From Nannocystis pusilla (GTDB lineage: Bacteria; Myxococcota_A; Polyangia; Nannocystales; Nannocystaceae): 39,184 nt of DNA. The position numbers were made by a program, and so were the translations under genes. The stretch's first letter is position 1. Each line of letters starts with the position of its first letter. Under the pieces are notes generated by a model. It made no database searches. It had not been told where the DNA came from and saw nothing but the letters and a program-made list of their open reading frames with translations. This document shows positions 1 to 39,184 of the stretch, one piece after another. The DNA is taken from assembly GCF_049337375.1 (NCBI RefSeq), contig NZ_JBMPIV010000015.1. One strand, given 5' to 3'.

Positions 1-115
1 CGACGAGGCCCCACTCGAGGATGTCGTCGCCCGACAGGTCGTCGTGGGCGATCTCGATCGCTCGCGTGTCGGAAGGGACGTCGAAGGCGACGAAGAAGGG
101 GTGGAGGCTGTCCAT
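1..115 (-). CDS. Hypothetical protein, 5' end only; the gene continues past the window start
   Basis: Reverse complement of 1..115 reads MDSLHPFFVAFDVPSDTRAIEIAHDDLSGDDILEWGLV... from an ATG at about 113-115. Composition is protein-like. Too short to be in the ORF track. Confidence 0.3.
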   Translation of the reverse strand, partial: MDSLHPFFVAFDVPSDTRAIEIAHDDLSGDDILEWGLV

Positions 116-298
116 CGGGACCTGTCCCTCGAGCTCCTGGACGGGTCTCGGCGGCGCGAGCGGAGGCCGCAGGCTCGAGCCGCGCGAGCGAGGCAAGGGC
201 CTGCCGGAGGCGGGTCATGGAGGCACGATCGCGCACCCGCGGGCGGCGCGGTCCGGGCCGTCGCAAGCGACCGGGGCGCTCGGGTACACTCGCGCCCG

Positions 299-1405
299 AT
301 GGCCGAGCGCGACCCCGAAACCAACGTGGCCCTCGGTGAGGGCAAGCTGACGTTCCCCTGCGAGCAGTGCGGATCGGCCCTCGAGTACGCGCCCGGCTCG
401 GACCAGCTGCGCTGCAACCACTGCGGTCACACGCAGGCGATCCAGGGCGAGCGGTCGATCCTCGAACATGACTTCGAGGACATGTTGCAGCGGATCGGCC
501 GCGCGCCGGCGTCGACGCTCGGGGGCCACAGCGTGCAGTGCGAGGGCTGCGGGGCGCAGGCGATGCTGGCCGGACAGGCGGGCCGCTGTGCGTTCTGCGG
601 GGCGCCGGTGGTGATGGACGTCAAGGAGCTCGGCGAGATCGTACCGCCCGAGTCGCTGCTGCCGTTCGGCATCGACGGACCGAAGGCGCGCGAGGCGTTC
701 CAGCAGTGGGTCCGCAAGCTATGGTTCGCGCCGAACGACCTGAAGCGGCTGGCGCAGGTCCACGGGATCGACGGGGTCTACCTGCCGTACTGGACCTACG
801 ACTCGCAGACGACGACGCGCTACAAGGGGCTGCGCGGCGATCACTACTACGTGACGGAGTCGTACACCGACGCGCAGGGCAACCGGCAGACGCGGCAGGT
901 GCAGAAGACCCGCTGGCGCCCGGCGAGCGGGACGGTGCGCGTCGGCTTCGACGACGTGCTGGTGTGCGCGTCGCAGTCGCTGCCGCGGCCGCTGATCGAG
1001 AAGCTCGAGCCGTGGGACCTCCACAACCTGCGCGGCTTCGAAGCCGGCTACCTCAGCGGGTTCATCGCCGAGCGCTACCGGATCGGGCTCGAGGACGGGT
1101 TCCAGGTCGCCGACGAGCGCATGCAGCCGGAGATCCGCTCGGCCATCCGCAGCGACATCGGCGGCGACGTGCAGCAGATCCTGTCGATGCAGGTCCGCCA
1201 CGCGGACGTGAAGTGCAAGCACGTGCTCCTGCCGCTGTGGATCTCGAGCTTCCGCTACAAGGAGAAAGTGTTCCGCTTCATCGTCAACGCCCGCACCGGC
1301 GAGGTCGCGGGCGAGCGGCCGTGGAGCGTGGCCAAGATCGTGCTGACCGTGCTGCTGGTGGCCGCGGTGATCGCGGCGATCGTCATCATCGCAAAGTCGC
1401 GCTGA
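299..1405 (+). CDS. Double zinc-ribbon protein with a C-terminal transmembrane tail anchor (hypothetical)
   Basis: In-frame ATG at 299 (MAERDPETN...) inside ORF 44..1405. There are two CxxC-x(n)-CxxC ribbons (CEQCGSALEY..CNHCGH; CEGCGAQ..CAFCGAP). The C-terminal hydrophobic helix is IVLTVLLVAAVIAAIVIIA. The upstream 44..298 part of the ORF is low-complexity Arg/Gly and overlaps the minus-strand gene start. Confidence 0.6.
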   Translation: MAERDPETNVALGEGKLTFPCEQCGSALEYAPGSDQLRCNHCGHTQAIQGERSILEHDFEDMLQRIGRAPASTLGGHSVQCEGCGAQAMLAGQAGRCAFCGAPVVMDVKELGEIVPPESLLPFGIDGPKAREAFQQWVRKLWFAPNDLKRLAQVHGIDGVYLPYWTYDSQTTTRYKGLRGDHYYVTESYTDAQGNRQTRQVQKTRWRPASGTVRVGFDDVLVCASQSLPRPLIEKLEPWDLHNLRGFEAGYLSGFIAERYRIGLEDGFQVADERMQPEIRSAIRSDIGGDVQQILSMQVRHADVKCKHVLLPLWISSFRYKEKVFRFIVNARTGEVAGERPWSVAKIVLTVLLVAAVIAAIVIIAKSR

Positions 1406-1419
1406 GGTCGGCGCCTGCG

Positions 1420-1495
1420 GGCCTGTCCGCGCGGACAGGCCCGGGGACACCTGTCCGGTGGAACATGTGCCAGTACACCTGTCCGCAAGGTCATC
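1420..1495. repeat. Palindromic array A: five 14-bp units (CCTG/CAGG/CATG cores), also readable as 28-bp direct repeats ACACCTGTCCG...
   Basis: cctgtccgcgcggacagg is a perfect 18-bp palindrome. Cores recur every 14 bp (cctg-N10-cagg-N10-cctg-N10-catg-N10-cctg-N10-catc). The array spans the convergent 3' ends of CDS 299..1405 and CDS 1491..2357. Confidence 0.6.
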
Positions 1496-2357
1496 CGTGC
1501 GGCGAGCGATACCAGGTGTCGACGAGCGGACGGATGGCCGCGAGGATGTCGTCGTGGTGCGCGCCGTGCGAGGCCACCAACCCATGGTCGTGGCCGAGCC
1601 GAAGCGGGTCGTAGATCAGTGGTTGGCCCCACAGATCGGTGATGACGCCCCCGACGGCGCGCAGCAGGGCCCACGGCGCGCAGGTGTCCCAGAGCTTGGT
1701 GCCGCTGCGTGGGTGGACATAAAGGTCGGCCTCGCCGCGGGCGATGGTGCCCACCTTCACGCCGACAGAGCCGAGCCGGAGGTTGCGCTCGGGCGGGATG
1801 CCGAGGACCCGCATGACCTCGAGGGTCTTCGGGGAGGCGTGACTCAGGCTGCTGACGAGGCGCAGCTCGGCGAGCGAGCGACCGCTGGCACGCAGCGGGA
1901 TGGCCGCGCCGCTGTCGTCGACGACGAACGCTTCGCGCCGATCGGGCGTGCAGATGCCCCACGAGAGGCGCGCCGCGCCGGCCTCGTAGACGACGCCGAG
2001 GACGGGTTCGCCGCCGATGCAGAGGCCGATCTGGATCGCCCAGCACGTCTCGCCGCGGGCGTACTCGGCGGTGCCGTCGATCGGGTCGACGTACCAGCAG
2101 CGCGAGACGTCGGCGGCTGCGGCGGCGTCGTCGGCGGACTCCTCGGCGACGACCGCGTCGCCGGGGAAGGCCGCGCGCAGCGCAGCGACCAGGCGCGCGT
2201 TGATCTCGGTGTCCGCGCGAGTGACCGGGCCGGCGTCGTCAGGCTTGTCCTGGGCCTGCATGACGTCGGCACCACCTGTCTGATAGGCCAGGGCGATGGC
2301 GCCGGCCTCGCGGGCGAGCGAGAGGACGAGTCGGAGCTCGGGGTCGAAAGTGGCCAC
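1491..2357 (-). CDS. Inositol monophosphatase / 3'(2'),5'-bisphosphate nucleotidase (CysQ/SuhB) family phosphatase
   Basis: WYVDPIDGT matches the WxxDPxDGT IMPase-family signature and an EESxD metal-site-like stretch is present. GTG start at 2357. Length is 288 aa. Confidence 0.75.
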   Translation of the reverse strand: MATFDPELRLVLSLAREAGAIALAYQTGGADVMQAQDKPDDAGPVTRADTEINARLVAALRAAFPGDAVVAEESADDAAAAADVSRCWYVDPIDGTAEYARGETCWAIQIGLCIGGEPVLGVVYEAGAARLSWGICTPDRREAFVVDDSGAAIPLRASGRSLAELRLVSSLSHASPKTLEVMRVLGIPPERNLRLGSVGVKVGTIARGEADLYVHPRSGTKLWDTCAPWALLRAVGGVITDLWGQPLIYDPLRLGHDHGLVASHGAHHDDILAAIRPLVDTWYRSPHG

Positions 2358-2517
2358 GCGGGGAACTCTTTCCGGCGCCCTCGGGCGCTCTCTGAAGGGG
2401 GTGGCGAGATCTCACTGAGGACGCGGCCGGGACCAGGTCATCAGGGAACGCCTGACATGCGGTGTAATCTTGAATAACCTGGCGACAAAACAGCGGAAAT
2501 CAGCCGTCGCCCGAGGC

Positions 2518-2533
2518 TGGCATTTTTCTCGCT
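2518..2533 (+). promoter_or_regulatory. Candidate sigma-54 (-24/-12) promoter upstream of the TetR-family gene
   Basis: TGGCATttttcTCGCT has GG and GC at the consensus spacing of TGGCAC-N5-TTGCW. It lies about 95 bp upstream of the ATG at 2629 in a locally AT-richer divergent intergenic region (2358..2628). Confidence 0.25.
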
Positions 2534-2628
2534 GAACGTCATTTTTGGGGGTTACGAACCTTGTTCCAAGTTGCGCCCCCGGGAAATCCAAGGTTCCGTC
2601 AGGCAAAAAAACCTGCTAGTCATGAGGA

Positions 2629-3240
2629 ATGTCACGTGTTCAGCGAGCAGGCCTACGACAGGGAATCATCCAAACCAGCCTCGAGATCGGGAGCGAGCGG
2701 GGTGAAGAAGGGCTGACGATGCGCGGCATCGCGGCCCGCCTCGGAGTCAGCGCCACGGCGCTCTATCAGCACTTCGAGAGTAAATCGAAGATCCTCCGCG
2801 AGATCCGGATCTACGGCGCCGAACTGCTGCAGAGCGAGGTATTGGAGCCCGCAGCCTCGACCGAGGACCCGGCGGAGCGCCTCGTCAACGCCGGCCGCAA
2901 CTATGTGCAGTTCGCCAAGTCGCACAAGTGGCTGTACTCGGTGATGATGGGTAACGAGCAGATCGATTGGTCGCAGCACAACACCGAGGAGGTGGACCTG
3001 CTGCTGCGCCCGCTCAAGACGTTCCAGGGCTGGCTGGAGGAGGGCGCGGCGCGCGGCTGCTGGCGCGGCGACGTCGACCTGTCGCTGGCCTCGTTCCGTA
3101 TCTGGATGTCGCTCCACGGGCTCTGCACGATGCTGCTGTCGGGGCGCATCAGCGAGGCGCATCCGGCGTTCCCGCGCAAGGACGAGCAGAGCTTCGTCGA
3201 CGAGTTCATCGTCTCGATGATCGCCTGTCTCAAGCCCTGA
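2629..3240 (+). CDS. TetR-family transcriptional regulator
   Basis: N-terminal HTH region (LTMRGIAARLGVSATALYQHFESK) is typical of TetR/AcrR regulators. Length is 203 aa. It is divergent from the IMPase-family gene. Confidence 0.8.
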   Translation: MSRVQRAGLRQGIIQTSLEIGSERGEEGLTMRGIAARLGVSATALYQHFESKSKILREIRIYGAELLQSEVLEPAASTEDPAERLVNAGRNYVQFAKSHKWLYSVMMGNEQIDWSQHNTEEVDLLLRPLKTFQGWLEEGAARGCWRGDVDLSLASFRIWMSLHGLCTMLLSGRISEAHPAFPRKDEQSFVDEFIVSMIACLKP

Positions 3241-3244
3241 CGGG

Positions 3245-4096
3245 CTACGCCGGCACGAAACAGGCCCCGATGCTCTCGAACCCGGGCGCGGGGCTCGGAA
3301 ACAGCGGTTCACAGAGGGAGGGCGACGCGCACTGGGCGTCGCCCTCGTTCGTGGCGCAGGTCGAGGTGCAGCAGCTGGAAGAGCCGCAATTCGGCACCAG
3401 CGCCCCCGGCATGCACACGTACGTGGGGGCGCAGCCGCGGCCGTTGAACTCGGAGCAGTTGGCGCCCTCGGTGCCCATGTCGACGTCGAGCAGCATCTCG
3501 CAGACGAATCGATCGGTGCCCTGGCGACAGCCGAGGTTGGGCGGACAGATGGCCACGAGAGGATCACAGCTGTCCGCGCAGTAGGTCGTGCCGCTGAACG
3601 GACTGGTGACGCACAGGCCCGGGTCGCAGTCGATGTCGTTGCGGCAGAGCGAGAAACAGAGGCCGGAGGTCGGATCGTCCTGCGTCGGCGAGAGGCACAC
3701 GGTGCCGGCGCCGCACGCGTCCTGTCCGCTCTCGGGCGCAGGCACGCACGGCTCGAGCGGCAGGATCGCGCTGTCGTCGGGCACGCACTTGAAGTGGTTC
3801 TGCAGGCCGCCCTCGCTGATGGCGGTGCACTTCTGTCCTTCGGGACATGCGGGAGTTCCGGACGGTTCACAGTCGTAGACCGGGTTGAGGTCCGGCGGCG
3901 GCTCGGGCGCTCCCGTGGTCGGCTGAGTGTCGCCCCCGCCGTCGGTGTCGGTGTCGCTCTCGTCGTCGCCCTGGTTGCCGGCGGTGTCGTCGTCGTCGTA
4001 GGGGACACGCTGACATGCCCCAAAGGACAGGAACGCGAGGACAGAGACGAGCCGGGCGGCGGTGACGCCGGGCCCGCGGAGCTGCGCGTCGAGCAT
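3245..4096 (-). CDS. Secreted Cys-rich lipoprotein (Asp/Thr-rich linker, then about 30 Cys)
   Basis: ATG at 4096 (MLDAQLRG...). Signal peptide with lipobox-like LSFGAC, then DDDDTAGNQGDDESDTDTDGGGD, then a Cys-rich domain. The ORF-track extension to 4936 is a repeat-driven artefact. The gene is convergent with TetR at a 4-bp gap. Confidence 0.6.
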   Translation of the reverse strand: MLDAQLRGPGVTAARLVSVLAFLSFGACQRVPYDDDDTAGNQGDDESDTDTDGGGDTQPTTGAPEPPPDLNPVYDCEPSGTPACPEGQKCTAISEGGLQNHFKCVPDDSAILPLEPCVPAPESGQDACGAGTVCLSPTQDDPTSGLCFSLCRNDIDCDPGLCVTSPFSGTTYCADSCDPLVAICPPNLGCRQGTDRFVCEMLLDVDMGTEGANCSEFNGRGCAPTYVCMPGALVPNCGSSSCCTSTCATNEGDAQCASPSLCEPLFPSPAPGFESIGACFVPA

Positions 4097-4189
4097 GGGC
4101 TCACAGTAGCAGGTGCCCGCGCGCGCGGCCCGATGCGTGCCAGCGTGAGGGCGTGGGGTCCGATCGCGGACCGGTATGGCGGTCGCGGC

Positions 4190-4365
4190 CGCGGACTGCT
4201 GTCCGGATGACGCCGCTGCAAGGGGCGCAGGTCGCGACGCAGCTCGACTCGTCGTGCGGCGGACTGTTGTCCGCGAAGCCGCTCGCCGTCGCAGCGCATG
4301 GGCTCGCCGGACTTGTGTCCGATGCGAGTGCGGCGCACGAGCTCGCCGGACTTGTGTCCGATGCG
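4190..4365. repeat. Four GGACTNNTGTCC palindromes plus a 39-bp direct duplication (gagctcgccggacttgtgtccgatgcgagYgcggcgc)
   Basis: ggactgctgtcc, ggactgttgtcc and ggacttgtgtcc x2 are seen directly. Period is 39 bp between the last two. Confidence 0.5.
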
Positions 4366-4619
4366 AGCGCGGCGCCCGAGGTCTGTTGCGGCGCTCGCCA
4401 TGCATCGGGGTTGATGGGAGCGTCGGCTTCGGGTGCAGCGCGACAGGCTGCACACGAGGTCTGCAAGTCGGGTGATGCGTGCTGCCAGCGCTTGCGCGAG
4501 GAGTTCGAGACGAGGCGCTCCCGCGATCGATCGCGCGTCGACCGAGAGCCCGAGGCGCTCGAGGCGGGCCGAGCAGGCGAGCCTCGAGCGAGAACTCGGC
4601 GCGCTCGAGCGAACGGTGT

Positions 4620-4905
4620 CGATGACGATGCGCGGCGTTCGAGTAAGTCGCCATGAGGACGATGCGCTCGAGCGCTCGAGCGTGTGGGGACGAGGACGAT
4701 GCGCTCGCGCTCGCGTGAGCGACGATGAGGACGATGCGCTCGCGCTCGAGTGAGCGACGATGAGGACGATGCGCTCGCGTTCGAGGGAGCGACGATGAGG
4801 ACGATGGCCTCGAGCTCGAGTGAGCGGCGATGAGGACGATGCGCTCGCGCTCGAGTGAGGGACGATGAGGACGAGCACTCGATCTCGAGTGGCGATGAGG
4901 GCGCT
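4620..4905. repeat. Tandem array of about 8-9 copies of a 35-bp unit GACGATGAGGACGATGCGCTCGCGCTCGAGTGAGC
   Basis: Unit starts at 4721, 4756, 4791, 4826 and 4861 give an exact 35-bp period. Degenerate copies flank them. The unit is built from GACGATG and CGCTCG sub-repeats. There are no unique spacers. Confidence 0.8.
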
Positions 4906-4959
4906 CGCTCGTGCGCTCGCGCGTGCGTCGACGCATATGCTCGCGCGGACGAGCGAGGG

Positions 4960-5140
4960 TCGACGAGGACGACGCGCTCGCGCGTCCAGGGAGCGTCGAC
5001 CAGGGCCTGCGCTCGCGCGTCCAGCGAGCGTCGGCCAGGACGATGCCTCGCGCGCCCGAGTGAGCGTCGGCCAGGACGATGCCTCGCGCGCCCGAGTGAG
5101 CGTCGGCGAGGACCAGCGCTCGCGCGTCGGCGAGCCGAGC
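4960..5140. repeat. Tandem array of about 4 copies of a 35/36-bp unit GAGCGTCGGCCAGGACGATGCCTCGCGCGCCCGAGT
   Basis: gagcgtcg anchors at about 4991, 5026, 5062 and 5098. Confidence 0.7.
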
Positions 5141-5189
5141 GCTCCGAGCGATGGCGTGAGGGCTACGGCCCTGGGCTTGCGAGCGGTCG

Positions 5190-5675
5190 CTACAGGGCCG
5201 CGGTTCGCAGGTCAGCGATGGCGGTGGCGCAGGCGTGGACGATCGTGCGGGCGTGGTCGAGGCCCTGCTGCGCCGCCTGGTTGGGGCCGCGGTGGAGCTG
5301 GACGAGGACCTCGGCGCCGGCGGAGCCGGCGGTGATGGCGACGGGGATCGCCATCAGCGCGCGGGCGGCCTCGGCGGCGCGGACTCCGAGGGGGACCTGG
5401 TTCTCGGGGCCGCTGTCGCCGAGCAGGCGCAGGTGGTCGACGTAGCTGCGGCCCCAGCGCGACTCTGCGGCCTCGAGGGCGTCAGGTGTGCCCTGGGCGT
5501 GCGCCCAGGCGACCAGGACGGCGTTGAGGGCCATCCCGGCGGCCCGGCGGGCGTGGGTGAGGGCGGTGCGGCGGACGGCGACGTGGTCGGCGCCGGCCTC
5601 GAGCTCGGTCAGCGCGGACCGCATCCAGGCGTCCGCGTCGAGGCGCCACAGCCAGTGGGCCTCGGCCTCCGTCAT
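5190..5675 (-). CDS. HEPN-like hypothetical protein
   Basis: ATG at 5675 overlaps the upstream gene's stop (ATGA). The 161-aa product has a helix VRRTALTHARRAAGMALNAVL resembling the conserved HEPN helix (R..Y.A..HA.RA.L pattern), with R-x4-H present. The N-terminal part of the ORF-track frame is low-complexity artefact. Confidence 0.45.
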   Translation of the reverse strand: MTEAEAHWLWRLDADAWMRSALTELEAGADHVAVRRTALTHARRAAGMALNAVLVAWAHAQGTPDALEAAESRWGRSYVDHLRLLGDSGPENQVPLGVRAAEAARALMAIPVAITAGSAGAEVLVQLHRGPNQAAQQGLDHARTIVHACATAIADLRTAAL

Positions 5676-6277
5676 CCCGACGAGCTCCCGGTGCTGGTGG
5701 AGCTGGTCGAGTCGGTGGTCGAGCCCGTGGTGGTCGTCGTCGAGTCGGTCGAGGTGCTCGTGGTGGACGAGTCTGTGGTGCTCGAGGTCGTGGTCGTGTC
5801 GGTCGTCGACGTAGTGGTCGTGTCCGTGGTCGACGAGGTGGTCGTCGTGTCGGTCGCGGTGCCGTCGGTCGCGGTGCCGTCGGTCGCGGTGCCGTCGGTG
5901 GTCGTGCCGGTCATCGACGAGGCGGTGGCGGAGCCGTCGGTCGGGCCGCTGGCGCTCTCGCTGAGGCTGTTGCTGCCCGGGCCGGCGATGTCGCGCTTGG
6001 ACGGGAGGTCGTCGCGGATCGGCATGTCGGGCAGGCCGGGACCGGCGGAGTCGGTGTCGACGCTCTCGGAGACGACGCACTGGCCGATGACGCCCGGCTT
6101 GAAGCAGGCGTCGCCCGACAGGATCTTCTCGCCTTCGGCGTAACACTCGAGGCCGGCGCCGCAGTCGCTGGCGCAGCGACACGGATCGCCGGCCTTGGGC
6201 CGGCAGCCCGCGAGCGCGACCAGCATGGCCAGCGCGACGCCGGAGGCGAAGGTCTGGCGCGGACGGGGCGGCGTCAC
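5672..6277 (-). CDS. Lipoprotein with a Cys-rich N-domain and Thr/Ser/Asp-rich repetitive C-terminus
   Basis: GTG start at 6277 overlaps the greA stop. Lipobox LVALAGC, then CRCASDCGAGLECY, then TDGTATDGTATDGTATDTTTTSSTTD... low-complexity repeats. Confidence 0.6.
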   Translation of the reverse strand: MTPPRPRQTFASGVALAMLVALAGCRPKAGDPCRCASDCGAGLECYAEGEKILSGDACFKPGVIGQCVVSESVDTDSAGPGLPDMPIRDDLPSKRDIAGPGSNSLSESASGPTDGSATASSMTGTTTDGTATDGTATDGTATDTTTTSSTTDTTTTSTTDTTTTSSTTDSSTTSTSTDSTTTTTGSTTDSTSSTSTGSSSG

Positions 6278-6758
6278 GAGATGGCCTTGTACTCGATGCG
6301 GACGACCTCGTACTCGCGGTCGCCCTTGGGCAGCTTGACCAGGACCTCGTCGCCGACGCGCTTGCCGAGCATCGCCCGGGCGATCGGGGCGCCGAGCGAG
6401 ATCTTGCCGTGCGTGGCGTCGGACTCGTCCTCGCCGACGATTTGGTAGACGACCTTCTGGTCGTTCTCGACGTCGAGCATCGTCACCGTGGCGCCGAAGG
6501 TGACCTTGTCTTCCTTGACGGTCTCGGGGTCGATGACCTGGGCCATGCCGATCCGCGACTCGAGGTAGCGCATGCGGCCGTCGAGCTGGGCCTGGCGCTC
6601 CTTGGCGGCGTGGTACTCGGCGTTCTCGCGCAGGTCGCCGTGGCCGAGCGCGGTCTCGATGTCACGGACGTTCTCGGGGCGATCGACTTCCTTGATCTGC
6701 TTGAGCTCGGCGCGCAGCTTGGCGTACCCGGCGGGGGTCATCGGGATCTTCTGCTCGG

Positions 6759-6762
<4 letters not shown>
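6274..6762 (-). CDS. greA: Transcription elongation factor GreA
   Basis: 162 aa with the Gre-family N-terminal coiled coil and C-terminal FKBP-like region. The ATG overlaps the carB stop (ATGA). Confidence 0.9.
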
Positions 6763-10013
<3,251 letters not shown>

Positions 10014-10019
10014 GGCTTA

Positions 10020-10745
10020 TCAGCGCTCCTTGATGTGGGTGCCGTCGAAGGTGTGGTCGTTGCCGATGGCCTTGTTGATGACGTCGCGGTGGGCGCTCAC
10101 GTCCCAGCCGAGGCGCGCGAGGCCGGTGAGGATCCGGGTGCGCAGGCGCAGCGAGTCCTCGGCGGGGTTGCCGAGGCGGGCGACCAGCGGGCCGAGCGAG
10201 CGCGGCTCGCCGATGTCGAGCAGCGCCTCGACCGCGAAGAAGCGCACGCCCTCGTCCGGGTCTTCGAGGTAGCCGGCGAGGATGTCCGGGACGCGCGCGT
10301 CGTCGATCTCCTGCAGGTGCGTGAGCAGCTGCAGCTTGGCGCTCGGGTCGCGCTCGTAGCCCGGCGGGTGGTGGGCCAGCAGCGCGTCGAGGATGTCCCA
10401 CTCCTGCTGCTTGCTCGCCAGCTCCTCGACCACCCGCAAGACCCAGGCGATGTTGTCGCTCTGGAGGCAGAACTCCTTGGCCGCCGGCAGCACGGTGTCG
10501 AGCGGGAGGCCGAGCAGGCGCTTGTACAGCCAGCCCTTCTCCTCCTCGTCCTCGATGGACTTGCTGGCGTTCATCGTGAACCGCTTCATCAGGCCGACGA
10601 TCGCCGGGATCTCGGCCATCTCCAGCAGCTGCTCCATCGCGTAGTAGCGGTCGGCCGACTGCGCGTACTGGTTCTGGACGGTCTTGATGTGCTTGTCGAG
10701 CTTGCTCTTGCTGCGACCCGCGCTGCTGAAGAGGTCCTTGAGTCC
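10020..10745 (-). CDS. HEAT-repeat protein (hypothetical)
   Basis: HEAT-like repeats (DPDEGVRFFAVEALLDIGEP). Putative GTG start at about 10745 preceded by GGGGA. The stop lies 7 bp upstream of the carB ATG. The remainder of ORF 10020..11729 is Arg-rich artefact. Confidence 0.5.
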   Translation of the reverse strand, partial: GLKDLFSSAGRSKSKLDKHIKTVQNQYAQSADRYYAMEQLLEMAEIPAIVGLMKRFTMNASKSIEDEEEKGWLYKRLLGLPLDTVLPAAKEFCLQSDNIAWVLRVVEELASKQQEWDILDALLAHHPPGYERDPSAKLQLLTHLQEIDDARVPDILAGYLEDPDEGVRFFAVEALLDIGEPRSLGPLVARLGNPAEDSLRLRTRILTGLARLGWDVSAHRDVINKAIGNDHTFDGTHIKER

Positions 10746-10996
10746 CACGATCGTCCCCGTGTCGCTGCGGGCCCGCGAGCCCGCGGTTTTTCGGCCCGGT
10801 CGGGCCGCGTAGCAAGAGCCCCGCGAGGGGGCTCCATGAGATCGGGCCAGAGGCGCCCGGGTGCAAGTGGCCCTGCGGGCCGTGAAGCAAAGTTCATGGC
10901 CCAGGGGGCCGGGAGGCAGGTGCGTGCGCCGTGAGGGCGAGGCGCCGTGAGGCAGGCCCGGCGCGTGCGGTGGGGCGGAGGCGCCGCCCCGCGGCT

Positions 10997-11386
10997 TCAG
11001 GAGGTGGTGTCGCCGGTGGTGTCGCCGCCGGTGGAAGTTGCGCCGGTCGTGGTGGTCGCGCCCGTGGCGTCGGTCGCGTCGGTCGTGCCGGCGGTGCCGT
11101 CGCTGTCGGTGCCGGTCTCGGTGGTCGTCTGCGGGGGCGGGGGCGGCGGATCGCCAGGGTTCGCGCCGGTGGCGCCGAGCTTGCACGCGCCCACGGAGTC
11201 GTCGTCGGGCGTGTCCTCGCGGTGGCAGCAGCCGTCGATGCGGCACTCGTAGCCGGCCGGACACTCGGCCGCGTCGTCGGGCTCGCAGGCGAACTGCACC
11301 GGGTCGCTGGGCGCGTTGAAGCAGGCCGACAGCGCGGCGGACCCGAACAGCAGGCCGCTCAACATGGCGTTCGCGACATGGCGCAT
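10997..11386 (-). CDS. Small secreted lipoprotein, Cys-rich then Thr/Asp/Gly-rich
   Basis: MRHVANAMLSGLLFGSAALSAC signal and lipobox, AAGGAA Shine-Dalgarno before the ATG at 11386, Cys-rich core, TTTETGTDSDGTAGTTDATDATGATTTTG tail. Confidence 0.5.
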   Translation of the reverse strand: MRHVANAMLSGLLFGSAALSACFNAPSDPVQFACEPDDAAECPAGYECRIDGCCHREDTPDDDSVGACKLGATGANPGDPPPPPPQTTTETGTDSDGTAGTTDATDATGATTTTGATSTGGDTTGDTTS

Positions 11387-11407
11387 GGGTCCTGTTCCTT
11401 CGGCCAT

Positions 11408-12130
11408 CTAGAAGCGCACCTGGAGGCCGCCGAGGCCGGCCTGCACGCGGGTGGGCCGGCGCTTGACGCGGTCGGCGATGAACAGGCCGATGGCGGCGGC
11501 CAGCACGACGCCGCCGGCGGCCAGGAAGCTGCGGGCGAGCACCGCGTCGCGGCGGCCGCGGGCGAGGATGTCGTCGTACTCGTCCTTGACGTCGGCGTAC
11601 TGCAGGGAGGCGCCGGTCTCGGGGTCGAGCTGGGCGACGAGCCGCGCGGCCTTGTCCTCCTCGGTCTCGGCCAGGCCGGCGAACACGCCGCCGGTCGAGG
11701 CGAGGGCGAAGCCGCCGAACACACACCACCAGCCGGCCCGCTGCAGCGGCGGCAGCCGCTCGGGGACGCCGTCGACCGGCTTGTCACGCAGGGCGGTGCC
11801 CTCGAGCTCGGCCTTGGCCCGCTTGGCCTCGGGGTCGCTGGTGGCGACGGTGCTGCCGAGACCTGCGCTTTGGGACACGTTGTTCGGCGGCGCCACCAGG
11901 TCGGCCTGCCCGGCCGGGGGCGGGGCGGTGACCGGCTGGGTCTGCGGGACCGGCTCCTTGGCGTCAGGCCCCGGAGCGGGGGGATCTTGCTTGCTCGCGT
12001 CCGGCGCAGGCGCGGGCTTGGACTCGGGCGCAGGCGCAGGCGCAGGCGCGCTCGGGCCCTGCGCGTGGACGGGCAGCGAGGCGCCGACGACGGCGATGCC
12101 GACGACGAGGCCGAAGGCCCGCGCGGACAT
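11408..12130 (-). CDS. Secreted Pro-rich protein with a C-terminal membrane anchor (hypothetical)
   Basis: Signal peptide MSARAFGLVVGIAVVGASLPVHAQG, PAPAPAPESKPAPAPD Pro-rich region, C-terminal TM helix GGVVLAAAIGLFIA. The internal ATG (M8) is chosen as start. Confidence 0.45.
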   Translation of the reverse strand: MSARAFGLVVGIAVVGASLPVHAQGPSAPAPAPAPESKPAPAPDASKQDPPAPGPDAKEPVPQTQPVTAPPPAGQADLVAPPNNVSQSAGLGSTVATSDPEAKRAKAELEGTALRDKPVDGVPERLPPLQRAGWWCVFGGFALASTGGVFAGLAETEEDKAARLVAQLDPETGASLQYADVKDEYDDILARGRRDAVLARSFLAAGGVVLAAAIGLFIADRVKRRPTRVQAGLGGLQVRF

Positions 12131-12297
12131 CGTGGTGAATCGTGCGCCCATCGCCGGGCGGGATTGTAGTCAGGTCGCCGGCGTGACGCTCGTGCGTTTC
12201 CGGCGCCCCTGTGCGGCCAGAACGTGTGACTTTTGCCACCGCCGCGGAAGCAGCGAACCGCGTCGGATCGGGCCGAGAGGTATCCACCATCCCTCGT

Positions 12298-12822
12298 ATG
12301 GCTCGCCTCCTTCGCGCCGCGCTCCTGCTCGCGCTCGCCGGCGGCTGCAAGCCGAACGGCGCGCTGGCCTCGGAGGTGGTCGACGTGACGCCGCCATCCG
12401 GCGAGGTCTATCCGGAGGGGGCCAGCGACTTCACCGGCGAGTGGGTCGGCGAGAGCGCGGGCATCTTCGGCACGCTGACGATCCAGCGGCTGGCGAGCGA
12501 TCGCTACTACGGCCGCTTCGTCAGCGAGGACGGGCTCATCCGCTTCGTCTGCAACCTGCGCCAGATCCGGGCCACGCCGCCCGAGGGCGGGGCGATGCTG
12601 CCGAGCAACCTGGTGACGTTCCACTGGCAGGACGGCCGCGGCGGTCGCGGCGGCGGCTATGTGCTGATCAACCGCGAGAGCTCCGCGCTGACCGGCGAGA
12701 TCCGCTACGGCGGGCTCGGTCCGCTGGACTTCGTCCGCACCGACGCGCCCGACATGGAGGCGCCGGCCGACGCCGAGACGGCCGAGGCGTTCGCCGACGA
12801 GCTCGACGAGCAGGCCGGCTGA
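12298..12822 (+). CDS. Lipoprotein (hypothetical)
   Basis: Internal ATG at about 12298 gives MARLLRAALLLALAGGC, a signal peptide with a Cys, followed by a globular-looking 150 aa. Confidence 0.5.
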   Translation: MARLLRAALLLALAGGCKPNGALASEVVDVTPPSGEVYPEGASDFTGEWVGESAGIFGTLTIQRLASDRYYGRFVSEDGLIRFVCNLRQIRATPPEGGAMLPSNLVTFHWQDGRGGRGGGYVLINRESSALTGEIRYGGLGPLDFVRTDAPDMEAPADAETAEAFADELDEQAG

Positions 12823-12875
12823 CAGAAGGCGCGGGCCGGGCGAGGCCCCGCGCCGGGGCGATCTCGGCGGCGCGG

Positions 12876-13190
12876 GCATGTGCTCGGGGACATGCTCTCT
12901 CGGGCATGTCCGCCGGACCATGCCCCATCAGGCATGTTCTTTGGAACATGCCCGAACAGGCAGGCAGGCCGGCGCGGGAGCAGGCGCCGCCGGGTGAAGC
13001 AGAGGTCCCAGCCGCGCTGCCCGGGCGTGGCCTTGCGGACATGCCTGAACGGCGGGCGGGAGCAGTCGAGCCGCGCTGCCGGTGGCGTGGTCCGGCGGAC
13101 ATGCTCGAACGGACAGGTCAGCCGGTGCGCGGGGTGGGGCGCGGGAGCAGGCGGCGCTGGGTGAAGCAGAGGCCCCAGCCGTGCGGCTCC
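12876..13190. repeat. Palindromic array B: six CATGs at an exact 14-bp register (12877..12953), then nested direct repeats of about 50-80 bp containing cggacatgcYYgaacgg
   Basis: catg-N10 repeated five times is seen directly. GGCATGTTC-tttg-GAACATGCC is a perfect inverted repeat. gggagcaggcgScgcYgggtgaagcagaggYcccagccg recurs about 165 bp apart. Confidence 0.65.
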
Positions 13191-14386
13191 TCGGGCGGGC
13201 GCGCGGGGCCGCTGACGAGGCGGGGGCCCTCGGCGCGGGCGGGCGGCGGGCGCTCGCCGCCGGCGTGGACGCGCACGAGGGCGATGTCGAGGTGGCCGCG
13301 GCCGTCCATGTCGAGCGGGAGCTCGGCGACGGTCTCGGCCTCGAGGGCGAGCGGGCCGCCGGGGGCCTCGACGGCCAGGCCGGTGCGAGCGGGCGCGCGG
13401 CCGGGGCGGCGCTCCTGCGTGACCCCGAGGTCGCGGATCGGGACGACGCCGCCGGGCCGCTGGACGAAGCCGCCGGACAGGCTGACCCACGGGAAGCGGG
13501 CGGTGTGCACCCACGTCCGCAGCGGGCCGAGCGTGGCGAAGCACTGCATGGCGGCGTCGCTGGCGCCCCAGTCGCGCACGCCCCAGTTGTGGACGCGCAG
13601 GGCGGCGCCGCCGAAGGCCCGCAGATCGCGGCCGAGGGTGATCGTGCCGTGTAGATCGCCGGCCTGGACGTAGCCGCGGAGCGGGTGGCGGCGCACCGCG
13701 CGGAGCAGGCGAGTGTCCCAGGCGGCGGCGCCGAGCTGGCGCGCGAGCAGGTCGGGGTCGTCGTCGGTGCCGGGGACGAACGGCAAGAGGCCGGCGAGGA
13801 AGGTGAGGTCGAGGCGGGCCTCGATCGACTCGGCGGGGGCGTCGCCGGCGGGGCGCAGCGGTCGGCCGCGCGGGTCGTGCACGTGCAGGGCGCCGCGGTA
13901 ACGCAGGGTCCAGGTGCGCAGCGGCTCGACGCAGTCGAAGCTGAGGCCGCCGACCGACCAGCCGCGCTCGCCGTCGCCGCGCAGCAGCGCCTGGCCGCCG
14001 GGGAGGCAGTAGATCGCGGTGGGCGTGAAGAGGGTGAGCCAGACGCGGTGCGCGTCGCGGCCGGGCAACCACTCGAGCCGCGCGAGCACGGCGAGCTCGG
14101 GCTGCACGCCGACGAACACGAAGTCCTCGGCGAAGTGCGGCCGGCCGTCCCAGGCGTGGCGGGCCTCGTCCTGCGGGCGCGGCCACTCGGCGGCAGGTCG
14201 TCGCAGTACGGCCCAGCGCGCGATCGCGGCCTTGACCCCGCGGCGCAAGAGCCCCGAGAGGCCGGGATCGGCGATGTCGGCGCCCAGCTCGAGGCCGGGG
14301 TCGTCGCTCGGCTCGGCGAGCCCGACGTGCGGGCGCAGCGGCCGGGGCCCGCGCGGGTCTTCGGAGTGGGAGTCGCGTCCGGACAT
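13118..14386 (-). CDS. Hypothetical protein
   Basis: 422-aa ORF with balanced, non-low-complexity composition, unlike the overlapping 12705..14414 and 12928..14886 frames. The 3' end runs into repeat array B. Confidence 0.45.
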   Translation of the reverse strand: MSGRDSHSEDPRGPRPLRPHVGLAEPSDDPGLELGADIADPGLSGLLRRGVKAAIARWAVLRRPAAEWPRPQDEARHAWDGRPHFAEDFVFVGVQPELAVLARLEWLPGRDAHRVWLTLFTPTAIYCLPGGQALLRGDGERGWSVGGLSFDCVEPLRTWTLRYRGALHVHDPRGRPLRPAGDAPAESIEARLDLTFLAGLLPFVPGTDDDPDLLARQLGAAAWDTRLLRAVRRHPLRGYVQAGDLHGTITLGRDLRAFGGAALRVHNWGVRDWGASDAAMQCFATLGPLRTWVHTARFPWVSLSGGFVQRPGGVVPIRDLGVTQERRPGRAPARTGLAVEAPGGPLALEAETVAELPLDMDGRGHLDIALVRVHAGGERPPPARAEGPRLVSGPARPPEEPHGWGLCFTQRRLLPRPTPRTG

Positions 14387-14578
14387 CGGCCTCGGAAGGC
14401 GGCCAGCGTATCATCCGCGCGCCAAAACGGCCACCGGCGCGAGCGGTCCGCGAGCGAGCGATCGAAGGGCGCGCGCGGCCCGGGCCCGCGCCGCGCGAGG
14501 GGCCGGGGCCGGCAGGCGAGCGGCCGCCCTTGTGCCGGCGGGCCGCCGCGTGATACCGAAGTCGCTGGAGGTCCCTCT

Positions 14579-15367
14579 GTGCCCCGTTTCGCCGCCTGCG
14601 CCCTGACCGTCGTCCTGACCGCCGCCTCCGCCCTCGCGCCGGCGTGCAACGCCACGCCCGCGGTCGATCCCGCCGAGCAGGCGGCCCAGATGAAGAAGGA
14701 CCTCGCCAACGCCGCCGCGCGCGTCAACGACGAGAAGTGGCAGGAGGCCGAGAACATGCTGAAGCGCGTGCTCGAGGTCGAGCCGAACAACCCGGAGGCG
14801 CAGGCGCTGCAGGCGAAGGTGCGGCTGTACGGCGACAAGGACCCGGCCAAGGCGATCGAGCTGATCGACAAGGCGATCGCCGCCAAGGGCGACGTGGCCG
14901 ACTACCACGCGACCCGCGCCGCGGCGCTCGAGAAGAGCGACAAGGACGCCGACGCGGCCGCGTCGTGGGGCAAGGCGGCGCAGCTCGACCCCGACAACGG
15001 CAACTACGGGCTCCACCAGGGCCAGGCGCTGCGCCGCGCGAAGCAGCTCGAGCAGGCCGAGGCGGTGTTCCGCGAGGTCATCAAGAACGACGAGGCGGTC
15101 AAGTTCGTGTACAGCGAGCTCGGCGACGTGCTGCGCGAGCAGGGCAAGCTCGACGAGGCGCTCACGACGTATGCCAAGGCGATGATCAAGTACCAGGGCG
15201 ACAAGACGGCCCACGCCGGCGCCGCCCAGGTCTACGAGGCGAAGGGCGAGACGCAGAAGGCGATCGACGAGTGGTCGACGTACATCCGCATGGACTGCTG
15301 CTCGGACTTCAGCAACAACGTGGCGAAGAAGCGGATCGCCGAGCTGCAGCAGGGCCGCGCGGGCTGA
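14579..15367 (+). CDS. TPR-repeat lipoprotein
   Basis: GTG at about 14579 with GGAGG 7 bp upstream. Signal and lipobox VVLTAASALAPAC, then TPR-like repeats (EAQALQAKVRLYGDKDPAKAIELIDKAIA...). Confidence 0.7.
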   Translation: MPRFAACALTVVLTAASALAPACNATPAVDPAEQAAQMKKDLANAAARVNDEKWQEAENMLKRVLEVEPNNPEAQALQAKVRLYGDKDPAKAIELIDKAIAAKGDVADYHATRAAALEKSDKDADAAASWGKAAQLDPDNGNYGLHQGQALRRAKQLEQAEAVFREVIKNDEAVKFVYSELGDVLREQGKLDEALTTYAKAMIKYQGDKTAHAGAAQVYEAKGETQKAIDEWSTYIRMDCCSDFSNNVAKKRIAELQQGRAG

Positions 15368-15520
15368 GCTGTCCGAACGGGCAGGTGCGGCGCGGCGCGT
15401 GCCTGCGGGCCGACTGGCTGTCCTCGCGGACAGGTGAACAGGGCCGCTTCTTGGCTGTCCGTCCGGACAGGTGCGGAGCAGCTGTCCTCGGGGGCAGGCC
15501 TGGCTGTCCTCGCGGACAGC
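15366..15520. repeat. Palindromic array C: five copies of gCTGTCC-N4-GGACAGGtg at spacings 48/37/28/22 bp
   Basis: ctgtcctcgcggacagg and ctgtccgtccggacagg are seen directly. The array lies between convergent gene ends. Confidence 0.65.
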
Positions 15521-15527
15521 CCGCCTC

Positions 15528-16643
15528 TCACGGCGCGAGGCTGGGGCCGGCGATGGCGGCCAGGCTCTCGCGCAGGTAGCGGACCGCGAGCGCGACGGTC
15601 TGCTTGCCGCCGTCGCGGGCGAGGGGCGGGGCGACCTCGACGACGTCGGCGGCGCACAGGCCGATCTCACGGCCGAGAGCGCGGATCAGCTCGACCACGA
15701 ATTCGGGCTCCAGGCCGTCGGGCTCGGGCGTGCCGGCGGCGTCGGCCCAGTGCGAGTCGGTGCCGTCGATGTCGTTGGAGAAGTAGACCGAGGTGACGCC
15801 GAGGCCCTTGAGGTGGGCGACGATGGCGGCGATCGTGCCGGCGGGGTCGGCCTTGACCTCCTCGGCCCAGAACTGGCGCACGCCGAGGCCCTGCTCCCAG
15901 TGGCCGCGGTCGTGTCGCGAGGCGCGCACGCCGACCTGCACGAGCCGGCCGTCGCGGCCGAGCAGCTCGTTGGCGTGGTAGGACCAGGTGGCGAAGCAGA
16001 TCTTGATGCCGAGCCGCTCCGCCAGGAGATCGGTGTGGGCGTCGGGCTGGACGATCGCCCAGCGATCGCGGCGGTGCTTCGCCAGGTTGGCGGCCACGGG
16101 CCAGGCGTTGGAGTGGTCGCCGCCGAGGACGACCGGGACGATGGCGGGGTTGAGCTGGTAGACGAGGTCGAGCGCGCGCTCGGCGATCGACAGCGGCGAG
16201 ACCGGCAAGGTCGCGGCTGTCTCTTCAGGCAGGTGACCGTAGAGCGCGCGCCGGCTGGCGGCGAGCTGGCCTGCGCTCAACATGTCGTCGTGGAGCAGCT
16301 GCGGGATGACGAACACGTCGCCGATGTCGAGCACGCCGGCGGCGGCGGCCCGCGCCGGCCAGTCGGCGTCGCTGGCGAGGAGGCCGGTGCGGATCGCCTG
16401 CGGCCCGACGTTCGCGCCGCGCAGGAAGCCGGCGCCGACGTCGGAGGGACAGCCGAGGATGACGACGCGCGCGTCGGCGATCGCGGCGAGGTTGCGGCGA
16501 AACGCCGCGTCGACGCCGGCCTCGTCGTCGGCGCCGTAGATCCGGCGCTGCATCGCCAGCTGCTCGGCGCGCCCGGTCGAGACGAGGAAGAGCCCGCCGC
16601 CTGCCGGACGCAGCAGGGCCGCGAGTTCGTCGAGTGGGGTCAT
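15528..16643 (-). CDS. Arginase/agmatinase/formiminoglutamase-family ureohydrolase
   Basis: Mn-binding motifs GGDHS, DAHTD and SNDIDGTD. Confidence 0.8.
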   Translation of the reverse strand: MTPLDELAALLRPAGGGLFLVSTGRAEQLAMQRRIYGADDEAGVDAAFRRNLAAIADARVVILGCPSDVGAGFLRGANVGPQAIRTGLLASDADWPARAAAAGVLDIGDVFVIPQLLHDDMLSAGQLAASRRALYGHLPEETAATLPVSPLSIAERALDLVYQLNPAIVPVVLGGDHSNAWPVAANLAKHRRDRWAIVQPDAHTDLLAERLGIKICFATWSYHANELLGRDGRLVQVGVRASRHDRGHWEQGLGVRQFWAEEVKADPAGTIAAIVAHLKGLGVTSVYFSNDIDGTDSHWADAAGTPEPDGLEPEFVVELIRALGREIGLCAADVVEVAPPLARDGGKQTVALAVRYLRESLAAIAGPSLAP

Positions 16644-16926
16644 GCGTCAAGGCTAAGCCCGCGCGCGGCGAAACGCGAGAGCACCCGCGCCCGCGCGCGA
16701 GGGGCGGCGCCGGCTCGGTTCGCTGGCAGGCCGCCTCATGACTCGGCGGTCGATCGCGGAGCGCCGCCGGTGACCTTCGTCTCGCGCCTCGAGCGAGCCT
16801 CGCCGAGGGCGTCGGTGCTGGTGCTGTCGCGAGGGACGCAGGGACGCGGCGGCCCGGGTGCGGACGTGCGCGATCGAGGTCTGCGCTCGGTGAGCCGAGA
16901 CCAGGAGCTTTCCTTCAGTGAGATGA

Positions 16927-16945
16927 GATGTCCTTGAGGACATGT
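16927..16945. promoter_or_regulatory. Single ATGTCC-TTGA-GGACAT palindrome in a divergent promoter region (candidate operator)
   Basis: gATGTCCttgaGGACATg has the same architecture as the array units. It lies about 115 bp upstream of the GlxA-type regulator start and about 285 bp upstream of the ureohydrolase start. Confidence 0.3.
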
Positions 16946-17059
16946 GCGTCCGCCATGGCGCTCGATGGCTCGAGCTGGGCGCATCGGTGGCGAGAAGTGA
17001 GCACTTGTTGGCGTTTTCGCCACTTGCCCGGGCGCGGCGAAGAGTGCGAGCGTGGGAGC

Positions 17060-18031
17060 ATGACCTTGCGTCCGCACGTGGTCGCGGTGTTGGCCTTGCC
17101 GGGGGTGGTCGCGTTCGACCTGACGATGCCGTGCGAGGTGTTCGGGCGCGCCGAGGTGCCCGGAGGCGCGCGGCCGTACGAGGTGCGCGTGTGCGGCGAG
17201 ACCCGGAGCGTCGACGCGGGGGCGTTTCAGCTGGCGCTGCGCTGGGGCCTGGCCGATCTGGCGCGGGCGCACACCGTGATCGTGCCGGGCGTGATGGACC
17301 CGACGCGGCCGTTCTCGCCGGCGGTGCTCGAGGCGCTGCGGGCGGCGGCGCGGCGGCGGGCGCGGATCGCATCGATCTGCAGCGGCGCGTTCGTGCTGGC
17401 GGAGGCCGGGCTGCTCGACGGCCTGCGGGTGACGACGCACTGGGTCGCCGCCGGCTTGCTCGCCCGGCGCTACCCGACGCTCACCGTCGATCCGAACGTG
17501 CTGTTCGTCGACAACGGGCGGATCTTGACCTCGGCGGGCGGGGCCGCGGGGATGGACCTGTGCCTGCACATGCTGCGCAGCGATCACGGCGCCGCGGTGG
17601 CCGCTCACGCCTCGCGGCTCGCGGTCGTCCCGCTCGAGCGCAGCGGCGGCCAGGCGCAGTACATCGTCCACGAGCCGCCGACGTCGACCAGCAGCCTGGC
17701 GCCGCTGCTCGACTGGATGAACCGGCACCTGCGCGACGAGCTGACGCTGCCGACGCTGGCCCGGCGGGCCCGGATGAGCACGCGGACCCTCAGCCGGCGG
17801 TTCCGCGAGCAGACCGGGACGACGCCGCTGAAGTGGGTGCTCACCGCCCGGATCGCCCGTGCCCAGCAGCTGCTCGAGTCGACCTCGCTGTCGCTCGAGG
17901 AGATCGCCGGCGACGTCGGCTTCGCGGCCGCGTCGACGCTGCGCAACCGCTTCGCGCAGGTGATGGGCACGTCGCCGATGACGTACCGCAAGCTGTTCCG
18001 CCGCGAGGGCGAGGCGCGGGCGCAGCACTGA
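17060..18031 (+). CDS. GlxA-family (DJ-1/PfpI domain plus AraC-type HTH) transcriptional regulator
   Basis: ATG at 17060 with GGGAG Shine-Dalgarno. N-terminal DJ-1/PfpI-like region with conserved ICSGAFVLAEAGLL. C-terminal AraC HTH (TLPTLARRARMSTRTLSRRFREQTGTTPLKW). Confidence 0.8.
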   Translation: MTLRPHVVAVLALPGVVAFDLTMPCEVFGRAEVPGGARPYEVRVCGETRSVDAGAFQLALRWGLADLARAHTVIVPGVMDPTRPFSPAVLEALRAAARRRARIASICSGAFVLAEAGLLDGLRVTTHWVAAGLLARRYPTLTVDPNVLFVDNGRILTSAGGAAGMDLCLHMLRSDHGAAVAAHASRLAVVPLERSGGQAQYIVHEPPTSTSSLAPLLDWMNRHLRDELTLPTLARRARMSTRTLSRRFREQTGTTPLKWVLTARIARAQQLLESTSLSLEEIAGDVGFAAASTLRNRFAQVMGTSPMTYRKLFRREGEARAQH

Positions 18032-18063
18032 GCTGCCGGCGACGGCCCCGCCTCGGCCGCGCG

Positions 18064-18150
18064 CGGACATGTCCTGAGGGTCAGTCGACTCAGGGCTGGC
18101 CTTGCGAACATGTCCCGGGTGCCAGCGCCCACAGGCTGGCCCGAGGGACA
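18064..18150. repeat. Palindromic array D: about 7 units at a roughly 14-bp register with partly mutated CATG cores
   Basis: ggacatgtcc occurs twice and gaacatgtccc once. Intervening cores are degenerate (cagt/ctgg/cagc/tggc). The array lies between convergent gene ends. Confidence 0.6.
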
Positions 18151-18166
18151 TGTCCCCGACGCCAGC

Positions 18167-19639
18167 TCAGAAGTTCACGTCGAGGTACAGGTTCGTCAGG
18201 AAGATGTTCTGCTTGTAGATGCCGTCGGCGCTGGCGGCCTTCGTCGGGGCCTGGAACTTGTTGAGGACGCTCCGGCCCTTGGTGTCGACCTTGAGGTAGG
18301 CGATGTCGGTGAAGGTCAAGCCGAGGTGGAGGCGCTGGTGCAGGCGGAAGCGGCCGCCCAGCGAGAAGGTCATCTTGTTGGAGTCGAGCAGGGCGGGCTC
18401 GATGGTCTGGACCGGGACGGCGGTCGAGTCGAAGCCGAGGCCGGCGTACAGCTCGACGGCCTCGATCACCCAGTAGCTGGCGCCGAAGCGGACGCCGCCG
18501 GCCGGCTTCCAGAAGCGCGGGATGTTCTGGGTGACGTTCTTGACGTTGTCGTCCGGGCCGTCGCCGCCGTACGACGCGGGGTCGGTGAGGGCGGTGTCGG
18601 CGTTGGCGAAGTCGCACTGGCGATCGGCCTTGGTGGCGTCGAGGACGCACTGCTTGTCCATCACCTTCCAGTTGGTGAAGTCGCCGAACAGGCGCAGCTC
18701 GAGCTTGGGCACCGGGCGGACGCGGAAGCCGAAGCGGACGATGTCGGGCAGGCGCTGCTGCAGCTCGATCGGCGCCGGGGCCCCCACGGCGGCGGTGCCG
18801 AACGCGTTGCTGAGTTCGCCCTTCAGCGTCATGTTGCCGGTGATGTTGGGCCGGCTGGTGTACGAGGCGCCGATCCACAGCTTGTCGCGCCAGTTCCAGA
18901 TCGCGCCGATGCCGAAGCTGCCCTGCCAGCCCGAGGCCTTGAGCCAGCTGCGGCCCTCCTTGAGGGTGCCGTCGGAGCCCACGAGGTCGTCGGTGCCGTC
19001 GGCGTTGCGGGCCCGGATGGTGTCGATCTCGCTGCGGATGGCGCTGCCCGACAGGCCGATCGAGAGGCCGATCTTGGCGATGTTGAAGGCGACGGCGCCG
19101 GTGATGTACATCGACCGCAACTTGCCGTCGATGGTGTGCCAGCGCTGCACGCCGTCGACCGCGCCCGGGTAGTCCTGGCTGCCGCGGTACTTCTCGTTGG
19201 GCTTCCACGTCGACTGGCCGCCGAACGGGAAGTACACCGCGGCGCCGGCCGAGAAGAACTTGGTGCCGAAGTCCGAGCTGGCGCCGGCGAACGGACCGGC
19301 GATGAAGTTGGACAGCTTGGCGACGCCGGCGTTGGCGTCGGTGGCCCCCTCGGGGGTTCCGGTCGCGCTGCTGATCGCGGACTCCGGGCGGTCGTAGCTG
19401 ACCCATCGGGCCGCGAAGCTGCCGTCGACGAAGATCCGCGAGCCGGGCTTCAGCGCGATACCCGCGGGGTTGTAGTAGATCGCGGTCGGGTTGTCGGTGG
19501 TCACGTGGCCGTGCTCGCCGCCGAATCGCGCGGTGCTGAGGCCGGACGCCCGGGCCTCGTTCGCGCCGACGAGCGCGGCGGTCAACAGGCCACAGGCGAA
19601 GAGGGTGCGCGAGCGAGACGCATGACGAGCGAGCGACAT
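18167..19639 (-). CDS. FadL/TodX-family outer-membrane hydrophobic-compound transporter
   Basis: Signal peptide. NPAGIA (FadL hatch NPA motif). Alternating beta-strand pattern. C-terminal Phe. Confidence 0.7.
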   Translation of the reverse strand: MSLARHASRSRTLFACGLLTAALVGANEARASGLSTARFGGEHGHVTTDNPTAIYYNPAGIALKPGSRIFVDGSFAARWVSYDRPESAISSATGTPEGATDANAGVAKLSNFIAGPFAGASSDFGTKFFSAGAAVYFPFGGQSTWKPNEKYRGSQDYPGAVDGVQRWHTIDGKLRSMYITGAVAFNIAKIGLSIGLSGSAIRSEIDTIRARNADGTDDLVGSDGTLKEGRSWLKASGWQGSFGIGAIWNWRDKLWIGASYTSRPNITGNMTLKGELSNAFGTAAVGAPAPIELQQRLPDIVRFGFRVRPVPKLELRLFGDFTNWKVMDKQCVLDATKADRQCDFANADTALTDPASYGGDGPDDNVKNVTQNIPRFWKPAGGVRFGASYWVIEAVELYAGLGFDSTAVPVQTIEPALLDSNKMTFSLGGRFRLHQRLHLGLTFTDIAYLKVDTKGRSVLNKFQAPTKAASADGIYKQNIFLTNLYLDVNF

Positions 19640-19708
19640 GAAGGTGACCTCGTACGGCGACAAACCGGCGCCACTTTACACCGAGGTCACTGCTTTACGG
19701 CGGACAAA

Positions 19709-20404
19709 ATGCACGGCAGAGTGATGCGCAGGATGTCCCGATCGTTTTCTGTGCCCTGTCCTCGGGCCGGCGCCTCGCTGCTCGGACTGTCCTTGCTGAT
19801 CCCGCTGCTGGCGGGCTGTCCCGACTCCGAGGCCAAGTTCGAAGAGTTCCTCGACAACACCAAGGACGATCGCGACTTCATGCCGCCGCCGCCTCCGGAC
19901 GTGATGCCCGCGGAGGCCGACATCAGCGGCGACTTCCTGCTGGCAGTGTCGACGGTCATCTCTCCCGACCTGCCGCTGCAGTTCATCGCCACCAACACGC
20001 TGACCACCGACGAGATGGGCAACACGCTCCTCGCGGCCTGCCTGCAGCCGCTGAGCCTCATGCAGGGCAAGGTCAACGCGCCGCGCGAGCCGATCGGCGA
20101 CCCGCTGTGCTACTCGGACATCCCCGTCGCCGACGGCAAGTTCGACATCGACGCCGGCCTGGTGAAGGTGACCGGCGCGGCCAATCCGGTGACCGGCGCC
20201 GACATCGAGGCGACGCTGAGGATGGTCGCCACCATCATCGACGAGGAGTTCTTCTGCGGTGATATCGAGGGCGATCTGTCTGTGCCCTTCGCGCTCGACC
20301 TGAAAGGCTCGACCTTCGCGGCGGTGCGCCTCGAAGATCCCGCGATGCTGCCGCTCGACGTGACAAAGAACTGCAAGCGCGACTCGGTCCGCGACAAGGA
20401 GTGA
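19709..20404 (+). CDS. Lipoprotein (hypothetical)
   Basis: ATG at 19709 (alternatives 19724 and 19733). Lipobox LIPLLAGC. About 225 aa. Confidence 0.5.
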   Translation: MHGRVMRRMSRSFSVPCPRAGASLLGLSLLIPLLAGCPDSEAKFEEFLDNTKDDRDFMPPPPPDVMPAEADISGDFLLAVSTVISPDLPLQFIATNTLTTDEMGNTLLAACLQPLSLMQGKVNAPREPIGDPLCYSDIPVADGKFDIDAGLVKVTGAANPVTGADIEATLRMVATIIDEEFFCGDIEGDLSVPFALDLKGSTFAAVRLEDPAMLPLDVTKNCKRDSVRDKE

Positions 20405-20492
20405 GCGCGAAGCCGCGCGAAAATCACGCAAGCGCACGCGGGAGGGGACTGGTTTTTCGCGGGGCCGGGCCCGATCATCGCGTCCCCCCACG

Positions 20493-21824
20493 ATGACGAC
20501 GACGGTCTCGCCCCCCACACCCGCCGGGCAGTGGTCCAAGGTCCGCAACGAGCTGCAACAGCTCTGGCACAGCGAGCTGCGCGACTCCAACATCCGCACC
20601 GCGTACGTCGTTTGCGGGATGACGGGGACGGCCTACGGGATGGTGACCGCAGTCGTCGCGGTCTACCTGAACAAGGTCCGCGGGATCGACGAGCTCACGA
20701 TCGGCGAGCTGGCGATCTTCTTCTCGCTCGGCATCGCGGCGTTCAGCGTGCCGATGGGGCTGCTGATCAAGAAGCTGTCGCCGCGGACGATGCTGGCGGC
20801 CGCGCTGTTGGTGTACGCGGGGGCGACGGCCATCTTCCCGTTCCTGCTCAGCTTCGGCGGGCTGGCGACGGCGCGCGGGATCGACGGCGCGTTCTCGGTC
20901 GGCGTGTGGGTCAGCCTCGAGACGATCCTGCTGATGCGCACGACGACGGCGCACCGCGGGCTCATCACCAGCCTCTACACCATCTCGATGGCCACCGGTT
21001 ACGGCATCGGGGCGGTGTTCGGCTGGGCGGTGATGCTGCTCTACCCGATGCAGATGGTGTTCGTGGCCGCGGGGCTGTTCGCGTCGCTGGCAGCGCTCAT
21101 CGCCTACGTGTTCCTCGACCGCGACATCCAGCCGATCGCCGGCAGCGATCACGCCGGCGATCACGGCCACGAGGCCGGTGCGCAGCCCGTCAAGCCGGCG
21201 GGGGACGACGCCCGGCCGCCGATCCTCTCGCTGTATTGGAAGATCAAGACGGCCTGCATCCCGACGTTCTGCTACGGCTACTTCCAGGCGTCGCTGGTGC
21301 TGTTCCTGCCCCTGTTCCTCATCGCGGTGCGGAAGGTGCCCAAAGAGGACACGAGCCTGCTGGTGGCGAGCTTCTCGATCGGCATGGCCGCCAGCGTGGT
21401 GTTCGTCGGCCGCCTCGGCGATCGCTACGGCCACCTCAAGACGGTGCGCTCCCTGGTGGCGCTCGGAGTGGTGCTGACGGCGTCGCTGGTCTACCTGCCC
21501 GCGTTCTGGATGGTCGCCGTCGCGGTGCTGTTCGCCGGCGCTTCGCTGGCGCCGATCTGGCCGATGAGCCTGGCGCTGCAGAGCCTCATCGTCGACCCGC
21601 GCGACTTCAGCCGCAGCAACGCGCTGCTGAACGGCTCGTACGGGCTCGGCACGCTCGCGGGGCCGCTGGTGTCGGGCTTCCTGTTCAAGCACTACGGCGG
21701 CGAGACGATGTTCCTCCACATCGCGGTGCTGTGGGCGCTGGCGCTCCTGGCCACGCTGGCGTTCCGCCGCGACGATCCGAGCTTCCGCGCGATCGCCCAC
21801 GCCCGCGCGCGCGCGGCGGTGTGA
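20493..21824 (+). CDS. MFS transporter
   Basis: Twelve predicted TM segments in a 6+6 MFS-like arrangement with a central hydrophilic loop. Confidence 0.8.
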   Translation: MTTTVSPPTPAGQWSKVRNELQQLWHSELRDSNIRTAYVVCGMTGTAYGMVTAVVAVYLNKVRGIDELTIGELAIFFSLGIAAFSVPMGLLIKKLSPRTMLAAALLVYAGATAIFPFLLSFGGLATARGIDGAFSVGVWVSLETILLMRTTTAHRGLITSLYTISMATGYGIGAVFGWAVMLLYPMQMVFVAAGLFASLAALIAYVFLDRDIQPIAGSDHAGDHGHEAGAQPVKPAGDDARPPILSLYWKIKTACIPTFCYGYFQASLVLFLPLFLIAVRKVPKEDTSLLVASFSIGMAASVVFVGRLGDRYGHLKTVRSLVALGVVLTASLVYLPAFWMVAVAVLFAGASLAPIWPMSLALQSLIVDPRDFSRSNALLNGSYGLGTLAGPLVSGFLFKHYGGETMFLHIAVLWALALLATLAFRRDDPSFRAIAHARARAAV

Positions 21825-21840
21825 GGCTATCCTCGCGGGC

Positions 21841-22887
21841 ATGGGCCTGCTTCATCGTCTGTATGCTCGCGCCGCGCCCGAGGTCTGGGAGACCGAGACG
21901 CGGCTGCTGCACGCCCTCCGGCTGGTGCGCCGGCCGGTCGCGGTGCAGTGGGTCGCCACTGCGATGTGCGACCTCCGCTGTCCGCATTGCTACTCGGGCG
22001 CGGGCAAGCGGGCCGAGGGCGAGCTGACGACGCAGGAGGCGATCCGCCTGGTGGTCGACGAGCTGGTGGCGCTCGGTCGGCCGACGTTCGTGATCGCGGG
22101 CGGGGAGCTGCTGCTGCGCCGCGACATCGCCGAGATCGTGGCGCACGCGCGGGCGCAGGGGCTCGAGTGGGCGATGCACACGCACGGCGGACATGTCCCC
22201 AAGTTCAGGTCGCTGTTCGAGCGTCACCCGCCGACGCTGGCGGCGATCAGCCTCGACGGCGAGGCCCGGCAGCACGACCTGTTCCGCGGGCGTCAGGGCA
22301 GTCACGCGGCGGCGCTGGCTGCCATCCGCACGCTCAAGGAGTGCGGCTGTCCGGAGGTCGTGGCGGGCACGACGGTGACGCGCGAGAACGCCGACCGCCT
22401 GGCCGACCTGTTCCCGATCGTGGCGGCCTCGGGGGCCGACTCGTGGGGGCTGCACCTGTTCGCCCCCGAAGGCCGCGGGGCCGAGCACACCGCGCTGTGC
22501 CCGACGCCGGAGCAGCTGCGCCGCGTGGCCGCGTTCGCCCGCCGCAAGCGCGGGCTGTTCCACGTCGAGCTGTGCAACGAGTGGGGCAGCGCGGGCGCCG
22601 ACGATCGCTTCTACCGCGACCAGCCGTTCCTGTGCGGGGCCGGCCGGATCTCCTGCGTCGTCGGGGCCACCGGCGAGGTGCTGCCGTGCACCACCACCGA
22701 CCTGCGCGAGTCGGAGGGCAACGTGCGCGATCGGCCGCTGCGCGACATCTGGACCCGCGGCTTCACGCGCTTCCGCAGCGCCGGCCACCGCGAGTGCTCG
22801 GACGGCCACGAGTGCTGGCTGCAGGCCCGCAACGGCAACCCGTGCCGCGAGCAGGCGTTCGGCGCCTGCCGCAAGGAGGCGGTGTGA
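21841..22887 (+). CDS. Radical SAM enzyme with a C-terminal Cys-rich SPASM/twitch-like domain
   Basis: CDLRCPHC (Cx3Cx2C) at residues about 43-50. Eight Cys in the last about 100 aa (CGAGRISC...C...CSDGHEC...C...C). No obvious N-terminal RRE-sized extension. Confidence 0.8.
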   Translation: MGLLHRLYARAAPEVWETETRLLHALRLVRRPVAVQWVATAMCDLRCPHCYSGAGKRAEGELTTQEAIRLVVDELVALGRPTFVIAGGELLLRRDIAEIVAHARAQGLEWAMHTHGGHVPKFRSLFERHPPTLAAISLDGEARQHDLFRGRQGSHAAALAAIRTLKECGCPEVVAGTTVTRENADRLADLFPIVAASGADSWGLHLFAPEGRGAEHTALCPTPEQLRRVAAFARRKRGLFHVELCNEWGSAGADDRFYRDQPFLCGAGRISCVVGATGEVLPCTTTDLRESEGNVRDRPLRDIWTRGFTRFRSAGHRECSDGHECWLQARNGNPCREQAFGACRKEAV

Positions 22888-23159
22888 GGCGCTGGTGGCT
22901 CGATCTGGGGTCGTTCGCGGTGGCGCTCGCGCTGGCCGCGGCGGTGGTGCTCCGCTGGCGCCGCGGCCAGGTGGCGCTGCTGTCGAGCGCGGCGGCGCCG
23001 GCGATCCGCCTGCTCGCGCTGCTGATCGTGTTCGTGCAGGGCTGCGCCGACCGGCTGCGCGGGCGCGAGGAGCCGGACGGGCAGGGGGCAGTGCCCGGCG
23101 CAGGGCCGGGCTCTAAGGACATGTCGAATGGGGCAGGTCCTTCACAGCAGGGTGAATAG
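22884..23159 (+). CDS. Small two-TM membrane protein, translationally coupled to the radical SAM gene
   Basis: The GTG start overlaps the upstream stop (GTGA). Hydrophobic helices LGSFAVALALAAAVVL and IRLLALLIVFV. The 3' end runs into palindromic array E. Confidence 0.35.
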   Translation: MRRWWLDLGSFAVALALAAAVVLRWRRGQVALLSSAAAPAIRLLALLIVFVQGCADRLRGREEPDGQGAVPGAGPGSKDMSNGAGPSQQGE

Positions 23160-23172
23160 GACATGTCCCAGG
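23115..23172. repeat. Palindromic array E: three 14-bp units ending in GGACATGTCC, which contains the start codon of the next CDS
   Basis: catg-N10-cagg-N10-cagg-N10-catg. The ATG at 23163 is the centre of GGACATGTCC. Confidence 0.6.
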
Positions 23173-24206
23173 AGACAAGTGCTGCGGAGAGCGCCCAGCC
23201 GGCGCTCGGGCCCGACGTGTTCCCGCTGGCCGACGAGGCGGCGCTGGGCCGGTGGGCGCGGCTCGTCGCCGACGACGGGCTCGACGTCGGGCCGGGCAAG
23301 CGATTGGCGCTGGCGCTGGTGCCCGTGCCGGAGGCGACGCCGGCCTCCGACCCGCGGTGGCTGCAGGTCGCGTCCGCCCTCGAGGCGCTGTCCGACGCGG
23401 TCGGCGGCGCCGAGGGCGAGGCGTTTCGCAGCCGCTGGCGGGCCCACGTCGAGGCGCGCAAGGCAGGCGGCGGCGAGACGATCGCCGGGCTGCAGGCGCT
23501 GCTGAGCAGCATGGAGGCGCTGCCGCTCTTCCACGCGGGGCTGGCCGGCTACGTGTGGCGCCGGGCGGCGCCGCTGCCGGGGAGCGCGTCCGTGCGGGCG
23601 GAGCTGCTCGGGCGGATCGAGCGGCACCTGCGGGCCTGCGAGGCGCTGCTGAAGGGCCAGTTCGAGACGGGGCCGATCGAGTTCACGGCGTGGCGCAGCA
23701 AGGCGGCGCCGCCGGTCGGCTACTCGGGGTTGAAGGTGCCGAAGGGCCTGCTGGCGGCGGCGAAGGGGCACTACCCGCAGATCGACGCGGGCACGTGGAC
23801 GACCGAGGCGACGCTGACTCTGACGGCGATCGACGCGGGCGTGACGCTGCTGCGCGCGGGCCGGGCGACGGCGCTGGGGGCGGGGCAACGGTTCACTCTG
23901 GGGCGGCTGGACGTGCTGACGAGCGAACGGCCGGCGAAGCTGCGCCACGATGAAGTGGGGGACATGTCCCTCGGTGCAGGCGCGGTCGTGACCGCGTGGG
24001 ACGTCGGCCCGCGCTTCGCGGGGCCCGGGCGCGAGCGGGTGCAGGCGAAGGTGGCAGCGGCCCAGGGCGGCGACGCGAAGGCGCTCGAGCAGCTGCAGTC
24101 GATCCTGCCGGCGGCGCACCTCGAGATCCGCCGCGCGCTGGCCGACAAGCCGCAGGCGCCCGGCTCGCCGGGGCTGCGGACGCTGCTCGAGCTGTTCGAC
24201 CAGTAG
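23163..24206 (+). CDS. Hypothetical protein
   Basis: 347-aa ORF with balanced composition and no recognisable motif. Confidence 0.5.
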   Translation: MSQETSAAESAQPALGPDVFPLADEAALGRWARLVADDGLDVGPGKRLALALVPVPEATPASDPRWLQVASALEALSDAVGGAEGEAFRSRWRAHVEARKAGGGETIAGLQALLSSMEALPLFHAGLAGYVWRRAAPLPGSASVRAELLGRIERHLRACEALLKGQFETGPIEFTAWRSKAAPPVGYSGLKVPKGLLAAAKGHYPQIDAGTWTTEATLTLTAIDAGVTLLRAGRATALGAGQRFTLGRLDVLTSERPAKLRHDEVGDMSLGAGAVVTAWDVGPRFAGPGRERVQAKVAAAQGGDAKALEQLQSILPAAHLEIRRALADKPQAPGSPGLRTLLELFDQ

Positions 24207-24214
24207 CCGGCAGA

Positions 24215-24285
24215 GCCGGCCTTTGCGGCATGTCACCGAAGACATGCTGCAGGGGACATGTCGCAAGCGACATGTCCCGAAATCA
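24215..24285. repeat. Palindromic array F: four CATGs at an exact 14-bp register, including the near-perfect 24-bp palindrome GGACATGTCGCAAGCGACATGTCC
   Basis: catg-tcaccgaaga-catg-ctgcagggga-catg-tcgcaagcga-catg. The array lies between convergent gene ends. Confidence 0.65.
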
Positions 24286-24293
24286 ACCAATGC

Positions 24294-25490
24294 TCAGCCG
24301 GCGTCGACGACCACGCGGATCTCGGCGGCGGCCGCCTCGGCGCGGGCGCGGCACTCGGCGACGTCGTCGCCGTAGGCCAGGACGACGCCCATGCGCCGGT
24401 ACTTGCGGGTGTCGGGCTTGCTGAACAGGCGGACCTTGGTGCGCGGGTCGGCGAGCGCCTTGCCGACGCCGGTAAAGCGCGGGTTGGTGCCCGGGCGATC
24501 GGCCAGGACCACGGCGGAGGCCCCGGGCGCGCGGAGGATGACCTGGCCGATCGGGAGGCCGAGGATCGCGCGCACGTGCAGCTCGAACTCGCTCTGGTCC
24601 TGCGTGATCATGGTGACCATGCCGGTGTCGTGCGGGCGCGGGCTGACCTCGCTGAAGATGACGTCGTCGCCGACGACGAACAGCTCGACGCCGAACAGGC
24701 CAGCGCCGCCGAGCGCCTCGGTGACCGCGGCGGCGATCTCCTGCGCGCGCGCGAGGGCCTGCGGCGCCATCGCGTGCGGCTGCCACGACTCCATGTAGTC
24801 GCCGCGCTCCTGCCGGTGGCCGATCGGCGGGCAGAACAGGGTGCCCTCGTGGCGCGTGCGGATCGTGAGCAGCGTGATCTCGTAGTCGAACGGGACGAAG
24901 CCCTCGACGATGACGCGGGCCGAGCGACCGCGGGCGCCCGACAGCGCGTACTCCCAGGCGGCGGCGACGTCGGCGGCGGTGCGCACGGTGCTCTGACCCT
25001 TGCCCGAGCTCGACATGACGGGCTTTATCACGCACGGCAGGCCGAGGCGCTGGACCGCGGCCTCGACCTCCTCGCGCGTGTCGGCGAAGGCGTAGGGGCT
25101 GGTCGGCAGGCCGAGCTGCTCGGCGGCGAGGCGGCGGATGCCCTCGCGGTCCATGGTGAGCCGGGCGGCCCGCGCGGTCGGGATGACGGCCCAGCCCTCG
25201 CTCTCGAGCTCGACCAGCGCGTCGGTGGCGATGGCCTCGATCTCGGGGACGATGTAGTGGGGCTTCTCGCGGGCGACGACGGCCCGCACCGCGTCGCGGT
25301 CCTGCATGTCGAAGACGTGGCTGCGGTGGGCGACCTGCATGGCCGGGGCGTTGGCGTAGCGATCGCACGCGATGACCTCGACGCCGAGGCGCATGGCTTC
25401 GATCGCAACCTCGCGGCCGAGTTCGCCCGAGCCGAGCAGGAGCAGCCGTGTGGACGAGGGAGACAGAGGTGTGCCGAGCGTGAGATCCAT
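24294..25490 (-). CDS. purT: Formate-dependent phosphoribosylglycinamide formyltransferase (GAR transformylase 2)
   Basis: ATP-grasp enzyme. [18 protein letters not shown]-terminus, a conserved internal block, about 398 aa from the internal ATG at 25490. The N-terminal 33 aa of the ORF-track frame are Arg-rich and were rejected. Confidence 0.85.
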
Positions 25491-25595
25491 GGCGAGCGCG
25501 CGCAGGATAGTGGCGCACTGTCGCGCGCGGCAAGGCGGGCGCCGCGGGCGCGAGGTCACACGCGTCGGCCAGGCCCTCGCGCGGGGCAAAGCGAG

Positions 25596-25700
25596 GCTCT
25601 GCGGGGCTCACGCCGGTCGGGCTGCGGAGCTCACGCCGGTCGGTCTGCGGGGCTCACGCCGGTCGGTCTGCGGAGCTCACGCCGGTCGGACTGCGGCCGG
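25596..25700. repeat. Tandem array of about 4.5 copies of the 23-bp unit GCTCACGCCGGTCGGNCTGCGGR upstream of purT
   Basis: Unit starts at about 25606, 25629, 25652 and 25675. Confidence 0.7.
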
Positions 25701-25825
25701 CGGACCGGCCGGTGCGAGCGAGCCGAGCTGCGGGGTTCATCGTCGGCGAGCGCCGCGGTGACGCGAGGTCGCGGATTCGGAGGATCCGGTGAGGGAGGCC
25801 GTCGCGCAGTCGATGCAGCGGCGCG

Positions 25826-28800
25826 TCAGGTGGGCGCGCTGCCGTTGTACATCGCGCTCCACTGGGCGGGGCGGAGGATGGCCCGCGAGGCGAGGTACTG
25901 GTCGGCCTGGGCGATCAAGGTGGCGCCGCCGGGGCCCAGCAGCTCGCCGCGGCGGCGCCGGGCGCAGGCGGCGTGGACCGGCATGTCGGCGGTGTCGAAG
26001 CTGGCGGCGGCGGCCTCGAGGCGGACGAGCGCCTGCTGGATGTCGCCGTTCTGCGCGGCGATGCCGGCCCGGATCAGCGCGGCCATGGCGACGGAGTCGT
26101 GGCGCAGCGCGCGGTCCTCCTCGAGCTGGGCGGCGTCGCGTTCGGCGGCGGCGAGGAGGACGCCGGCGTTGTGCGGCTGCTCGCGGGCGGCCGCGACGGC
26201 GGCGAGGCCCCGCGCGTGGAGGAAGAGGATCCGCTGGCCCTGCCAGCCGAAGATGTACGAGTTCTCGACGGCGACCCAGTTCTCGGCCAGACGCTGCCAG
26301 GCGGAGCCACCTTGCCCTTGGTACAGGTCGCAAGAGGTCTCGAGGAGCAGCGCGAGCATGTGCTGGAAGTGGAAGCCGTCCTTCGACCAGCGGCGCATCG
26401 CCCCGCGCACGCGGTCGCGCGCGCTGGTGATGTCGTCGGCGCCGAGCAGCGCGTAGGCGCTGTAGAGCGCCGACCAGACCTCGCCGCATAGATCGCCGGC
26501 GTCCTCCGACTCGCGCAGCCAGGCGTGGGCGCGGTGGCCGAGCTCGGCCAGCTCGCCGAGCATGAACAGGCCGCGCATCGTGCTCATGCGGGCGAGGTCG
26601 AGCTCCCAGCCGACGCCGACGCAGCGGTCGAGCAGGATCTGGGCGCCCTGCTCGCAGTGCTCGAGCGCGCGGCGCCAGCGGCCGAGCGAGACGGCGGCGA
26701 TGGCGTCGACGATCTCGCACAGGCCGATGAGGCGCGGCTCCGAGAGCTGTTCGGCGAGGCGGCGCGCCTCCTTGAGCAGGGTGGTGCCGCGGCCGACGGC
26801 GTTGGCGGTGCCGCGGCTCATGATCATGGCGCCGACGCCGGCGAGGGCGCGGGCGATCCGCTGCGGCTCACCTGTCTGAAGGGCCAGGAGGAGACCGCGC
26901 TGGTAGAAGCTGTAGCCGCGGATCGGATCGACGAAGGCGAGGCCGACGGCGGCCGACAGGCACACGTCGAGGCGCAGCAGGTCGGCCGGCGGGACCTGCT
27001 CCTCGCGCACCGCGGCGAAGCCGAGGCCGCGCAGGCTGAGCTGCGTCGAGCGAGTGATGATCGACATGTTGGCGCGGCCGGGTGTGGCCGGGTAGCCGAG
27101 GTCGACCTCGACCAGCGCGGGGCGCAGCATCTGCACGCCCTGGTCGATGTTGCCGCTGACGAGGAACTGCTCGCCGGCGCGGCGGCGCAGCTCGAGTGAT
27201 TCGGCCGGCGAGGCGCCCTCGGCGGCGCTGGCGTAGACGGGGGCCGCTTCGGCGCTGCGACCGGCCAGCGCGAGCGCGTCGGCGCGGCGACGCAGGAGGG
27301 CGCGCCGCTCGTCGTCCGGGAGGTCGGACGCCCACGCGAGGGCGCGACCGTACAGCTGGGCGGCGCGGTAGAAGGCGAGTGAAGCGGCGGCCCGCTCGGC
27401 GGCGGCGACGGCGGCACCGTGCGCCTCCTTCAAGGCGCCGGCGGCGTGGAGGTGGTGCGCCAGCAGCTCGGGGTCGTCGGCCGACTGCGCGAGGGCGTCG
27501 GCGAGGGTGCGGTGCAGCTGCGCCAGGCGGTCGCCGCCGAGCTGCGCCAGCACGGTGTCGCGGATCCGGTCGTGGTAGCACTCGACGGTGTCGCCGCTGC
27601 GCGAGGCCAGCGTGCGCAGCAGGTGCTGCGCCTGCAGCTCGCCGAGGACCGCGCGATCGGTGACGCCCGAGGCCGTGAACGCGAGGCTCGGCGGGATCGG
27701 CCGCCCGGCGACGGCGACGATCTCGAGCAGGCTGCGACCGGCGGCGCGCAGGCCGGCGAGGCGGGTGCGCACGACCGCGTCGAGCGAGACCTCGGCCGGC
27801 GCGGCGCCGCGGTGACCGGCGATGTGACGCGCGAGCTCCTCGACGAACAGCGGGTTGCCGCCCGACTCGGCGGCGATCCGGCGCGCCTCGGCGCGCGCGC
27901 TGTCGCTGTCGCGGCCGAGCCGGGCGAGCGCGAGCTCCTCGGCCTGATCGGGCGAGAGCGGCTCGACCAGCAGGTCGCGCACCAGCGCCTTGAGCTCGGG
28001 CCGCGCGCCGAGCCGCCGCAGCTCGCGGAGCATCGGCGCGTCGTCCTCGTCGATGCGGTACGAGCCGATGAAGAGCATCGCCGGCGGATCGGGCGGCGAC
28101 AGCAGCTCGACCAGCAGGCGCGCGCTGTCCTCGTCGCCCCACTGCAGGTCGGCGATCCGCAGCACCAGCGGGCGGCGATCGGCGATCCTCGCCAGCAGCT
28201 CCTTGAGCCCGCGGAAGGCCCGACGCCGCGCCTCTTGCGGGTCGGGGGCGACGAAGTTGCGCTGCGGCAGATCGGCGACCACGGGGGCGCGCGCGAGGAC
28301 GGGGAACAGCCGCGTGAGCTCGTGGATCTCGCGCGGCAGCAGGGCCGCAGCCTCCTCCTGCGGGAGGTGGCGGAGGTGCTGCGCGAGCGCGTCGAGGACG
28401 CTGTCGAAGGCCTTGTACGGCACGCTCTCGCGCTCGTAGCAGCGGCCCTGGAGGACGAAGGCGCGGTCGTTGCGGCGCAGCTCGGCGATGAAGCGATCGA
28501 TGAGCGCGGTCTTGCCGATGCCGGAGCGGCCGCGGACGTACACGCATACCGGCGAGCCGGCGAGCGCGAGCTGGAAGGCGTCGCGCATGGCCGACAGCAG
28601 GTCGTCGCGGCCGACGAAGCGCGCGCCCGACTCGGTGGGCCCGAGCGGGGCCTCGCCGAGGGCCTCGCGGATGTCGGCGCCGCCGAGGCGCGCGGCCGGG
28701 TCGCGCTGCAGCAGGCCCATGCACAGCGCCGCCAGCTCCGGATCGACGTCGGGCACGAGCGCCTGCGGCGGCGCCGGATCTTCGTGCTGCTTGGCGTGGA

Positions 28801-29512
28801 GGATCGCGAGCGGCGGACCGGTGAACGGCAGGCGGCCGGTCAGCGCCTCGTAGAGCATGACGCCGATCGCGTACCAGTCGCTCGCGGGCGAGGCCGGGTT
28901 GCCGGCGGCCTGCTCCGGCGCCATCGTCGCCGGCGTGCCGAGCAGGCCGTCCTCGCCGCCCTCGGCGACGTCGTCGGCGGCGAGGCCGAAGTCGAGGATG
29001 ACGACGCGGCCGTCGGCGGTGACCAGCACGTTCGACGACTTGAGGTCGCGGTGCAGCTTGCCGGCGGCGTGCAGGGCGCTGACGCCGGCGGCCAGCTGCA
29101 GCAGGGCGGGGCGCAGGCGCTCCGGCGGCGGCGCTGCGCCTGGCCTTTCGGACATGCCCTGACGGACATGGTCGACGAAGCTGACGCCGTCGACGAACTC
29201 CATGGTGATGAACCACTCGTCGTCGTGCGAGACGAGCTGGTGGAGGCTGACGAGGTTCGGGTGCGACAGGCCGGCGGCGCTGCGGAACTCGTTCTTGAGG
29301 CGGAACAGCGCGCCCGGGTCGAGCTGGTGCAGGGTCTTGAGCGCGATGGTGCGGCCGCTGTCGCGGTCGACGGCCGCGTACACGACGCCCATGCTGCCGG
29401 AGCCGACCCGACGCACCAGCTCGTAGCGGCCGAGCGGACGCGGAAGGATGTCCTCAGGGACAGGTGGCGTCACCGGCAGCGAGGCGCGGGCCTGGGGCTC
29501 GTCGGGATTCAA
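25826..29512 (-). CDS. Ser/Thr protein kinase fused to an AAA/STAND NTPase and a C-terminal TPR/helical sensor region
   Basis: Hanks kinase motifs (GSGSMGVVYAA, HRDLKSSNVL, DFG, APE). Walker A GRSGIGKT. Long helical C-terminus. TTG start. 1228 aa. Confidence 0.8.
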   Translation of the reverse strand: MNPDEPQARASLPVTPPVPEDILPRPLGRYELVRRVGSGSMGVVYAAVDRDSGRTIALKTLHQLDPGALFRLKNEFRSAAGLSHPNLVSLHQLVSHDDEWFITMEFVDGVSFVDHVRQGMSERPGAAPPPERLRPALLQLAAGVSALHAAGKLHRDLKSSNVLVTADGRVVILDFGLAADDVAEGGEDGLLGTPATMAPEQAAGNPASPASDWYAIGVMLYEALTGRLPFTGPPLAILHAKQHEDPAPPQALVPDVDPELAALCMGLLQRDPAARLGGADIREALGEAPLGPTESGARFVGRDDLLSAMRDAFQLALAGSPVCVYVRGRSGIGKTALIDRFIAELRRNDRAFVLQGRCYERESVPYKAFDSVLDALAQHLRHLPQEEAAALLPREIHELTRLFPVLARAPVVADLPQRNFVAPDPQEARRRAFRGLKELLARIADRRPLVLRIADLQWGDEDSARLLVELLSPPDPPAMLFIGSYRIDEDDAPMLRELRRLGARPELKALVRDLLVEPLSPDQAEELALARLGRDSDSARAEARRIAAESGGNPLFVEELARHIAGHRGAAPAEVSLDAVVRTRLAGLRAAGRSLLEIVAVAGRPIPPSLAFTASGVTDRAVLGELQAQHLLRTLASRSGDTVECYHDRIRDTVLAQLGGDRLAQLHRTLADALAQSADDPELLAHHLHAAGALKEAHGAAVAAAERAAASLAFYRAAQLYGRALAWASDLPDDERRALLRRRADALALAGRSAEAAPVYASAAEGASPAESLELRRRAGEQFLVSGNIDQGVQMLRPALVEVDLGYPATPGRANMSIITRSTQLSLRGLGFAAVREEQVPPADLLRLDVCLSAAVGLAFVDPIRGYSFYQRGLLLALQTGEPQRIARALAGVGAMIMSRGTANAVGRGTTLLKEARRLAEQLSEPRLIGLCEIVDAIAAVSLGRWRRALEHCEQGAQILLDRCVGVGWELDLARMSTMRGLFMLGELAELGHRAHAWLRESEDAGDLCGEVWSALYSAYALLGADDITSARDRVRGAMRRWSKDGFHFQHMLALLLETSCDLYQGQGGSAWQRLAENWVAVENSYIFGWQGQRILFLHARGLAAVAAAREQPHNAGVLLAAAERDAAQLEEDRALRHDSVAMAALIRAGIAAQNGDIQQALVRLEAAAASFDTADMPVHAACARRRRGELLGPGGATLIAQADQYLASRAILRPAQWSAMYNGSAPT

Positions 29513-29525
29513 GGCGGAGCGTGGA

Positions 29526-30680
29526 TTATGCCACGCGCCCGGGGCCCGGGTCGCCGTCCGCGGGCAACGCCCCGGGCGGGACGCCGAGGCCGGGGCCGCA
29601 AAGCCGCGGCAGGTCGGGCGCGAGCCGCTCTTGGCTCCCCGGCGGCATCGGGTCGGCCCGCGTGAGCATGTGGGCGTCGAGGTCGGCCTCGTCGGCGAGG
29701 CGGGCCAGGGCGGCGCCGGCGGCGAGCCCGACGCGGGTCTCGATCATGCAGCCGACGAGCACCCGCAGGCCGCTGTCCCGGGCCGCGGCGATCGTCGCCA
29801 GGGCCGGCGAGATCCCGCCGCACTTCATCAGCTTGACGTTGATCCCCGCGACCCGGCCCCGCAGCGCCGCCACGTCGTCCGGGCCCTGCACGTCCTCGTC
29901 GGCGTAGATCGGCAACGGGCAGTCGCGCGCGAGCGCCGCGAGGAGGTCGGGCCGACCCGCAGGCAGCGGCTGCTCGAGCTGCTCGACCCCGAGATCGACC
30001 AGCAGCGGGAGCAGGGCGCGCACGTCGTCCGGGGTCCAGCCGCCGTTGGCGTCGACCCGCAGGCGGGCGCGCGGCGCGGCGGCGGCGACCGCACTCAGGG
30101 CGGCGCGGTCGAATTCGCGGCCCTTTCCGAGCTTGATCTTGAGCACCGGGAGGTGCGCGGCCGCGGCCGCGCGGGCCGCCATCGCCGGGAGCTCGTCGAG
30201 CGCGATCGTGTAGGAGGTGACGGTCGCCCCCGAGGTGGCCGAAAGGACATGGCGATCGAGACCTGCCCGATCGAGCACGTCGGGATCGGCCAGCAGCTCG
30301 GCCAGCGGGCGGCCGCAGGCGCGGGCGGCGGCGTCCCACAGGGCGGTGTCGACGGCGCAGCGAGCCGCGGAGTGGTCGGGGGCGAGCTCGCGCATGCGCG
30401 GGCCGGCGGCCGCGATCGCGCGCGGGTCGGCGAGGATCTCGGGGGAGAGCTCGGCCGCGATCGCGACCGCCAGCGGCGCGGCAGCGACCGCCGACTGACC
30501 GAGGTAGCGCACGGGCGAGGCCTCACCGAGGCCGCGGCGATCGGGGCCGTCCGCTCCTGCGCCGTCCGGGTCGCCCGGGTCGATGCGCACGAGCAAGCTC
30601 GGCAGTTCGCTCACGGTGCCGCGCGACAGGCCGAACGGGTGGCGCAGGCGGAGCGTGACGAGGGCGGTGCGCAGGTCCAT
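29526..30680 (-). CDS. Enolase-superfamily enzyme (MR/MLE subgroup; dipeptide epimerase / o-succinylbenzoate-synthase-like)
   Basis: KIKLGKG, DANGGWT, EQLEQP, ADE and KLMKCGG catalytic blocks. Internal ATG at 30680. Confidence 0.75.
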   Translation of the reverse strand: MDLRTALVTLRLRHPFGLSRGTVSELPSLLVRIDPGDPDGAGADGPDRRGLGEASPVRYLGQSAVAAAPLAVAIAAELSPEILADPRAIAAAGPRMRELAPDHSAARCAVDTALWDAAARACGRPLAELLADPDVLDRAGLDRHVLSATSGATVTSYTIALDELPAMAARAAAAAHLPVLKIKLGKGREFDRAALSAVAAAAPRARLRVDANGGWTPDDVRALLPLLVDLGVEQLEQPLPAGRPDLLAALARDCPLPIYADEDVQGPDDVAALRGRVAGINVKLMKCGGISPALATIAAARDSGLRVLVGCMIETRVGLAAGAALARLADEADLDAHMLTRADPMPPGSQERLAPDLPRLCGPGLGVPPGALPADGDPGPGRVA

Positions 30681-30732
30681 GCCGGCCGCCCCGGTGTACC
30701 ACCGCCGAGGCGCCATTGTATCGTGGCCCCGC

Positions 30733-32244
30733 ATGCCAGGTCGCCGCCCCGGAGGCTCGTCCCCCAGCGCCGCGCTCGAGCGGCTGTTCGACCGCGACTC
30801 CCCGCTCTCCTATGAGGAGCGGCTGGAGGCCCTCATCCGCGCGGCGCTGCCGGACCAGGTGCCGCGGCTGTCGTTCGGCGACGAGCTGGCGCGCGGCGGG
30901 ATGGGCTCGGTGCGGCTCGCGTTCGACGAGGTGCTGCAGCGGCGGATGGCCGCCAAGGTCATGCACGCCAAGACCTACGACCACCTGATGCTCGTGCACG
31001 GGTTCTTGCGCGAGGCCCAGGTGACCGGTCAGCTCGACCACCCCAACATCGTGCCGATCCACGAGCTCGGGCGCGACGAGCAGGGCCAGCTCTACTTCAC
31101 GATGAAGCTGGTCGAGGGCCAGAGCCTGAAGGCGCTGATCGGCGGCGAACCGGCGACCGACCACGAGCGGCTGTTCCACCGCCTCGAGATCTTCGTCAAG
31201 GTGTGCGACGCGCTGTCGTTCGCCCACAGCCGCGGGGTGATCCACTGCGACATCAAGTCGGCCAACGTGATGGTCGGCGCCTACGGCCAGGTCTATCTGA
31301 TGGACTGGGGCGGGGCCCAGATCCTGCCGCTGCGGTCCGCGGAAGACGAGGCGCGGTGGGTCCGCGACGCCCTGCCGCCGCTGCCGCCGTCGGAGACCGA
31401 CGGGCTGGTGTTCGGCACGCCGTCGTACATGTCGCCCGAGCAGGCCAACAGCCATCCGCTCGATGAGCGGGCCGACGTGTTCTCGATGGGCGCGCTGCTC
31501 TACGAGATGATGGCCGGGCGTCCGCCGTACCAGGCGCGCACGGCGATGGACGCGCTGATCCTCGCGCGCGAGGCGAAGTTCGCCCCGCCCGACAGCCACG
31601 TCGCGGTGCCGTTCCCGCGGGAGCTGGTGCGCATCGTGACCCGGGCGCTGCGCCGCGACCCCGACGATCGCTACCCGAGCGTGGCGGCGCTGCAGGCCGA
31701 CATCGTCCGCCTGCTGCGCGGCAGCGGCAGCTTCCAGACGGTCCGCTTCGCCGCCGGCGACCACGTGATCCGCGAGGGCGAGATCGGCGACGCGGCCTAC
31801 ATCGTGCTGGCCGGCAGGCTCGAGGTCTACAAGCTCGAGGCCGGGCACCACGTGTCGCTGCGCTGGCTCGGGCCGGGCGACGTGTTCGGCGAGACGTCGA
31901 TCTTCGCCGCCTCGCGCCGGACCGCCAGCGTGCTGGTCGTCGAGGACGCGACGCTCACCAAGATCACCAGCGACCTGATCGAGGAGGAGCTGACGTCGAT
32001 GAAGCCGTGGATGGGCGCGTTCGTGCGCACCCTGGCGGCCCGCTTCGCCGGCGTCGAGGGCCGCGGGTCGCGGACCGCCCCCGTCGAGGGCCCGCCGGGC
32101 TCGGTCGCGCCGCGCTCGGTCCCGCCGATCCCGCCGCCGACCAGCTCGGGCGGCGAGAGCGTGATCATCGACATCGACGAGCCGCTCGACGAGAGCATCG
32201 ACGGCAGCGACATGCACGCGACGCTGCTGGCCCGCCGCGACTGA
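30733..32244 (+). CDS. Ser/Thr protein kinase with a C-terminal cyclic-nucleotide-binding domain
   Basis: Kinase motifs (HCDIKSANVM, DWG, SPEQ). C-terminal cNMP-binding domain (FAAGDHVIREGEIGDAAYIVLAGRLEVY...GPGDVFGETS...RTASVLVVED). ATG at 30733, 52 bp from the divergent enolase-family start. Confidence 0.8.
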   Translation: MPGRRPGGSSPSAALERLFDRDSPLSYEERLEALIRAALPDQVPRLSFGDELARGGMGSVRLAFDEVLQRRMAAKVMHAKTYDHLMLVHGFLREAQVTGQLDHPNIVPIHELGRDEQGQLYFTMKLVEGQSLKALIGGEPATDHERLFHRLEIFVKVCDALSFAHSRGVIHCDIKSANVMVGAYGQVYLMDWGGAQILPLRSAEDEARWVRDALPPLPPSETDGLVFGTPSYMSPEQANSHPLDERADVFSMGALLYEMMAGRPPYQARTAMDALILAREAKFAPPDSHVAVPFPRELVRIVTRALRRDPDDRYPSVAALQADIVRLLRGSGSFQTVRFAAGDHVIREGEIGDAAYIVLAGRLEVYKLEAGHHVSLRWLGPGDVFGETSIFAASRRTASVLVVEDATLTKITSDLIEEELTSMKPWMGAFVRTLAARFAGVEGRGSRTAPVEGPPGSVAPRSVPPIPPPTSSGGESVIIDIDEPLDESIDGSDMHATLLARRD

Positions 32245-32254
32245 CGGACCGAAG

Positions 32255-32340
32255 GGGCGTGTCCGAGGGGGCATGCTCCGGAGGACATGCCTGTTCAGCC
32301 ATGCCATGAAGGACATGTCGATACGGACATGTCCTGTCGC
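32255..32340. repeat. Palindromic array G: six 14-bp units at an exact register, ending GGACATGTCGATACGGACATGTCC
   Basis: cgtg-N10-catg-N10-catg-N10-catg-N10-catg-N10-catg-N10-cagc. The array lies between convergent gene ends. Confidence 0.65.
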
Positions 32341-32400
32341 ACAGCGAGGCGCTGCGCGGCGCCGGCTCGGGTCGAGCGCGCACGCCCTCCCGCGCTCGCC

Positions 32401-33627
32401 TCAGGCCCGCGCGGGCAGGGAGTCGAGCAGCTCTTGCAGCGCGCGCGGCAGGGCGGTGAAGCGGACCACCGCGCGGCCCGGGCCGGCGGCGACGACCTTG
32501 GCGTAGGCGTCGACGCCGGGCAGGGCGGCGAGGACGAGCTTGAGGTCGGCGCGCAGCGGCAGCGAGGCGGCGACGCGCAGCTCGGCGTTGTGGCGCTCGT
32601 CGTGGGCCACGAGCAGGGCCGGGAACTCCTGGCCGCCGGTGTCCTTGCCCTCGAGCGCCGTGAATACGAGCGGCTGCGGCTCGGCCAGGACCCGCCACTC
32701 GGCGGCCTCTTCGATCATGTGGATGGCGAACGGGCCGTCGACGCCGGTGACGTCGTGGATCGTGATCGGCTCGCGCACGCCCTTGGGCCGGACCTCGAAG
32801 CAGCCGCGGGTGCGGAGGCGGTCGCCGAGGGCTCGCGCGGCCGACTCGGAGATCAGCACCTGGCCGCCGACGGTGTAGCTCTCGATGCGCGAGGTCAGGT
32901 TGACGTGGCGGCCGACCACGCCGTACTTGGCGCGGCGGTTCGAGCCGATGTTGCCGACCACGACCTCGCCGGTGTGGACGCCGATGCCCATCTCGAGCGC
33001 GGGCAGGCCGTGCTCGGCTAGCTCGGCGTTGACGCGGCCCATCGCCCGCTGCATGGCGATCGCGCAGGCGACCGCGCGCTCGGGGTGGTCGTCCTGCGGC
33101 ACCGGGGCGCCGAACACCGCGAGGATGGCGTCGCCGATGAACTCGTTGATCGAGCCGCGGTACTCGCCGATCACGTCGGCCATGGCGCCGAGGTAGATGT
33201 TGAGGATCGCCACCACCTGCTCGGGGCCCAATCCCTCGCACAGGGTCGAGAAGCCGCGCAGGTCGGAGATCAGGATCGTCAGGGTGCGCCGCTCGCCGCC
33301 GAGCTGGCGGCCCTCCGGCGAGGCGAGCAAGGTGTTGACGACCTCGTCGGTGACGTGGCGGCCGAACACCTGGCGGATGAAGGTGTTGCGCAGCTCGAGC
33401 TCGACCACCAGGGCCTCGACTTGCTCGATCTTGACGGCCAGCTGCTCCTCGATCTCGTTGGCGTGCTCGAGCGTCGAGTCGTGCAGCAGCACCAGGTCGT
33501 CGTGCTCGGCCTGCAGCGCGGCGACGGCGGCCATGAACTCGGCGCGCGCGGCCGGGTCGGCCAGGAGCTCGGCCGCGGCGTCGGGGTCGGCGAGGGCTCG
33601 CCGCCAGCGCGGGTCATCCGTGAGCAT
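32401..33627 (-). CDS. Class III adenylate/guanylate cyclase with an N-terminal coiled-coil (signalling helix) region
   Basis: CHD motifs ILISDLRGFSTL, FIGDAILAVFG, GIGVHTGEVVVGNIG and RAKYGVVGRHVNLTSRIES. About 150-aa helical N-terminus. The start is 13 bp after the stop of the SiaC-like gene. Confidence 0.85.
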   Translation of the reverse strand: MLTDDPRWRRALADPDAAAELLADPAARAEFMAAVAALQAEHDDLVLLHDSTLEHANEIEEQLAVKIEQVEALVVELELRNTFIRQVFGRHVTDEVVNTLLASPEGRQLGGERRTLTILISDLRGFSTLCEGLGPEQVVAILNIYLGAMADVIGEYRGSINEFIGDAILAVFGAPVPQDDHPERAVACAIAMQRAMGRVNAELAEHGLPALEMGIGVHTGEVVVGNIGSNRRAKYGVVGRHVNLTSRIESYTVGGQVLISESAARALGDRLRTRGCFEVRPKGVREPITIHDVTGVDGPFAIHMIEEAAEWRVLAEPQPLVFTALEGKDTGGQEFPALLVAHDERHNAELRVAASLPLRADLKLVLAALPGVDAYAKVVAAGPGRAVVRFTALPRALQELLDSLPARA

Positions 33628-33640
33628 GCGGGCGGCCGGC

Positions 33641-34015
33641 TCAGTCGAGGGCGATGACGATCGTCGGCAGGAATTTCTTGAGGTTGGGCAGCGACTTGCC
33701 CTGCCACGGGATGGTCGACGAGCCGTGGACCTTGATCTCGGTCTCGCCCTTCTTGCGCGCGGCGATGGCGAACTTGTAGAGCATGTTGATGCCCGAGCTG
33801 TTCAGGAACTGCAGCTCGGTCATGCGCAGGCCGAGCGCGGGGCTTTCCAGCAGGACGCGGTCGAGCAGGTCCTCGATCGGCTTGTACTCGCTGGTGCTGA
33901 GGCGGAGCACGCCCTCGAAGTGGACCGTGCGCGCGGGCGCGTCGAACCACACGCGATAGCCGGGGCCTTTGATGTCGGTGTCCGACCCGGAGGGTCGCGT
34001 AGTTGTGTCCGTCAT
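33641..34015 (-). CDS. DUF1987 / SiaC-like partner-switch protein
   Basis: 124 aa. FEGVLRLSTSEYKPIEDLL and LRMTELQFLNSSGINMLYKF align with the two conserved DUF1987/SiaC blocks (as recalled: GDSYPENSY...IDWV and LRLLYLNTSSIKAM). ATGA overlap with the upstream kinase gene. Confidence 0.65.
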   Translation of the reverse strand: MTDTTTRPSGSDTDIKGPGYRVWFDAPARTVHFEGVLRLSTSEYKPIEDLLDRVLLESPALGLRMTELQFLNSSGINMLYKFAIAARKKGETEIKVHGSSTIPWQGKSLPNLKKFLPTIVIALD

Positions 34016-34575
34016 GACGATTTCACCTGTAGCCGGGCGGCGGTCTTGAGGAGCGCGTTGTCAGGATTGCCAGGGGCGGGGTCGAAGCGCCAGCCGAGCC
34101 GGGCCTTGTAGTCCGACAGCATGGTGAGAAAGCCCAGGCCCGAGGTCGTGAGTTCGGGGTTGGCGGCGTTCTCCTCGACCCGCTGCATCAGGAGCTCGGC
34201 GGGATCGCCGTCGAGCAGCTCGGCGAACTTGACCCGCAGGCCGTCGACCGCGTCGCCGCACACCTGGTTGCTGACGACGACCACGAACTCGCCCGCCTCG
34301 ACGCCTGCGTCGATGACGACGGTGCCGCCGGCGCAGAACTTGACCGCGTTCTCGATCAGCTCGTTGAGCACGTAGCCGACGCTGCCGACGAAGTCGCGCC
34401 GCTCGGCCTCCTCGGTGAGCCCGCCCTCGCCGACGTCGACGAAGTACTCGGCGAAGAAGTCGGCCGCCACGCTGCACTGGTTCCACTTGACCGGGAACGC
34501 CCCGGGGTAGAACGTCAGCATGACGCGCGGTCCAGCGTCGGTGGGCTCTTTGTACTCGCCGATGATGCCGTCCAT
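34012..34575 (-). CDS. SiaB-like GHKL-fold (RsbW-type) Ser/Thr kinase
   Basis: Internal ATG at 34575 with GGAGAG Shine-Dalgarno. N-box LNELIENAVKF. 187 aa. The N-terminal 53 aa of the ORF-track frame are Arg/Gly artefact. Confidence 0.65.
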   Translation of the reverse strand: MDGIIGEYKEPTDAGPRVMLTFYPGAFPVKWNQCSVAADFFAEYFVDVGEGGLTEEAERRDFVGSVGYVLNELIENAVKFCAGGTVVIDAGVEAGEFVVVVSNQVCGDAVDGLRVKFAELLDGDPAELLMQRVEENAANPELTTSGLGFLTMLSDYKARLGWRFDPAPGNPDNALLKTAARLQVKSS

Positions 34576-34598
34576 ACTCTCCGTCCGCCTCGGGCGCC

Positions 34599-36959
34599 TC
34601 AGCGCCGCTTGATCACCACCGTCGTGATGTCGTCGAAGACCTTCTGCGCGCCGATGAAGCGCATGACGTCGTCGACGATCGCCTGCTTGATGTCCGCCGC
34701 CGGCCGCTCGTGGACCCGGCGCACGACCTCGCACAGGCGGTCGATGCCGTACTGCTCGCCGTGGATGTCCTCCGCCTCGGTTATGCCGTCAGTGTACAGG
34801 ACGACGACATCGCCCGGCGACAGGCGCAGCTCGGTGCGGGCGATGAACGCGGCGATGTCGACCTCGAGGCCCACCGGCATGCCGAGGTCGACCGTGTCGA
34901 TGCGCTCGATCGAGCCGCCCCGCCGGACCACCACCGCCTCCTCGTGCTGCCCGGTGAGGCGCAGCACGCCCTGCGCGTAGTCGAGGAGCACCAGCGTCGC
35001 GGTGCGGTCGAGGCCGACGCGCTGGATGTTCTGGTAGAGGACCTTGTTGACGATGTTGAGGAAGCGCTCCGCGTCGCGCTCCTCGGCGGCCTGCAGGGTG
35101 CGCACGGCCGTCTGGATCATCAGCATCAGCACGCCGCTCTCGAGGCCGTGGCCGGTGACGTCGCCGATGCCGATCTTGACGCCGTCGCCGGCGCGCAGGA
35201 CGTCGTAGTAGTCGCCGCCGACCTCGTCCGCGGGGCGCATGTAGCCGGCGACGTCCAGGCCCTCGAGCTCGGCCAGCTCGCGCTCCTGCGGCAGCACCAT
35301 GAGCTGCAGCCGGCGGGCGACGTCGAGCTCGGCGCCGAGCCGCAGGTTCTCCTGCTTGAGCCGCTCGTTGAGCGCCATGATCTCGCGGGAGGCCCGCTGC
35401 AGCTCGGCGGTGCGCTGCTCGACCAGGCGCTCGAGGTCGTGCGTATACGCGCGGATCTCGGCGGCCATCTGGTTGAAGGCGCGGCCGAGCGCGCCGAACT
35501 CGTCGTCGCTGCGCACTTCGACCCGCACGTCGTAGTCCTTCTGCGCGATCTTGCCGGCGCCCGCGGCGAGGTCGACCAGCGCGCCGGTCATGCGCCGCGA
35601 GACCAGGAGGATCCCGAACATCACGACGGCGAGCGCGACCAATGTGATGACGACCTGGCTGCTGAGGATCCCGCGGCTGCTGGCGGCGATGGTGTCCTGC
35701 GCCTTATGGAGCGAGGCGTAGATCTCGGCGGCCGGCACGACGAAGCCGAGGGTCCAGCGCTCCGGCACGATGTCGGTCGAACCCGACCAGACGTTGAACG
35801 GATCGAGCCGCTTGAGCACGACGACGTAGTCCTTGCCGCCGATCGCTACCGGGTCGCGATAGTCGACGGTGTCGCCGCCGGGCAGCGCGAGCGCCCGGAT
35901 GGCCGGGTCGCGCGACTGGTGCAGGAACTGCTGAAAGATGTCGACGCCGGCGCCCGACGAGCCGCTGGCCTGCTGCAGGCCGAGGATCTCCTGCCCGTCG
36001 GCGTTGACGGCGAACACGTTGCCGTTCTCCTGGGCGAGGAAGGCGAAGCCCGAGCCGGCGAGCTCGAGGTCCTGGACGTAGCGGATCAGTTGGCCGAGGG
36101 TGACGTCGACGCCGACGGCCCCGGCGAAGCGCGCGCGCGAGGCGTCCCACAGCGGCTGAAACATGGTCATGATGGCCCCGCTGCCGCCCGCGTCGGTGTA
36201 CGGCGCGGTGCCGGTGACCTGCGCCGCCGGGTCGCGCATGCGCGCGGGGTCGGCGAGCCAGCGCCGCCAGCCGTCGACGATGCCGGGGAAGTAGAAGCCC
36301 CAGAACGGGCTCTTGTTGTGGCCGGGATAGAGTCGATCGGCGTGGCCGGCTGCGTCGGCGTAGGGGGCGATCCGCAGGTACTCGGCGCCCTCGGGGCCGA
36401 TGAAGTACATGGCCTGCTTCTCGGCCCCGTACTGCAGCAGCGCGGGCAGCAGGAGGTCGAGCAGGGCGGTCTGCTCGACCGCGGCGCGGACCTCGGGCTT
36501 GATGTCCCGAAGGCCAGGTTGATTCGGATCGGCCGGTGCGTGCAGGTAGCCCCACACGGCCACCGCCGACGCCTCGCCGGCCTCGGTCTGCGACCAGTCG
36601 CCCCGCGGGTCGTAGACGAGGGCGTCGCGCAGCGGGCCGGCGGCAGCAGCGGCGGCGGTCAGCGGCGCGAGGTCGGCCTGCTTGTCGATGAGCGTCTGGG
36701 TGACCGCCGCGAGCACGCCGAGCTCGGCCCGCGCCCGCCCGCGCAGGAATTCGACGCGCTGCGCGGTGTCCTCGATGTGGTTGGTGAGGTACTCGCGGCT
36801 GGCCCGCTCGAGGCCCTTGCGGATCTCCTCGGACGCGTCGCCGCCGAGCACGCGGATGCCCTGCAGCGAGGCCAGCGCCGCGAGCGTCAGCCCGATGACC
36901 AGCCCGACCCCGGCGACGAGGACGAACTTGGTGCGGAACTTTGAGCCCTTGGTGGCCAT
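34599..36959 (-). CDS. SiaA-like membrane sensor PP2C (SpoIIE/RsbU-type) phosphatase with periplasmic domain and HAMP
   Basis: TM1 (res 12-30), about 400-aa periplasmic domain, TM2, HAMP plus coiled coil, PP2C motifs (GGDYYDV, GDVTGHG, YTDGITEA, FDDIT). Confidence 0.85.
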   Translation of the reverse strand: MATKGSKFRTKFVLVAGVGLVIGLTLAALASLQGIRVLGGDASEEIRKGLERASREYLTNHIEDTAQRVEFLRGRARAELGVLAAVTQTLIDKQADLAPLTAAAAAAGPLRDALVYDPRGDWSQTEAGEASAVAVWGYLHAPADPNQPGLRDIKPEVRAAVEQTALLDLLLPALLQYGAEKQAMYFIGPEGAEYLRIAPYADAAGHADRLYPGHNKSPFWGFYFPGIVDGWRRWLADPARMRDPAAQVTGTAPYTDAGGSGAIMTMFQPLWDASRARFAGAVGVDVTLGQLIRYVQDLELAGSGFAFLAQENGNVFAVNADGQEILGLQQASGSSGAGVDIFQQFLHQSRDPAIRALALPGGDTVDYRDPVAIGGKDYVVVLKRLDPFNVWSGSTDIVPERWTLGFVVPAAEIYASLHKAQDTIAASSRGILSSQVVITLVALAVVMFGILLVSRRMTGALVDLAAGAGKIAQKDYDVRVEVRSDDEFGALGRAFNQMAAEIRAYTHDLERLVEQRTAELQRASREIMALNERLKQENLRLGAELDVARRLQLMVLPQERELAELEGLDVAGYMRPADEVGGDYYDVLRAGDGVKIGIGDVTGHGLESGVLMLMIQTAVRTLQAAEERDAERFLNIVNKVLYQNIQRVGLDRTATLVLLDYAQGVLRLTGQHEEAVVVRRGGSIERIDTVDLGMPVGLEVDIAAFIARTELRLSPGDVVVLYTDGITEAEDIHGEQYGIDRLCEVVRRVHERPAADIKQAIVDDVMRFIGAQKVFDDITTVVIKRR

Positions 36960-36980
36960 GCGGTCGAGCGGCGAGGGCCG

Positions 36981-38153
36981 TCAGCGCTCCGGTTTGCGGC
37001 CGGAGGCGACGTAGATCGGCCAGGTGGCGAAGCCGCGGCGGCTGCGGATCGCGTAGACGTGATCGCGGAAGCCCATGCGCAGGCGCTCGACCACCTCCGG
37101 CGGCTGCTGCGTGGCGGTCGACAGCTCGCCGGTGACGTACTCCTCCCAGCTCTCGATCACCCGCGCGAAGTCGTCGATCGCGGTGTTGTTGTTGGTGATC
37201 GGGATCTGCTCCATGCGCACGTCCTCGAGGCCCATGTCGGTGAGCTGCGAGAACATCTTGGGCCCGAAGTTCATGTCCATGCCGAGGCTCTGGGCGATCT
37301 TCACGGCCTGCTGGTAGGTCCACGCGACCGACTCGTGGCGCGGGTAGCCGTAGTTGTGCGCCGTCATCTCGTTGGTCAGGTAGACCCGACCGCCGGGTTT
37401 ACAGATCCGCACCAGCTCGCGCAAGATGCTCGACGGGTCGTTGAAGATCTGCAGCGCCAGGCGCGAGGTGACGAAGTCGAAGCTGTTCGACGGCAAGAAC
37501 AGGTGGGTCGCGTCGCCGAACTGATACTCGATGTCGGTGATGCCGAACTCGCGGGCCATCTGCTGCGCGTATTGGAGGAAGGGCCGCGAGTGGTCGACGC
37601 CGACGATGTACGCGGGCTCGAACTCCTTGTAGACGAGCACCGCGAAGTCGCCGATCCCGCAGCAGATGTCGGCGATCCGCATGTGCTTGCCGAGGCCGTG
37701 GCGGCGCAGCAGCTCGCGCTCGTGCGACCACACGATGTTGGTCTGAGTCCGCAGGACCGGCACGAGCTGGTCGTTCTCGATGACGCCCTGGCCGGGGTAA
37801 AACGCCTTGTCGTACTGCTCGACGATGGTGTTGCCGAACTGCGCGCCGAGGAAGCCGAACCGCAGCGGCGCCCACGGGACGACGCTCGAGACGACGAGCT
37901 TGAGCTTGAGGCCCGGGTGGCGCTCGGCGCAGGCGGCGATGAAGCGCGCGAGCTCGAGGAAGCCGGTGTGGTTGAGGTAACGCAGGCGCTTGAAGTTGAG
38001 GTAGAGGACGCCGCGCACGGCGTCGGCGGCGTGGTCGAGGCGCGCCCGCACCGGCGCGAACGCCTCGGGGCCGGCGGGCCGCAGCGTCCCCTCGAGCGCG
38101 ACCTCCTGGTCGTTCTCGCTAAAGCGGATCGAAAACGGTTGCTCGTTCTCCAT
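36981..38153 (-). CDS. DUF1987/SiaC-like N-terminal domain fused to a class I SAM-dependent methyltransferase
   Basis: Residues 1-110 (ALEGTLRP...VLYLNFKRLRYLNHTGFLELARFI) match the same two DUF1987 blocks as CDS 33641..34015. The C-terminal half has MTase motif I (ADICCGIGDFAV) and a post-I/II region (ICKPGGRVYL). Confidence 0.7.
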   Translation of the reverse strand: MENEQPFSIRFSENDQEVALEGTLRPAGPEAFAPVRARLDHAADAVRGVLYLNFKRLRYLNHTGFLELARFIAACAERHPGLKLKLVVSSVVPWAPLRFGFLGAQFGNTIVEQYDKAFYPGQGVIENDQLVPVLRTQTNIVWSHERELLRRHGLGKHMRIADICCGIGDFAVLVYKEFEPAYIVGVDHSRPFLQYAQQMAREFGITDIEYQFGDATHLFLPSNSFDFVTSRLALQIFNDPSSILRELVRICKPGGRVYLTNEMTAHNYGYPRHESVAWTYQQAVKIAQSLGMDMNFGPKMFSQLTDMGLEDVRMEQIPITNNNTAIDDFARVIESWEEYVTGELSTATQQPPEVVERLRMGFRDHVYAIRSRRGFATWPIYVASGRKPER

Positions 38154-38165
38154 ACCCAGCTCGGC

Positions 38166-38672
38166 TCACTCGTGCGGGACGGTAAGGACGATGACGCCGA
38201 CGCCGTCGCCCTCGCGCAGCGCGAGCTCGACGCCGTGGAGCGCGACCAATTCGAGCAGCCCGACCTCGGCCGGCGGACGCAGGATCATCGACTCGAACTC
38301 GGCCTCGTAGCGAGCGCGCGCGTCCGCCGGCGCGACCCGCCCGAGGTCGTCGCGCAGCCGCTGCGCGAGCGCCTCGTCGGTCGGTATCGTCAGCTCGGCG
38401 ATCACGTGCTCGTCGGTGCGCCCGACCTCGACCACGATCTCGCCCTCGCTCGGCCGGGCGCGGAACACGTACTCGAGCACCTCGTTGAGATAGGTCGAGA
38501 GGCGCGTGGTCAGCTGCTCGGGATCGAAGCGATCGGAGGCGACGAAGCGCGCGATGTAATCGGCCAGCCGCTGGCAGTGCGTCCAGCTGTCATAGAGGCC
38601 GCGGACGCTGATCCGGAGGGTGAGGATCGGGCTCGGGCCGGGAGGTGAGGGGGGCGCGAGGTCGGAGGTCAT
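38166..38672 (-). CDS. SiaB-like paralog with a degenerate ATP-binding N-box (candidate pseudokinase / binding partner)
   Basis: Co-linear similarity with CDS 34012..34575 (LTLRISV..C..LADYIARFV...STYLNEVLEYVFRA), but the N-box Asn is replaced (ELIENAVKF versus EVLEYVFRA). The start is uncertain: ATG at 38672 or GTG at 38708. Confidence 0.45.
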   Translation of the reverse strand: MTSDLAPPSPPGPSPILTLRISVRGLYDSWTHCQRLADYIARFVASDRFDPEQLTTRLSTYLNEVLEYVFRARPSEGEIVVEVGRTDEHVIAELTIPTDEALAQRLRDDLGRVAPADARARYEAEFESMILRPPAEVGLLELVALHGVELALREGDGVGVIVLTVPHE

Positions 38673-38940
38673 GCCGGGGCGAGGGCGGGAGAGGGGCAGC
38701 AGGCGCACCTCGCCCGGATCCGGGCACGGACGGCGCCTCGGTTCACGGTATCACGAAGCCGTCGCGGCCGGCCGCGAGCCGCGGACGCGTGGCCGGACGC
38801 AGGGGCGCGCCGGAGCCCGGGTCCGCGCGCGGACGTGCGCCGGCGCAGACGGCCCGCGCGGGCGCGAAAAAAGCTCGCGGGCCTCGGGAACAAGCCCCAA
38901 AGGGCCGTGTCCGAGGCGCCACACGACCGGGGCAAGGACG

Positions 38941-39184
38941 ATGACAACGACCAAGACGCTCGCCATCAAAGTCTTTTACGGCGATCAGCTCGTCGATACG
39001 CAGACGCTGACGCAAGACGTTATCAAGATCGGAAAACTGAAGAGTAGCCACATCTGTCTGGATGACGAGGCCGTGGCCCGCATGCACGCCGTGATCGAGG
39101 TGTCCGGCGAAGAGGTGCGGGTGATCGATCTCGGGAGCGCGGCGGGCACCGTGCTCAACGGCCAGCGGATCGACAAGAACGCGG
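38941..39184 (+). CDS. FHA-domain protein, N-terminal part; the gene continues past the window end
   Basis: MTTTKTLAIKVFYGDQLVDTQTLTQDVIKIGKLKSSHICLDDEAVARMHAVIEVSGEEVRVIDLGSAAGTVLNGQRI is a canonical FHA fold signature (R..H, S, NGT-like, NG). AAGGA Shine-Dalgarno before the ATG. Confidence 0.7.
   Translation, partial: MTTTKTLAIKVFYGDQLVDTQTLTQDVIKIGKLKSSHICLDDEAVARMHAVIEVSGEEVRVIDLGSAAGTVLNGQRIDKNA

Follow-up and report, generated by a model that had tools for sequence, protein, structure and literature searches.

A lineage-specific, apparently undescribed family of REP-like hairpin-forming palindromes in Nannocystis pusilla

Introduction

Several gene ends of Nannocystis pusilla are followed by rows of a short palindrome, and the question is what these rows are and what they might do there. 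We analysed a stretch of 39,184 nucleotides from contig NZ_JBMPIV010000015.1 (hereafter the window), in which an initial annotation had listed seven such arrays as CATGTCC-N4-GGACATG palindromes in a strict 14-bp CATG register. It had proposed that they are terminator or RNA-stability elements of the REP/BIME type, or else sites for an oligomerising DNA-binding protein of CRP/FNR-like geometry.

Results

A self-complementary core with a 14-bp step

In each repeat unit a free 4-nt spacer comes after a self-complementary core of 10 bp, GGRCATGYCC, so that the repeat step is 14 bp. Two cores and the spacer between them make up an element of 24 nt, in which neighbouring cores can form a 10–12-bp stem with a 4-nt loop, and the conserved tetranucleotide, CATG, lies inside the stem. 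A CATG-less variant, CTGTCC-N4-GGACAG, forms the same hairpin minus the palindromic CATG junction. The members found in the window are the following (no strand is given for elements without one).

1419–1484: array A; a hairpin, GGGCCTGTCC-GCGC-GGACAGGCCC, at 1419–1442, and later cores with a 2-nt insert (GGACACCTGTCC, GAACATGTGCC, ACACCTGTCC); gene stop at 1405 (plus strand) and inositol monophosphatase stop at 1491 (minus strand)
12874–12953: array B, phased part; cores at 12874, 12888, 12902, 12916, 12930 and 12944, exactly 14 bp apart
12961–13117: tandem duplication beside array B; about 80 bp, three times, with internal deletions
15368–15520: array C; five (G/C)CTGTCC-N4-GGACAG(G/C) hairpins at 15369, 15418, 15455, 15482 and 15504
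16927–16947: single hairpin or core, GATGTCC-TTGA-GGACATG, in the 5′ region of an AraC/DJ-1 gene
18065–18155: array D; cores at 18065, 18106 and 18146, 41 and 40 bp apart; AraC stop at 18031 and FadL stop at 18167 (minus strand)
22189–22198 and 23960–23969: single exact cores within ORFs
23117–23168, plus strand: array E; cores at 23117, 23131 (degenerate) and 23159, in 14-bp register
24226–24277: array F; cores at 24226, 24240, 24254 and 24268, in 14-bp register; gene stop at 24206 (plus strand) and purT stop at 24294 (minus strand)
29139–29170: unit pair, CCTGGCC-TTTC-GGACATG-CCC-TGAC-GGACATG, within a large kinase ORF at 25826–29512 (minus strand)
32255–32334: array G; cores at 32255, 32269, 32283, 32297, 32311 and 32325, in 14-bp register; stop of a kinase/cNMP-binding gene at 32244 (plus strand) and of an adenylate/guanylate cyclase gene at 32401 (minus strand)

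A search of the window for CATGTCC-N4-GGACATG with up to two mismatches returned 21 matches where 0.09 were expected, which bears out the palindrome as initially described. TGTCC-N4-GGACA (at most one mismatch) was found 25 times against 0.8 expected, and the CATG-less variant 8 times against 0.09; the excess of the motifs over chance is about 20–200-fold. For GGACATGYC with at most one mismatch, the window holds 62 matches against 16.9 ± 4.9 expected. The spacing is highly specific: TGTCC-N4-GGACA was counted 80 times, and any other spacing 0–2 times. Among 106 words of the form GGR....YCC, the centre is CATG in 27, and the runner-up centre occurs five times. A search of the whole window against Rfam 15 gave no match at the gathering score.

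The 14-bp register of CATG was confirmed by pair counts, with 15 pairs at lag 14 (0.55 expected under a first-order Markov model of the window), nine at lag 28, eight at lag 42 and no more than four at any other lag. It is strict at 12877–12947 (six copies), 24229–24271 (four) and 32272–32328 (five); the last of these arrays also contains one out-of-register CATG, at 32305. The phasing does not extend to all arrays. It applies to arrays B, E, F and G, but array A has periods of 13–16 bp because some of its cores hold a 2-nt insert (GGACA-CC-TGTCC), array C is unphased, and the cores of array D stand 41 and 40 bp apart, each pair of them enclosing an inner hairpin (CCAGCC...GGCTGG).

Outside the core, the flanking positions are weakly defined (A/C/T, then G/C/A). 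Half-cores at the outer array ends are conserved, and the GTAG/CGTC terminal tag, which was looked for in the core flanks, is absent from them. The commonest 10-nt spacer accounts for only 3 of 244, so that there is no abundant master sequence. Loops are effectively random, with an identity of 1.19 of 4 positions between neighbouring units and 1.08 between different arrays, and at lags 1–3 spacer similarity equals that between arrays.

Array B had been described as running from 12876 to 13190 with nested direct repeats of 50–80 bp. Its phased part, for which Tandem Repeats Finder favours a period of 28 (alternating GCATGT and ACATGC cores), ends at 12953, or at about 12967 if a degenerate seventh core (CAGG) is included; positions 13118–13190 are coding. 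The direct repeats are the tandem duplication at 12961–13117, which copies the 3′ end of the gene at 13118–14386 (minus strand) together with one core, and isolated cores lie in or at it (13037–13046, 13097–13106, 13111–13120). This duplication is strain-specific. It is missing from N. pusilla CP185339, where six phased cores stand immediately 3′ of the stop codon and relative to which the window carries insertions of 32 and 65 bp in this gap.

Array C consists entirely of the CATG-less variant. Its first hairpin lies at the stop of a TPR gene (15367), and its last ends 8 nt short of the stop of an arginase-family gene (15528, minus strand). The hairpin spacing of 49/37/27/22 bp is close to the 48/37/28/22 bp initially noted, but the decay is not kept in relatives and we treated it as an accident; relative to locus L124, the gap contains a 64-bp insertion with two hairpins. 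Array E had been placed across a 3′ end and the start codon of co-directional genes. In the window an in-frame TAG (23157–23159) does precede the ATG in the last core, but the array lies within a single ORF of 438–442 amino acids in N. punicea and in Nannocystis sp. ILAH1, as a coding linker (E-D-M-S...G-A-G-P-S-Q-Q...E-D-M-S).

Pairing between neighbouring cores

Complementarity at all six variable stem positions is seen in 6.0% of neighbouring core pairs and in 1.4% of core pairs drawn at random (0/2000 permutations). A covariation test with 500 shuffles, for which the first and second core were taken from each of 104 arrays, gave 76.1% paired cells (71.7 ± 0.7 in shuffles), 118 double-sided changes (77 ± 7) and a covariation score of 0.232 (0.165), none of which was reached in the shuffles (0/500 each); partners slid out of place were at most 51% paired. 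The signal is confined to comparisons of whole cores that use the array ends: base-pair covariation within spacers over all neighbouring units is barely above expectation. Of the six variable positions, 3.8/2.2/4.4 pair in arrays of four cores and 3.6/2.8/2.7/3.7 in arrays of five. The average stem is imperfect, each variable position being Watson-Crick paired in 44–60% of units. In the CATG-less variant the arms are mutually complementary without being palindromes.

Since every core reads the same on both strands, cores in a row can fold in alternative registers, and equally well on either strand. Calculated RNA folds exceed those of shuffled sequences on both strands in arrays B, D, F and G (z = −3.4 to −7.3), with values of −4.2 and −5.4 for B, −3.8 and −3.5 for D, −7.3 and −4.5 for F, which folds into two hairpins of 11–12 bp, and −5.2 and −4.2 for G. 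The folds of array C and of the plus strand of array A are little above shuffles (z = −1.4 to −1.9); for array A as listed, z is −1.95 on the plus and −3.43 on the minus strand. On the sense strand of co-directional gaps, G-U-compatible mismatches outnumber A-C mismatches by 30:16 (p = 0.054), a marginal asymmetry that could reflect strand composition.

The hairpins are present but no T-run follows them. Between 12500 and 32450, a search for U-tract terminators found two sites where 3.3 were expected, at or below chance over 20 kb, and one of the two is a chance TTCTTT loop within array B. The scarcity of U-tracts supposed at the outset therefore holds.

Location at gene ends

All six clear convergent gaps of the window hold members of the family, and six of the seven sites first listed do lie between convergent gene ends. 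The same placement is seen at other loci, where arrays were counted in 8 of 25 convergent and 3 of 125 co-directional gaps and in none of 36 divergent ones (Fisher p = 4e-6); in length-matched gaps the figures are 6/17 versus 1/79. Arrays generally start about 0–40 nt 3′ of stop codons, and 14 of 15 arrays in co-directional gaps start −1 to 39 nt past the upstream stop. Tabulation thus agrees with the gene-end location given initially. The low number at co-directional operon ends (3/125) would be surprising if the arrays were general terminators.

Cores are concentrated in non-coding DNA: 88 kb of it contain 69, and 270 kb of coding sequence contain 14. The 14 within ORFs still exceed the 1.8 found after codon shuffling. 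The single hairpin at 16927–16947 is among the few family members that lie away from a 3′ end. Two intervals that at first appeared to be convergent gaps without arrays, 6144–6273 and 11253–11407, are most likely artefacts of GC3-based gene calling; the CATGs at 11363–11384 read as methionine codons in a minus-strand gene for a small secreted protein.

Occurrence in Nannocystis and variation between strains

A DNA pattern search covered the genomes of 185,579 species and gave at least 120 matches. Among the matches listed, arrays with a conserved core and variable spacers occur only in six Nannocystis genomes, at no fewer than 38 loci over the six, and all matches listed from outside Nannocystis are plain tandem repeats of identical units. 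In 103 kb sampled independently of the pattern, the density is 0.66–0.77 cores/kb (at most one mismatch) and about 0.18 clusters/kb, which extrapolates to roughly 8,000–10,000 cores per genome. An origin from phages or plasmids was rejected, 2.9 million viral contigs containing only four isolated hairpins. In the literature we found no account of such repeats for Nannocystis or myxobacteria, and surveys of REPs make no mention of myxobacteria (PMC3733652, PMC5581495).

All five orthologous gaps hold arrays in N. punicea, in Nannocystis sp. ILAH1 and in two other N. pusilla genomes. Between related genomes the same gaps keep their arrays while unit number and spacers turn over; in 21 kb of syntenic sequence, indels of at least 8 bp fall mainly in the gaps that hold arrays, and strains differ by the gain or loss of hairpins. 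In the closest strain the arrays are nearly unchanged, which lends no support to the idea that they are hypermutable. Nothing unusual was seen among the genes that flank or separate the examined arrays, which encode kinases, an FAD-dependent oxidoreductase, an SNF2 helicase and a folate enzyme. No transposase was seen beside the arrays of the sampled loci, which make up about 4% of a genome. A tblastn search with an approximate E. coli RAYT query gave no match in about 0.45 Mb of Nannocystis DNA, some 4% of one genome and too small a share to be informative.

Discussion

We favour, with a probability of about 0.45, the reading that the arrays are lineage-specific, bidirectional gene-end hairpin elements, a function suggested by where they lie and how they would fold. 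Transcription would enter them from one side, or in convergent gaps from both, and the resulting 3′-end structures would most likely pause or terminate RNA polymerase, block 3′ exonucleases, or do both, in the setting of a 72% G+C genome without U-tract terminators. The core would be read by a sequence-specific factor, either a binding protein or a hairpin-processing enzyme; such a reader is probable since the stem retains its sequence although the loops are random.

I-shaped or bidirectional terminators of G+C-rich bacteria offer a functional parallel, with G+C-rich stems that lack a U-tract, stand at convergent stops and can fold on both strands. Their sequences, however, have evolved individually, whereas in Nannocystis one stem sequence recurs at about 0.7 cores/kb and in strict register. 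Termination alone does not demand this. The anatomy of the arrays is partly unexplained by a gene-end hairpin, because plain structure needs neither a fixed stem sequence nor a strict register across hairpins.

These same features speak for a dimeric protein that binds GGRCATGYCC or TGTCC-N4-GGACA on double-stranded DNA and polymerises at the 14-bp step. Successive dimers would be set about 120 degrees apart, three units making four helical turns, and at convergent gene ends the filament might serve as a roadblock, a topological barrier or a loading site. Conserved cores beside random spacers, a register held across hairpin boundaries, the absolute specificity for N4, whole cores at array ends, the persistence of cores and register through spacer turnover between genomes, and the over-representation of single cores even within ORFs are all in line with such binding. 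We nevertheless consider it unlikely, if the strongest of the alternatives. Independent binding sites would not covary as reverse complements of their neighbours, nor would they explain stems that reach 10–12 bp through compensatory A-T/G-C changes, or a variant that keeps the complementarity of its arms without a palindromic core; no candidate protein was identified, and units are absent from the divergent gaps that contain promoters (0/36).

The likeness to CRP/FNR sites raised in the initial annotation extends to the geometry only. FNR/CRP operators of the 5-4-5 type (TTGAT-N4-ATCAA) are likewise 14-bp inverted repeats with 5-nt half-sites and exactly four free bases, and the N4 spacer fits. 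The known half-sites are TTGAT and TGTGA, in contrast to TGTCC here, and the Nannocystis elements lie after stop codons and not in promoters, in rows of head-to-tail units whose arms covary.

It is doubtful, though conceivable, that the arrays are selected gene-end punctuation and not mobile at all, with a Nannocystis-specific protein that reads GGRCATGYCC in duplex or hairpin form and assembles cooperatively. Assembly in 14-bp steps after stop codons would then end or insulate convergent transcription where U-tract terminators are lacking, and the conserved core, random spacers, register and persistence would be accounted for without a master copy.

The gene-end hairpin reading must further be set against that of selfish DNA. 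REPs are extragenic and lie 3′ of genes; the gaps they occupy are convergent or co-directional and almost never divergent (PMC3733652, PMC5581495). The Nannocystis elements resemble the REP/BIMEs of Enterobacteria, Pseudomonas and Stenotrophomonas in being short imperfect stem-loop palindromes in many dispersed copies, clustered and tending to alternate in orientation, confined to a single lineage, differing from strain to strain and placed just downstream of genes. At 24 nt (14 nt per step) they stand at the short end of the 20–40-nt REP range, and they differ in that loops and linkers are unconserved, the GTAG/CGTC tag beside the stem is lacking and no master sequence is abundant. Their units abut in strict 14-bp register because the stem itself is a 10-bp palindrome, unlike that of a REP. 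The proposed REP/BIME type hence stands as regards gene-3′-end location and hairpin shape, and fails as regards tag, loops and master sequence.

A miniature mobile element of the REP/REPIN type, copied by a RAYT-like or other transposase without gain to the host, would pile up in convergent gaps because these tolerate insertions. The high copy density, the restriction to one lineage, the location typical of REPs (PMC3733652), the concentration of indels in array gaps and the gain and loss of hairpins between strains are in keeping with it. Independent insertions, on the other hand, do not yield strict 14-bp phasing; a master sequence is lacking, loops of neighbours resemble each other no more than loops of different arrays do, the tag is missing, and the arrays barely differ between the two closest strains. 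The lack of a transposase by the arrays adds weak evidence, given the 4% of the genome sampled. We regard a selfish origin as improbable.

Far less probable is an uptake-signal-like word under molecular drive, spread by transformation or recombination biased to DNA that carries GGRCATGYCC. The DNA uptake sequence (DUS) of Neisseria is a conserved word of about 10 nt that occurs about once per kb, within genes and as inverted pairs that form hairpins after genes and also serve as terminators. The core shares this length, a density of about 1/kb, its lineage specificity, the unconserved flanks, the hairpin pairs 3′ of genes and the presence in ORFs as well as between them. It is self-complementary, unlike the DUS, is far more concentrated in non-coding DNA, and stands in phased rows of up to 6–8 copies, which are not known from DUS/USS.

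Chance, composition bias or an ordinary slippage minisatellite is practically negligible: shuffle and Markov controls are exceeded by one to two orders of magnitude, and although self-complementary cores are direct repeats of each other, which makes 14-bp slippage mechanistically possible, and locus L085, with six near-identical 14-bp units, looks like a recent expansion, a simple tandem repeat was rejected as the general explanation, with L085 the sole exception, because neighbouring spacers are no more similar than unrelated ones and differ in every Nannocystis unit, in contrast to the identical units of the matches listed from other organisms.

It is poorly understood how very G+C-rich bacteria without U-tract terminators close their transcription units, and large-genome myxobacteria, mined for natural products, belong to this group. 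A recognisable, sequence-defined element at convergent gene pairs makes the question of their gene ends directly testable. The arrays are also strain-variable markers, and are likely to cause trouble in assembly, in PCR and when Nannocystis gene clusters are expressed in other hosts. The copy-and-paste model of REPINs does not accommodate a REP-like family that combines a fixed stem and exact phasing with free loops and the lack of a master copy, and the Nannocystis family could reveal a different route by which dispersed palindromes originate or are maintained.

The 14-bp register

The window (39,184 bp, 72% G+C) holds 152 copies of CATG in all. Among pairs no more than 60 bp apart, 15 are separated by 14 bp, 9 by 28 bp and 8 by 42 bp, every remaining lag occurring at most four times; a first-order Markov model predicts 0.55 pairs at lag 14. 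With this and the motif counts far above expectation, chance is rejected as the source of the arrays.

Motif counts in the window
GGACATGYC, up to one mismatch: 62 observed, 16.9 ± 4.9 expected
CATGTCC-N4-GGACATG, up to two mismatches: 21 observed, 0.09 expected
CTGTCC-N4-GGACAG, up to one mismatch: 8 observed, 0.09 expected
TGTCC-N4-GGACA, up to one mismatch: 25 observed, 0.8 expected

The palindrome family with a strict 14-bp CATG register described in the initial annotation is thus borne out. Not every site follows this pattern: array C lacks CATG, and array D has 40-41-bp steps.

Arrays in the window
A: 1419-1484
B: 12874-12953, six CATG in exact register (12877-12947)
C: 15368-15520, variant without CATG
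D: 18065-18155, 40-41-bp steps
E: 23117-23168, coding in relatives
F: 24226-24277, four CATG in exact register (24229-24271)
G: 32255-32334, five CATG in exact register (32272-32328)

Of the single array proposed at 12876-13190, only 12874-12953 is phased. The segment 12961-13117 consists of three tandem copies, with internal deletions, of the final 45-80 bp of the minus-strand gene at 13118-14386; a core follows each copy, and this duplication is strain-specific, being absent from N. pusilla CP185339.

The element is a hairpin

Aligning 257 ten-nucleotide spacers that separate CATGs at lag 14 gave the consensus CATG-Y-C-C-N4-G-G-R-CATG, that is, a core GGRCATGYCC and four free bases. In DNA chosen without regard to CATG, 27 of 106 GGR....YCC words are centred on CATG, and the next centre accounts for 5. 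In 407 kb there are 80 exact copies of TGTCC-N4-GGACA, against 0-2 for each other spacing from 0 to 12.

Cores are frequently slightly asymmetric, GCATGT and ACATGC being commoner than ACATGT and GCATGC (chi-square p = 5e-5). Pairing between adjacent cores predicts that the two former types alternate, as they do in 41 cases, with 21 that do not; this alternation is why Tandem Repeats Finder assigns array B a period of 28 bp. All six variable stem positions are complementary in 6.0% of adjacent cores versus 1.4% of random pairs (0/2000 permutations). When cores 1 and 2 of 104 arrays were modelled as a 12-pair hairpin and compared with 500 shuffles, 76.1% of cells were paired (71.7 ± 0.7 shuffled) and 118 changes were double-sided (77 ± 7 shuffled), neither value being reached in any shuffle, and slid partners were at most 51% paired. 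Pairing scores of successive cores are 3.8/2.2/4.4 in four-core arrays and 3.6/2.8/2.7/3.7 in five-core arrays, the latter weaker at the middle core, and at array ends the outer half-cores are as conserved as the inner ones. As these three tests agree, the element is a 24-nt hairpin, core-N4-core, and the arrays are rows of such hairpins in one common register.

The hairpin potential noted initially is supported by this covariation and by predicted RNA folds, which on either strand of B, D, F and G are strong (z = -3.4 to -7.3 versus shuffles) and for array C and the plus strand of array A only marginally more stable than shuffles. The three cores of array D enclose inner hairpins (CCAGCC...GGCTGG; 18075-18145). 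Three of four relatives (sp. ILAH1 and two other N. pusilla genomes) have them at the orthologous gap too, with different loops, and they may represent a second type of hairpin nested within these elements.

The four loop bases are effectively random. Loop identity over four positions is 1.19 between adjacent units and 1.08 between different arrays, so neighbours are no more alike, which rules out recent slippage as the origin of most arrays; locus L085, read as a slippage product, is the exception. Simple tandem repeats are likewise rejected as an explanation. The commonest ten-nucleotide spacer accounts for 3 of 244, and there is no master sequence of the kind found in RAYT-linked REP populations (REPINs).

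Placement at gene ends

Genes were called by third-position G+C and checked with Pfam and against annotated syntenic loci. Each of the six clear convergent gaps in the window holds family members; two more scored as convergent by the gene caller are probably artefacts. We then counted arrays of at least three units in the window and 38 further Nannocystis loci, leaving out the ascertainment gap of each locus.

Gaps holding an array
Convergent: 8 of 25
Divergent: 0 of 36
Co-directional: 3 of 125

The difference is significant (Fisher p = 4e-6), and gaps of 80-600 bp give 6/17, 0/28 and 1/51, respectively. In convergent gaps the array usually starts 2-25 nt from either stop codon. In co-directional gaps it starts -1 to 39 nt past the upstream stop in 14 of 15 cases, and the next start lies -20 to 1234 nt away. 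Given this occupancy and short distance to stops, the arrays are 3'-end elements, mostly in convergent gaps, as first described. The suggested scarcity of U-tract terminators in this G+C-rich DNA also held, hairpins with a T-run being no more frequent than by chance in 20 kb.

Within called ORFs we observed 14 GGRCATGYCC cores, versus 1.8 after codon shuffling, 10 of them in the frame reading x-Asp-Met-Ser. They include window positions 22189, 23960 and 29150 and cores in loci L006, L016, L049, L066, L073, L097 and L118. Some may reflect over-extended ORF calls, and GGAC-ATG-TCC could be the true start in several. Array E, initially placed at a gene end and start (23115-23172), is coding in relatives, being part of one ORF of 438-442 aa in both N. 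punicea and sp. ILAH1. In the window this ORF is split by an in-frame TAG (23157-23159; GAG or GAA in those relatives), which may be a genuine nonsense mutation or an error of sequencing; immediately after it comes the next core's ATG, which could restart translation (Met-Ser-Gln-Glu). CP185339 lacks 2,051 bp of the window here (~21.9-23.9 kb), a stretch spanning a radical-SAM/SPASM gene and the greater part of the 440-aa ORF.

Range and turnover

The window purT product matches a Nannocystis pusilla protein at 100% identity and those of N. punicea and sp. ILAH1 at 98-99%. A scan for five CATG spaced by 14 bp, with one genome per species (185,579 species), returned at least 120 matches. Among those listed, at least 38 loci in at least six Nannocystis genomes (N. 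exedens, N. pusilla, N. punicea, N. radixulma, N. bainbridge and sp. RBIL2) carry such arrays; in all 38 the core is conserved and the spacer differs in each unit. The remaining 82 listed come from unrelated taxa, and each is a plain tandem repeat whose units of 7 or 14 bp are identical. Core density is 0.66-0.77 per kb in Nannocystis versus 0.09-0.19 per kb in five more distant loci (purT 73-83% identical, 69-72% G+C), which hold one phased array in total. Viral contigs yielded four isolated hairpins only, Rfam no match for the window, and literature searches on Nannocystis and myxobacterial repeats no description of such a family. The phased hairpin palindromes are a lineage-specific, very abundant family. 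In two more distant relatives (purT 82-83% identical), the sole array-like members (L126 ~9730-9810, L125 ~9754) occupy a divergent gap and lie ~240 bp upstream of purT, unlike the 3'-end placement in Nannocystis.

Four syntenic loci were compared with the window. All five comparable orthologous convergent gaps hold family members in every genome, while the arrays themselves differ. In the closest strain, N. pusilla Na p29 (purT four-fold-site identity 0.97), arrays are near-identical, with differences mostly in flanks and decaying ends. In sp. ILAH1 and CP185339 (0.91-0.94) and N. punicea (0.82-0.85), unit number and nearly all spacers have changed, and CATG cores and register are kept; at gap B, which holds array B, the window and CP185339 each have six cores, and the spacers of the two are unrelated. 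Indels of at least 8 bp over 21 kb of synteny concentrate in array-bearing gaps, one being a 64-bp segment with two hairpins. From these comparisons, the arrays are stable in the short term and turn over in blocks in the longer term, the replacement always being sequence of the same kind.

Two other repeats were seen. A 23-24-bp tandem repeat (25598-25696, 4.3 copies), flanked by the kinase stop (25826) and the purT start (25490), varies in copy number among strains, with 24- and 47-bp indels. A ~36-bp tandem repeat (4624-5135, ~14 copies, consensus GAGGACGATGCGCTCGCGCTCGAGTGAGCGACGAT), each unit with its own small inverted repeat, sits in a 1.3-kb stretch (3879-5234) where the GC3-based caller called no gene. 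The Na p29 assembly (JAPNKE010000002) has split versions of several genes, among them kinases, an arginase-family gene and the 440-aa ORF, that the window and the other syntenic loci have intact; this suggests assembly indel errors rather than biology.

Possible function

We infer that the arrays would act as 3'-end structures for transcripts arriving from either direction, in termination, pausing or exonuclease protection, as proposed for REPs (PMC3733652). On the sense strand of co-directional gaps, G-U-compatible mismatches outnumber A-C mismatches (30 versus 16, p = 0.054), a weak hint of RNA-level constraint. Structure alone leaves the one fixed stem sequence and the register across hairpins unexplained. 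The fixed core, free loops and lack of a master copy argue that something reads the sequence, and this putative reader, recognizing the core, might be a RAYT-type hairpin-processing enzyme (REP-associated transposase), a duplex-binding protein assembling at 14-bp steps, or another factor.

That the arrays are duplex binding sites for such an assembling protein is a less likely reading: the arms of the array C hairpins (GGCTGTCC-N4-GGACAGCC) are mutually complementary yet not palindromes, which fits a hairpin and not a palindromic duplex site. Purely selfish, REPIN-like DNA is somewhat more doubtful still, and maintenance by an uptake-signal-like drive is very improbable. The proposed assignment to repetitive extragenic palindromes and their clusters (REP/BIME) stands for place, shape and strain variability. 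It fails for the terminal tag (neither GTAG nor CGTC flanks the stems) and whole-element conservation, both of which we tested, and we would therefore call the family REP/BIME-like in place and shape and not file it under REP/RAYT. The 3'-end hairpin arrays of Nannocystis are of relevance to bacterial repeats and to transcription in G+C-rich genomes.

Follow-up and report, generated by a model that had tools for sequence, protein, structure and literature searches.

A six-gene cluster of the soil bacterium Nannocystis pusilla, located in the 39,184-nucleotide stretch analysed here (the window), encodes a partner switch that is genuine and conserved and belongs to a family not yet characterised; it probably controls the synthesis of cGMP. 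In the reading that we judge to be somewhat likelier true than false, a partner switch of the slr1658/slr1659 family drives a Cya2-type guanylate cyclase in Nannocystis; what the sequences show directly is the order of the genes, the identity of domains and folds, the conserved residues, the synteny and a common motif. If this is true, a cGMP-making enzyme is regulated here through a docking helix which in other bacteria is joined to enzymes of quite other kinds. As far as the searched literature goes, such wiring of a partner switch to a guanylate cyclase has not been described before.

All six genes lie on the minus strand and the sequence bears out the positions, gaps, overlap and FLNSSG and YLNHTG loops described in the first-pass annotation. 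They encode a pseudokinase paralogue of the slr1658-type kinase (38166–38672, 168 residues counted from an ATG, with the longest reading frame opening at a GTG at 38708), a STAS/SiaC-like::SAM methyltransferase fusion (36981–38153, 390 residues), a membrane sensor phosphatase of the PP2C type (34599–36959, 786 residues), an slr1658-family GHKL serine kinase (34012–34575), an slr1659-family STAS/SiaC-like phospho-switch protein (33641–34015, 124 residues) and a Cya2-type class III nucleotide cyclase (32401–33627, 408 residues). The kinase has 187 residues from an ATG behind GGAGAG; its longest open reading frame, of 240 residues, runs into the phosphatase gene. The spacers measure 12, 21, 23 and 13 nucleotides and one junction is an ATGA overlap at 34012–34015; because no gap exceeds 23 nucleotides and one junction overlaps, the genes are likely to be co-expressed. 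No terminator-like sites were found on the minus strand within the cluster. The 272 nucleotides 5' of the first gene (38673–38944), before a divergent FHA-domain gene (annotated at N. pusilla locus L005), presumably contain the promoter; a scan for the sigma-70 consensus gave no match. At the other end, a convergent plus-strand gene (30583–32244) encodes a Ser/Thr protein kinase (Pkinase, E 2e-37) with a C-terminal cyclic-nucleotide-binding domain (cNMP_binding, E 1e-17).

The small switch protein and the kinase are, by their profile matches, members of NCBI's uncharacterised slr1659 and slr1658 superfamilies, not of DUF1987 and SiaB. The 124-residue protein scores 123.9 bits against the NCBIfam slr1659_superfam model (cut-off 100), while its Pfam STAS match stays under threshold (E 0.02) and neither it nor the methyltransferase N-terminus matches Pfam DUF1987 even at E ≤ 10. 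Membership of the DUF1987, SiaB and SiaA families, as assigned by the first-pass annotation, thus fails at the profile level, the SiaB and SiaA models scoring far under their cut-offs. The fold tells more in favour of a Sia-type switch. In the AlphaFold2 model of the small protein (pLDDT 92.1), helix alpha2 begins at residue 73, and SiaC provides the top eight Foldseek matches in the PDB (E 4e-6 to 4e-5, TM 0.64–0.68), with STAS proteins ranking behind. What stands of the proposed Sia-type partner switch is therefore the set of PP2C, GHKL kinase and STAS-like protein, with SiaC and SiaB as nearest solved relatives by fold and SiaA as best curated match of the phosphatase; since the profiles do not follow, the SiaC–SiaD analogy is one of fold.

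The FLNSSG loop spans residues 70–75 and is the same in all 65 distinct standalone homologues. Profile alignment places it on FMDSSG of SpoIIAA, where Ser58 of that protein is phosphorylated. Ser73 (codon 33797–33799) is the predicted phospho-acceptor. The spacing of Phe70, Leu, Asn72, Ser73, Ser74, Gly and Ile76 equals that of Tyr65, Asn67, Thr68, Ser69 and Ile71 in SiaC, both sites being at the N-terminus of helix alpha2. The phosphosite of SiaC is Thr68 within Asn67-Thr68-Ser69 (PMC8457831), so its placement in an LN(S/T)(S/T)G loop by the first-pass annotation was correct, and Ser73 occupies the equivalent place.

The 187-residue kinase scores above the cut-off of the slr1658 model and retains E-x3-N and SGLG; its G1 box has an Asn in place of the GHKL Asp, and because of this replacement ATP use is a prediction only. 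Fold searches place SiaB among its nearest solved relatives, and the anti-sigma kinases UsfX, SpoIIAB and RsbW also match. The phosphatase consists of a transmembrane segment, a periplasmic dCache-like domain (weak dCache_1 match), a second transmembrane segment, HAMP (residues 452–504, E 3e-13), a coiled coil and a SpoIIE-type PP2C domain (residues 592–785, E 9e-39). The metal motifs GDVTGHG, DGITE and DDITT are visible in its translation, and its best NCBIfam match is SiaA, over residues 431–781, scoring 116 bits where the cut-off is 700.

The cyclase starts with an N-terminal docking helix and a CTE, followed by the CHD at residues 115–283 (Pfam Guanylate_cyc, E 4e-26) and a C-terminal extension of about 100 residues. 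Its best PDB sequence match is Cya2 (2w01, E 1.5e-69), with 57% identity over 198 residues, and all eight functional residues, D/E/D/K-Y-G/N/R, are the same in both; the catalytic residues on which the first-pass annotation had hung its reading are thus intact. The Glu-Gly pair and the GTP preference of Cya2 are documented (PMC6005667, PMC5995499). From this identity and the retention of every Cya2 specificity and catalytic residue, cGMP is predicted as the product; of the cAMP/cGMP output proposed earlier, the guanylate cyclase half would stand and the cAMP half would fall, since the enzyme is Cya2-like. The convergent kinase is present at all six surveyed Nannocystis species loci (L009–L014) and at four of five further Nannocystis loci (L001–L003, L005), and is a candidate receiver of this product, linked to the cyclase by synteny only. 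A cyclase beside a cyclic-nucleotide-binding protein could also be a Pycsar-like antiphage module using a pyrimidine cyclic nucleotide, and PADLOC does match the cyclase to PycC models (best E 2.8e-28) and the neighbouring kinase to the PD-T4-6 and mad6 kinase models. These matches reflect generic CHD and Ser/Thr-kinase similarity, however; the five upstream genes give no PADLOC match except a generic methyltransferase, the purine-specifying residues are identical to those of Cya2, and the locus, which lies among housekeeping genes and carries no mobile-element marks, keeps its synteny from one Nannocystis species to the next. We regard an antiphage role as highly improbable.

The proposed docking site is an acidic coiled-coil motif at residues 30–77 of the cyclase (EFMAAVAALQAEHDDLVLLHDSTLEHANEIEEQLAVKIEQVEALVVEL; 33397–33540, minus strand), containing a conserved stretch of about 35 residues with Leu45, Thr52, Glu54, His55 and Leu63 as conserved positions. 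In a gapless alignment of 26 proteins (cyclases, PP2Cs and histidine kinases) the His never varies, and the hydrophobic positions recur with heptad spacing. A scan of 7922 open reading frames from 88 loci gave 55 matches, 54 of which adjoin an slr1658/slr1659 cassette; within the window the cyclase is the sole match. The motif stands at the N-terminus of cyclases, small PP2Cs and histidine kinases adjoining the cassette at 47 of 80 loci, in 16 of 34 taxon groups, and essentially no other proteins at those loci; the other 18 groups have no motif-bearing neighbour. The N-terminal helix that the first-pass annotation had compared to that of SiaD is thus a conserved module common to other enzymes beside the same cassette, which fits the docking idea.

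The slr1659 family has a median isoelectric point of 9.1; the value is 4.5 for the kinase family and 4.45 for the motif, which has a net charge of −7. Opposite charge favours, albeit weakly, the basic slr1659 protein as the binder of the motif, and not the acidic kinase. The reverse logic, known from the sigma-B pathway of Bacillus, where RsbT attaches to a helical domain at the N-terminus of the PP2C RsbU, would have the slr1658-type kinase dock on the helix and activate the cyclase, with the unphosphorylated slr1659 protein only sequestering the kinase. The parallel between the RsbU domain and the cyclase helix speaks for it, as does the fold that the kinase shares with anti-sigma kinases that bind outputs; furthermore, motif-bearing small PP2Cs with a second kinase/STAS pair, the commonest cassette neighbours (10 of 34 groups, for example in Sorangium), mirror the two-module sigma-B cascade. 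Against this, kinase and motif are both strongly acidic, the nearest solved relative of the small protein, SiaC, is itself the output binder, and kinase and STAS protein are naturally fused in Sorangium and Polyangium, which is hard to reconcile with kinase release. We consider kinase docking rather unlikely and retain the slr1659 protein as the favoured binder.

Across 80 genomes in 34 taxon groups, a five-gene core of pseudokinase, STAS-like::methyltransferase, sensor PP2C, kinase and phospho-STAS protein occurs in 21 groups, from several phyla. The six-gene set is found in the same order in four Nannocystis species, and from these two observations it follows that the arrangement is not due to chance. 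In two further Nannocystis metagenome-assembled genomes (MAGs) the set has no phosphatase between methyltransferase and kinase, and another Nannocystis contains a second operon, which has diverged and consists of small PP2C, kinase, STAS protein and cyclase. Many genomes (Mesorhizobium, Labrys, Aminobacter) have the core without any cyclase. The cyclase is one of several interchangeable cassette neighbours, together with small PP2Cs and histidine kinases; the methyltransferase pair belongs to the widely conserved core, and it is the cyclase, not this pair, that is the variable add-on. The cyclase might then be an operon passenger with its own regulation, for instance via the C-terminal extension, the true output being the methyltransferase or a distant target. 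The frequent absence of a nearby cyclase agrees with this, as do the neighbours in motif-less loci, which are unrelated genes, and the only published phenotype, that of Synechocystis slr1658, which is transcriptional (pgr5 up about 1000-fold). We nevertheless hold a passenger cyclase to be quite unlikely: cyclases, PP2Cs and histidine kinases of several phyla have the motif in common only beside cassettes, in at least four lineages unrelated to one another, among them Nannocystis, a Chloroflexaceae MAG, Microcoleus and Coleofasciculus, a cyclase gene comes directly after the slr1659 gene, with a cyclase adjoining the cassette in five more, and here just 13 nucleotides precede the cyclase gene.

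The second arm appears to be built differently. The pseudokinase matches slr1658_superfam below the cut-off of 100 (35.8 bits, E 5e-9); in its N-box, NEVLEYVFRA, a Tyr replaces the Mg-binding Asn, and EVGLLEL replaces SGLG. Both losses are held in essentially all orthologues preceding the fusion gene. The STAS/SiaC-like domain of the fusion (residues 1–94, 37872–38153, minus strand; slr1659_superfam over residues 5–94, E 8e-11) is 27% identical to the 124-residue protein and precedes a class I SAM methyltransferase domain (residues ~128–270; Methyltransf_11/25/31 and UbiE models; best PDB relative LahSB, 6uak, E 4e-17) and a C-terminal extension. The acceptor position is the His of YLNHTG; in 44 distinct fusion orthologues it is mostly His, Asn or Phe, with Ser in three, and the following residue, Thr here, is variable. 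Thus, the Ser/Thr said to be kept in both loops is invariant in the standalone loop and unconserved in the fused one. As no acceptor is conserved in the fused domain and its partner has lost the Mg-binding Asn, the methyltransferase arm is, judging from these residues, not phospho-gated, which contradicts the idea of one phosphatase gating a methylation output by phosphorylation. The two STAS-like domains might compete for the pseudokinase, which is one possible coupling to the switch.

From this evidence we infer all binding and phosphorylation steps, which way regulation runs and which nucleotide is made. The dCache-HAMP-PP2C phosphatase would read a periplasmic signal and set, against the slr1658-type kinase, the phosphorylation balance on Ser73. 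The unphosphorylated, basic slr1659 protein would leave the acidic kinase and bind the acidic helix, with Thr52-x-Glu54-His55 as a polar patch; the helix lies just ahead of the transducer element. Binding would change the activity of the cyclase dimer, and phosphoserine would block this binding. The cGMP predicted to be formed would probably be read by the convergent kinase, while the pseudokinase and the STAS-like::methyltransferase would form a second, phosphorylation-independent arm.

The closest known systems each share part of this design. SiaABCD of Pseudomonas aeruginosa (PP2C SiaA, kinase SiaB, DUF1987 protein SiaC, diguanylate cyclase SiaD) also has a membrane sensor-HAMP-PP2C, an acceptor in an N-(S/T)-S turn beginning helix alpha2 and, as output, a nucleotide cyclase that is dimeric and has a helix at its N-terminus. 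In Nannocystis, however, the proteins do not reach the thresholds of the DUF1987, SiaB and SiaA profiles, the periplasmic part is a dCache-like domain, a class III guanylate cyclase of the Cya2 type takes the place of the GGDEF enzyme as output, a pseudokinase and STAS-like::methyltransferase pair is added, and the gene order is not the same. slr1658/slr1659 of Synechocystis PCC 6803 (NCBIfam NF047703/NF047705) belong to the same family, with the curated models above their cut-offs; their genes are adjacent, and in several cyanobacterial loci lie beside a sensor PP2C, but those loci lack the pseudokinase and methyltransferase pair. An slr1658 mutant recovers slowly from iron starvation and derepresses pgr5, and according to its authors the signalling chain is not known (Zer et al. 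2018, Plant J 93:235); in the literature searched, nothing ties slr1658/slr1659 to a cyclase or docking helix.

The classical switches SpoIIE/SpoIIAA/SpoIIAB and RsbU/RsbV/RsbW, with RsbT-RsbU, have the same triad of PP2C, GHKL Ser-kinase and STAS fold; the kinase fold matches SpoIIAB, RsbW and UsfX, and the Sorangium two-module cascades resemble the sigma-B pathway. They differ in that the Nannocystis operon contains no sigma factor and has enzymes as outputs, and in that its kinase is about 50 residues longer with an unusual G1 region. Cya2 itself (Sll0646, Synechocystis, PDB 2W01) shares with the Nannocystis catalytic domain both Asp residues for the metals, the Glu-Gly specificity pair together with the Lys and Tyr that support it, the Asn and the Arg, and has a similar FGR(H/Y) transducer element. 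In Cya2, a CHASE2 membrane sensor exerts control in cis; the Nannocystis cyclase has in its place a soluble coiled-coil motif at the N-terminus, which the partner switch presumably addresses in trans.

Six open reading frames, all on the minus strand and following one another head to tail between 32401 and 38672 of the window, make up the operon. They encode a 168-residue pseudokinase (38166-38672), a 390-residue fusion of a STAS-like domain to a methyltransferase (36981-38153), a 786-residue sensor PP2C (34599-36959), a 187-residue slr1658-type kinase (34012-34575), the 124-residue slr1659 protein (33641-34015) and a 408-residue cyclase (32401-33627). Start codons were chosen to fit homologues; the ATG of the slr1658-type kinase gene is preceded by GGAGAG. 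The genes are separated by gaps of 12, 21, 23 and 13 nt, with an ATGA overlap at the fourth junction. All of this is read in the sequence, so the gene layout described in the first-pass annotation was a correct physical observation. The products are 98-99% identical to proteins of Nannocystis pusilla. A promoter and terminator scan of the window, which is uninformative at its G+C content of about 72%, revealed no minus-strand terminator-like site inside the cluster. Between the first operon gene and a divergent gene for an FHA-domain protein lie 272 nt of intergenic DNA; the start of the FHA-domain protein is contained in the window (38945-39184, plus strand). Also flanking the operon is a gene for a 1228-residue Ser/Thr kinase with an AAA_16 domain (25826-29512, minus strand), an orthologue of which is annotated in one of the fetched genomic loci (L005).

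Three of the products form the classical partner-switch triad of a PP2C, a GHKL Ser-kinase and a STAS-fold antagonist with a conserved acceptor serine. A sigma factor as the sequestered output, as in the classical STAS/anti-sigma switch, was considered and ruled out, domain profiles having found no sigma-factor domain in the six products and the flanking genes scanned. The operon had been read as of the SiaABC type, with its antagonists belonging to DUF1987, the Pfam family named for SiaC (PMC8457831). That label had to be abandoned: the Pfam DUF1987 model matches neither the 124-residue protein nor the N-terminal domain of the fusion even at E≤10, and only a weak STAS match (E 0.02) is obtained. 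Judged by sequence profile, the kinase and the small protein fall outside the SiaB and SiaC families. They score 141.8 and 123.9 bits, respectively, with the NCBIfam models for the slr1658/slr1659 superfamily pair (NF047703, NF047705; cut-off 100 bits), and homologues of the small protein carry the label 'slr1659 superfamily regulator' in UniRef and at NCBI. The kinase reaches 112.8 bits with the cyanobacterial slr1658 equivalog, under that model's cut-off of 200, and its matches to HATPase_c, DUF6272 and the SiaB family (NF038262, cut-off 85 bits) are all sub-threshold. As single-sequence queries against PDB sequences, both proteins gave chance matches only.

The fold brings the two systems together. 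The AF2 model of the 124-residue protein (pLDDT 92.1) has SiaC structures at ranks 1-8 of the Foldseek list of PDB entries (E 4e-6 to 4e-5, TM 0.64-0.68), with anti-sigma antagonists behind them at E≥1e-3. A fair statement is that the slr1658/slr1659 pair stands to SiaB and SiaC as a structural sister, filed separately by the curated models. The FLNSSG loop of the slr1659 family profile aligns with FMDSSG of SpoIIAA, which we take to be the site of Ser58 phosphorylation. Phe70, Asn72, Ser73, Ser74 and Ile76 are spaced exactly as Tyr65, Asn67, Thr68, Ser69 and Ile71 of SiaC, residues named in PMC8457831. In the model, the Asn72-Ser73-Ser74 turn lies at the N-terminus of helix alpha2, which begins at residue 73, so that Ser73 is found in the place where SiaC has Thr68 of its Asn67-Thr68-Ser69 turn; this is the predicted acceptor turn. 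Tandem slr1659-type domains also occur in single proteins from metagenomic and cyanobacterial sequences (P0236-P0240, 230-249 residues with two matched stretches each, and L082:4538-5230).

The sensor PP2C consists of a weakly matching dCache domain, a HAMP domain and a SpoIIE-type PP2C domain. Its match to the SiaA equivalog (NF038263) amounts to 116 bits against a cut-off of 700, below the level of orthology, and is confined to the TM2-HAMP-PP2C part, although SiaA is still the best-scoring curated family. The window and N. punicea (L012) each have the gene intact, as a 786-residue frame, and it is unsplit in N. exedens (L010, 907 residues) and N. radixulma (L011, 790 residues), lengths being those given by the ORF caller. 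It is seemingly split by frameshifts in two N. pusilla assemblies (L005:7540-9923 and L009:6695-9418), which could be an assembly error or a strain-specific pseudogene; in CP185339.1 only a 175-residue SpoIIE fragment is called.

Upstream of the sensor lies a second, altered version of the pair. The fusion starts with an slr1659-like domain (residues 5-94, E 8e-11) and continues as a class I SAM methyltransferase; among solved structures, the latter is closest to the peptide carboxyl O-methyltransferase LahSB. The 168-residue protein preceding it is a weak slr1658 relative (E 5e-9). With 35.8 bits for the pseudokinase and 42.2 bits for the fusion N-domain, both remain under the superfamily cut-off of 100, and from their sequences they are best described as divergent slr1658/slr1659 relatives in which catalytic Asn and acceptor Ser have been lost. 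True kinases invariably keep NEL.ENA.KF and SGLG. The pseudokinase retains the fold-defining NE..E, but in essentially all orthologues the Mg-binding Asn is replaced by Ala, Val, Thr, Tyr or Leu and SGLG is lost. Both antagonist loops had been reported to keep Ser or Thr; FLNSSG is present in 65 of 65 distinct standalone slr1659 proteins, but such conservation does not extend to YLNHTG of the fusion. Among 44 distinct orthologues of the fused domain, the acceptor position is mostly His, Asn or Phe (Ser in three) and the next residue Thr, Val, Ile, Leu or Ala, as in YMNNVA of Sorangium and RLNNIA of Mesorhizobium; the Thr is therefore not conserved. The idea that a shared phosphatase gates the methyltransferase through phosphorylation fails on these two points, a fused domain with no conserved acceptor and a partner that is a pseudokinase. 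By sequence, the two proteins would be binding partners, not a kinase with its substrate.

Queried with the slr1659 alignment, species-representative genomes yielded at least 589 loci, 80 of which were fetched and annotated by means of profiles made from the proteins of the window; an exhaustive protein search gave 767 clusters at 50% identity. A core of five genes (pseudokinase, STAS-like::methyltransferase, dCache-HAMP-PP2C, kinase, STAS-like protein) recurs in 47-48 of the 80 loci and 21 of 34 taxon groups, including Nannocystis, Sorangium, Polyangium, Mesorhizobium, Rhizobium, Labrys, Acetobacteraceae, Rhodanobacteraceae, Desulfobacteraceae, Chthoniobacter and Anaerolineales. Cyanobacteria have only PP2C, kinase and STAS protein, or the latter two alone. 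Thus, the methyltransferase pair is core to the cassette and the cyclase is its variable element. In Mesorhizobium sp. INR15 (L006:8619-9959), an otherwise complete five-gene cassette is interrupted by a DDE transposase between its kinase and slr1659 genes, and a GGDEF-EAL gene is located just upstream of this cassette on the same strand. A Nannocystis sp. MAG (JADKFZ010000007.1) carries a second, divergent operon beside the main one (L002:522-5090, minus strand), encoding a GRAS-family (Rossmann-like) protein, a 177-residue protein for which there were no matches, a small SiaA-like PP2C, weak slr1658 and slr1659 relatives and a cyclase-domain protein. In an ORF-based alignment, the latter has Ser and His instead of Asn and Arg at the transition-state positions and may be catalytically degenerate.

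The cyclase of the operon contains a class III catalytic domain (Guanylate_cyc, residues 115-283). Among solved structures, it is most closely related to the Synechocystis guanylate cyclase Cya2 (2w01, E 1.5e-69), with 57% identity over 198 residues. All eight functional positions aligned are identical: the two metal-binding Asp residues, the Glu of NEFIGD, Lys, Tyr and Gly of KYGVVG, and the transition-state Asn and Arg (residue roles as in PMC6005667). The catalytic residues expected of an active cyclase are thus in place. The NEFIGD Glu corresponds to Glu488 of Cya2, which a single change to Lys turns into an adenylate cyclase (PMC5995499), and the Gly to Gly562. Because of the identity to Cya2 at all eight positions, the product is predicted to be cGMP; of the two nucleotides proposed earlier, the sequence favours this one, and the adenylate-type combination of Lys with Thr or Asp is carried by cassette-linked cyclases of other phyla. 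The eight Cya2-type positions are shared by every Nannocystis orthologue, in the six surveyed species loci (L009-L014) and four earlier-fetched ones.

A Ser/Thr kinase with a C-terminal cyclic-nucleotide-binding domain is encoded convergently to the cyclase (30583-32244, plus strand). Its phosphate-binding cassette reads FGE...SRRTAS, and the gene accompanies the cyclase in six of six surveyed Nannocystis species loci and four of five fetched earlier. On synteny, it is a candidate receiver of the cyclase product. PycC models of the Pycsar antiphage system, which pairs a pyrimidine cyclase with an effector joining a cyclic-nucleotide-binding domain to a killing domain, also match the cyclase. 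A role in such defence was considered and set aside as unlikely, the specificity residues being those of Cya2; the neighbour with the cyclic-nucleotide-binding domain is a Ser/Thr kinase.

Residues 30-77 of the cyclase (33397-33540, minus strand) form an acidic coiled-coil motif that aligns gaplessly (alignment A3) with the N-termini of cassette-flanking proteins carrying other catalytic domains. Among the motif bearers, going by Pfam assignments, are cyclases both containing and lacking PAS domains, small PP2Cs, one PAS-histidine kinase, a HAMP protein and further histidine kinases, one of which has a receiver domain fused to it. The consensus, L..E...L..E..DL..L.E.T.EH...IE.(E/Q)L over about 35-48 residues, has hydrophobic positions in a heptad pattern, an invariant His and a polar patch, Thr52-x-Glu54-His55 in the numbering of the window cyclase. 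Pfam scans found no family covering it. Among 7922 open reading frames of 88 loci, 55 contain the motif, 54 of them adjoining a cassette, either 0-282 nt past the slr1659 gene or directly ahead of the first cassette gene, which in Cyanobacteria is that of the kinase. Of the open reading frames in the window, that of the cyclase alone has it; further sites include L020:10562-10705, L040:4827-4970 (minus strand), L075:1278-1421, and L088:7363-7506 and 10466-10609. A search of 5.8 billion proteins with A3 returned a single match, because a 48-residue profile cannot reach significance at that database size.

Of the 80 survey loci, 47 have a motif-bearing neighbour; by taxon group, the figure is 16 of 34 (cyclase in nine, PP2C in ten, histidine kinase in three, others in three). 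Cyclases recur beside the cassette, as do PP2Cs and histidine kinases, and the methyltransferase belongs to its core. In cassette loci without such a neighbour, the adjacent genes encode an Omp85/ShlB transporter, ChpXY or a periplasmic binding protein, functionally unrelated proteins, and a Pfam scan of these genes found no further output class. In the cyclase, the motif leads straight into the transducer element (FGRH...), in other cyclases the entry point of cis-sensor input. The motif, so placed and nearly exclusive to cassette neighbours, is the strongest evidence that the switch addresses the cyclase, and it supports the earlier suggestion concerning the N-terminal helices.

In the best-supported mechanism, the sensor PP2C and the kinase would set the phosphorylation state of Ser73 on the slr1659 protein. 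The unphosphorylated protein would leave the kinase and clamp the N-terminal coiled coil of the cyclase, altering its activity, and the phosphoserine would prevent clamping. All binding steps, the identity of the helix binder, the sign of the regulation and the nucleotide made are inferred. The main rival, a plausible one, is RsbT/RsbU-like logic, in which the kinase itself docks on the helix. It agrees with the PP2C-type outputs and with the two-module cascades of Sorangium cellulosum So ce56 and its relatives, which are reminiscent of the sigma-B pathway. There, a motif-bearing small PP2C is followed by a second, diverged kinase/STAS pair, beyond which no Pfam match is found; the small PP2Cs of Mesorhizobium and Rhizobium are divergent neighbours. 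However, the same Sorangium and Polyangium loci have kinase and STAS protein covalently fused, a reason to favour the slr1659 protein as binder. Such fusions are also seen in several database clusters of 305-320 residues; the So ce56 protein (L020:9437-10354) has 305 residues and a short NERSR linker, and the same frame recurs in 15 further loci of Sorangium, three of Polyangium and one of Polyangiaceae. The slr1659 protein is also favoured because members of its family are basic (conserved Lys81, Arg87, Lys88, Lys107, Lys113 and Lys114; median pI 9.1), whereas the kinase family and the motif are both strongly acidic (pI 4.5 and 4.45), and because SiaC, its closest structural relative, clamps the stalk of SiaD (PMC8457831).

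A wider reading suggests itself, which we put forward tentatively and with more doubt than confidence: the slr1658/slr1659 pair would be a widespread modular partner-switch plug and the acidic N-terminal helix its universal docking socket, Nannocystis possessing a complete pathway from periplasmic signal through cGMP to a cGMP-binding Ser/Thr kinase, plus a pseudokinase-controlled methyltransferase arm. If so, one phospho-switch could control cyclases of both the guanylate and the adenylate type, PP2C phosphatases or histidine kinases across Myxococcota, Proteobacteria, Cyanobacteria, Chloroflexota and Verrucomicrobiota. The helix shared by these enzyme classes makes the proposal testable by mutation. 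Signalling by cGMP in bacteria is rare and poorly understood, and a dedicated guanylate cyclase under signal control, with a candidate cGMP-binding protein kinase encoded beside it, would offer a tractable myxobacterial case.

The operon is best described as a partner switch with a Cya2-type guanylate cyclase as its probable output, and the literature searched contains nothing equivalent linking a partner switch to a class III cyclase. Nor does it contain mechanistic work on slr1658 or slr1659, or any paper mentioning DUF6272. In the portion of the published record available to us, data on the pair are limited to the phenotype of a Synechocystis slr1658 mutant, and later authors call the signalling chain unknown; a family known from this one cyanobacterial phenotype has at least 589 loci and 767 clusters. 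Two features look undescribed, the proposed docking helix common to the neighbouring enzymes and the arm formed by pseudokinase and methyltransferase. Compared with Pseudomonas SiaABCD, where the output is the GGDEF enzyme SiaD, no GGDEF domain was detected in the six operon products, nor a GGDEF output among the 80 survey loci, and the downstream gene of the Nannocystis operon encodes a class III cyclase instead. If the helix is indeed clamped, the principle of SiaC and SiaD, a STAS-like protein acting on a stalk helix, reaches beyond c-di-GMP.

Follow-up and report, generated by a model that had tools for sequence, protein, structure and literature searches.

A degenerate kinase/STAS pair that may couple a partner switch to a methyltransferase in Nannocystis pusilla and other bacteria

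The window considered here is a stretch of 39,184 nucleotides from contig NZ_JBMPIV010000015.1 of Nannocystis pusilla (assembly GCF_049337375.1), and it carries a cluster of six genes, A-B-C-D-E-F, all on the minus strand. Gene A (38166..38672) encodes 168 amino acids from its ATG, within a longest open reading frame that extends to 38708, and has a kinase fold from which the ATP-binding motifs are absent. It is separated by 12 nt from gene B (36981..38153), which encodes a 390-residue fusion of a STAS-like domain to a methyltransferase; both genes lie where a preliminary description of this DNA had placed them. The remaining members encode a membrane sensor phosphatase of dCache-HAMP-PP2C architecture (C, 34599..36959, 786 aa), a kinase-like protein (D, 34012..34575, 187 aa), a STAS-like protein whose gene joins that of D through an ATGA overlap (E, 33641..34015, 124 aa) and, last in the cluster, a class III adenylate/guanylate cyclase (F, 32401..33627, 408 aa). 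The interval between A and a divergent FHA-domain gene (38673..38943) is presumed to be the promoter region of the cluster; searches of this interval and of the locus detected no sigma-70-like site, Rfam family, riboswitch or other RNA element, promoter or terminator.

Partner switching, which employs a PP2C phosphatase, an RsbW-like kinase and a STAS protein, is a major bacterial signalling logic, and genes C, D and E resemble its ordinary components. Gene C matches Pfam SpoIIE (8.7e-39), HAMP (3e-13) and, weakly, dCache_1; its score against the NCBIfam SiaA model (116 bits) is far under the 700-bit cut-off. Gene D, whose start was picked from the family consensus M....G (NCBI annotates a 169-aa version in N. 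pusilla), scores 141.8 bits against slr1658_superfam (NF047703), above the cut-off. Its family keeps the N-box residues E71 and N75, which align with E46 and N50 of SpoIIAB, as well as the S-G-L-G of the G2 box, and in a profile search of the PDB Asn75 also aligns with the N-box of histidine kinases. In gene D itself the G2 box is intact, Asn102 occupies the position of the G1 Asp and DxGxG is missing. Kinase activity of D is therefore a prediction, and we regard the protein as an atypical but plausibly active kinase. Gene E likewise passes its curated cut-off, with 123.9 bits against the slr1659 superfamily (NF047705). Pfam STAS was matched by 27 of 28 relatives of E, and SiaC, weakly, by 15 of the 28 (best E 9e-4). 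The E-family profile retrieves SpoIIAA and RsfB from the PDB with the Ser aligned, and the invariant N-S-S-G of the family (N72-S73-S74-G75 in E) coincides with the phospho-Ser of SpoIIAA and conforms to the STAS acceptor motif. Gene F matches Pfam Guanylate_cyc at 4e-26.

The labels "DUF1987/SiaC" and "SiaB" had initially been applied to proteins of this cluster. While D and E pass the slr1658 and slr1659 cut-offs, A and B fall below them, and none passes a Sia cut-off; that of the SiaB family kinase (NF038262, 85 bits) is reached by no protein here. Profiles of D, E and the N-terminal domain of B never retrieved SiaB or SiaC from the PDB, returning only weak matches to the histidine-kinase N-box, SpoIIAA/RsfB and MlaB.

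Gene A departs from this ordinary switch. A structure model, built from Nannocystaceae homologues only, and a fold search assign it the SiaB/RsbW/SpoIIAB fold, of the Bergerat alpha/beta type, with UsfX as the second-best structural match; as a family label the name SiaB is approximate. The co-linearity with D claimed in the preliminary description is borne out at two levels: BLASTP places LNEVLEYVFRA of A over LNELIENAVKF of D, and the two family profiles align across 156 columns (hhalign, 98%, E=1.6e-13), at an identity of only about 20%. Both registers also uphold the reported change of the N-box from ENAVKF to EYVFRA (38457..38489, minus strand; L62-N-E-V-L-E-Y68-V-F-R-A72). Tyr68 fills the place of the Mg-ATP Asn, a position that varies across the family, and Glu64 is retained; the family consensus is LNELLExAFR, so the Asn is lost family-wide. 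When the ATP lid was scored as well, the G1 position proved to be occupied by Ile95, and GLLEL replaces the G2 box. All three ATP-binding motifs are missing, in gene A and in its whole family. Against NF047703 gene A scores 36 bits (E=4e-9), under the 100-bit cut-off, and 24 of 26 family members likewise match significantly yet below it; no Pfam match was found at E<=0.01. Judged by these profiles, A is a divergent paralogue of D, and by the curated rule not a member of the slr1658 superfamily. It is predicted to be unable to bind ATP canonically, which makes a non-catalytic binding role, as had been proposed for this protein, the natural reading.

The N-terminal domain of gene B (aa 1-113, 37815..38153, minus strand) shows a parallel departure from E. 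Residues 5-94 match slr1659_superfam (NF047705) at 42-46 bits, with E about 1e-11 (8e-11 to 5.6e-12), against a cut-off of 100, as do all 27 relatives of the domain, every one below the cut-off. Plain BLASTP of B against E gave no match and profiles were required: the E-family profile aligns with gene B at 97.6% (hhalign, E=4.5e-12). The modelled order beta-beta-alpha-beta-alpha-beta-alpha-beta fits a STAS fold, and weak matches were obtained to Pfam STAS and STAS_2 and to MlaB-type STAS chains. The window protein gave no Pfam match for this domain at E<=0.01, and Pfam SiaC/DUF1987 (PF09345) was matched neither by it nor by any of 27 gene B relatives at E<=1; in structure searches with gene B, both match lists were filled by methyltransferases. 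By homology to the E family, then, the domain appears to be a divergent STAS-superfamily domain of slr1659 type; its assignment to DUF1987 is not upheld by Pfam.

What distinguishes this domain from E is the phospho-site. Its N61-H62-T63-G64 (37962..37973, minus strand) aligns with N-S-S-G of E and D-S58-S-G of SpoIIAA, and profile alignments equate position 62, His in this protein, with Ser58 of SpoIIAA. Among 173 distinct relatives, position 62 is N, H, F or Y in 165 and S or T in 4, the family motif being N-[NH]-x-[AG]. Thr63, the residue taken in the preliminary description for a retained phospho-site, is present here, one residue beyond the counterpart of the STAS phospho-Ser, and is shared by 42 of the 173 (24%), the others having V, A, I, L or R. 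The model first drawn from this locus was that D phosphorylates Thr63, C removes the phosphate, the resulting state gates the attached methyltransferase intramolecularly and the unphosphorylated form is sequestered by A. The same operon does encode a phosphatase and a kinase that looks active, and in the structure model Thr63 is placed at the N-terminal end of helix alpha2, the stretch that bears the phospho-sites of STAS and SiaC proteins; T68 of SiaC lies at the start of this helix (PMC7647112). A function common to the family cannot, however, depend on a Thr that is not conserved, and the paralogue E keeps the acceptor that B lacks. Thr63 is thus no conserved phospho-site, the enzyme is unlikely to be controlled through phosphorylation of itself with Asn or His at position 62, and we consider the model as a whole very improbable. 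Ser89 and Ser90 of gene B are conserved and could serve as a non-canonical phospho-site.

The remainder of gene B (aa 114-390, 36981..37814, minus strand) consists of a conserved linker (YDxxFYPGQ) followed by an intact, active-looking class I SAM methyltransferase with a helical cap. Residues 128-270 exceed the cut-offs of Pfam models for class I SAM methyltransferases (Methyltransf_11, 69.6 bits), and the expected features are present: a Rossmann fold, a motif I of D-x-G-x-G-x-G type, an acidic residue after beta2 and motif II/III, with the SAM-binding motifs invariant across the family. Across phyla the fusion is preserved over its whole length, with an identity of about 50%, and a gene-fusion artefact was ruled out by the retention of fusion and linker in 80 genomes; the fusion to a methyltransferase reported earlier is therefore genuine. 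Pfam, NCBIfam and structure searches place the enzyme in the UbiE/Methyltransf_11 small-molecule type and do not pinpoint a substrate: the nearest structure, 3mgg, is an uncharacterised archaeal enzyme, and others close by are a peptide carboxyl methyltransferase (LahSB) and natural-product enzymes that methylate N, O or S. There are also stand-alone relatives, about 270-290 aa long, with uninformative gene neighbourhoods and no names. Gene B resembles UbiE/MenG in being a class I Rossmann methyltransferase of the Methyltransf_11 group, but its nearest structures are not quinone enzymes, and a UbiE/MenG quinone methyltransferase label is unsupported (63-71 bits against equivalog and subfamily cut-offs of 158-420 bits). 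Existing annotations are accordingly uninformative or misleading: A and B are currently a "hypothetical protein" and a "methyltransferase domain-containing protein", the label "UbiE" comes from JGI, and "quinone methyltransferase" is the name used in Sorangium So ce56.

The type of enzyme bears on the possibility that B serves feedback or adaptation by methylating part of the system itself, such as C or the cyclase, with A and the STAS-like domain merely docking it. C has a chemoreceptor-like dCache-HAMP input, and CheR methylates chemoreceptors; the methyltransferase here, however, is of the small-molecule type and not of the CheR type. A near solved relative, LahSB, methylates a peptide carboxylate, and in Bacillus cereus RsbM has been suggested to methylate the sensor RsbK upstream of a partner switch, according to the work as cited in PMC10950880. 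On balance we consider such a role quite unlikely.

Covariation among the proteins offers a view of who pairs with whom. Partial Mantel correlations of pairwise distances, controlled for the methyltransferase and PP2C domains, were 0.67 for A with the B N-terminal domain and 0.68 for D with E (both p=0.001). For 38 non-redundant loci these values drop to 0.42 and 0.50, respectively, and mirror-tree correlations of this kind are indirect and may arise from shared rate shifts. The data suggest that A and the N-terminal domain of B co-evolve no less strongly than D and E. The D/E pairing is itself validated by Sorangium, in which the two are fused into one protein, and iterated searches begun from either member of each paralogue pair (A/D, B N-domain/E) converge on the same set. 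Correlations across the pairs were 0.42 for the B N-domain with D and 0.29 for A with D; those of A and of the B N-domain with E (0.04 and 0.09) were not significant. The two intermediate values, being above zero, are what might be expected if A were a kinase-dead heterodimer partner of D that tunes or blocks it, as RsbW3 does with RsbW1 in M. smegmatis, and the B domain a pseudo-substrate of D. RsbW-type proteins act as dimers, and an RsbW1-RsbW3 heterodimer has been described (PMC10950880). A nevertheless covaries far more with the B N-domain than with D, from which it has diverged widely in sequence, and we regard this arrangement as unlikely.

The distribution of the genes argues for a functional link among them. 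The sample comprised 80 species genomes from Myxococcota, Alpha- and Gammaproteobacteria, Verrucomicrobiota and Chloroflexota, with at least four named phyla represented, and 71 of these carry the whole cassette with its five genes in the order A-B-C-D-E. Relatives of B are encoded by 419 genomes; these counts supply the phylogenetic distribution of the fusion that had been called for. Flanking genes vary as the five stay together. In 44 of 80 related loci a cyclase is encoded no more than 8 kb away, and a nucleotide cyclase or GGDEF-EAL gene adjoins the cassette in 65 of 80; the adjoining enzyme is of class III in Nannocystis, a GGDEF-EAL protein in rhizobia and a GGDEF protein in Synechocystis. 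A and B overlap by 4 nt in 43 of 76 loci; all operon junctions are equally tight, and translational coupling was dropped as evidence specific to A and B.

Such retention must be set against a simpler proposal, namely that A and B are the two subunits of a constitutive enzyme that shares no more than transcription with C-D-E, with no exchange of partners between the pairs. STAS domains can be permanent subunits, as in the MlaB-MlaF pair, and the N-domain of B weakly matches MlaB-type chains. Neither A nor B appears able, to judge from its motifs, to join in phosphotransfer, and the near-zero correlations of both with E would fit such independence. However, the retention of five genes in one order across phyla amid changing flanks would be difficult to account for if the genes were not functionally linked, and the related slr1658-type cyanobacterial systems work without A and B, which marks the latter as an addition to the switch and not as an enzyme in its own right. 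A purely constitutive enzyme seems improbable to us.

The reading we favour, with confidence that falls somewhat short of even, is that A and B are an ancient, phosphorylation-independent duplicate of the D/E pair which couples the switch to a methyltransferase. The paired loss, of the ATP site from A and of the acceptor from B, points in this direction. By homology, C would read an extracytoplasmic ligand and set the phospho-state of Ser73 in E against the kinase D. From the co-evolution, and from the loss of motifs on both sides, we infer that A would use the former kinase-substrate interface to bind the STAS-like domain of B, and would act as a stable regulatory subunit with no need of phosphorylation. 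More speculatively, it would be the phospho-state of E, not that of B, which reaches the methyltransferase, through competition among paralogous partners; the likeliest form of this would see E-free D engage the non-phosphorylatable domain of B in competition with A. Two outputs would follow: a small molecule or peptide would be methylated, and the adjoining cyclase would make a cyclic nucleotide. In its fullest form, which is possible but rather unlikely, this would be the first partner switch to target a methyltransferase, with A holding the pseudo-substrate domain of B and swapping with live D according to the phospho-state of E, so that an extracytoplasmic signal at the dCache-PP2C protein leads to methylation of a metabolite or protein as well as a cyclic nucleotide. 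No description of this cassette was found in the literature searched, nor was a methyltransferase output for Sia-like or other partner switches, in agreement with the preliminary description, which had called this output new to Sia-like systems.

Partner switches are known to act on sigma factors, on diguanylate cyclases and on a few further targets, to which the cassette would add a different class of enzyme. It would also give a clear natural example of a pseudo-kinase matched with a pseudo-substrate, both descended from a live pair that the operon still holds. It occurs in at least several hundred species, among them tractable rhizobia (Sinorhizobium medicae, Mesorhizobium, Rhizobium) as well as Sorangium cellulosum.

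Several known systems provide points of comparison. In SiaABCD of Pseudomonas aeruginosa, SiaA is a HAMP-PP2C phosphatase, SiaB a kinase, SiaC a DUF1987 phospho-protein and SiaD a diguanylate cyclase. No protein of the present cluster reaches the Sia family cut-offs, the input is a dCache domain and the cyclase is of class III, not GGDEF; the cassette furthermore adds a second, dead kinase/STAS pair with a methyltransferase, whereas SiaABCD is without such a pair. SiaC and HsbA are nonetheless precedents for the control of cyclases by STAS-like proteins (PMC8457831). Closer relatives are found in the slr1658/slr1659 system of Synechocystis and other cyanobacteria, whose superfamily cut-offs (NF047703, NF047705) D and E pass. 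The cyanobacterial pair likewise adjoins a PP2C phosphatase and a nucleotide-cyclase-type gene, Slr1657 beside it being a GGDEF protein (PMC10124867), and Slr1658 influences recovery from iron starvation (Zer et al. 2018, as cited in PMC7555055). The one cyanobacterial locus examined comprised an Amt-PAS-PP2C protein with D and E, and no A/B pair. In the mycobacterial SigF switch (UsfX/RsbW1, RsbW2, RsbW3, RsfA, RsfB), roles are split among RsbW paralogues into binder, kinase-only and non-kinase antagonist, and phosphorylation does not control one of the STAS antagonists, RsfA (PMC10950880). That switch acts on a sigma factor; none is encoded here, and the non-phosphorylatable STAS-like domain is instead fused to an enzyme. 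SpoIIAB/SpoIIAA and RsbW/RsbV of Bacillus, finally, share the same folds, and the motifs of E and D align with theirs (D-S58-S-G of SpoIIAA; E46/N50 of SpoIIAB). The present cassette differs from them in the Asn at the G1 Asp of D, in the lack of nucleotide-binding motifs in A and in an output that would consist of one or more enzymes, not of transcription.

Six open reading frames, all on the minus strand and spaced by at most about 25 nt, make up the locus. The degenerate kinase-fold protein A (38166..38672; 168 aa from its ATG, the longest ORF beginning at 38708) is followed by B, a STAS-like domain fused to a SAM methyltransferase (36981..38153; 390 aa), the sensor phosphatase C (34599..36959; 786 aa), the kinase-like D (34012..34575; 187 aa, counted from Met54 of the longest ORF), the STAS-like E (33641..34015; 124 aa, with an ATGA overlap with D) and the cyclase F (32401..33627; 408 aa). 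Divergent from A is the start of an FHA-domain gene (38944..39184, plus strand; FHA 6e-14) which continues past the window end and shares a 270-nt intergenic region with the A-F operon. Directly downstream of F, and convergent with it, lies a Ser/Thr protein kinase gene fused to a cyclic-nucleotide-binding domain (30583..32244, plus strand; Pkinase 2e-37, cNMP_binding 1e-17), the product of which is a candidate receptor for the product of cyclase F. The window also holds an enolase-superfamily (MR/MLE) gene (29526..30734, minus strand) and a large Ser/Thr kinase that also carries an AAA_16 ATPase domain (25826..29512, minus strand; 1228-aa ORF), of a type common among myxobacterial signalling genes. 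At the DNA level, the region matches Nannocystis pusilla Na p29 at 98.3% identity and Nannocystis sp. RBIL2 at 98.0%. Compared with the window, Na p29, the closest public genome, shows 13 gap openings over 7.2 kb and a gene C split or extended in the ORF call (907 + 290 aa), both probably due to indels in the assembly of Na p29.

D and E pass the curated cut-offs of the NCBIfam slr1658 and slr1659 models (141.8 and 123.9 bits, respectively). The same models, 'slr1658 superfamily regulator' and 'slr1659 superfamily regulator', are matched by A (E=5e-9, 36 bits; cut-off 100) and by residues 5-94 of B (E=8e-11, 42 bits; cut-off 100). Family-wide, matches were found for 24/26 members of the A family and 27/27 B N-terminal domains, all under the curated cut-off, and both families are consequently unnamed in public annotation. 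In B, residues 1-115 have no Pfam match, and residues 128-270 form a class I SAM-methyltransferase core (Methyltransf_11, 69.6 bits; several related Pfam models pass their cut-offs). C is a dCache-HAMP-PP2C protein and F a class III nucleotide cyclase. The preliminary description had assigned the fused domain of B to DUF1987, the SiaC family. This identity was not borne out: none of the 27 B N-terminal domains match Pfam SiaC, their match being of the slr1659 type, and no protein among A-F matches SiaC/DUF1987 at E<=0.01. Likeness of C to SiaA is confined to the C-terminal half of C (116 bits; cut-off 700), and D reaches 23 bits against the SiaB family model (cut-off 85).

A and B are divergent counterparts of D and E. 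BLASTP of A against D gave a weak, co-linear match containing the very pair, LNEVLEYVFRA / LNELIENAVKF, from which co-linearity had initially been proposed; B against E gave no match. Profile comparison, for which each family was aligned across 26-28 diverse loci, joined the A and D families over 156 columns (98% probability, E=1.6e-13) and the E family to residues 3-115 of B (97.6%, E=4.5e-12). Iterated searches started from A and D reached one common ORF set, as did those started from E and B.

The kinase fold of A (AlphaFold model: pLDDT 86.8, pTM 0.81) differs from D at each nucleotide-binding motif. In the D-family profile, E71 and N75 align with E46 and N50 of SpoIIAB and with the histidine-kinase N-box, N102 falls on Asp81, the G1 residue of SpoIIAB (sequence verified), and the G2 box S-G-L-G is retained. 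The A family, aligned in this register, retains the N-box Glu (E64), has Ile at the G1 position and reads GLLEL where the G2 box would be. The N-box Asn position is variable across the family and is Tyr68 in the window, in agreement with the degenerate N-box earlier ascribed to A. Because the family deviates at the N-box Asn, G1 and G2 alike, these alignments indicate that motif loss is a property of the A family and not peculiar to the window sequence. The entire D family is itself atypical, with Asn replacing the adenine-binding G1 Asp of GHKL kinases and no DxGxG, the N-box and G2 box being kept. In view of these substitutions, kinase activity of D is regarded as no more than plausible, and the chemistry of its family may be unusual; SiaB has been termed an unusual kinase (PMC7278518).

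A PDB search with the E-family profile brings up SpoIIAA and RsfB, the invariant N72-S73-S74-G75 of E overlying D-S58-S-G of SpoIIAA; Pfam matches among 28 members are to STAS (27), STAS_2 (16) and, weakly, SiaC (15). The aligned residues of B are N61-H62-T63-G64. Over 173 distinct B N-terminal domains, position 61 is Asn in 159, position 62 is N (88), H (59), F (14) or Y (4), with Ser/Thr in just 4, position 63 is V (43), T (42), A (34), I (24), L (17) or R (10), and position 64 is Ala or Gly. The Thr previously put forward as phospho-site, Thr63, was therefore judged incidental, being Thr in 42/173 and adjoining an aligned acceptor position with Ser/Thr in 4/173. Conserved hydroxyl residues are limited to S89 and S90, within an SSVVPW motif that is the counterpart of E's GSxxIPW in the loop preceding helix alpha3. 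In the model of B (pLDDT 90.5, pTM 0.81), residues 7-113 follow the order beta-beta-alpha-beta-alpha-beta-alpha-beta, and residues 61-63 open helix alpha2, the location of the STAS phospho-site. Weak matches link the B N-terminal profile to MlaB-type STAS chains and 3/27 members to STAS_2. We conclude that the fused domain is a divergent STAS-superfamily domain in which the canonical acceptor has been replaced.

In the methyltransferase of B, D162, G166 and G168 (motif I), D187, G213-D214-A215 and F225-D226-F227 are invariant across phyla, as are many cap residues and the linker Y114-D115-x-x-F118-Y119-P120-x-Q122, a pattern of conservation that points to a functional enzyme acting on a defined substrate. 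Motif I (residues 162-168; 37660..37680, minus strand) reads D-I-C-C-G-I-G, a conserved Cys-Cys pair standing where the first Gly and a small residue are normally found; among relatives C165 is invariant and C164 is retained in at least 90%. The nearest structures include the thiol S-methyltransferases TmtA and GtmA, OxaG, phosphoethanolamine N-methyltransferases and UbiG, which place B in the small-molecule/peptide class and single out no particular substrate. The public labels 'quinone methyltransferase' and 'UbiE' find no support, UbiE/MenG equivalog models scoring 63-71 bits against cut-offs of 158-420.

B has full-length relatives, at 47-55% identity, in Sorangium, Chthoniobacter, Inquilinus, many rhizobia, Roseibium/Labrenzia, Rhodanobacteraceae, Competibacteraceae and one Anaerolineales MAG; in the scan of species-representative genomes, 419 carried a relative of B. 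The family occupies a compact region of sequence space: its profile found just 37 clusters at E<=1e-30, a handful of them full length, in a library of 1.84 billion representatives. The cassette A-B-C-D-E is complete and in order in 71 of the best 80 loci, incomplete cases being mostly contig ends or ORF-extraction failures; every junction is tight, with a 4-nt A/B overlap in 43/76. Three Nannocystis MAGs (L011-L013) carry a variant, A-B-D-E-F, without the in-line dCache-HAMP-PP2C and with two additions encoded upstream in divergent orientation, namely a short PP2C gene (about 309 aa) and a further D-like/E-like pair. The cassette is associated with cyclase-type genes, a class III cyclase lying within 8 kb in 44/80 loci and a GGDEF-EAL gene directly upstream of A in 21/80 (rhizobia, Labrys and others; same strand in 20/21). 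The GGDEF protein Slr1657 of Synechocystis adjoins slr1658/slr1659 (PMC10124867). One record with the rhizobial-type cassette and upstream GGDEF-EAL gene is titled 'Mycobacterium sp. KBS0706' (L071), a label which may be wrong since no other actinobacterial record is among the 80 loci. A cyanobacterial slr1658-type locus differs in having Amt-PAS-PP2C, D-like and E-like genes and no A/B pair; in a Geitlerinemataceae cyanobacterium (L086, 5068..7563) the PP2C forms one 831-aa protein with an ammonium transporter and a PAS domain, which is split into two gene calls in a second assembly (L087). The canonical D and E of Sorangium form a single 305-aa protein with ENAVKF, GSGLG and LNSSG intact (Sorangium cellulosum So ce56, L001 9697..10614; L028-L033), a Rosetta stone fusion from which it follows that D and E work together. 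The Sorangium cassette is expanded after this fusion by extra PP2C (329 aa), D-like, E-like and PAS-GAF-STAS genes.

Pairing was also approached through co-variation of sequence distances, calculated between pairs of loci in a set of 70 complete ones, with 38 non-redundant loci as a second set. Raw correlations were highest for A with the B N-terminal domain (0.92) and D with E (0.91) in the 70 loci, and the B N-terminal domain follows A more closely than its own methyltransferase domain (0.92 vs 0.75). Partial Mantel correlations, controlled for methyltransferase and PP2C distances, are given here for the 70 and 38 loci, respectively: 0.67 (p=0.001) and 0.42 for A with the B N-terminal domain, 0.68 (p=0.001) and 0.50 for D with E, 0.42 and 0.37 for the B N-terminal domain with D, 0.29 and 0.20 for A with D, 0.04 (n.s.) and 0.07 for A with E, and 0.09 (n.s.) and 0.04 for the B N-terminal domain with E. 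As indirect evidence, these values are consistent with A:B and D:E being cognate pairs, with some contact between B and D.

The phospho-state of E (Ser73) would be set by C against D, as in SiaABC, RsbU/V/W and comparable systems (PMC7647112, PMC8457831), and A would be a non-catalytic subunit gripping B via the former kinase-substrate interface. More speculatively, A and free D might compete for the non-phosphorylatable domain of B and so pass on the state of E, B perhaps taking the part played by the sigma factor in classical partner switches. In the literature searched (slr1658/slr1659, Sia-type proteins, STAS with methyltransferase, partner switching, pseudokinases), neither the fusion nor the A/B pair was found described. 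RsbW1/2/3 and RsfA of M. smegmatis offer a precedent for roles split among paralogues and for a non-phosphorylated STAS antagonist (PMC10950880). For a methyltransferase, a role in such a pathway has been suggested in the case of B. cereus RsbM (PMC10950880), an enzyme of the CheR type whose suggested target is the sensor. The kinds of component are already known, and what is new is a dead-kinase/dead-STAS duplicate with a methyltransferase.
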